Shown here: positions 1 through 33,658 of the stretch, one piece after another | Numbering within the stretch: the stretch's first letter is position 1 | How the letters are laid out: every line of letters starts with the position of its first letter | The notes under the pieces: model-generated | The model's database searches: none | Told to the model about the DNA's origin: nothing | The model's input: the letters and a program-made list of their open reading frames with translations, nothing else | Assembly: GCA_001275005.1 (NCBI GenBank) | Contig: JWZX01002700.1 | Span: 1-33,658, forward strand | From: Chrysochromulina tobinii | Taxonomy: Eukaryota | Length of the DNA stretch: 33,658 nt | Direction: 5' to 3' | Translations under genes and position numbers: made by a program

Positions 1-1281
1 GCTCGTACCAGCCCGCCCGCGGATTCGCGAACGCGGTCGCGATCGCTGGCGTGCGGTACTCGGCCTCGTTGAGGCCTTGCGCACCCGCAAAGGTGAGGAA
101 CGTCGTGGAGCTCGCGCTCCACTCCTTCGAGATCTCGTGCAGCTGGGCGGAGGCGCCTCGCGCGTTGGCCGAGAAGGTTTCGTCCACATTGTACCGGAGC
201 GTCGCGCGTTGGATCTGCTCGTGCGGGCGCAGCTGGTTCGGCCCGAGCCCGATGATGTCGGTGAACTGCACGAGCACCGAGTCGTAGTGGCCGACGGAGC
301 TGCTCCCGTCCCACCACAGGCCCGTGTCTTGGTAGCCGAAGTAGTCGGGGGTGTCGGAGCGGATCCACGTCGACTGGCAGCCGCCCGTGTAGCTCGAGTT
401 CTCGCCGTTGAATGCGTACGAAAATGCCGGGGGGGGGGCGGCGGCGGCGGCGGCGGCGGCGCACGAGGCGACGGCGGCGGCGGCTTAGAGGGGCTCGGGG
501 GCGGCGGCGCCGTAGGTGAACTCCCCACCGTTGGGACATCGAGGTATGGGGAGTTCACGGCTGTCGAGAACTGCAGCTGGACGCCGTTGGTGCCGCCAGT
601 GGGCAACGCGATCCAGCCATTGTTTGCACGGCTACCGGCGAGCCACGCGGCAATCGATGAGGTCACGTCAAATCTCTGCCAGCCAACGGTTCCTGGGAAG
701 GTTACGTTTGTGGCGCCGCGGACGGCGACGTTGGCGGAGTTCCACGATGACGGTGCGAATGGGAGGTTGGTCCACGTGACCGTGGACTGTCGAAAAAGCG
801 GGGAGGGGCGGAAAGGGACGCGTCAGCGGGAAGGGGTCTCAACCAGGGTCCCACGCGCGGTTGCGAGAGGGGCGCGCGTCTTCGCGGGCGGCGGGCACAC
901 ATGGTTCCAGGGAACGGTGAGCTCGCGGAGCGAGGCAGCTTCGCCTGCGTTGGACACAAAGTAGTTGAGCCAGACCGGGTTGTCCGGCACGAGCGTGGCC
1001 CCGACGATGGAGCTCAAGTCGAACTTGATCAGGATGGCCATCGTCGCGGAAGTGACGCCTGATGTGACCTGTGAGGTAGCGTTGATCGTGAGCGGGCCGG
1101 CCCACCACCCGAAACTGTCATTGTTGAAGTTGGTCGTCGTGTAGTTGATAGTACTTATAGGAGCCGTCGTGGTACTGCCGGCCCTGATGTATGTATCATA
1201 GGTGACGCTCGGGCCACGGATGATGACGCCCGCGGCCGAGGCGACGAGCGCGAGGAAGAGCGCGGCTTTGAGCGACGTCAT
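1..1281 (-). CDS. Secreted/surface protein with DNRLRE(CBM96)-like domains, paralog A. Exon 1 is 1281-901, intron 900-787, and exon 2 runs from 786 off the window edge (3' partial). Apparent frameshift in the G10 run at 429-438.
   Basis: ATG at 1281 gives the signal peptide MTSLKAALFLALVASAAG. DNRLRE-type motifs: YDTYIR, LIKFDLS, FDVTSSIAAWL...NNGWI. The 114-nt intron has a GTGTGC donor, GCTGAC branch point and TTTTTCGACAG acceptor. After a Pro-rich linker, a second domain (GGCQSTWIRS...WWDG...DSVLVQFT) lies in a shifted frame. Confidence 0.8.
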
Positions 1282-1413
1282 CGGTGTCGACGGAGATGCT
1301 CCGTCGGCGTTTGGTCCGACGGCGATTCGATTTTCCGAAATCGTCCCTCCCAAGTTTGATCAGTTTGGGCGCGCTCGGCTTCGCCAGACCAAGTATGGTC
1401 TTTTCGTTGGGGC

Positions 1414-1480
1414 GCTCTGTGAACGGCATCCTCTGTGTGCTCTGTGAACGGCATCCTGTGAATGGATACTGAATGGATAC
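1414..1480. repeat. Short direct repeats upstream of paralog A: GCTCTGTGAACGGCATCCT x2, then TGAATGGATAC x2
   Basis: Copies at 1414-1432 and 1439-1457, and at 1459-1469 and 1470-1480. Confidence 0.85.
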
Positions 1481-1576
1481 ACGTTTAGCATCTTCCTATG
1501 CTATAGGGACATTCTCGGTACTGGGTGCCAAACCGATCCTATAGGTTGCATCTCGCGCTTCGGGCGCTTCACCGGA

Positions 1577-1682
1577 ACTCTCCGTGTCTCCGAGATTATC
1601 TCCGTGATCTTACCGTGATCTCATCTCCGATATCTCCTTAGAGATTATCTGCGAGATAGGATCTCCGTTCTCCGATATCTCC
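1577..1682. repeat. Degenerate ATCTC/GAGAT-rich low-complexity tract
   Basis: Recurrent GAGATTATCT, CCGTGATCT and TCTCCGATATCTCC units. Confidence 0.6.
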
Positions 1683-2639
1683 TCGTTCTGGCTTGTACTG
1701 TCCACTACGACGTCCTGAGTGACGGTCAGTACGTCTGGATGTCAGCAAGGCGGTTGCTGGCATGCTGCTTGCTGGTGGGTTGGTTGGTGGGTTTGACTAA
1801 TATTTGGAGCTTGAGCGTGAGCTTAGCGTGAGCGGGGGCTTGTGCGCCGAGTTCGGCTTGCCATGCTTTTCGGCGTGAAAATGAGATTCCCCGGGGGATC
1901 TCGGTGCCCGCCTTTTGCGTTCACACCTACTTCGCCCCCGGCGGTGTGTACATAAGCGGTGTTAGCTTCGCCGTCTTGAGCGGTTGCGGTCTCATCCCGC
2001 CCGCGACGGTGCTCGTGGCAGCGCCCCCTTCGTTTCGATCCATACACTCTTGGAGCTCGGGGCTCAGTACACATTCGTCTTACCCCGCGGGGTAAGTACA
2101 TTGTATGATCTACAGTCAGATGTTTCGTCGCGGTCCCCCCACGCTCGAAATTAGCCTCAAAGCGTCAAAGGACGGCTCCGCTCCCCTCGGTCAACACAAG
2201 TACTGAGTTGAACTTGAACTTGATGGATCAAGGTAGAAGGTTCAGGAGCCTGCGGGACACAATTGGCGGGACATGATAACGATGATAACGCTGACGCTAG
2301 ACGCTTGATAAAATTAAAAACGAAAGCTTATAAAATTATAAATGAAAGCGACCACAATGCGCCCGTGCCTAAACTGCCTTTCCAAGGGCCTTTGGGTTAT
2401 TTTCAACAAGTTAGCTACACCCAAGGATCCCGGCTGAGCGTGGCACTTCATAGGAGAACAGACAAAACAATGCATTGCGCCGGAAATAAACTACGATCTA
2501 CGTGTGGTGTACGAAGTAGAACGAACCCGGGCAACCGCTCGCGGCTCGGCTGGGATGGGTCCTGGGCTCGGCGAATCAGTCAACCAGGCGAGCGACTACG
2601 ACGAGAATCCCCCGGGAGTGTGGGCAGCTGTGCGCGCCT

Positions 2640-3410
2640 TCATCGCACGTGCATCGAGCGCATCGCGAGCGGCGGCTGCGCCAGCATGCTCGACTGAAGC
2701 CCCGGGTACATGGTGCCCGTCGACGCGAGCGCGAGCGCCTGTCGCTTGCGCTCGGCCGCGCGCGCTTCACGAGGCGGCAGCAGCTGCGAGCTGCCGGGTG
2801 GCGGTTGGAGGACGAGCGCGGCGCGGCTGGCTGGCGGGAGCGGCAGGCGGCTGGCTGTGCCGCCAGCCGTGCCAAGTGGCACGAGGCGTTGCTGCTGCGT
2901 CTTCGTGGGCAGCCCGCGCCGAATGGGCAGAGGATGCGAGGCCCAGCCGAGCGGCGGAATCGCGTGCGTATAGGCTTTGGCGCGCTCGCGTGTGCGCGAC
3001 GAGATCGGACCGTCGCCGAGGCCCATGCCGGCAATAGCAGCGGACAGGCCCGTGGTGGGCGGTGCCACCGGAATGGCCTCTCTCGCTCTCGTGGCAGCCG
3101 CTGCTGCTGCTGCGTGCTGCTCGGCCGGAATCGGCGGCAGCGGGCGCTTGTATGGCGACTGGCTAGCGGCCCGCTGCGCGCGCTTTCCGGTAGAGCGGAT
3201 TGCGCCACCCGTACCCGGCTCGCGACATGGATCAACCAGCTCTGTCGGCGCAAAGGAGACTGCTGGCCCCGCGCCGGCCTCGCGACCCGCCCGCATGAGC
3301 TGGAATGGGCGCGGGACCGGGATGGCGGGCTCGCCCTCGTGCTGCCTCACGATCACTGTCAGTCGAACTTCCTCAGCCTTGCCACGAGATGAAGATCGCA
3401 GGAGCGGCAT
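2640..3410 (-). CDS. Hypothetical low-complexity protein (~256 aa), divergent from the hydrolase-MATE gene
   Basis: Open frame from ATG 3410 (MPLLRSSSRGKAEEVRLTVIVRQ...) to a stop at 2640. It is a GC-rich block between AT-richer flanks, with no recognisable domain. Confidence 0.4.
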   Translation of the reverse strand: MPLLRSSSRGKAEEVRLTVIVRQHEGEPAIPVPRPFQLMRAGREAGAGPAVSFAPTELVDPCREPGTGGAIRSTGKRAQRAASQSPYKRPLPPIPAEQHAAAAAAATRAREAIPVAPPTTGLSAAIAGMGLGDGPISSRTRERAKAYTHAIPPLGWASHPLPIRRGLPTKTQQQRLVPLGTAGGTASRLPLPPASRAALVLQPPPGSSQLLPPREARAAERKRQALALASTGTMYPGLQSSMLAQPPLAMRSMHVR

Positions 3411-3547
3411 TGCGACGCTCGGGCCGCCAACCGCCAATTCACACGATGCATTTCACAGTCACAATAAAATTCGATTCGTTGAGACTCTTGAGGTCGCGCC
3501 ACAATCTGGGCCCAATCTGAACTTTCACTCTCTCACGAAGTATACAC

Positions 3548-6500
3548 ATGATCTTCCCCTGCTACCTCGCGACGGCCTTCGATTCGGTGGACCTGACCCT
3601 TCCGCTGCTCGCGAAGGCCATCGGTGGAGCTGCTCTGCTCGTCGACATCGCGCACCGCGGCACTGCCACGCCTCGCGTCTCCCTCGGTGCGAGCGCACAG
3701 GCCACACTGGAGGTGGTTGAGCGCCTCGGGGGCACCCTTGGCTTCACGCCAACGCCCTACCTTGATGGGTTTGTCGGCGGCCATGCGCAGACAATCTGGT
3801 ATGGGCTCAAACTCGACGAGCCAAGGTTGCCTTTTTATTCAGTGGATTCGTGGCGAACGGAAGATGGAGGCACCGTCGCAATCGCTTGGCCAGATCCTCC
3901 GACGCATCATGAATGGCCACCGACAGCGCCGGTGGTCTTGGTCCTCCCCGGCCTTTGTGGCAGCATCAAAGGCACTGGGCATGCGCTCCAGGCACTGTTT
4001 GCATCTGGCGTGCGGCCGGCCGTGCTGCATGCTCGCGGATGTGGCCATGACCTCACCTCAGCGTGCTTCAACCTCTTCGGCTCCACCGACGACGTGCGCG
4101 CTGCCATCGGCCGAGTCAAGGATCTCTACCCCGGCGCCCGGGTCGGGCTGTACGGCATCAGCGCGGGCACGGCGCTCCTCGTGCGCTACCTCGGTGAGGA
4201 GGGCAGCCGCACGCCCGTCGTGGCCGCTGTGGCCAACTGCCCGGGCTACGATATCGGCGTGTGCCTCACCCGCGTCGGCTGGATCTACGACTGTGGGTTT
4301 TATCTCGGGGTACTGAAGCGTCATTGGCTGGGCGGGCGTAACGGCGAGCTGCTGCGCGTGCGCAACCCAGAGGCATGCCGTCGCATGCAAAGCGCCACCG
4401 ATATGCATGCCTTTCAGGTGGCGGCCTCGCCCTTTGCGGCGCCGGAGGCGGAGGGGGCGGGCCGCGGCGAGGGTACCAGCAGCGGGGCGGTGGGGACTGG
4501 CTTCGCCGCCTTCCTCGCTGCCAGCAACCCAATGGGGGTCGCGCACCGCATCAGCATCCCAGTGCTCATCCTCAATTCCGACGACGACCCCGTGTGCGAC
4601 GCTCGCAACCAGGACGAGAATGTGCCGCCGCTCCTCGCGAGGGGCTGCGAGCGAGCGGTCCTTCTGCGCCTGCCCAAGGGCGGACACTGCTGCTTCGCCA
4701 CGGGCTGGCGAGCCAAGCGCTGGGGCGATCATCTCGCCGCCGGCTTCCTTGCGGCCTTTGCGCGCGAAGAGGGGACGGTGCATGTCGAGGGGCAGGAGGA
4801 GAGCGCCATGTCGAGCGTCAGGTCGAGCGCCATGGCTGCGCTGGGGTCGACGCCACTCACCTCTGCCGAGGTTGGCAGCGCGCCGGTCGCTTCCGCCAGT
4901 GTCGCAACCACTCTAGTGAACTCCGCAGCTGCAGCTCCCAAGGGTTCACATAGCAGCCGTGGCAGCGCCCGTGGCAGCGCCTCGAGCCTCCGCTGGTTCG
5001 GTGCGCCACGGCGGCCGCGCCCCTGGCGGCTCGGGCCGCTGCCGTGGCGGCAGCAGCGTGCTTCGATCGTCATGCTGACGCCGTCGGAGGCGGCCGCTGC
5101 CGCCGAGTCGGAGGCGGCGGCTGCAGCAGCGCTCGTGTCGCCAGCGTCTCCAACGGCCCTGGTCAGCGGGCTCAGTGCCCCGCTCTCGGCCGAGCAAGAG
5201 CAGCGCCAGCGCTCGGCACGGCGCGAGGAGGAGAGCGAGGAGAGCGAGGTGATCGCGATCGCTGCCCCCGCTCTGCTCAACTCGCTGCTGGATCCCTTTT
5301 TGAGCTTCATTGACACCCTTTGGGTTTCGCGGCTCGGCACGACGGCACTGGGCGCGGTCGCTGCGAGCAGTGAGCTCTTCACCCTGACCATCGCCGCGTC
5401 CCTCGCTCTCCGTGAGTCCGCCTCGTCGACGATCGCGCGGCTGGTCGCGCAGGGCCAGTTCCGCGAGGCTGAGTCGTACGCTCGCCGCTCCCTCCAGCTT
5501 GCTCTGGGCATAGGACTCGTGCTCGGCGCCGTCTTGGGCGGTCCGAGCGCCCCTTGGTGCGTCGGCTTGATGGGAGCGCCGATCGGCTCGCCCCTGCACG
5601 CGCATGCGGTTGCCTACGTGCGCATCCGTGCACTCGCGCTGCCGTGTTCGGTTGGATTCTTCGCGGCCAACGGCATCTTTCGCGGCCTCGGCGACACCCG
5701 CGCACCTCTGCGAGCGACGGCCGTGGCGGCATTGGTCAACTTTCTCCTCGATCCCCTGCTGATGCTCCGCCCAATTGGGCTGGGCGTGGCGGGCGTCTCG
5801 GCCGCCACCGCCATTGCACAGGTCTGCGCGTTTGCCCTGCTACTGCGCACGCTTGCTGCGCGGATGCCGTTGGCGTCGCCCCAGGCGTTGCCCTCGCCGC
5901 CCGCGCCGCCCCAGGCGCCGCCCCAGGCGTCGCCCTCACCGCCCTCGCCGCCCTCTCCGAGCTCGCCTGTGGGCGTTCGGGAGGAGGCCTCCGCGCGTAA
6001 GCTCGCAGGGACGAGCCTCGCCACACTCCTTCGCAGCAGCAGCACTGTCGGCACCTGGGTATACATCGCCTCGACCGTCTCGCGCCAACTGGGGCCGACG
6101 GCGATCGCGGCGCACGGGGTCGTGCTCAAGGTGTGGCTCCTGCTCGTCCTCGCGGCCGAGGCGCCCGCCGTCGCCGGCCAGGTGCTGTGCGCGCGCGCAA
6201 TCTCGCAGGGCGAGCTCGCACGAGCTCGCGCTCTGCTGAAGCGGCTGCTCGTCCGCTGCTCCGCTCTCGGAGTGGTGACGGCGGTCGTACTGCTCGCGCT
6301 CGGAGGGCCGGCGAGTGCCTTCTTCTTCACCTCCGCGGACCCAGCAACTGCGGAGCTCACGCGCGGGCTCTTCCGATGGGCTGCCATCTGCACCCCGCTC
6401 ATCGCGCCGAATGCGCTGCTCGAGGCAGTGCTCCTTGGATCAGGGCGCTCGTACAAATTCCTCGCGCTCTCGACCTTCGCCAACGCCCTCGTCGTCACCA

Positions 6501-6673
6501 CGCTCACGACCGCGGCCATCGCGGTGCGCCCGAAGCCCTCGACGGCGTGGGCATGCATCGCCGTATTCTTCGTGCTCCGCATTACGTGCGCGGGGCTGCG
6601 GCTGCGTAGCCCGCGGGCGGGCTTTGGGAGGTGGGGTGACAACTCCAGGGAAGGTGTTCAGCATCCTTCATGA
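3548..6673 (+). CDS. Fusion of an alpha/beta hydrolase (YheT/ABHD1-3-like, ~3770-4765) and a MATE/DinF-like transporter (~5250-6610), 1041 aa
   Basis: Hydrolase motifs: GHAQTIW, DGGTVAIAW, VVLVLPGLCG, ARGCG, nucleophile elbow GISAG, DDPV, GGHC. MATE motifs: IAAPALLNSLLDPFLSFIDTLWVSRLGTTALGA, YVRIRALALP, GIFRGLGDTRAPL, NFLLDPLL, GVAGVSAATAIAQ, LGPTAIAAH. Single uninterrupted ORF. Confidence 0.85.
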   Translation: MIFPCYLATAFDSVDLTLPLLAKAIGGAALLVDIAHRGTATPRVSLGASAQATLEVVERLGGTLGFTPTPYLDGFVGGHAQTIWYGLKLDEPRLPFYSVDSWRTEDGGTVAIAWPDPPTHHEWPPTAPVVLVLPGLCGSIKGTGHALQALFASGVRPAVLHARGCGHDLTSACFNLFGSTDDVRAAIGRVKDLYPGARVGLYGISAGTALLVRYLGEEGSRTPVVAAVANCPGYDIGVCLTRVGWIYDCGFYLGVLKRHWLGGRNGELLRVRNPEACRRMQSATDMHAFQVAASPFAAPEAEGAGRGEGTSSGAVGTGFAAFLAASNPMGVAHRISIPVLILNSDDDPVCDARNQDENVPPLLARGCERAVLLRLPKGGHCCFATGWRAKRWGDHLAAGFLAAFAREEGTVHVEGQEESAMSSVRSSAMAALGSTPLTSAEVGSAPVASASVATTLVNSAAAAPKGSHSSRGSARGSASSLRWFGAPRRPRPWRLGPLPWRQQRASIVMLTPSEAAAAAESEAAAAAALVSPASPTALVSGLSAPLSAEQEQRQRSARREEESEESEVIAIAAPALLNSLLDPFLSFIDTLWVSRLGTTALGAVAASSELFTLTIAASLALRESASSTIARLVAQGQFREAESYARRSLQLALGIGLVLGAVLGGPSAPWCVGLMGAPIGSPLHAHAVAYVRIRALALPCSVGFFAANGIFRGLGDTRAPLRATAVAALVNFLLDPLLMLRPIGLGVAGVSAATAIAQVCAFALLLRTLAARMPLASPQALPSPPAPPQAPPQASPSPPSPPSPSSPVGVREEASARKLAGTSLATLLRSSSTVGTWVYIASTVSRQLGPTAIAAHGVVLKVWLLLVLAAEAPAVAGQVLCARAISQGELARARALLKRLLVRCSALGVVTAVVLLALGGPASAFFFTSADPATAELTRGLFRWAAICTPLIAPNALLEAVLLGSGRSYKFLALSTFANALVVTTLTTAAIAVRPKPSTAWACIAVFFVLRITCAGLRLRSPRAGFGRWGDNSREGVQHPS

Positions 6674-7248
6674 TGTTGTTTCGATTCGCGTACAATTGTG
6701 AATTGTAACATAATGAACATCGTGAAGACCCGGGAGGTGTTCCGGTTTCGCATGCGGGTTTCGGCTCGTGGCAATTGCTCGTGGCACGGTCGTGGCCTCG
6801 TCCCCCCCTCTAGTGTCTTGTGTGAACGGTGGATGAGTCTAGTCCCTTCTATCCATCTATACCCAATTATACCCTCGTCACTGATCCGATCCCCTCCACA
6901 TCTTGCGATCGGGCTCCTCCGCGCTGACCGCTGAAGGACGACCGGTCGGTAAGAACCTGCCAAGGGGCGATCTCGGAGGCATCGGCTCCGTTGAGCCCCA
7001 GGCGTCGCGAGAGGGGTGATTAGACTCAACAAGGTCACGAACACTCTCGACTCTCCCCTGAGGAATCCCTCCGGAGTCCGGACCCTCCGGTATCTCGTAC
7101 GACCTCCGACGGAGGTTACCGGTCTAAGTATTGTTCCGTTAGGCCCGTTACTCGCATGCCTAGCAGAAAATGGAAAATCGATTCGCCGACGGAGTTCCGA
7201 CGGTCCGCCACAGCAGGAGCCTCGCCGACCGTCTTCGTGGCGTGATCG

Positions 7249-9981
7249 ATGACGTCTATGAAAGCCACGCTCTTCCTCGCGCTCGTCGCCTCGGCCGCGG
7301 GCGTCATCATCCGAGGCCCGAGCGTCACCTATGATACATACATCAGGGCCGGCACTAATAACGCTACAAACTACAACCACTTGAACATCGGGGGGTGGGA
7401 CGGACCGTTCACGATCTCGGCCACGAACGTCGTCTCAGGCGTCACTTCGGACACGTGCGCCGTCCTGATGAAGTTCGACTTGAGCTCCATCGTCGGTGCC
7501 ACGCTCGTGCCGACCAACCCGGTCTGGCTCAACTACTTTGTGATCGACGCGGGCAACCCCGCCTCGCTCCGCGAGCTCACCGTTCCCTGGGACCATGTGT
7601 GTGCACACGCCGCCTGCGAAGACGCGCGCTCCCCACACAACCGCGTGTGGCACCCTGGCTGAGGCCCTCTTCCCGCTGACGCGTCCCTTTCTGCCCCTCC
7701 CTGCTTTTTCGACAGTCCACGGTCACGTGGACCAACCTCCCATTCGCACCGTCATCGTGGAACAACTCCAACGTCGGCGGCGCCGGAGCCTTCCCAGGAA
7801 CCCTTGGCTGGCAGAGGTTTGACGTGACCTCATCGATTGCCGCGTGGCTCGCCGGTAGCCGTACAAACAACGGCTGGATTGTGTTGCCTACTGGCGGCAA
7901 CAACGGCGTCGATCTACAGTTCTCGACGAACGTGAACTCCCCGTACCTCGATGTCCCAACGGTGGGGAGTTCACCTATAGGTGAACTCTACGGCGCCGCC
8001 GCCTCCGAGCCCCTCTAAGCCGCCGCCTCGTGCACCGCCGCCCCCGAGCCCGCCCATGCTGCCTCCCTTCGGGATGCTCGAGTTCAACAGCCAGACGGCG
8101 AGCGTCTCCGGCGGCTGCCAATCGGCAACAATCTCCACCGACAATCCGAACAGAAACCAAGGCCCGTTGGCGGCGCCGGGCCCTGCGCCGTCTAGCGAGC
8201 TCTTGTCCTGGGACGGCGCTTCGATCACGGGCCACCGGGACTACGTCGTGTTGCAGTTCACCAACCTCTTTGGGACTGCGAGCCACCAAATCCATCCGCA
8301 CGACATCGTTACGGCCGCAAAGTTTCGCTACTTTATTTCCGACGTCGGCGAGCAAGCAAGCGTGCACGAGATCCTCCATCCATGGAATGCCAATACCGTG
8401 ACGCTCAACAGCTTCGCGGGCAGCGGTGGCCTCACGGTGGGGGCTGACTACCGCGCGGAGGTAATCGCCACTGCACCGGGGACTTCGGGCTGGAAAGAGA
8501 TCGACGTCACCGCGTCCATCCTCCGGTGGCTCGGGACGAATCCTTCCGGCACGAACAACAACGGCTGGATTTTCGTGCCCACGGGAGGCAACAACGGTGC
8601 CCAGATCCGTAGCTGCACCTCGTCTGCTAGTCAGCGCCCATACCTGCAGGTCAACTATCAGCTCGCGCCGCCCGCGCCGCCCTCACCGCCCCGCCCGCCG
8701 CCCTCGCCGCCCCGCCCGCCGCCCAAGCCTCCCCCGCCGCCCTTGCCGCCACTCGACGCCATCATCCTCTCAGGCCCGAGCGCCTCGAGGTCGACCTGGA
8801 TCCGCTCGACGCAGCCCACAACTGTGCAAGCGCAAGCGCCTTACCCGAACAACGTCATCTGGTGGGACGGCAACTCCCGAGATGAGACAGACCGCGACTA
8901 CGTGCTTCTCTGGTTCGACATTTCGGGGATCCCAGCGGGCCGCTTCCAGTCCGCGACCCTCCGGTACGTTATCGGCGGGGACGGCAACTCGCCGGGCAAT
9001 ATGGGCGAGCTGCACGAGCTCCTCGTCCCGTGGAGCATGTCCACCTCGTACAGCTCGCTGCCGTACGTGCCCACCAGCACCACCGGCGGCTCGTCGAGCA
9101 CCTATGGCGCGGCGGATCACAACATGCCGTGCTCCCTTGGCACCCACTCTGTCGATGTGACCGACAGCGTCAGGGCGTGGCTCTCTGGCACGCCCAACTA
9201 CGGCTGGATCGTGGTCCCGACCTTTTCCGACGGCTGCGGCATGCAGTCGCACCTCTCCACCACGGGCGGCGCGCCCCAGCTCATCGTCTCCCTCGTCGCG
9301 TCTCCGCGGGCGCCGCCCTCGCCGCCCTCGCCACCGGCCTTGCCACCGTCGCCGCCCTCGCCACCGCGGCCGCCGCCGCGGCCGCCGCCGCGGCCACCGC
9401 CGCCGTTGCTGCCGGGCGCAAGCTACGTTGCCGCCATCACAGCGACCTTCACCGTGGCGGGCGATGTCTCGAGCTTCGATCAGAACGCATTCAAGAACCG
9501 CCTGGCGACCCGTTTGGGCGTGTTCTCGTCCGCGATCTCGCTCAGCGTCACCTCCGCTTCCGTCGCGGTCGCCGCCACCATCTTGTACCCGAGCCCGGCG
9601 GCGGCGAGTACCGCGGCGGCGACGCTCGCCGCGACGACGCCAGCCGCGCTCAGCGCTGCGCTTGGCGTCACCGTGCAGGCGGTTGCCAACGTCGCACCGA
9701 CGACGGTCGCCGTCGCTCCGCCCCCGCCGCCGTTCAACTCCGGCAGCCTGGCTTTGAACGCGGGCAGCGGGGCCGGCGTGTCTTCCAGTGTGGTGATCGG
9801 CGTTGCGGTGGGCGTGGGCGTGCCTCTCTTCGTGCTCCTCGTCGCCATCATCGTGTGCACCTTTAAGCTCCGCCAGAAGAAGGCGACGACGATCGTCAAG
9901 GCCATCCCGACCACGACCATCGACAACCCGATAGCGCAGTCCTCGGCCACGAGCGGCGTCGAGATGAAGGACGCAATCTGA
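7249..9981 (+). CDS. Type I membrane protein, paralog B: signal peptide, three DNRLRE(CBM96)-like domains with Pro-rich linkers, a possible SEA-like module, one TM helix and a short tail. Exon 1 is 7249-7596, intron 7597-7715, exon 2 starts at 7716. The frame is disrupted by a 13-bp insertion at 7978-7990.
   Basis: Signal peptide MTSMKATLFLALVASAAG. DVT..(I/V)..WL...N(N/Y)GWI occurs three times. TM segment VVIGVAVGVGVPLFVLLVAIIVC is followed by basic KLRQKK. The 119-nt GT-AG intron is homologous to the paralog A intron. Confidence 0.8.
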
Positions 9982-10973
9982 GCCCGCGGTAGGCTGGTAC
10001 GCGCGCGCGCGGCGGTGCAGGCGGCGGCGGCGAGGGCGGGGGCGGCAACGAAGGCGGGGACGGCAACAAACGCCCCTCTGGGAGGGAATGGCAGAGGGAA
10101 AGGTCCCTTTGGGAAAGGTGGTAACCGTGGCGGCAGTGAGCTGTGGTAGGCGGCGGCAGTGACAGGGAGGGAGAAGGCGCCCGCGTGGGGCGATGCGCGC
10201 GGCGATAGTCCGTGCCGCTGAAGATGGCTGGCAAGTTGAACCGGTGTGCTCAGCTAGAGTTTGCGCGTGGTGATTACGATACGTGGTGATATTCTTGTGT
10301 GGGTTCGAAGCCGAGCACGCCCGGTGCCCCGTTCGGTGTACGAGTACGTTGAAGGTTCACGCGCTCGGACCGGTTCCGCAACTTCCATCGGGGTACACGG
10401 CGGACGTAACGTCGATGGTACGATGGACCATTATGCAAATCGGATAACTCCCGGTACTCCCCGCGTCCCCGCCGCCCCCGGCGACAGCCCGCGCGACCGC
10501 GGGGCGGCGCCGCGCGCCCGCGGCGTCGGGGGACCAACCACGCCCACGCGGCGGGGGGGCGGCGCGCGCGACCGTCGTAGGTTCGCGCCTTCTCGCCGCG
10601 CTTATCTCGCAATCTCGGCGCGCGGGCGCGCGCGGCGGTTCTCGAGCGCGTCACAATCGCGTTCACTGTCGATGTATTCAAATTCATGACCCTTTCCGAA
10701 CCGGCTACCGGGGCAACGGCGCCGACGCTCGGCGATGCGGTTGCCGGACCGGCTGCGCTGACGGTCGCCGAAAGGCTGAAGACTCTAGCGCTGAATACAT
10801 ACGTCGTGGAGTCGCGCCCGCGGCCCGGCTCTACTCGTGCGCCACCGCTCTTGCATAACTTGCAACGGTTACATGTACATGATTGTACACGACCACGTCA
10901 ATTATCAACCCGAATCCACAGTCGTACACATTTCATGGATCCCTCAGCGGTTCTCCTGTTGTCTCCACCTCGC

Positions 10974-12053
10974 TCACCCGAGCGTCTGCACAGTGAGCCA
11001 TCCGAGTCGTTTCAGCCCCGGACCGAGCACTTCCAGGTAGGCCGCGTGGAGTGCATCCGCCAGAAAGCGCACCGGTGGGAGCACGAGCGTTTCTTCGAGC
11101 TCCGCCAGGCGCTTGAGCGCGGCGATCGGCGGCAGGCTGCTTGCCCATACGTCCCATGAGCACAGCACCGCGCTGACGCCGAGCGCCGCTGCCCAGGCCG
11201 CGTGAGCAAGTTGCTCGGCGAGTCGCGCCATGGGAGATAGCCAATGGCCAAGCGGCGCAAGCGGCGCAAGCGGCGCAAGCAGCGGAGAGCCAAAGACGGA
11301 TGCGAGCGCCGACGTAGCTTTGGAAGCGAGCACCGTGGCGGCAGGCTCGACGCTGCCAGCGAGCCAGCCTCGATTCATCGCACGAAGCGTGAGCGCGAGG
11401 ACCATGAGGAGGGCCAGGGCCTGCTTGGCTCGGTCGGCGACGAAGGACGGGCGCGCATCCACGGGGCGGCGCGCAACGGCATCCGCCGCGAAGGCCACGG
11501 CGACGAGCTCGGCTAGCAGCCGCCAGAGCCTCGTGTGCGCACGAAAGACCAGCGCCACGCCGAGTGCTGCTTGAAGGCGCACCTGCGGGTTTACGGAGGC
11601 GGAGGATGAAAATTCGGCCGATGCCCCGAGCAGCCAGGCGAAGCCCAGCGCGACGCCAAAGCTTGCGGCTTCTACGAGGACTATTCCCAGCATCAGAGCC
11701 CCGATGCAATCGACAGGCCTGAGGCTCCCGGGTGCAAGCGTTTCGGTTTTGCGCCGCACAAATGTGGCACGGGTATCGTTATAACCCTCGGCATAGGAGG
11801 CCTTGATACGCTTCCAAGCTTCGGACAGCGAAAATGGGTTTGCTGGCGGCTCCTGAGCGGTTGCCATCCGCAGGCGAGCTGGTGCTGTCGTGTAGTACAC
11901 GTACGAACGGCTGAGACCATCGCCAATGCACGCCCTCGCCTGCGGACTCGGTTGCACCATCGACAAGAGCTGGGAGCCACGCACGGGTTTACTTGGCATC
12001 AGAGCTGCCACCTGAGTAAGGGCACCGAGGATTGCGAGGAGGCTGATCGGCAT
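10974..12053 (-). CDS. Hypothetical membrane protein with a bipartite (signal peptide plus plastid transit-like) leader, 359 aa
   Basis: MPISLLAILGALTQVAAL is followed by a Ser/Arg/Pro-rich segment ending APARLRMA. Several hydrophobic helices follow. Divergent from the gene at 12261. Confidence 0.7.
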   Translation of the reverse strand: MPISLLAILGALTQVAALMPSKPVRGSQLLSMVQPSPQARACIGDGLSRSYVYYTTAPARLRMATAQEPPANPFSLSEAWKRIKASYAEGYNDTRATFVRRKTETLAPGSLRPVDCIGALMLGIVLVEAASFGVALGFAWLLGASAEFSSSASVNPQVRLQAALGVALVFRAHTRLWRLLAELVAVAFAADAVARRPVDARPSFVADRAKQALALLMVLALTLRAMNRGWLAGSVEPAATVLASKATSALASVFGSPLLAPLAPLAPLGHWLSPMARLAEQLAHAAWAAALGVSAVLCSWDVWASSLPPIAALKRLAELEETLVLPPVRFLADALHAAYLEVLGPGLKRLGWLTVQTLG

Positions 12054-12203
12054 GGATCTACCAATCAGGCGCGACCCGTGTGAACGTACCGGGTAAACAC
12101 GACAGACGCGACAACCGGTGCTACGTGGAAAGAAAGAGGAAAGGACCTACACAGGACCATGGGCTTGCGGGAGTGATTGCTGCAGGGGTTGCTGGGAGCC
12201 TCT

Positions 12204-12226
12204 TTGACTTGACTTGACTTGACTTG
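12204..12226. repeat. (GACTT)n microsatellite in the ~207-bp bidirectional intergenic region
   Basis: ttgacttgacttgacttgacttg, lying between the ATGs at 12053 (-) and 12261 (+). Confidence 0.85.
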
Positions 12227-12260
12227 TCTTGCGGAATTCATCTTCTCAGCGTCGTCGAGC

Positions 12261-15200
12261 ATGCCTCGCACGCGCACCTGCGTCTGCGTCCGCTGCGAGA
12301 AGTCGTATCGCACGACTTACCGTGGCGCACAACCACTTTGCAAGCAGTGTACGCCCGATAAGGCTGCAGGCGCCTCTCCACCCGTAAAGGCTGTTGGCAC
12401 CGGGCCTGGCCAGACAAGCGGCGCACAAGGCGCCTCTCCGGCCTTTGAGAGCGTGTTGTACATGCCAAAGGAGGCGGAGCTCGCCTTCACGGCTGGGCAC
12501 TGCCTGTTACACTCGATCACCGCCATGGATCCGTACGCTGACACCTCCTTCGAGGAGCTGCGGCACGCGGCATACCAGCAGTCGCCGCCACCGCGGACGG
12601 TTGACGGGTTCGTGGGTGAGGGCTTCTGCGACGCGCTCGAGCTCCGGCGCATGCGCAAGCACCAGGTGGCACTGACGCTGGCGCCGGACGGCGCCGGCGG
12701 CTGTGCTGCCATCCTGCATGTGCGCTCGACCGGCCCGCGCCAGGTGGCCGCCCCTGTGGCTCTGTCGGAGTTGTGGGAGTTCGCAAACTTCCCGGTCCAG
12801 CTGCCCGGCGCACCGTCGGAGCTCGCCCAGCGCGAGAACTTCGAGCCGATGATCGTGTGGGAGGAGGGAGCTTGGTTCGCCACCCGAGGCTGGATGGACA
12901 TCGGTGACCACGTGTTCGAGAGCATGGGCGACGTGCCCTCGTCGGACCGAACGGACTGGGAGGGGTCGCCTCGAGGAGCCCAACACGGCGCTCCATCTCG
13001 AGGAGCCCAACACGGCGCTCAATCTCGAGGAGCCCAGGGGCATCCATCGTCGGGGCAGCAGTGCCCCGCTTCGGGGCCGCTCGTCTGTGACGAGGCGCCC
13101 GAGATGGCGCCCGAGCTGGTGAGAAAGCGCCGTGGCGCGCGGCTGCAGTCGATCACTGCCTCGGAGGTACACGCGCATGCATCCTTCGAAGAGATGCGCT
13201 TCGCTGCGTGGCAGCGCCCGTCGGGCGGGCCGCCGTCGTTGGCCTACGGCGGCGGCATCACCGCCTCACTCGCCTCCGTCGCCTGCTTCACCTCCGCGCC
13301 CAACATGGCGCCTGCCTCGCTTCTCGCCTCGACCTTCGGCGCCCAACACGGCGCCCACGCCTGGCCCAGGGCACCTTTGGCCCCAACGGACGTTTCGCCG
13401 CGAGCTCTCACCGCCATGGGCGCCGTGCTGGGCAGCACCGTCGGCGCCGCCTTCGCTGACGCCGCCGGCGCCCCGCCAGGGCCAGAGCCGCTGCTCGGCT
13501 GCCTGCCGTTTGGCGCTCCCACCTTGAGCACGCTCCAGCTGGCTGCCTCGAGGGTCGCGGCGGCCATCCACGACAGCCGCCAGCGTAGGCGGCTTCGTGC
13601 TGGCGCTGCCAGTGGCGTCGACGGCGACGTCGACGTTGGCGGCGGCGGCGGCCGAAGCGGCAGCCGGAGCGGCAGCGTCGGGCGGCAGATGGGCAGGAGT
13701 GGGCAAAGGGCGGATCGGATGCTTGTGCTCGTGTGTGGTGGGGCGGCTGGGGGCGCCAACGAGATACCGGTAGAGATCTGCGTGGCCTCGAGCGCCGCCG
13801 TGCGCGCGCTCTGCGCCACCATCCACCTGATGCTCTCGTCTGGCTTTGGCGACGACGAAGACGAGGACGAGGACGACGATGACGAGGACGAGCGTGCGCA
13901 TCCTCCTGTGGAAGGAGCTGTGGAAGGAGCCAGGGAGGTGCACGCCGCAGCCGCGGCAGAGGGCCGCCCTGTCGAGCCGATCACGGTGGAGCCATGCGCC
14001 GGCCGACCCATGCGCGTTGCATCGACGGCTCCCAACGAGTCCGCAACACCGACGGACACGGCGCCGCCCGACACGGCGCCGCTCGACACGGCGCCGCTCG
14101 ACACGGCGCCGTCCATACGTTTGACGATGCCGCCATTGCTGACGGTGCTGAGCCTCCAAGCCATCGTCGACTACTGCATGCTCCGCCAGCGTGTGAGCTC
14201 GGCCGAGCCTCTTGCACACGACCTTCCACACGACCCGATCGCGCGGCACGATCCCATCGCACACGATCCGATCGGCTGGATGTGCCGCCGCGCCCATCTA
14301 GGCGAGGGCTTCAGCCCTGCCGAGCGCCGTGCCTTGGGATGGACAAGGCGTGCGAGCAGCAGTGCATGCAGCAGTTCATGCAGCAGTGCGGGCCGCGGAG
14401 GCGGCGGCTTGGGCGATGCCGCGGGCAGCGTCGGCGACGGCGATGGGGAGTTCCCACAGGCGCCTTCAGAACTGCCCACACCCTTTGACACACCCTTCCT
14501 ACGCCCGCGCCCGAGCGATCCCGCCCGATTCGCGCCGCCCTTTGCGCCGCCCTTTGCGCCCACGGTCTCGCCGCTGGTGGTGGATGCGTCGGGTCGCCCT
14601 TGCCGCCTGCAGGCCATCACGGCGATGGCGGCGTATGAGAGCGCTTCCTTTGAGGAGATTCGCTTCTCCGCGTGGCTACGCGACAAGAGCGACCAAGGGC
14701 GCCTCGCGACCGACGCGCCGATGCAACGGCGGGCACTGCTGCCGCCGCTTCCCTCGTTGCCGCATTCCTCGTTGATCGACGACGACGACGTCGGCGGCGG
14801 CGGCGGCGGCGGCGCTGACGACGACTGGTCTTCGCCACTGCCAGTCCTCGCCTCGCCACCGCCCGCGCGCGCCCTCGCCGCCCCTCGGGATATCCGCACC
14901 GTCGCCGCCACCACTCAGAGCGGCCAGGCTCTCGCACCGCCGGCGCTCGCACCGCCGCCGCTGCCGTTACCGGCCGACAGTCCGACCCCTTCGCTGCCAG
15001 CCGAACCGGAGGGCCCAGAGCCCAACACGACGCCTAGTTGGTTCGAGACTTCTTTTCACGGGGCCGCTGCCGCCGGCGCCACGGCGCCCGGTACGGCGCC
15101 CGGTACGCCCACGTGGCTCCCAGCGGCTGGAGGGTCGAGCGCTGCGTCGAGCGCTGCGACGAGCGCTGCGTCGAGCGCTGCGTCGGGCGCTGCGTCGAGC

Positions 15201-17402
15201 GCTGCGTCGAGCGCTGCGTCGAGCGCTGCGTCGAGCGCTGCGTCGAGCGCTGCGTCGGGCGCTGCGTCGGGCGCTGCGTCGAGCGCTGCGTCGGGCGCTG
15301 CCTCGAGCGCTGCGTCGGGCGCTGGCTTGGGCCGACAGAGGCTGCGGCCGCCGCCGCTGCTGGCCCCGTTGGAGGTGGACTCGACGGCACGGCCGCTGCT
15401 GACCACACGCATGCTCCGCTCACTCCTCAGCTCCTCCTCCCTGCAGGCCCAGCCGCGCGCGTGGCGGCTCATGGCGCTGGACTTTCACACCGCCACGGCG
15501 CTCGCGCAGCTGCCCACGCGCGGCGTGTGCGAGCTGGCCACGGCGGCCTCGTATCTCGACTGTGCTCCGCTGCTCGAGATCGCAATCTCGAATCTCGCCG
15601 AGCGGCTGGGCTCGTGCAATCTCCCGCACGAGATCCGCGCCCTCTTCGACATGCCCGAGAGGGACTCGCCGCAAGCGCCGTACTGCGCGCCACAAGCGAC
15701 CGCGCCACAAGCTACCTTCGCTCGTGCCGCCGCCGACAGCAAAGGGTCCGGCGCTGTGGTAGCCATGGCCGGCGCTGTGGTAGCCATGGCCAGCACGGTG
15801 GCAGCCGGCGGTGGCCAGGTGCGAATCATCCATGATGGCCGTGGCGATGATGTGGTCGGCGGCTCGCCCTTTTTAGGCAGCCGTCGACATAGTGAGCGCC
15901 ATGCTGAGCGCTCTCGGCTGACAGCAGAGGAGTCCTCGCGCTTTGCTCCACTGCCATCCCCTCTAGCTGCGGCCTCGCGCCCTCCTGCCGCGCCGCCCGC
16001 GTCGTCGGCGCTTGCGCTGAAGCGGCGCCAGGGCAAGAAAGGGCATGGCAGGAAGCGCACGGCCGGCCTCGAGGCGACAGCGCATGGGCATTCGTCGGGC
16101 AGCCGGGCGGATGACGAGGTGGAGGGCGGCATGAGCGCCGAGGAGGAGGAGGAGCTGCATTGGCTGGAGACGCTCGGTGTGAACGAGGAGGCTCGATGTG
16201 AACGAGGAGGTGAGGATGAGGAGGCTGGCGCGGTGGAGGCGGCGACGACTTTGCCGACCGATCGCCCACCCTTTGCTTTGGCCACGCTCACCACGGCGCT
16301 CACCACGGCGCTCACCGCCACCTCGTCGTCAATCGCGGCAGACACAGCCGCCGCCACTGCCACTGCCGCCACTGCCACTGCCGCCACTGCTGCCGCGACC
16401 GCCGCCGCGGCCGCCATCCCAACGGCTTGGCCGGTGGCGAGCCTGGCCACGCCGTACCTGGACGCAGACCTCGTCGAGCAAGCCCTGCTGCGTCTACCGA
16501 TGCGATCGCTCCTCATCGCGCGTCGCGTGAGTGAAGCGTGGCGCGCCGGCGTGGCACTGCTGATGCGCAACTCAGCGTGGCAGGTTCGTCATGTGGGTGT
16601 GCGCGAGCTGCTCGAGGGCGGTGCGAGTGACGAGACGATCGCTCGACGCGCGCAGCTCGCGCGTCATGAGCTCGAGGCGATCGATCAGGATGGCAATACG
16701 CCCCTCCACTTGGCAGTGCGCTGTGCTGGGCGTGAGCCGCTTGGCGCATCTCCGCAGACGTCGCGACGAGACGCGAGCGAGCACAGGCGCCAACGCGAGC
16801 TCGACGAGCTCGAAGAAATCGACGAAATCGACGAAACGGCCACCGCGGCGAGGAGCTCGTCGAGGGCAGCCGCGCGGCTTGCCGGCGGCGCTACGGGCGG
16901 CAGCGCCCGTTCTGTGCGCTGTCCCGAGCGGATCTCGGCAGAGCTGCTGAGCGCCATGGCGGCCGCAGGTGCCGAGACGGCGGCTCTCTCGGCCGAGTAC
17001 CGGCGGGGCGAGGTGCCTCTCCACGTGGCACTGCGCCTCGGCCTGGGGCGGCCGAAGGTGCTCGCCCTCCTGCACGCTGCGCCGCGCGCCGCCTCGTGTC
17101 TCGACTACCGTGGCCGCTCGCCCCTGCACCTGGCCGCGTGCTACGGCGCGCCGTGCGCGGTCGTGCAGGCCCTCCTCAACTACCGGCCTCACGCGGCCGT
17201 CACCTGCGATGACGAAGGGCACTCGCCCCTCGATTTGGCGCTTCGTCGCAAGCACGCCAACCCACACGTCATCGCAATGCTCGAGCGGCATCGCGACGCC
17301 GTCTTTGTCGCACTCGAGGCCGACGATCTGCAGTGGACCTTTGGCGAGCAGACCGAGACTGAGACCGAGGAGGACGACGAGCACGAGCTCTTCACGCCGT
17401 GA
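12261..17402 (+). CDS. Large multidomain protein (~1713 aa): N-terminal CxxC..CxxC finger, 3 GLEBS-like motifs, split Skp1-like domain, F-box-like motif and C-terminal ankyrin repeats
   Basis: First ATG is at 12261. GLEBS-like: LHSITAMDPYADTSFEELR, LQSITASEVHAHASFEEMR, LQAITAMAAYESASFEEIR. Skp1-like: ELATAASYLDCAPLLEIAISNLAERL...PHEIRALFDM. F-box-like: LDADLVEQALLRLPMRSLLIARRVSEAWR. Ankyrin: DQDGNTPLHLA, GEVPLHVA, DYRGRSPLHLAA, DDEGHSPLDLA. Confidence 0.85.
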   Translation: MPRTRTCVCVRCEKSYRTTYRGAQPLCKQCTPDKAAGASPPVKAVGTGPGQTSGAQGASPAFESVLYMPKEAELAFTAGHCLLHSITAMDPYADTSFEELRHAAYQQSPPPRTVDGFVGEGFCDALELRRMRKHQVALTLAPDGAGGCAAILHVRSTGPRQVAAPVALSELWEFANFPVQLPGAPSELAQRENFEPMIVWEEGAWFATRGWMDIGDHVFESMGDVPSSDRTDWEGSPRGAQHGAPSRGAQHGAQSRGAQGHPSSGQQCPASGPLVCDEAPEMAPELVRKRRGARLQSITASEVHAHASFEEMRFAAWQRPSGGPPSLAYGGGITASLASVACFTSAPNMAPASLLASTFGAQHGAHAWPRAPLAPTDVSPRALTAMGAVLGSTVGAAFADAAGAPPGPEPLLGCLPFGAPTLSTLQLAASRVAAAIHDSRQRRRLRAGAASGVDGDVDVGGGGGRSGSRSGSVGRQMGRSGQRADRMLVLVCGGAAGGANEIPVEICVASSAAVRALCATIHLMLSSGFGDDEDEDEDDDDEDERAHPPVEGAVEGAREVHAAAAAEGRPVEPITVEPCAGRPMRVASTAPNESATPTDTAPPDTAPLDTAPLDTAPSIRLTMPPLLTVLSLQAIVDYCMLRQRVSSAEPLAHDLPHDPIARHDPIAHDPIGWMCRRAHLGEGFSPAERRALGWTRRASSSACSSSCSSAGRGGGGLGDAAGSVGDGDGEFPQAPSELPTPFDTPFLRPRPSDPARFAPPFAPPFAPTVSPLVVDASGRPCRLQAITAMAAYESASFEEIRFSAWLRDKSDQGRLATDAPMQRRALLPPLPSLPHSSLIDDDDVGGGGGGGADDDWSSPLPVLASPPPARALAAPRDIRTVAATTQSGQALAPPALAPPPLPLPADSPTPSLPAEPEGPEPNTTPSWFETSFHGAAAAGATAPGTAPGTPTWLPAAGGSSAASSAATSAASSAASGAASSAASSAASSAASSAASSAASGAASGAASSAASGAASSAASGAGLGRQRLRPPPLLAPLEVDSTARPLLTTRMLRSLLSSSSLQAQPRAWRLMALDFHTATALAQLPTRGVCELATAASYLDCAPLLEIAISNLAERLGSCNLPHEIRALFDMPERDSPQAPYCAPQATAPQATFARAAADSKGSGAVVAMAGAVVAMASTVAAGGGQVRIIHDGRGDDVVGGSPFLGSRRHSERHAERSRLTAEESSRFAPLPSPLAAASRPPAAPPASSALALKRRQGKKGHGRKRTAGLEATAHGHSSGSRADDEVEGGMSAEEEEELHWLETLGVNEEARCERGGEDEEAGAVEAATTLPTDRPPFALATLTTALTTALTATSSSIAADTAAATATAATATAATAAATAAAAAIPTAWPVASLATPYLDADLVEQALLRLPMRSLLIARRVSEAWRAGVALLMRNSAWQVRHVGVRELLEGGASDETIARRAQLARHELEAIDQDGNTPLHLAVRCAGREPLGASPQTSRRDASEHRRQRELDELEEIDEIDETATAARSSSRAAARLAGGATGGSARSVRCPERISAELLSAMAAAGAETAALSAEYRRGEVPLHVALRLGLGRPKVLALLHAAPRAASCLDYRGRSPLHLAACYGAPCAVVQALLNYRPHAAVTCDDEGHSPLDLALRRKHANPHVIAMLERHRDAVFVALEADDLQWTFGEQTETETEEDDEHELFTP
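12970..13036 (+). repeat. 27-bp coding tandem repeat x2.5 (RGAQHGAxS)
   Basis: CTCGAGGAGCCCAACACGGCGCTC(C/A)AT at 12970 and 12997, with a partial copy at 13024. Confidence 0.9.
15134..15324 (+). repeat. 12-bp coding minisatellite x16, encoding S(S/G)AA
   Basis: GTCG(A/G)GCGCTGC units, in frame within the large ORF. Confidence 0.95.
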
Positions 17403-18378
17403 TGATCCAGCACCCGATGGGCCGCCCCATCCGGCGATAAGTGCTATTGAGGAGACACTCGTCTCTGTACGGAATAGAGCTCTAAAGCCATCAAACGGAG
17501 CCTCGCTCAACCAGTCGTTCTCCTCTAAGCGCTCTACGCAACGCCAGAAAAGCCCGCGCACGGCCGCGATCACTGCGCAATGACCTTATCGGTGCCGTAT
17601 TTGTTATTACCAAAATGTGAACGCCCCAATCCCCGCATCGTCAGTACGTACTTTATTGGTTTATTCATGACTTTATTTCAAGATTGACCGGTTGACACCC
17701 CGCCCCGGGACCTCCGCGCGGACGCGCTGCTCGAGCGGGCATCCGATCGGATAGCGATAGGCATAGGGTATTTCCCCAGGACGCGTTGTGCTGAAGAGAG
17801 ACTCGGATCACGAATTCGGACCGGTGGGTTCTAGCGCTTGCGCTAGATTGGTTGTCTTCCAGAGCGAACAACGTTAAGGGCGGTAGGCGCAACACCTCGA
17901 CCCGTACTGTCGAGCCCGGAGCGCCGGCGGGCGGGTGAAACTAACATGCATGCATGCGCATGAATATACAGAAGCATACTGTGCTTGCCAAATCTGGCGA
18001 AGCAAGATCCGTAATCATTGCGTGACGTGTCGCATAGATCTCCTGAGATGTCGCCCCAAGCGCGTCGCGCATCCTGGTCAGCGGCTCCGCCGCGTTTGTC
18101 GTGCCCCACCCTCCTCAGACCCGTACTGTTTAGAATAGGGGGACTCAGAGCTCGGCCTCACAAGGCCAGCTCTCGGGGCTGATTATTACTTAACATCCCT
18201 AACAAGTGTGATGCACAGATAAGACGGACCGGAATCCGGAAACATCTCACCGGAAACCTGCGTGTCTGATCCGGTGCTGAAGATGGAGGCGAGCACGCGC
18301 GGGACCCGACGTGCCCAAGCCCGGCCGTGCGGCCAGGGGCTTCCAATCCCAACATCCAACACGAAACATTACACAGCT

Positions 18379-20474
18379 TCAAAGTTGTTGCGAAATGTTA
18401 CGATGATGGATGTCATATCCCTTGCGCGCCAACCCTGCCGCATCATCGTCGATGTCGTCGTCGACTTTCGCCTTGACCTTCTTCAATGTGCTCTTCATTT
18501 GCGCATTCTGACTGTCTAGCTTTGATGCTTCAGCCGCTTTGCGCTCCTTGGACTCCGACGCCATGACGTTGCGTTGCCGCCCCGCCTCCTCGTCGGTGAT
18601 GTCGGTGTCCGTTGCCGCCTTGGCACTATTCAGTCCGTGCGCGAACTCGGCATTCTCTCGCGCGAGCCTCTCCGCCTCCTCTTGCTTTCGCTTACGCGAG
18701 GCTGCTGCAGCTTGGCGCCGCGCTTCGCCCAATGCCTCATCGGTGACGTCATCATCCGTCGCTGCCTTGACACTCTTGAGCCGCTTGTAGATCTCCAAGT
18801 TTGCCTGCGCAAGCGCCGCCGCCTCCGCCTTCCTGCGCTCCTTGGACTCGATCGCCATCTCTTTGCGTCGCACGGCCGAAGCTTCCGTGTCTAGCACGTT
18901 ATCCGTGACCGCCGTGACATTCCTTATGCGATGAGCCCTCTCGGCATTCTCGCGCGCTATCCGCTTTCGCTCAGCCTCTTTCCTCGCCTTGGAGTCGGCA
19001 GCAGCCTGGATGCGTGCCTCACCCGCCGCCTCGTCGGCGACGTCGTCGTCCGTGCGCTGCGTCACGGAGGCAATCTTCTTCAGGATCTCGGCATTCTCCG
19101 CGCCGATTTGGGAGTCCGCAAGGTCATCCATCGAGTACAGCTTCCGAAACTCGGAGCCATCGAACTTTACCGCCGCCTCGCGCTTCACAAAATGGGCCGA
19201 GAAGATCTTGTTCCGCACGCTCTGCCTGCTGGAGAGCGTCAGCCGCTCATTCTCTTCGATCTCAGCCTGGGTATCTCTCCTCAGCTGCGCAATCCGCCGT
19301 CGCCTCTGCTTCGTGAGCTGCTCCCTTGATTGCCCAGCTTCCTGCTTCATCTTTGCAACGCGCTCGCGCTTCTCCTTTTGCATGGCCATGAATTCCTCCC
19401 CTAACTGTGCCTTGCGCGACATTTCCCGCTCGGTGTCGGCCCGCAGTTGGGCGGCGTCCTTCGCCTTGCGACGGTGACTGAGCTGTAAGGCTTTGGTCAA
19501 CTTAGCATTCGTCGTCTGTTTCAGCAGCTCCGCAGCTTGGTGCCGCTCTTCGGTCGTCCGCTGCCGAAATTCTTGCACACTCTCGGCGAAAGCCAGCTTT
19601 TCCCTCACGTGCTCCTCCCGCAAAGCAGCCGCTGCAGCCTCTCCTGTACATCAAGCCGTGCATCCTTGCTGTCGTACCCGCCTTTGTCCTTCTCCACCTG
19701 CGCCCGGACAACGGCGTGGTGCTCCTCGCGAATCCGCTCAATTTTGTGCGCGTTGTCGATGCTCTCTTGTCGGACTTGACGTCCCTGCTCGAGGTTCCGA
19801 CGGATGAGCGCCCGCTGCACCCGATCGTTGACGCTGCGCATGCGTTCGCGCTTTTCCTGCGAGGCCTCGTACTGCTGGCGCGCCTTCTCTTGACGCACCT
19901 CGTCGCGCGTGCTACGATCTGCGTGCGCCTGCTCCACTGTGGCGCGATTTTCGAGTGACCTTTGGTATTTTGCGTACACGCCGGCGCTCACCGGCGACTC
20001 GCGAGCACTGCCAAGCAGGTCGACCGCGCCATTGCTCGCCGCTGAACGCGCCGTGCTCATGCCGAAGCCTTGTGATCTCGCCGAGTTGCAGGTGGAGCGC
20101 GCCGTCAGCGCGCCACCGGAGCGCGCCGTATGCGCGCCACCATCCTCAGGGTTCTGAGCGCGCACAATTCCACCCCGCGACGTGGCGTATGCCGCGCGTG
20201 TGAGTGACTGGGTGCGGATCTCGAAATTGGTGACTTTCTCAGGCAGTGCGCCATGCTCCTGCCCCCATAGGAGCGTGCCCATAAAGGTCAAATTGCTGAA
20301 GAACCACGTGCGCGTGGAGCTGAAGCTAATCGCCTGGAGCAAGCTACCGTTGTTCACGCGCTCGGGCTCGCGGCTTGTTAGCTGGCCGTCAGCGTTGACC
20401 ACCATCTTCGAATGCGATCCGGAAGCTGTACGGGCTGTTGCCGGCTCCGGATCTGTCGGTAGCGGGTCTTCCAT
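18379..20474 (-). CDS. Coiled-coil protein with ~4-5 tandem 49-aa repeats. Probably one gene split by a 1-bp frameshift near 19640. Start codon uncertain.
   Basis: ORFs 19605-20474 and 18379-19623 overlap and share E/R/K/Q/A-rich helical composition. Adding one G (CAG GAG [G]AG GCT GCA) gives DVQEEAAAAALREEHVREKL. The repeats begin TDDDVADEAAG, TDNVLDTEAS, TDDDVTDEALG, TDTDITDEEAG and VDDDIDDDAAG. Confidence 0.7.
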
Positions 20475-20834
20475 GGGGCAGTCCAGTCGGACTGCAGGCG
20501 TATGACTCTCGTCCGATTTATTGGTCCACGTTTTTGGGGTTGCGGAATTTTCGAAACGAATGCAAGAATTCTAAAATCAAACCAGGGACCCGGACATGCG
20601 GTTTTGGCCGCACGCTCCGCGCCTATGTAAGTCTGATGGGTTTGGTTATCGGTCAAACGTTTCGATGAACGTTTCTTTCGAAGAACTTCCCCTGACCAGG
20701 GAATTTCCCACAGTGTGGTTACTGACTGAACCTGTTACTGGACTAAACCTGACTTAATCCTGAAGGGGAACAAGGGGAATAACAAGGGAAACGTTAAGGG
20801 AACGACGATTTCGGTTTTCGCGCACTGAGCATAT

Positions 20835-21100
20835 ACATGCCCCGTGACACACGCTTGTCAACAGTCACTCTGCACACCGGCACCACCCTGCACCCTCACG
20901 CAGCGACCCGCACACTCCGCGCGCTCACGCTTCGCACCACCCTGACCGAAGCTGCACACGCACACTCCGCATACGCGCACCACCCGCAGCACCCGCACAC
21001 CCATAGCCATACACGCTGCACATGCACACTCCGGTCCGCTTACGCACCACCCGCACCACCCGCAGCACTCACTCAGAGCGCGTACGCATGCATCATTGAT
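20835..21100. repeat. CA-rich low-complexity tract (GCAC/CACCCGCA units), immediately 3' of the HET-domain gene
   Basis: Strong C/A skew with recurrent cgcac and cacccgca. Confidence 0.65.
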
Positions 21101-21104
21101 CACA

Positions 21105-23546
21105 CTATGCATGATGCAAGTCGCTGTCGTCGGCCTTGGAAGCGAAAAGGGAAGCGCGCGCAGAGCTGATCAACCCCTCGAAGACGCCAGCCGCTCGCAG
21201 ATCTTTCTCGTGGCACTTCTCTGTCTGCCCTGAGCCAAGCGTTTCGATCTCCACGGTGTAGAGCGCCTCCTCTGCATCCTCCTCTGCATCGTACGCGTTC
21301 ACATAGGCGAGAGTCTCCTCTCCGTTGCTGCGCTTCAGGTACACGCAGCTGCCGATGGCGTAGCGCTTCAGAATTAAGTCGGCCACCTTCTCCGAGACGG
21401 CAACACCAACAGTCTCAGGCTTCAACATAGGCGCATCAATCACATGCTCACTTGCTGGCGGTGACGCTTGCTTTCGAAACATCTCAATGACATGCCTATC
21501 GATCTCCAGGATCTTGGGCAACATGGTCTCCTTGTCCTTTGCATTGGTAACGATCACGTCCGGCTTCTTGAGGTGCTCGAACATTTCCTCGGGCGTCTTC
21601 TTGGACACCTTTTGAACGAGCCCCTCCTTATCATGCGTTTCGTCAGCCGTGTGGATACATTCAATCGTGTAGCGACTCTCAGCCTCCGTTGCGGGGCGGA
21701 GCCCATTGGACGTGACCGTCTGCATCGAGCACCATGCCTCCGTCAGCGGCCAGAATCTGGATGCGTACGACCCGTCGAGGAGAATGAGGACGCGCGCAGT
21801 CAGGTAAAGGTCGGCCATGGCGGCAAGCATCAGCTGGAACTCGGCCTTATCGTCGGGAGTCCGAGTGTCAACGCCATCCACTTTCTGGGGCATTGACGAG
21901 TAATCAAACCAGACCCACTTGATATCTGTGTGCGCTTCCAGATACGCCTTGATGGCCTTGAGTTGCTCGCCGTCGACATCAGGCTGGCTTTTGTCTTCCC
22001 ACCGATGGCTCACGAAGAGGATGTTCGCCATGATGCCACCGCCACAAAATGCGGGTTCGTGGAACGCGGATGCGAGGGGTATTCTTATCTTCGTTAGGTG
22101 GCCGTCCTTGCGCAGCGTCTGCATGCGAGGCAGCGACTTGGTGTCGCACTCGCGCACCCTTTCGGCGGGGATGAAGTAGAAGGAGGGTGCGTCGTCGTCC
22201 CACCCTTGGCTTTTGAGCTCTTTGATGGCCTGCTCCACCAGCTCCTTTTGGGCTTCGTCGGAGATACGCAGGCGTGATGCATACTTTTTGAGGAAGTCGA
22301 AGTTGCATGCCAAGACGAAAAGAAAGTACAGAGCAAATTTGCCATATAACAAGAACGGAGCACACTCGCCGTAGCAGGTCAAAGGCAGCTCGTACTTGTT
22401 CATCAGGTCCGTTCGGTCAAAGTAAGCGGCCGGGCGCGGTACAGAAAGTCGTTGCACAATGATGAGGAGGCGCATGAATGAGAAGAGTGTCAGTATCAGT
22501 GACGCGAGGCCCAGCACCATGGCAACGAGTATGTGTGGAGCGAGCAAGTGCTCATAGCCGTCGTCAGCGCTTGCACGGCCAGTGCCGAAAATGAAAAGTG
22601 AGATGAGAAACCAGGATGCAAAAATGAAGACGTTCACGTCAATTACGTCGCTCCCTAGGACTTGCACCATCGGCGCGTACTGCACGGCCTGGCACAGGTC
22701 CTCGTAAGTCACGTAGCCGCAATTGGGCACGGCAGGGCAGCTGGCATTGGCGGCAGATGCCTCGAACGCCGATACAAACGCAGCCTGGTCCTCACAAGCG
22801 ATGCCGTTGAGTGATAACTCAACGAAGACATTCAGCAGAGTCGCTTCAATTGGCACCCGCTGCATCGCCGTCAGAGCATAGGTGGCCACGCACGCCATTA
22901 TCATGGTGATGATGCCGACCCGCACTGCTTGCGAGAGGACGAATGACTTGTACTTCTCTTGGTATTTCTTGATGGAACGCAGCACAATCGTAAAAGAGTA
23001 GAATACGACAACAGCCCAGATATTGCCGAAGAACCAACCGAATACGTAAAAATCCAATTGCTCGCGAAAGTAAAACGCGAAGTATCCATAGATGGAGACG
23101 AGATACAAAGCAAACTCCAACGACATGGGCCACGTCCAGACGCGCTCGGTAAGGGCGTTTTGTTTACTGGCATCGTCAGAATCATTGACCTGGGCGAGGA
23201 GGAGCGATAAAAAGAGAGGAGGAGTTGAAGCGGCCCAGACTAGGATTCCAAGGGTCTGCCCTGCGGAGAGCTCTGTAAAGGACCCGGTCCAACCGGCGAC
23301 TTGATCACGTCGTGAGTATTGAGTGCCGGTGAACAATAAGAACATGGGCGCGGGCAGGGCCAGAAACAGGCGAAATAGTACGAAGGTCTGCCGGGTCTTG
23401 TCGGGCCACTTTCCAGAGGGCGTTCGACGTTTTGTCTCCTTGGCGGCAGGCATTCGCTCGGTTGCAGGAGGGACTGGGTCGATCGACGTGAGTGCGCTGG
23501 GAAGGACAGGGGCTTGGGCGCGGCGGGACATTTCGGAGCGAGCCAT
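21105..23546 (-). CDS. Multi-pass membrane protein (~8 TM) fused to a HET-like (heterokaryon incompatibility, TIR-related) domain and a C-terminal SH3/Tudor-like barrel, 813 aa
   Basis: About 8 hydrophobic segments lie at 22300-23390. HET-like motifs: ILFVSHRW...PDVDGEQL, WVWFDYSSMPQ, MLAAMADLY..ARVLIL, YASRFWPLTE. C-terminal barrel: IGSCVYLKRSNGEETLAYV...YTVEI...EKDLR. Confidence 0.85.
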   Translation of the reverse strand: MARSEMSRRAQAPVLPSALTSIDPVPPATERMPAAKETKRRTPSGKWPDKTRQTFVLFRLFLALPAPMFLLFTGTQYSRRDQVAGWTGSFTELSAGQTLGILVWAASTPPLFLSLLLAQVNDSDDASKQNALTERVWTWPMSLEFALYLVSIYGYFAFYFREQLDFYVFGWFFGNIWAVVVFYSFTIVLRSIKKYQEKYKSFVLSQAVRVGIITMIMACVATYALTAMQRVPIEATLLNVFVELSLNGIACEDQAAFVSAFEASAANASCPAVPNCGYVTYEDLCQAVQYAPMVQVLGSDVIDVNVFIFASWFLISLFIFGTGRASADDGYEHLLAPHILVAMVLGLASLILTLFSFMRLLIIVQRLSVPRPAAYFDRTDLMNKYELPLTCYGECAPFLLYGKFALYFLFVLACNFDFLKKYASRLRISDEAQKELVEQAIKELKSQGWDDDAPSFYFIPAERVRECDTKSLPRMQTLRKDGHLTKIRIPLASAFHEPAFCGGGIMANILFVSHRWEDKSQPDVDGEQLKAIKAYLEAHTDIKWVWFDYSSMPQKVDGVDTRTPDDKAEFQLMLAAMADLYLTARVLILLDGSYASRFWPLTEAWCSMQTVTSNGLRPATEAESRYTIECIHTADETHDKEGLVQKVSKKTPEEMFEHLKKPDVIVTNAKDKETMLPKILEIDRHVIEMFRKQASPPASEHVIDAPMLKPETVGVAVSEKVADLILKRYAIGSCVYLKRSNGEETLAYVNAYDAEEDAEEALYTVEIETLGSGQTEKCHEKDLRAAGVFEGLISSARASLFASKADDSDLHHA

Positions 23547-23637
23547 GCGACACTTTCATTATGGGCGTACTCGTACTTGTTAACAGTGAAACGAGACACA
23601 GAGAAGAATTGCAACCAAATCTCGGAAACTCAGGAGC

Positions 23638-23726
23638 TAAAGCGGTCAGAGTTAGAGCAACCGGTGCTCCGCGAGCCCACCCTCCCGAAGTGGTGGGGCA
23701 CGGCCGGCGCTCCCTCGATTCCAAGA
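23638..23726. repeat. 89-bp direct repeat, copy 1
   Basis: TAAAGCGGTCAGAG...CTCGATTCCAAGA, identical base for base to 26135-26223. Confidence 0.97.
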
Positions 23727-23964
23727 CAATAGAGGGCCGCCAAACGTCCAACGAGGTATCATATCGGCGCCCATCGCAAGCATCTCGAAACAGAGGCACA
23801 ATCTGAAGATGAGAAAAATGACAACGACCTTTCCACCCCATTACAAGTTCTCTCATTTGGCGCGCGACGAGCGCTCTCTTCGCGCGCTCGCGTCCGGCGC
23901 GAACCACTATCGCGGCTCGAGCCTTTTGCATATGCCGCCAATGCCGTTCTCGTCGCCCTCCTCG

Positions 23965-25959
23965 TCAGAGGATGCGGCCTCTCCGCCACAGCGCCAGTAC
24001 GGCGACGGCCCGCGGCGCGTGCTCGTGCCCGCGAACCGCCTCGCTGCCAATGCAGCCGCGACCATTGCCTCTAATGATGCGGCCCGGCGAGCCCGTGCGC
24101 TCTTCCCGATTAGCCTTAAGAAAGACGCGATACGCTCGGCAGTCGCGTGGCCTCGTCACGTTTCGGACCGTGATGACGTGCGTGTTGGAGCGGTGGTTGA
24201 CCATGCCGCACTGGAAGCACACACACGTCATGGGCTCCGCGATCGAGGTTGCGTACCTAGAGAGCTTTGCCCAGACAGAGGCCTCATTTGGAAGATGCGT
24301 GTCGACCCCGTGATTGTGAGCCTGAGCCGTGAGGTTGTTGAGCATCGTGAGGTGCTCGACAGCACGAGGCCGGGCGTTGTGGACGTGCTCCGCATTGCGC
24401 CGTCGCTCCGCCCAGTAGTTGCGCACGTCTCGGTCTCCTGAATTGAGGTTGCGCACGTTGGTGACGATGAGCCGGCGTTTTTGGTTGTAGAGGTCGACAG
24501 CTTCGACGGTGCTATGTGGATCTGGGAACGTGACACTGTCGTACGGCAGCAAGCTCGAGGACGAGGTCGCACCTTGGCCTTGAGCCCGTGCCGAGACGTC
24601 ACGCGACAGGCGCTCGCGCACTGTGCAGACTTCTGTGCCATCCTCGACCACGATGGTGAACGTCGTCGGCTGGACCGCCGGGCTCTCTTCGTGCCGAATC
24701 GGCAGTCCCTGCCGTGCGTCAGGCGTGGCCACGGGCGGCGGTGGTGGCGAAGGCACGTTGACGGTCTTGACACTGGCACGGGCGGTGCTCCCGTCGGCGC
24801 GATGATAGAGTACAGACTGGCCTTCAGTAGGAGCAGCTGCGGCCACAGCTTCCTCGAACGGCAATGGCGGGTTCAGGTCTGATGGAAGGAATGCGAAGCG
24901 CAGATCCTTGAACTTGATGCGCTCGGGCAGCCCGGGTGACGCTTTGGTTTGCATCCAGTTTTCGACGTGATTCATGATCTGGTGGAGCGTCATGGTTCGC
25001 CGAACGTCGGGCAGCATGAAGAGGTCGGACGCATCGAGATCGATCCATTCGTCACGCGCGGCATCGAAGAGCACGATGGAATCTGGGTCGAGCTGCAAGT
25101 CCCACGCTGCAGGGGCACGTGCGACGCCATTCAGCCAGTCCACCTGAGCATTTTCGGGCAGCGCGAGGTCCGCAGAGAGACGCGTCCATCGGCCGTAGTG
25201 AAGCTCGAGGAGCGGGCCAGCTTGGTTGGTGATTGACTTTGAGAAGCTTGCCCGTACGAGCCCACCCACGTCCTTTTGCAATCTGAGAATCCGATGTCTG
25301 CGTGCGCTGTGAGATCGATTGACGAGGGCAGGATGATGAGTCGACATCGGCAAGTCTCCCGCGTGCAGCTCCAGAAGTGCGACGTCTTCGGCACGCATCC
25401 ACGCACGTGTTTTGCCAGCGTTTGCCTCAGCAGCGCGATGCGCGTCGAGCGCCTTTATTGTTTCCGCTGACACGACCTTGCTCGTGGCCGACGTAGGCTG
25501 CTTTAGGCCGTCCTCGGAGAGCTGCACCGCCCGGTTGCCGCAGCGCCGCAGGACTCTGATGTCCGCGGCCGAGCGATGGGTGCTCGCCTGGCTCATGAGC
25601 AGCGCGATGATCGCCTGGGGGCAGTCTGGCGTCACTGGCATGAGCTCGAGCACCTTGCGGGCTCGTTTGTCACGCATGTTCATTGCTGAGAACTTGGCAG
25701 GCAAGAGCGTGCTCGTGAGGTTGGTCACGGATTCGTTGCGAGCGAGCGCGAGCCATCGGCGGCCGAGCACCTCGAGGTGCACCGCGGGCGAAGGGCTGTG
25801 CTTGAGCAGCACATCGACCACTTGCTGCACGATGGCTTTGGTGTCCACATCGATGGGACTCGGCGAGGGCTCGCACGCCATCGGTACGGGCGGCTGATTC
25901 GGAAGGGCACCGAGCGCATTGGCGAAGGATTCGAAGTCGGTGTGCTGGGTGGCGAGCAT
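23965..25959 (-). CDS. Hypothetical protein (~664 aa) with an SH3/Tudor-like barrel and a CxCxxC motif; possibly a truncated mobile-element ORF
   Basis: First ATG is at 25959 (MLATQHTDFESF). Barrel: EGQSVLYHRADGSTARASV...FTIVVEDGTEVCTVRERLS. Cys motif: EPMTCVCFQCG. The sequence looks non-protein-like after RAYRVF (~24120). Confidence 0.65.
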   Translation of the reverse strand: MLATQHTDFESFANALGALPNQPPVPMACEPSPSPIDVDTKAIVQQVVDVLLKHSPSPAVHLEVLGRRWLALARNESVTNLTSTLLPAKFSAMNMRDKRARKVLELMPVTPDCPQAIIALLMSQASTHRSAADIRVLRRCGNRAVQLSEDGLKQPTSATSKVVSAETIKALDAHRAAEANAGKTRAWMRAEDVALLELHAGDLPMSTHHPALVNRSHSARRHRILRLQKDVGGLVRASFSKSITNQAGPLLELHYGRWTRLSADLALPENAQVDWLNGVARAPAAWDLQLDPDSIVLFDAARDEWIDLDASDLFMLPDVRRTMTLHQIMNHVENWMQTKASPGLPERIKFKDLRFAFLPSDLNPPLPFEEAVAAAAPTEGQSVLYHRADGSTARASVKTVNVPSPPPPPVATPDARQGLPIRHEESPAVQPTTFTIVVEDGTEVCTVRERLSRDVSARAQGQGATSSSSLLPYDSVTFPDPHSTVEAVDLYNQKRRLIVTNVRNLNSGDRDVRNYWAERRRNAEHVHNARPRAVEHLTMLNNLTAQAHNHGVDTHLPNEASVWAKLSRYATSIAEPMTCVCFQCGMVNHRSNTHVITVRNVTRPRDCRAYRVFLKANREERTGSPGRIIRGNGRGCIGSEAVRGHEHAPRAVAVLALWRRGRIL

Positions 25960-26134
25960 CGCGACGAGGAGCAGGCGGACGGAGCGACAGCATGCAAAAT
26001 GCCTGCGAGTGCGCCAACGAAGACGTGCGAGACCCGGAGACGAGCGCTCAGAGTAAACGAATGGATTCTTTCCTTTTTTATCGACTAACAACGGCGGCCG
26101 CTCTGGAATTTGGTCACATACTAGCTAGCAGCTG

Positions 26135-26223
26135 TAAAGCGGTCAGAGTTAGAGCAACCGGTGCTCCGCGAGCCCACCCTCCCGAAGTGGTGGGGCACGG
26201 CCGGCGCTCCCTCGATTCCAAGA
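26135..26223. repeat. 89-bp direct repeat, copy 2
   Basis: Identical to 23638-23726. Confidence 0.97.
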
Positions 26224-27035
26224 TCCGTTGATTACGTTGATACATGTAGTCGACTAGTCGTCCTCCATGGAAAGTCGCATGTCGACTCAGGCTCAGGCGG
26301 GCGGGGGGCCAGGGACCGCGCACAGGCGGGCAGTGTGCCAAGGATGTTCGCGCGACATTATGAATTACGATTACGAATACACACACAAGTAAACAGCGAG
26401 GCAGTGAACAGGAATACATGTACCGAACCCCAAGAGCCAAGATTTCCCAAGATTTACAAGGACACATACACATTCACACAAACACATTAACACCATGGCG
26501 GGCACCGAGCTTGAAGCTCATGGTTAATCATGGCGGGTGCGGTAGTTGCTCCGCGATGTAGTATAGTAAATGTAGTATGGTACCGGTAGTTGCTCCGCGA
26601 TGCGCGATCGTGACTTAGATCGTGAGAAATCGTGAGTCGACGCTCCTGCTGGCTGCTGCTCTTCATTACCGGTAGGAAATCACACCTTACAAACCTTACG
26701 TAAACAGCTCTTCACAGAAACAGCTCGTCACGGCGCCACTATGGCTACATGCGGACCGACGGGGATATTCGACCGACCCATCCTGAGTATACCTGAGGCT
26801 GAGCGCTGAGGGCTGGGGTACCGGTACCATGCGGTACATACTGTTCGACCGAGACCCCTTCTCGTGTGTGAAATATCGCCGCACTTTCTCATTTGGTCTT
26901 TTTTTGTTGTCGGTGTGAATTCACGTATGTTCACGTATGTACGCCGGCCCTTTTCTTGGGTGTCGAGTATAAACATTGACTGTGAATTCACTCGAAAACC
27001 AGGATGGAGGCCCACTGTTCTGCAGCCAAGTGGCC

Positions 27036-28259
27036 ATGGACCCTACCTGTGTCGTGGGCTGGCTCCGGAAGAACCATGTCGGAAATGCCTTCGGCAGCGG
27101 CGCGAGGACCCGCTTCTTCACGTCGGAGGGCTTCCACGTGAAGTACTACGCTGACGACAGGCGCAAGACGATCAAGGGCTACTTTGACCTGCGCAACGTG
27201 GTCTCAATCGCACCGACTCCGCCCGCGGAGGCGCCCGACGCAGTCACCCTGCAGATCGCCGAGGGATCAGCCACGCGCATCAAGAAGACGTTGGTCGTCT
27301 CCTTTTCCGACGACCCGGCTGCGCGCGTGCAGTGGCTCCTTGCATGGTGCTCGGCGGTCAACGACCACACGCTCGTGGACGCGGCGCTACATTCGTACAT
27401 CACGCCGTCGACGGCCGAGCGCTTCAACGCGACCTTCGCTGCGCAGCGCGGCATCGGCTCGACGCGCAGCTTGTTCAGCAAGCAACTCACAGGTGCGGGG
27501 CTACTCAGCCCACGCTTGTCGGTGTCGGCGGCGGAGCTTGCTGACGAGTCGACGCTCGACACACCGCGCAACTCCGCGCCGGCATCGCCGCAGCAGTCGT
27601 ATGAAGTTACTGTGCCTGAGGGTGCGCGCGAGGGCGATCAGCTTAAGATGACGCTACCGACAGGGATCTCGACGATCCTCACAGTACCCGACGGCGCCGT
27701 GCCGGGCTCCACGTTAACATTCGAGCTGCCTCCGGAAGCAACGGCCGAGAGCAGAATCGAGGCGGCCAACAGGGCGGCCGAGGTAGAGGGGAAGGCCGCT
27801 GTCCATATCCAGGCTCACGTCCGCGGCAGGTCAGACCGAAAGCAGTCGACCACGCTCAAGGCTGACGCACGCGCCACCGGCGCCATAGCGGGCGCACCCG
27901 CAGATCCAATCTCACCGTCCAAGTCCGCAGATCCAATCTCACCGTCCAAGTCCGCAGATCCAATCTCACCGTCCAAGTGGGAGGTGCGAAGTCCCCTCAG
28001 GGAGCCGCCCGCCGCGCCTGCCGAGGCCCAGACGGACTCGTCCACGCCTGCGGAAGCACGCACGCTGCTTCAGACCTATCAGGCGTCGCCCAACACGGCG
28101 CGCGTGTTCGAGGTAGCCGCGATCAAGCTGCAGTCAGTGATGCGCGGCAACGCCGACCGGAAGCAATCTGCGAAGCTCAGGGCGGCGCGGCCGACGTCCG
28201 ACCCATCGTCGGCCAACGAGGCGAAGGTCGAGCAGGCCTTTGGCTGCCGTACGTCGTAG
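27036..28259 (+). CDS. PH-domain protein with a VPxGxxPG beta-module and two IQ calmodulin-binding motifs (407 aa)
   Basis: ATG at 27036. PH-like: GWLRK...RTRFF....VKYY...KGYFDL...RVQWLLAW. Beta-module: YEVTVPEGAREGD...LTVPDGAVPGSTLTF. IQ motifs: AAVHIQAHVRGRSDRK and AAIKLQSVMRGNADRK. Confidence 0.85.
   Translation: MDPTCVVGWLRKNHVGNAFGSGARTRFFTSEGFHVKYYADDRRKTIKGYFDLRNVVSIAPTPPAEAPDAVTLQIAEGSATRIKKTLVVSFSDDPAARVQWLLAWCSAVNDHTLVDAALHSYITPSTAERFNATFAAQRGIGSTRSLFSKQLTGAGLLSPRLSVSAAELADESTLDTPRNSAPASPQQSYEVTVPEGAREGDQLKMTLPTGISTILTVPDGAVPGSTLTFELPPEATAESRIEAANRAAEVEGKAAVHIQAHVRGRSDRKQSTTLKADARATGAIAGAPADPISPSKSADPISPSKSADPISPSKWEVRSPLREPPAAPAEAQTDSSTPAEARTLLQTYQASPNTARVFEVAAIKLQSVMRGNADRKQSAKLRAARPTSDPSSANEAKVEQAFGCRTS
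27898..27978 (+). repeat. Perfect 27-bp coding tandem repeat x3 (ADPISPSKS)
   Basis: CCGCAGATCCAATCTCACCGTCCAAGT x3. Confidence 0.95.
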
Positions 28260-28350
28260 GCGACCTCTCATGACGACCTCTCGTTGCGCGTCGACAGATA
28301 GAATCAGAGCGTAGACCAGCCAGAACGAGAACGAGCGATATGAGCCGAGC

Positions 28351-28740
28351 GTGGCATGCACATGGGTGTGCACTTTCCCCGGCCTTATCTGTGAGTGTGG
28401 AGGCGCTGTGCAACCCACAGCCGATGCGCTGTGGGAGTTCATGTGGGAGAACACGATGTACCTGTGGACACCGTGTGCGATGAATTGCCTCTGTTCGCGC
28501 TGCCGACTCTTTCGACCTCCGGTGCCACCACTTTCCGCAGTCCGAGAGTCGTGGGCACCGCTCTACTCTCTCGACCGTGCGGTAGACGAAAAGCGGCGCG
28601 AAACCGAAAGACACCTCCACGAAAGTGAAAAGAAACCCCCTGTCCCCGCCTTTCACGCTCGTCGCCACTCGGTCGCTCCGAGCACTAACGTCGTAACCTT
28701 ACATTACGCGGTCGATCCGCCGGGCCTCGTTACACCGTAA
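28351..28740 (+). CDS. Possible small Cys/Trp-rich hypothetical protein (129 aa)
   Basis: ATG-initiated ORF with a Cys-rich N-half and a charged C-half. No family recognised. Confidence 0.3.
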   Translation: MACTWVCTFPGLICECGGAVQPTADALWEFMWENTMYLWTPCAMNCLCSRCRLFRPPVPPLSAVRESWAPLYSLDRAVDEKRRETERHLHESEKKPPVPAFHARRHSVAPSTNVVTLHYAVDPPGLVTP

Positions 28741-29104
28741 GGCGGTAACGTGGGGGGGCCTGTGGAGGCCCCGGGCCCGGCTGTACCGCGCGCCCGTCCC
28801 TGCGTCCCAGCTCCATCGAGCTGCCTCTTACAACCCGGACCGCCTTGAGCGGGAGGGGCTCTTCGACTCCCTGTCACTCATGCTCACATCATGTTGGTTT
28901 AGGTCTTTAGGACTCGCTGCCGTTTTAGCTGCCGTCGGTGACACATGCATGTATGCAGGATGCATCAACGCGATGCGTGTGCAATCGGAGCAGCTGACTC
29001 GGAGGTGCTTACTGCTTGCGTGCTTGGCTTCCGATGGGCGGCTGGAAGGTCGAGTCCTTGGCCGGGATTGAGAGGCAGCCCAAGAACGGCGTCTGCTGCC
29101 ACGG

Positions 29105-32021
29105 CTAATTCATGGAGGGAGCGCGATGGGACGTGGCGCTCAACTCGGTCAACGACTCCTTACCCTGAAGAGAGCCTCCTTGTGATCCGAGGATGCCCCC
29201 GGGCGCCTTCGGATCTACTAGACCACCGGGCTGTTTTGCTGCTAGAGAAAGCCGGTTAGCAGTCGAGTTCCACGCTTGCCGTTCGTCGGAGATGATCGAC
29301 TCTCCGGTCTCAATGAGAGTCGAGATGTTATCGATGCCTGCCCTCTCGACGTCCGTGAGCACATCCCACCAAGAGAGCAACTTCTTCATGGAACGCACGG
29401 CTCGCGTGTACCGCTCAATCTTCTTGGAGATATCTGAAAATTCAGACCAGGAGATTAGTGCACTGCAGACGATGATGACGATGATCACCGCAATAGTTTG
29501 GTTCAAGTAGGCAAGCAACGCCCCGCTCGCGGTAAGGGAAAGCTCCACAACCCTCGTCCAGAAACGTATGCGAGTGTACACTGGCAGACGCTTCTGATAG
29601 AACGTCATCATGTGCTGCAAGCGGAGTTGAAGGTATGCTTCGGGCTTGAGCGGGGAGTGGTGATCGTCGCTGATGGGCACCGTCTTTGCTTTCTTCACTT
29701 GAAATTGGTGGTGCTTGTACACACTCGGTGCCCACCGCCGCTCCAGGTCGGTTGTTTGCAAGTCGGCGGCGCTGACTAACTCTTCGCGCCATGCATTAAT
29801 CGCCGCGCAGAGCTCGATCTCGGGCCGGGCATTGTCAGAGATGGACTGCGAGCACAACATAAGTGGAGTACAATTCTTCAGCCTTCAAGCAGAGTTCAAT
29901 CTCTTCCAAAATTCAGGGGAGTTGGAATTCGAAGTTGGAATAGCTGAACGTCAGACTGAGCTCACCTGTTGGAAGCGGCCGACACGCGCCCGGTACATCC
30001 ATATAGTTGCCTCCATTGAGCAGGCCATCGAACGCAGCTGGTGCCATCGCCTCGTAGGATTAAGGAGGGAGTCAAGCCCAGAGAGGACAGTGATGAAAGT
30101 GGCAAGCCCATAGAGTGCATGTTGCAATTGGGTGCTGGGGAACACGAGCAAAAGGTTGCCAATTATGATGATGGTCACGCTGATGACGAGATGCATGAAA
30201 AAGATCAACTTGGAGCGCAATTTGTACTTGTTTGCGTTCATCATCGCCCCATCGAACTCGCACCATGCGCTGCGCAGGAGCAGGAGCCCTTGGTAGCTTG
30301 TCTCGTTGGGAAGACGGTCCAGCTTCACGAGCTCGCCAACCAGTCGAAAAGCGCCATCGATATCGTGCAAGTTCACGTGATGAAAGTTACGCCCATTGAG
30401 GATTGTACGAATGTGTACGGACAAAGCCGTGATGTTGTCGGCGTAATAGCTCATCATGGAAGTCACCCCAGCAGCAGCAGCCTCTTGTTTGACGCTCGCA
30501 GGGAGAAGCTCCCAAGCATCTAAAAAGAACCGGGTGGCGAGCCATAGTGCAGTTTGATTGATTTGCTGCACCGTAGCCGGCGCAAATTTGCCGTCGTGCG
30601 TTGCACCTCGACCCTCCTCGGCTCTCTGAATCGCCTCGTGGAGATACACGAGTTTGCGCCCTTTGGCGCCTTGGTGCGTCTCCGTATTGCGAATGTCGCC
30701 GTCGCCAAAGAGCACATCGTGAAAGTAGGAGATGCTCATCGAGTCAAATGTTTCCGCAACACCCGCCTCAAGCAGACTCATGCAATGCTTCTCGTATGCC
30801 ACCTTAGCCGCGGAAATGAGCATCTCGCGGTCGGTCGCCTCAATCAGGGGGCGATCACGCATGTCGAGGAAGAGTAGTGGCGAGCCGCTGAGCATGGTTT
30901 CCATCGCAACGCCAAGGCTGGACGCGTGCTGTGTCGCCTTGTCGAGACTAGGTTTGTCAGAATGCCCCGTTTTGATTGTGAGGCAAGGCAGAGTCTCTGC
31001 CAGGTAGCGAAGAAGCTCGTTCATCAATCTGTTGAATGGTTTTTTATCGCCCAAGCGCTCTCTTTTAGGATGGATCGTGTCCACCACAAGATAGATCATT
31101 GCATTAGGATCCAGGTCGGTGTGATAAATAGGAACTTCATCGTCGAACTTGGCATGAACAAGCTCAAGGATCTTGCGGTCACGCTGGCGCCATGCACGTG
31201 AAGCCCGGCGAACGCCTCGCCATACGGATGTCTCATCCGGGTTTTGATACAACTTTGAAATACTTGCCGTTGTAGAGAGGACAGTGAAGGGTGGTTCTCT
31301 GCCCCAGGTTGAGCGGTGGACGGAGAACATTCGCGTGAGCGAGCTGGAGAGCATGCAGGTATTCGGGCATGCGCTGCACAAGACGAACGCATTAGTCTGC
31401 GCAGCGAGTGGCAGGATGACGGTTGCCATAAAGTGGTCTAGCATTTCGATCGCCTGCCGCTCTTCATCAGGTCCTGCAAATGGGCCTCGACGAGGCATCA
31501 GGCCCGCATCGGCTTTCCCCAAGGCCGCTAACTCGCCTAAAATTTCATTAGTGACGTAGTCGGTTGACCCTTGTGAAACGAGCAAGTTGATGACCAGCTT
31601 TGGTCGCGGGATCTCAAGTGCGTCGAGCATCTTCTGCAGGCTCGCACTACTGCCTGAGATAAGTTCAGCCTGAGAGTTGGTAAGGAAGAGCAGCCGCTTG
31701 CGACCGCCGCCACCGTCGTCAGGAACCTCCTCGGTCATATTAACTGCGAACTCAGTTGACGGTCAGACTCGATCAGAGGGCCGTTGGATCAGCAAGGGTC
31801 AGCAGATGGCTCAAAGTCGCAACGCAAGGAGTGGGGGATGACGTACACATGGTCCTTGCCTTTATCATCTGCAGCTGCTCGCGCGAGAGATCCTCCTCTT
31901 CGTCGCCAGCAATCGTCGAAGCAGCATCGCCGTGAGCATCGCCAACCTCAGCTGCTTCAATGGGGTATACTTTGTCAGCTGCCCGTAAGAAGGCTGCTCG
32001 CGCTGCTCGGGGAGCTTCCAT
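29105..32021 (-). CDS. SLOG/LSDAT-like domain plus two SLATT (DUF4231-like, 2-TM) domains, ~897 aa. Exons 32021-31847, 31743-29966 and 29845-29105.
   Basis: Intron 29965-29846 (CAG|GTGAGC...CTCGCAG, phase 0) joins two ORFs in frame. The upstream intron 31846-31744 (GTACGT...CTGAC...TTCGCAG, phase 1) is less certain. SLATT motifs: NPTRRWHQLRSMACSMEATIWMYRARVGRF and PLKPEAYLQLRL...FY...KIERY...GESIISDERQAW, each with a TM hairpin. LSDAT-like motifs: LEIPRPKLVINL, ILPLAAQTNAFVL, LPCLTIKTG, GSPLLFLD. Confidence 0.8.
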
Positions 32022-32192
32022 TGACTGCAGTCGCACAGGCGGTCCGGAGTTGCTCTTGTCGCTTTGCGCAGGCTTCGTCGAACTTCCGAGGCGAGCCTGC
32101 CATTCACAATGAGAAAAGAGGGGCTGCTTCCCCGGTCTACAGTACTTTCGCCCCCTGCCCACCGGCAGGGACTATCTTAAGAACTAGGATTC

Positions 32193-33658
32193 CTACCGGA
32201 CCGCGGACGAGAAAACCCCGCCAACTCTGAATTTCCGGACCTCCCGGGCACGCGCGCCGACATCGCGTGCGCCGACGCTTGGGTTGTCGTGCTTGACGAG
32301 GGCGGCGAGGATGGCGCGCCGCAAATCTTCATCGCTCACGCCGCTCATGCTGGGCGACTCGCCGTTCTCGGTGCTGCCGCCTGCATGCGCTGCATCGGCG
32401 TGAGTCCCGGCGGCACCCCTGCTGTCGGCCTTGCTGTCGGCCTTGCTGTCGGCTGCGTCAGCGCCGGCGGCCGACGGCTCGGCGGCGGCGCTCTCCGTCG
32501 TACCGCCGAGGAGCCACGACGACCACGTCTCTTCGGGCTTCGAGGTCTCCTGCGCCGCCGCCGGTGCGGCGGCGGCCGCAGTGGCGGCCGCATCGGCGGC
32601 CGCAGCGGCGGGGTCGGTGGGCGGCGTCCGTTTGATCTTCATCGCGTGCGGCGCGACCGCGTGGCTCGCAATCCACTTGTGGATTTCGTGCCGGATGAGC
32701 GATGCGGCCGCCCGCCCGACCGGTAGCCCGAGGGAGACGCCGACGTCGAGGGAGATCTCCGAGTCGATCGCCATCTCGAGTTTCGGCATGGCGGCAAAGG
32801 AGAGGAGCACGTGCCCCATGTCGCTCGGGAAGGAGAGCGACATCTCGCCCTGGATCGTCATGGTGCTCACCCGTACGAGTAGCTTGAAGGGGACGAGGGC
32901 GGCACGCCCCTCGAGGCACATCTCCATGCGCCATGACGGGGCGAAGGACACTGTCCACTGGGAGGCCTCCAAGCTTGTCCAGCTGAGCAGCTGCAGCTGG
33001 GGGGCGTCCGACGGGATGCTCGGGAATGAGCACTTGACGTACCTGTGACACGGAATGCGCGCGCGCACCGCCCAGAAGAGATCAGCTCGAGATGCAATCG
33101 GGGACAATCACATTCAATCACGGCAATCACATGCCATCTGCATGCCACCGTGGCATGCAATCTGCAGGCCATCCGCGTGCCATCGTAGCATCTCTGTACG
33201 CACCGCACAGCCTGGATCTGCTCGAGCTTTCCAATGGCCTTCTCCATCATCTTACCCATCTTGAGCTCATATTTGAGGAGCATGCGCGGGTTGAGCAGGA
33301 GTGCCTGGAACATAGCGCGCACGCACTGGCTCCACTCGCTTGAGATCTCTCGGGCTGAGCGCAGCTCCTCCTCGGTGGCACTGAGCTGCGCAGCGAGCGT
33401 CGCGACTTGCCTGCGCAGCTGCTGCACGAGCGCACCGTCGGGCGATGGCTCCGCACAGAAGCTTCCCAAGGCCGAGCTGTAGGCGAGCCCTGAACCCCCA
33501 GGGCCGCCACTGCCGCCGCCCATCGCCGCTCCTATTGACGCCGCGCCCTCGGCGCCGGCCTCAGTGGAGGCGTGGGTGGCGTGGTGGAGCCAGTCGGCAC
33601 CATCGGCGCCGTGTCGGGCTCCTTCGGCGCCATGCGCAGCATCACTCGCGTCGCTCTG
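32193..33658 (-). CDS. SMP/TULIP lipid-transfer-domain protein, 5' partial, with intron 33203-33043
   Basis: The frame is open from the window edge, with a coiled coil followed by EISSEWSQCVRAMFQ. The intron CG|GTGCGT...TCACAG|G gives AVRYVKCSF. SMP-like segment: VRVSTMTIQGEMSLSF....LLSFAAMPKLEMAIDSEI...LIRHEIHKWIASHAVAP. Confidence 0.7.

What the first reader, a model, noticed from the sequence alone, without database searches (positions are those of the whole stretch)
12261..17402. One polypeptide combining 3 GLEBS motifs, Skp1, F-box and ankyrin repeats: a candidate self-contained SCF adaptor tethered to Rae1/Bub3
Seen: three GLEBS-like motifs, Skp1-like segments (~13720-14190 and ~15460-15660), an F-box-like motif (~16450-16580), a basic NLS-like patch (KRRQGKKGHGRKR) and about 4 ankyrin repeats (16680-17285) in one intronless ORF. 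Known: Skp1 and F-box proteins are normally separate SCF subunits, ankyrin repeats serve as substrate receptors in some F-box proteins, and GLEBS motifs bind Rae1/Gle2 or Bub3. Inference: an intramolecular Skp1-F-box pair could plug directly into Cul1 and be positioned by Rae1, coupling ubiquitylation to mRNA export or mitosis, or it could act as a decoy. I do not know this architecture from any described protein.
Basis: partly seen in the sequence, partly recalled or inferred. Interest (0 to 1): 0.85.

Follow-up and report, generated by a model that had tools for sequence, protein, structure and literature searches.

The report
Rae1-docking Skp1/F-box/ankyrin fusion in alga
A haptophyte alga has one long, transcribed gene that joins three copies of the motif that docks the mRNA-export factor Rae1 to a split and heavily changed Skp1-like fold, a borderline F-box and ankyrin repeats; it likely works as a Rae1-anchored adaptor of ubiquitin-ligase type, but the fused Skp1 part probably no longer plugs into a cullin in the usual way.

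Summary
The 1,713-codon frame is real. It is intact in a 90%-identical relative across 25 indels, and RNA contigs read through the two large 'introns' of the public 596-aa model, which would delete GLEBS 2-3, half of the Skp1-like part and the F-box. Nup98-type GLEBS (35.6 bits, cutoff 27) and ankyrin repeats pass Pfam. The F-box is borderline (14-21 bits, cutoff 20.5) and has Asp where F-boxes have the L-P proline. The Skp1 likeness is real for the C-terminal helices (above all 500 shuffles; Atlas Skp1 clusters 0.92), moderate for the middle piece and not significant for the first piece and the last helix. Pfam Skp1 does not hit; only 13 of 41 near-invariant Skp1 positions are kept, and between the two relatives these pieces change as fast as the linkers. 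The F-box/ankyrin end also occurs behind a fibronectin-III domain in another protein, so the fusion is modular and so far seen whole only in close relatives. Most likely it is a Rae1-tethered ankyrin adaptor whose F-box binds a Skp1 fold; a self-contained Cul1 plug is possible but less likely. No binding was tested.

The parts
12261..17402 (+). Single open frame, 1713 aa (P0001); the public 596-aa model (P0081, named Ctob_005076 of Chrysochromulina tobinii by its source) skips 13119-15446 and about 16210-16970
   Evidence: RNA cover; full-length relative P0002
12282..12350 (+). CxxC-x16-CxxC zinc-ribbon-like start (metal binding inferred)
   Evidence: sequence; four Cys kept in P0083 at about 50% identity; best-predicted part of the N-terminal model, pLDDT 62-72; only weak Pfam hits
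12438..12584 (+). GLEBS copy 1 (Nup98 type)
   Evidence: PF21240 21.1 bits on a cut, E 0.00034; 47 of 49 identical in P0002; kept in P0083
12585..12875 (+). Conserved domain of unknown kind between GLEBS 1 and 2
   Evidence: 91 of 97 identical in P0002; about 50% identical in P0083 and P0084; no Pfam hit, no useful Atlas hit, low-confidence model
13116..13220 (+). GLEBS copy 2 (short; EE pair kept)
   Evidence: aligns with copies 1 and 3; 35 of 35 identical in P0002; no Pfam GLEBS hit alone
13716..13859 (+). Possible Skp1 N-terminal piece (two strands, helix, acidic loop); weak
   Evidence: best place for Skp1 profile 4-34 but 41 of 200 shuffles reach the score; not docked in the model's Skp1 match; no PDB hit
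14106..14195 (+). Skp1 middle piece (strand 3 and helix 3 like)
   Evidence: best place for profile 39-61, 3 of 200 shuffles reach it; packs with the C piece in the seeded model
14526..14684 (+). GLEBS copy 3 (best copy), inside the long insert of the Skp1-like fold
   Evidence: PF21240 24 bits on a cut, E 4.1e-5; PDB hits are 4 Nup98 GLEBS chains only; 52 of 53 identical in P0002
15441..15665 (+). Skp1-like C-terminal helices (AAS-YLD..LL..P.EIR..F)
   Evidence: 26 of 28 PDB hits are Skp1, best E 0.37; Atlas Skp1 clusters 0.90-0.92; own profile 10.5 bits vs best shuffle -1.5 of 500; hhalign 51%, E 0.00015
16020..16058 (+). Basic patch, possible nuclear localisation signal (untested)
   Evidence: sequence; basic residues mostly kept in P0002
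16131..16163 (+). Acidic helix that may stand in for Skp1's last helix; not significant
   Evidence: best place for profile 140-156 but 110 of 200 shuffles reach it
16434..16580 (+). F-box-like motif, borderline; Asp1401 at the L-P proline position
   Evidence: PF00646 14.3-20.6 bits, cutoff 20.5; 48 of 49 identical in P0002; homologous stretch in P0008 has no F-box hit
16683..17336 (+). Four ankyrin-like repeats, with an insert of about 55 aa after the first that P0008 lacks
   Evidence: Pfam Ank families above cutoff; PDB ankyrin hits; 135 of 137 identical in P0002 over repeats 2-4

Best explanation
The gene is one transcribed frame for a mostly disordered scaffold that likely docks on the mRNA-export factor Rae1 through three Nup98-type GLEBS motifs, likely catches a partner or substrate with its ankyrin repeats, and is predicted to hold a Skp1 fold on its F-box, either its own diverged copy folded back in cis or the cell's normal Skp1 in exchange. 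In this reading it works like an F-box/ankyrin substrate receptor that is parked at Rae1-containing complexes (nuclear pore, mRNA particles or spindle). The fused Skp1-like part would act as a built-in cap or placeholder for the F-box rather than as the Cul1 dock, so ligase activity would need the cap to be swapped for cellular Skp1, or a non-cullin ligase as in the PHR/Fbxo45/Skp1 complex. Shown: frame, RNA cover, motif matches, conservation pattern. Inferred: every binding step and the link to ubiquitin.
For: GLEBS passes Pfam and hits only Nup98 peptides in the PDB; the EE pair that makes the Rae1 salt bridges in Nup98 (PMC3783196, passages) is in all three copies. GLEBS, F-box and ankyrin parts are 96-100% identical between P0001 and P0002, linkers 87% (modules 627 of 667, linkers 820 of 938, Fisher p 9e-6; 1 vs 24 indels). 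The F-box/ankyrin end exists without any Skp1-like or GLEBS part in P0008 (57% identical, fibronectin-III N-terminus), so that end is a unit of its own. The Skp1-like C helices are real and keep the P.EIR..F helix; helices H6-H8 are the F-box-locking ones (PMC11734646, one passage). The four best places of four Skp1 sub-profiles lie in the right order in P0001 (ends 527, 642, 1133, 1302). Precedent for Rae1 beside a Skp1/F-box module without cullin: PHR proteins (PMC4806438, passages).
Against: The F-box is at the Pfam cutoff at best, the P0008 counterpart gets no F-box hit, and no F-box protein is among the PDB hits. The Skp1-like pieces are no more conserved than the linkers (131 of 149, 88%), and several hydrophobic H5 positions are changed, so the cap may be a relic. 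In P0002 the best place for the first Skp1 sub-profile is not the expected one. The structure model was seeded with Skp1 rows, its Skp1 match (Z 8.0) ties with an unrelated repeat protein (Z 8.4), and Foldseek gives no E below 0.03. No RNA piece links GLEBS 3 to the C-terminal half. The whole fusion is seen only in close relatives.
Confidence: 0.45

Rival explanations
1. Self-contained SCF adaptor: the three Skp1-like pieces fold into a whole Skp1, bind the F-box in cis and plug into Cul1, giving a one-chain substrate receptor like the BTB adaptors of Cul3, positioned by Rae1.
For: Skp1 pieces in the right order, with the inserts at the two acidic loops of Skp1; the seeded model joins the middle and C pieces across about 415 residues as in Skp1 (82 residues aligned, rmsd 3.6); only 1 indel in 149 aligned Skp1-like positions.
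Against: 13 of 41 near-invariant positions kept; both conserved Asn changed (Cul1-contact role recalled); first piece not significant and not docked; F-box proline replaced (its role in cullin binding is recalled, and PMC4806438 says only that one F-box residue explains the lack of cullin in the Fbxo45 complex); pieces change at linker rate.
Confidence: 0.17
2. Rae1-binding ankyrin scaffold with no ubiquitin role: the F-box-like helices are only a cap of the ankyrin stack and the Skp1-like part is a decaying relic of a captured paralog; the protein brings an ankyrin-bound partner to Rae1.
For: Borderline F-box scores and none for P0008; the F-box-like stretch runs straight into conserved helices before the first ankyrin repeat; Skp1-like pieces show no extra conservation.
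Against: The stretch matches a clear plant F-box letter for letter at RLP..SLL..R.VS..W; finding a Skp1-like and an F-box-like part in one chain by chance is unlikely (inference); Skp1-like C helices take no indel and mostly conservative changes.
Confidence: 0.2
3. Decoy: the protein soaks up Rae1 (three sites) or other F-box proteins and so damps mRNA export or SCF assembly, without making a ligase itself.
For: Three GLEBS copies against one in Nup98 (recalled), all strongly conserved; cullin-facing positions changed.
Against: The ankyrin and F-box end is the most conserved part, which a mere sink would not need; RNA contig depths are low (about 2-9), though contig depth is a poor measure of level.
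Confidence: 0.13
4. The long frame is not one protein: the public spliced 596-aa model, or two genes read in one frame, is right.
For: Both skipped stretches have GT..AG ends and lengths divisible by three; listed RNA pieces leave 14750-15433 uncovered; no spliced joint was seen anywhere to prove that these runs would show one.
Against: RNA contigs cross the first donor in 4 of 6 runs and the second in 5 of 6, with no matching joint; both 'introns' are stop-free in frame (0 and 9 of 2000 shuffles are) and stay open in P0002 across 15 and 4 indels; the 'introns' hold motifs 98-100% conserved.
Confidence: 0.05

Closest known systems
Nup98/Nup116 GLEBS motif (Pfam PF21240; PDB 3mmy, 4owr, 7byf, 7vpg)
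   Same: Core Q/H-x-IT-A-M..Y...S-x-EE-x-R with the EE pair; only PDB hits of copy 3.
   Different: Three copies in a protein with no FG repeats seen in the sequence and no other nucleoporin domain in Pfam; copy 2 is short.
F-box plus ankyrin substrate receptors and Skp1-binding ankyrin proteins (chlorovirus A682L/A607R with viral Skp1 A039L, PMC7019647, passage; Legionella AnkB, recalled, its Skp1 complex is listed)
   Same: F-box-like motif next to ankyrin repeats; a Skp1 partner.
   Different: There Skp1 is a separate, whole protein; here a split, diverged Skp1-like fold is in the same chain, the F-box proline is Asp, and GLEBS motifs are added. No relative of the F-box/ankyrin end was found in viral contigs.
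PHR (Highwire/RPM-1/MYCBP2) - Skp1 - Fbxo45 complex with Rae1 (PMC4806438, PMC9120709; passages)
   Same: Rae1 binding, a Skp1 and an F-box with a changed residue meet in one assembly, reported to lack a cullin in flies and mammals.
   Different: Separate chains; PHR carries its own RING ligase and a different Rae1-binding domain; no sequence likeness was found or sought here, and no RING domain is in this protein.
Skp1 family (Pfam PF01466, PF03931)
   Same: C-terminal helices with AA.YL...LL and P.EIR..F.
   Different: Below Pfam detection; split by inserts of about 80 and 415 residues; 13 of 41 near-invariant positions kept; last helix not found with confidence.
BTB-ankyrin one-chain Cul3 adaptors such as NPR1 and ABTB1 (recalled)
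   Same: A Skp1/BTB-type fold and ankyrin repeats in one chain.
   Different: They have no F-box and no GLEBS (recalled); the fold here carries the Skp1-type P.EIR..F helix, and Atlas ranks Skp1 clusters first among named ones.
Yeast Mad3 GLEBS link to SCF-Cdc4 (PMC6095599, passages)
   Same: A GLEBS protein brings a substrate to an SCF ligase.
   Different: Bub3-type GLEBS, separate chains.

Membership tests
Nup98-type GLEBS | Pfam PF21240 at or above cutoff 27 | tested here: met
   35.6 bits for P0001, 30 for P0002 (sums over copies); single copies 21-24 bits on cuts
Nup98-type GLEBS | EE pair for the Rae1 salt bridges | tested here: met
   invariant in the three copies; role from PMC3783196
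Nup98-type GLEBS | Hairpin before the EE helix | tested here: inconclusive
   model shows strands 73-88 and helix 95-106 for copy 1 but pLDDT is under 40
Nup98-type GLEBS | Binds Rae1/Gle2 | not testable with these tools
   no Rae1 sequence of this organism was held
Bub3-type GLEBS (Bub1/Mad3) | Closer match to Bub1/Mad3 than to Nup98 | tested here: not met
   copy 3 hits 4 Nup98 chains and no Bub1/Mad3 chain up to E 10; Pfam gives only PF21240
Skp1 family | Pfam PF01466 / PF03931 hit | tested here: not met
   no hit on the whole protein or on three cuts, up to E 1 and E 10
Skp1 family | C-terminal F-box-binding helices with AA.YL..LL and P.EIR..F | tested here: met
   weak in absolute score, above 500 of 500 and 200 of 200 shuffles
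Skp1 family | Whole BTB/POZ core (two N-terminal strands, helices 1-4) | tested here: inconclusive
   middle piece 3 of 200 shuffles, first piece 41 of 200; seeded model docks the middle piece only
Skp1 family | Near-invariant residues incl. the Asn of LPN and AAN | tested here: not met
   13 of 41 kept against 115 Skp1 domains, both Asn changed; register of the N pieces set by hand, ungapped
Skp1 family | Last helix (H8) after P.EIR..F | tested here: inconclusive
   not adjacent; a look-alike 160 residues on is reached by 110 of 200 shuffles
F-box | Pfam PF00646 at or above 20.5 | tested here: inconclusive
   14.3, 19.1 and 20.6 bits by length of the cut; none for the P0008 counterpart
F-box | L-P proline at the start of helix 1 | tested here: not met
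   Asp in P0001, P0002 and P0008; position fixed by the profile numbering and P0114
F-box | Binds Skp1 | not tested
SCF substrate receptor | Assembles with Cul1-Rbx1 and ubiquitylates a substrate | not testable with these tools
   needs pull-down and assay
Ankyrin repeat | Pfam Ank families above cutoff | tested here: met
   Ank_2 38.6 (27.3), Ank 26 (21.1), Ank_5 27.3 (27)

The most novel reading that the evidence does not exclude
A one-chain SCF adaptor: a Skp1 fold that reassembles around 500 residues of inserts, locks its own F-box and, with ankyrin repeats as receptor, is moored by three Rae1 molecules at the nuclear pore or on exported mRNA particles, giving a ligase module that cannot be exchanged and that marks proteins at the site of mRNA export.
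Probability: 0.17. Interest if true: 0.85.

Novelty: new variant of a known kind. Interest (0 to 1): 0.58.

Why it matters
SCF ligases depend on Skp1 and F-box proteins being separate, exchangeable parts (established knowledge); a natural chain that holds both, and ties them to Rae1, would test whether exchange is needed and would give a direct link between ubiquitin ligases and mRNA export outside animals. Even in the weaker reading it shows GLEBS used three times as a portable Rae1 anchor on a non-nucleoporin, and it corrects a public gene model that cuts two thirds of the protein away. Limits: seen whole only in Chrysochromulina-like relatives, and nothing about binding is shown.

Tried and rejected
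Assembly artefact: rejected; 14 DNA runs hold 97% of the sampled words (they may be one culture), one laid run tiles the frame with 0-1 other letters per piece, broken at repeats, L002 encodes the same 1713 aa and P0002 keeps the architecture. Public spliced model: rejected as the main form (see rivals). Viral origin: a scan of viral contigs with the F-box/ankyrin alignment found no relative among 70 pattern matches. Pfam hits DUF3793, HTH_upst_double_PIN, PapZ_C, DUF7564, NQRA_SLBB and the Atlas Condensation rows were below cutoff or shared few features and were set aside. PDB sequence search of the Skp1-N stretch gave only acidic-run matches. The model of residues 1-327 is too poor (mean pLDDT 34) for a fold search, which was not run. 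The F-box part of the second model was barely tested by the fold searches, so the lack of an F-box match there says nothing. No whole genome was held, so the organism's own Rae1, Skp1, Cul1 and any paralogs could not be looked up. dN/dS against the 96%-identical L001 over 786 codons is 0.43 on only 23 synonymous and 28 other changes, too few for per-domain values. RNA-free stretches inside the frame are not taken as evidence of introns since the piece tables are cut. Paper searches with no description of this architecture: GLEBS+F-box+Skp1 (4 papers), Skp1 domain+F-box domain+fusion+single polypeptide (0), GLEBS+BTB (10 listed, none on such a protein by title and abstract start), Chrysochromulina tobin+genome+ankyrin (2); three searches for the F-box proline's role found 0 papers, so that role stays recalled. 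The library lacks most subscription papers; no supplements were read, and gene tables of the genome paper could bear on the gene model.
Full report
Observation. The frame 12261-17402 (+) is open for 1713 codons. The host is a Chrysochromulina-type haptophyte: a public model of this locus is named Ctob_005076 of C. tobinii by its source, and a neighbour's cluster holds a C. parva protein. No whole genome was held.

Is it one protein? The public model has 596 aa and skips 13119-15446 and about 16210-16970, which would remove GLEBS 2 and 3, the first two Skp1-like pieces, the F-box and the first ankyrin repeat. Both skipped stretches have GT..AG ends, but both are stop-free in frame, which 0 and 9 of 2000 base shuffles are. 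A relative, P0002 (1684 aa, 90% identical, one ENA contig), keeps one frame across 25 indels, 15 and 4 of them inside the two 'introns'. Six RNA runs were laid as contigs: pieces cross the first donor in 4 of 6 runs and the second in 5 of 6 with 31 or more letters on both sides, and no joint matches either intron. The listed pieces cover 4289 of 5142 bases and leave 13553-13645, 14750-15433 and 16865-16940 open; the tables are cut and the bins there have low but mostly non-zero depth. RNA depth is zero at 18384-19500 in 4 of 4 runs and at 1468-2051 and 10228-10811 in 3 of 3, where a DNA run covers 30 of 30 bins of its stretch, so the signal is unlikely to be DNA. Against: no spliced joint was seen in any gene as a positive control, contigs give no strand, the runs may be one campaign, and no piece links GLEBS 3 to the C-terminal half.

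GLEBS. Pfam Nup98_GLEBS scores 35.6 bits (cutoff 27) for P0001 and 30 for P0002. The three copies share S-F-E-E-x-R; the EE pair is the one that makes the Rae1 salt bridges (PMC3783196, passages). Copy 3 hits only four Nup98 GLEBS chains in the PDB (E about 0.05), which points to Rae1, not Bub3. Copy 2 alone is not detected.

Ankyrin and F-box. Ankyrin families pass their cutoffs. The F-box scores 14.3 bits in the whole protein and 19.1 and 20.6 on shorter cuts (cutoff 20.5), gets no F-box hit in the PDB, and its counterpart in P0008 gets none in Pfam. It does match a clear plant F-box at RLP..SLL..R.VS..W, and by the profile numbering Asp1401 stands where that F-box has the proline; P0002 and P0008 have Asp too. 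That this proline helps cullin binding is recalled; three searches found no paper, and PMC4806438 says only that one F-box residue explains why the Fbxo45 complex has no cullin (passage).

Skp1. Pfam does not detect it. The C-terminal piece is Skp1-like: 26 of 28 PDB hits up to E 10 are Skp1 (best 0.37); Atlas gives Skp1 clusters at 0.90-0.92 with 170-189 shared features, behind one unnamed cluster at 0.93; a profile of 115 Skp1 domains (of 120 proteins listed) scores 10.5 bits against -1.5 for the best of 500 local shuffles; hhalign gives 51%, E 0.00015. Sub-profiles place four pieces in the right order (ends 527, 642, 1133, 1302), but only two beat shuffles (C 0 of 200, middle 3 of 200; first 41, last 110 of 200), and in P0002 the first sub-profile prefers another place. 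The inserts fall where Skp1 has its acidic loops. A model seeded with eight Skp1 rows is confident only for the middle piece (pLDDT 70-82) and the C piece (75-93); it joins them as in Skp1 (Z 8.0, 82 residues, rmsd 3.6), level with an unrelated repeat protein (Z 8.4) and without the first piece; Foldseek lists Skp1 chains first but with E 0.03 or worse. The seeding makes this partly circular. Only 13 of 41 near-invariant positions are kept, and the Asn of LPN and of AAN are both changed (the family sample is of close Skp1s, and the N-piece register was set by hand). Between P0001 and P0002 the Skp1-like pieces are 88% identical, like the linkers (87%), while GLEBS, F-box and ankyrin parts are 96-100%.

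Range and modules. A search of 1.84 billion representatives with residues 281-1460 found 5 proteins, 4 of them near-identical fragments. The fifth, P0008, has the F-box/ankyrin end at 57% identity behind a fibronectin-III domain, with no GLEBS or Skp1-like part; it rests on one contig. Two Logan proteins on short contigs (P0083, P0084) share GLEBS 1, the unknown domain and the start of GLEBS 2 at about 50%, P0083 also the zinc ribbon; what follows in them is unknown. Of 120 listed long proteins with a Skp1 domain (187 found), 1 has an F-box (a single plant record with broken Skp1 copies), none GLEBS or ankyrin. So the parts are mobile modules and the whole fusion is seen only in close relatives; that search reached only close Skp1s, so other diverged fusions are not excluded. 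Earlier AI notes of this scan describe fungal BTB proteins and Mx-like dynamins with a GLEBS tail; I did not check them, and take them only as a lead that GLEBS is a portable anchor.

Mechanism. Most likely (0.45) a Rae1-moored F-box/ankyrin adaptor whose F-box holds a Skp1 fold, with the fused, diverged copy as a cap or placeholder rather than the Cul1 dock. Rivals: ubiquitin-free scaffold with relic parts (0.20), self-contained Cul1 adaptor (0.17), decoy (0.13), split or spliced gene (0.05).

Novelty. Each part is known, and functional analogues exist as separate chains (PHR-Skp1-Fbxo45 with Rae1; chlorovirus Skp1 with ankyrin partners; Mad3 with SCF-Cdc4; all read as passages). Four paper searches found no description of this architecture, within a library that lacks most subscription papers. 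I rate it a new variant of a known kind, interest 0.58.

Noticed in passing
window 6640-10970 vs L001: The 96%-identical relative L001 lacks this 4.3-kb stretch (536 other bases instead); it holds a membrane-anchored gene with CBM96-like domains (7249-9981), and a paralog about 80% alike lies at about 371-1283 on the minus strand. Copy-number variation of a surface-protein family.
   Followed up: partly
window 12585-12875: Conserved domain of about 95 aa between GLEBS 1 and 2, about 50% identical in two distant Logan proteins, with no Pfam, Atlas or fold assignment.
   Followed up: partly
P0008 (ENA, 614 aa): Fibronectin-III plus likely coiled coil plus the same F-box-like/ankyrin end; a second architecture of this module.
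   Followed up: partly
window 29105-31738 (minus): Gene with DUF4231 and SLATT_1 domains (SMODS/SLOG-associated 2TM effector, best known from bacterial defence loci; recalled) split by a GT-AG intron near 29850-29965.
   Followed up: no
window 3548-6673: Single frame of 1041 aa joining an alpha/beta hydrolase to a MATE transporter; about 1010-1020 aa in several relatives.
   Followed up: no
window 21105-23546 (minus): The 813-aa frame has a public model of only 471 aa in the same cluster, so short gene models may be common on this contig.
   Followed up: no
window 12204-12226: Short TTGAC tandem just upstream of the start codon, where contigs of other loci pile up; several RNA contigs begin at 12258-12283.
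   Followed up: no

What the first reader, a model, noticed from the sequence alone, without database searches (positions are those of the whole stretch)
12504..14675. Triplicated Nup98-type GLEBS motif outside a nucleoporin
LHSITAMDPYADTSFEELRHAAY (~12504-12575), LQSITASEVHAHASFEEMRFAAW (~13143-13211) and LQAITAMAAYESASFEEIRFSAW (~14607-14675) match the Nup98/Nup116 pattern QxITAMxxYxxxSxEELR as I recall it, including the di-glutamate. There is no FG/GLFG repeat array and no Nup98 autoprotease domain. The Rae1-Nup98 complex is a known target of viral mRNA-export inhibitors, so multivalent Rae1 binding may be regulatory or conflict-related (inference).
Basis: partly seen in the sequence, partly recalled or inferred. 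Interest (0 to 1): 0.7.

Follow-up and report, generated by a model that had tools for sequence, protein, structure and literature searches.

The report
Algal protein with three Rae1-docking motifs
A gene of a haptophyte alga encodes a large non-pore protein with three copies of the short motif that the nuclear-pore protein Nup98 uses to hold the mRNA-export factor Rae1, next to parts resembling a ubiquitin-ligase adaptor, so it likely recruits Rae1 away from the pore; such motifs turn out to be common outside nucleoporins, and binding is only predicted.

Summary
Confirmed. The three motifs lie in one stop-free 1713-codon ORF (12261-17402, +), the gene NCBI lists as Chrysochromulina tobinii Ctob_005076. 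Pfam Nup98_GLEBS scores 35.6 bits, above its cut-off of 27; copy 2 is degenerate. There are only 4 FG pairs and no Nup98 protease. RNA contigs cover all three copies and run unspliced through NCBI's predicted introns. An 83% identical ortholog keeps all three. Copy 3 is predicted to dock on the alga's own Rae1 (0.96, best control 0.01), which may reflect the solved Nup98 complex. The motif is not rare outside pores: of 141 profile hits, 21 are FG-poor non-nucleoporins with three or more copies, and 18 carry ubiquitin-system domains. This scan noted such cases before on other DNA. Best reading: a Rae1-recruiting, SCF-like adaptor (about 45%). A conflict role is unsupported. New variant of a known kind.

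The parts
12261..17402 (+). Single open reading frame, 1713 aa (P0001); NCBI's spliced 596-aa model of this gene is Ctob_005076
   Evidence: RNA contigs unspliced across the model's intron ends; ortholog P0002 of 1684 aa
12279..12350 (+). N-terminal CxxC...CxxC, likely zinc ribbon
   Evidence: sequence; kept in P0214 and P0333; Atlas hits under 0.9, a lead only
12453..12575 (+). GLEBS copy 1 (core 12507-12575) with an upstream segment that likely forms the hairpin
   Evidence: Pfam 19.4 bits; upstream segment conserved in distant relatives; 41 of 43 aa identical in ortholog
12576..12860 (+). Conserved region of unknown fold after copy 1
   Evidence: shared with P0214 and P0333; no Pfam hit; model uninformative, pLDDT 39
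13122..13211 (+). Basic RKRR stretch (possible nuclear signal) and GLEBS copy 2 (core 13143-13211), degenerate
   Evidence: no Pfam hit alone; 26 bits on a nucleoporin-derived profile; 32 of 32 aa identical in ortholog
13713..14201 (+). Two short stretches that may be remnants of a Skp1 POZ half, split by an acidic and low-complexity insert (weak, not established)
   Evidence: picked by eye; 2.2 bits together, reached by 3 of 500 shuffles; no Pfam or hhalign support; helix aa 629-647 pLDDT up to 84
14547..14675 (+). GLEBS copy 3 (core 14607-14675), best copy; predicted to bind host Rae1
   Evidence: Pfam 24.0 bits; PDB Nup98 chains; complex score 0.96 against best control 0.01
15483..15653 (+). 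Skp1-like C-terminal helices (the F-box-binding half), without Skp1's last helix
   Evidence: Atlas 0.91, 20 of 30 hits in the Skp1 set; Skp1 profile E 2e-5, 0 of 500 shuffles; PDB sequence hits weak, E 0.4-1.5; no Pfam Skp1 hit
16020..16058 (+). Bipartite-like basic stretch, possible nuclear localisation signal
   Evidence: pattern match, kept in ortholog; inference
16464..16547 (+). F-box-like stretch
   Evidence: Pfam F-box 19.2 bits, cut-off 20.5, E 0.0011; aa 1396-1440 are 44 of 45 identical in ortholog
16683..17282 (+). Ankyrin repeats, interrupted by an insert
   Evidence: Pfam Ank_2 45.7 bits, cut-off 27.3

Best explanation
This is a transcribed host gene for a large, low-complexity protein with three Nup98-type GLEBS motifs, at least one of which is predicted to dock the mRNA-export factor Rae1, and which likely works as a Rae1-recruiting adaptor of an SCF-type ubiquitin ligase. 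Shown: the motifs, the ankyrin repeats, RNA cover, conservation in an ortholog. Predicted: copy 3 on the top face of the alga's Rae1. Inferred: copy 1 binds too and copy 2 more weakly; the F-box-like stretch pairs with cellular Skp1 or with the protein's own Skp1-like helices; the ankyrins bind a substrate; and Rae1 serves as a cofactor that targets or stabilises the complex, as it does for PHR/Highwire ligases. Rae1 binding alone I put at about 75%; the full ligase-adaptor reading at about 45%.
For: Pfam GLEBS above cut-off for the protein. Motif cores 70 of 72 aa identical in the ortholog against 1395 of 1554 elsewhere (one-sided p 0.02), like the F-box (44 of 45) and ankyrins (103 of 105). 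Host Rae1 Ctob_011862 keeps R152 and R196, equal to human R172 and R216, the partners of Nup98 E201/E202 (PMC3783196, passages). Complex prediction: 0.96, best of 3 controls 0.01; the mark was reached by 51 of 78 solved and 2 of 108 mismatched pairs; runs agree in at least 69% of contacts; partner pLDDT at least 54; R152 pairs with the second Glu. A like complex is solved (3MMY), so the pass shows likeness, not binding. Skp1-like C-half, near-cut-off F-box and ankyrins. Of 24 profile hits with a non-nucleoporin partner domain, 18 carry RING, Deltex, BTB-BACK or TRAF domains, in 15 groups unrelated outside the motif and RING. PHR ligases bind Rae1 through a small motif and Skp/F-box proteins as well (PMC4806438, passages).
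Against: No copy passes the Pfam cut-off alone, copy 2 lacks Met and Tyr, and all lack the Asp of the Nup98 helix. The F-box is under its cut-off. Pfam finds no Skp1 domain, and the POZ half that binds cullin is unsupported. The model built with Skp1 rows gave only E 0.12 or worse against Skp1 structures. The protein has no RING. The full architecture was found in only one other protein. No RNA contig spans the gene, so one transcript is not shown. Three of the 18 ubiquitin-type hits are below Pfam cut-off and 4 are FG-rich, so may be Nup98-derived or fused gene models.
Confidence: 0.45

Rival explanations
1. A Rae1 sink or scaffold with no ligase role: the three motifs would hold Rae1 away from Nup98 and tune mRNA export, and the Skp1-like and F-box-like parts are relics or plain interaction modules.
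For: A free GLEBS peptide pulls RAE1 off the nuclear envelope and blocks mRNA export (PMC2133102, passages). 21 of 141 hits are FG-poor non-nucleoporins with three or more copies, many with no other domain. The cullin-binding half of Skp1 is unsupported.
Against: The F-box-like and Skp1-like stretches are better conserved (98%, 91%) than the linkers and inserts (72-89%).
Confidence: 0.22
2. A shuffled, lineage-restricted mosaic whose motifs no longer bind Rae1 usefully.
For: Low-complexity chain, 18% Ala; degenerate copy 2; borderline F-box; high-copy repeats on both flanks; one full-length relative only.
Against: Intact 5.1-kb frame in two organisms at 83% identity with the motifs most conserved; the N-terminal module is kept in relatives at 33-55% identity; RNA cover.
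Confidence: 0.13
3. Rae1, or whatever rides on it, is the target: the motifs would be bait that brings Rae1-bound viral proteins or RNPs to an SCF for destruction, a defence role.
For: The GLEBS face and the RNA/viral groove of Rae1 are separate surfaces (PMC3783196 and PMC9376891, passages), so GLEBS-held Rae1 could still capture groove binders. GLEBS often sits with ubiquitin domains, and twice with PARP domains.
Against: The motifs are conserved, not fast-changing. No viral relative or viral GLEBS was found in three scans of limited sensitivity. No infection data.
Confidence: 0.12
4. The motifs bind Bub3 and the protein acts in the spindle checkpoint, like Bub1, BubR1 or BuGZ.
For: Bub3 binds GLEBS motifs with the same EE, and Rae1 and Bub3 overlap in partners (PMC9147866, passages).
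Against: The copies match the Nup98 family model and Nup98 chains only. No kinase or TPR domain. Bub3 was not modelled.
Confidence: 0.08

Closest known systems
Nup98 / Nup116 GLEBS (Pfam PF21240; Rae1-Nup98 complex, PDB 3MMY)
   Same: ITAM-x2-Y-x3-S-x-EE-x-R core, di-glutamate, predicted seat on Rae1's top face. Multi-copy GLEBS also occurs in real Nup98s: 8 of 14 nucleoporin-marked hits have two or more.
   Different: No FG domain, no S59 autoprotease, no Nup96; Asp of the closing helix replaced by Ala; copy 2 degenerate; fused to Skp1-like, F-box-like and ankyrin parts.
PHR ubiquitin ligases (RPM-1, Highwire, MYCBP2/Phr1)
   Same: Huge ubiquitin-system proteins that bind Rae1 through a small motif and work with Skp and an F-box protein (PMC4806438, passages).
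   Different: No homology tested or seen; no RING-H2, RCC1-like or PHR domain here. Whether the PHR motif is GLEBS-like I could not read (paper not held).
Ankyrin/F-box SCF substrate adaptors (poxviral ANK/PRANC, Legionella AnkB)
   Same: F-box-like stretch and ankyrin repeats in one chain (papers seen as search listing only).
   Different: Host gene; F-box lies before the ankyrins; carries its own Skp1-like helices and three GLEBS motifs.
Bub1, BubR1/Mad3 and BuGZ GLEBS proteins
   Same: Non-nucleoporins that hold a Rae1/Bub3-family propeller through an EE motif (PMC9147866, passages).
   Different: Those motifs mainly serve Bub3 and are single; these are Nup98-type and triple.

Membership tests
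Nup98-type GLEBS motif (PF21240) | Family profile score above curated cut-off | tested here: met
   35.6 bits against 27 for the whole protein; single copies 19.4, none, 24.0
Nup98-type GLEBS motif (PF21240) | Di-glutamate, with matching arginines on Rae1 | tested here: met
   EE in 3 of 3 copies; host Rae1 R152 and R196 kept
Nup98-type GLEBS motif (PF21240) | N-terminal hairpin lying over the propeller | tested here: inconclusive
   copy 3 aligns over the upstream part of a nucleoporin profile and aa 779-788 touch Rae1 in the model; copies 1 and 2 not modelled
Nup98-type GLEBS motif (PF21240) | Physical binding to Rae1/Gle2 | not testable with these tools
   predicted for copy 3 only, 0.96 against 0.01, with a like solved complex
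Nup98/Nup116 nucleoporins | FG/GLFG repeat domain | tested here: not met
   0.23 FG per 100 aa; Nup98 FG domains have a median of 9 per 100 (PMC4283134, passage)
Nup98/Nup116 nucleoporins | Nucleoporin2 (S59) domain | tested here: not met
   no hit
Skp1 family | C-terminal helical F-box-binding half | tested here: met
   Atlas 0.91; own Skp1 profile E 2e-5, 0 of 500 shuffles; last helix absent; no Pfam hit
Skp1 family | N-terminal POZ half | tested here: inconclusive
   2.2 bits, 3 of 500 shuffles, segments chosen by eye; hhalign probability 0.7%; fold search E 0.12 or worse
F-box proteins | F-box above Pfam cut-off | tested here: inconclusive
   19.2 bits against 20.5, E 0.0011
F-box proteins | Binding to Skp1-Cullin1 and substrate ubiquitination | not testable with these tools
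   needs experiment
PHR ligases | RING-H2, RCC1-like and PHR domains | tested here: not met
   none in Pfam scan
Bub3-binding GLEBS proteins | Binding to Bub3 | not tested

The most novel reading that the evidence does not exclude
The Nup98 GLEBS is a mobile Rae1-recruitment module that eukaryotes have attached again and again to ubiquitin ligases (RING, Deltex, BTB, TRAF and here SCF-like), making Rae1 a general E3 cofactor. This algal protein would be a one-chain Skp1/F-box/ankyrin adaptor that loads up to three Rae1 molecules and so links mRNP export to ubiquitination.
Probability: 0.3. Interest if true: 0.75.

Novelty: new variant of a known kind. Interest (0 to 1): 0.5.

Why it matters
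The papers I read treat the Nup98-type GLEBS as the pore anchor of Rae1. Rae1 also acts in mitosis and with PHR ligases, and how it reaches those jobs is open. A set of non-pore proteins with Nup98-type GLEBS motifs, rich in ubiquitin-ligase domains, gives a direct list of candidates and a simple test (EE-to-KK pull-downs). For this alga, the public gene model drops most of copies 1 to 3 and the F-box, so the architecture is hidden in annotation. The single locus is one case among many, which limits its own weight.

Full report
Observation. The three peptides are in frame in one stop-free ORF of 1713 codons, window 12261-17402 (+). Pfam's Nup98_GLEBS model scores the protein 35.6 bits against a cut-off of 27; alone, copy 1 scores 19.4, copy 3 scores 24.0 and copy 2 is not reported. 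The only PDB sequences that match copy 3 are four Nup98 GLEBS chains, weakly. A profile from 23 motif windows of nucleoporin-marked hits scores the copies 30, 26 and 35 bits, but those hits were found with our own motifs, so this is partly circular. The protein has 4 FG pairs and no nucleoporin domain. All copies keep S-x-EE-x-R. Copy 2 has lost the Met and Tyr, and all three replace the Asp of the closing helix by Ala. That shared change, and 41-48 of 69 identical bases, suggest old internal duplication of one captured motif (inference).

Organism and gene. A named record, Ctob_005076 of Chrysochromulina tobinii, is a 596-aa spliced model made of three exact blocks of this ORF, on a contig of the window's length. 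The model starts inside copy 1 and removes copies 2 and 3 and the F-box. Five of six listed RNA runs were laid. Their contigs cover each copy and run unspliced through the first donor (3 of 5 runs), the second donor and the second acceptor, with no joint matching either intron. Eight bins at 18307-21242 have no RNA cover in 3 of 3 runs where the DNA run is even, so the cover is not DNA background; the runs were chosen for holding this gene, and no contig spans it. An unnamed ortholog, P0002 (1684 aa, 83% identity), has the same layout. Motif cores are 70 of 72 identical against 1395 of 1554 aligned positions elsewhere (p 0.02). More distant proteins (P0214, P0333, P0268; 33-55% identity) share copy 1 and the region after it, and the first two the zinc-ribbon-like start as well.

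The rest of the chain. Ankyrin repeats are clear. An F-box-like stretch falls just under cut-off (19.2 against 20.5). Residues 1075-1131 resemble the C-terminal half of Skp1: Atlas 0.91 with 20 of 30 hits in the Skp1 set, E 2e-5 on a six-sequence Skp1 profile with 0 of 500 shuffles reaching it, and pLDDT near 90 in a model given Skp1 rows. Pfam does not report it. I suspected the Skp1 POZ half at aa 485-530 and 618-647, but the tests were weak or negative. Two basic stretches may be nuclear signals (inference).

Rae1 binding. I found the host Rae1 (Ctob_011862; PDB E 6e-108) through a motif scan and a homolog search. It keeps the two arginines that pair with Nup98 E201/E202 (PMC3783196, passages). 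Folding it with aa 758-812 (copy 3) gave 0.96 in three runs, best of three controls 0.01. The mark was reached by 51 of 78 solved and 2 of 108 mismatched pairs (eukaryotes: 39 of 65 with no like older complex, 2 of 126 unrelated; peptides untested). The runs agree in at least 69% of contacts, and partner pLDDT is at least 54. The S-F-E-E-I-R-F segment and W805 make the best contacts, R152 with the second Glu. Since Rae1-Nup98 is solved, this shows likeness and compatibility, not binding. Copies 1 and 2 and Bub3 were not modelled. The core lies within the Nup98 181-224 segment that suffices for binding (PMC2133102, passages).

How common is this? A profile of the three copies against 1.84 billion representatives gave 141 hits; 123 have Pfam GLEBS at E 1e-4 or better. 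Fourteen carry a nucleoporin domain, and 8 of these have two or more copies. Sixty-one are FG-poor, lack a nucleoporin domain and have two or more copies; 21 have three or more. The search favours multi-copy proteins, and some hits are fragments. Of 24 hits with another kind of domain, 18 have RING, Deltex C-terminal, BTB-BACK or TRAF domains, in 15 groups unrelated over 80 aa or more outside the motif; the others are PARP (2), AAA (2), DUF4246 and a protease inhibitor. No proteome background was computed and the library has no taxonomy. Earlier notes of this scan describe GLEBS in Mx-like GTPases, a zinc-finger protein, TRIM and HECT ligases and a giant virus; they are unchecked, and agree with my own count.

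Mechanism. The best reading is a Rae1-recruiting adaptor tied to SCF-type ubiquitination (0.45): motifs dock Rae1 (predicted for copy 3), the F-box-like part joins Skp1 or folds back on the internal Skp1-like helices (inferred), and ankyrins bind a substrate (inferred). PHR ligases are the working precedent (PMC4806438, passages). Rivals are a Rae1 sink (0.22), a decayed mosaic (0.13), a defence bait (0.12) and a Bub3 partner (0.08).

Novelty. Searches for GLEBS with non-nucleoporin (0 papers), PF21240 (0), GLEBS with RING ligases (19 papers, 18 listed), multiple copies (47 papers, 15 listed) and Chrysochromulina with F-box/Skp1/ankyrin (398 papers holding three of four terms, 10 listed) showed no title or abstract start describing this protein or multi-GLEBS ligase adaptors. 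I saw listings only, opened no supplements, and the library lacks most subscription papers. The motif, Rae1-binding ligases and ankyrin/F-box adaptors are each known; the combination is undescribed as far as these searches reach. It is not a nucleoporin. Verdict: real, new variant of a known kind, interest 0.5.

Noticed in passing
window 18379-20570 (-): Two long ORFs overlap near 19640 in different frames; the DNA run shows one extra base there in about half the depth, so this is likely one gene with an assembly error or an allele. No RNA cover in three runs.
   Followed up: partly
window 823-1359 (-) and 7246-9981 (+): Near-copies, in opposite orientation, of a secreted proline-rich protein gene with CBM96-like domains.
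   Followed up: no
window 29105-31762 (-): Protein(s) with SLATT_1 and DUF4231 domains, the SLOG-associated two-helix effector families.
   Followed up: no
window 3521-6673 (+): One ORF joins an alpha/beta hydrolase to a MatE transporter.
   Followed up: no
window about 23650-23810 and 26110-26230: Shared sequence on both sides of a 719-codon ORF with no Pfam hit; possibly the ends of a mobile element.
   Followed up: no
window 12068-12434 and 17573-18306: High-copy repeats flank the GLEBS gene on both sides, with summed DNA depth in the thousands against about 85.
   Followed up: no
proteins P0210, P0219, P0249, P0279, P0238, P0303, P0330, P0344: GLEBS motifs joined to Deltex, PARP, kinase-RING, UBA-RING, BTB-BACK and TRAF domains; each is a candidate Rae1-binding enzyme.
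   Followed up: partly
protein P0209: A Nup98-like protein with the S59 domain, seven motif copies and few FG pairs.
   Followed up: no
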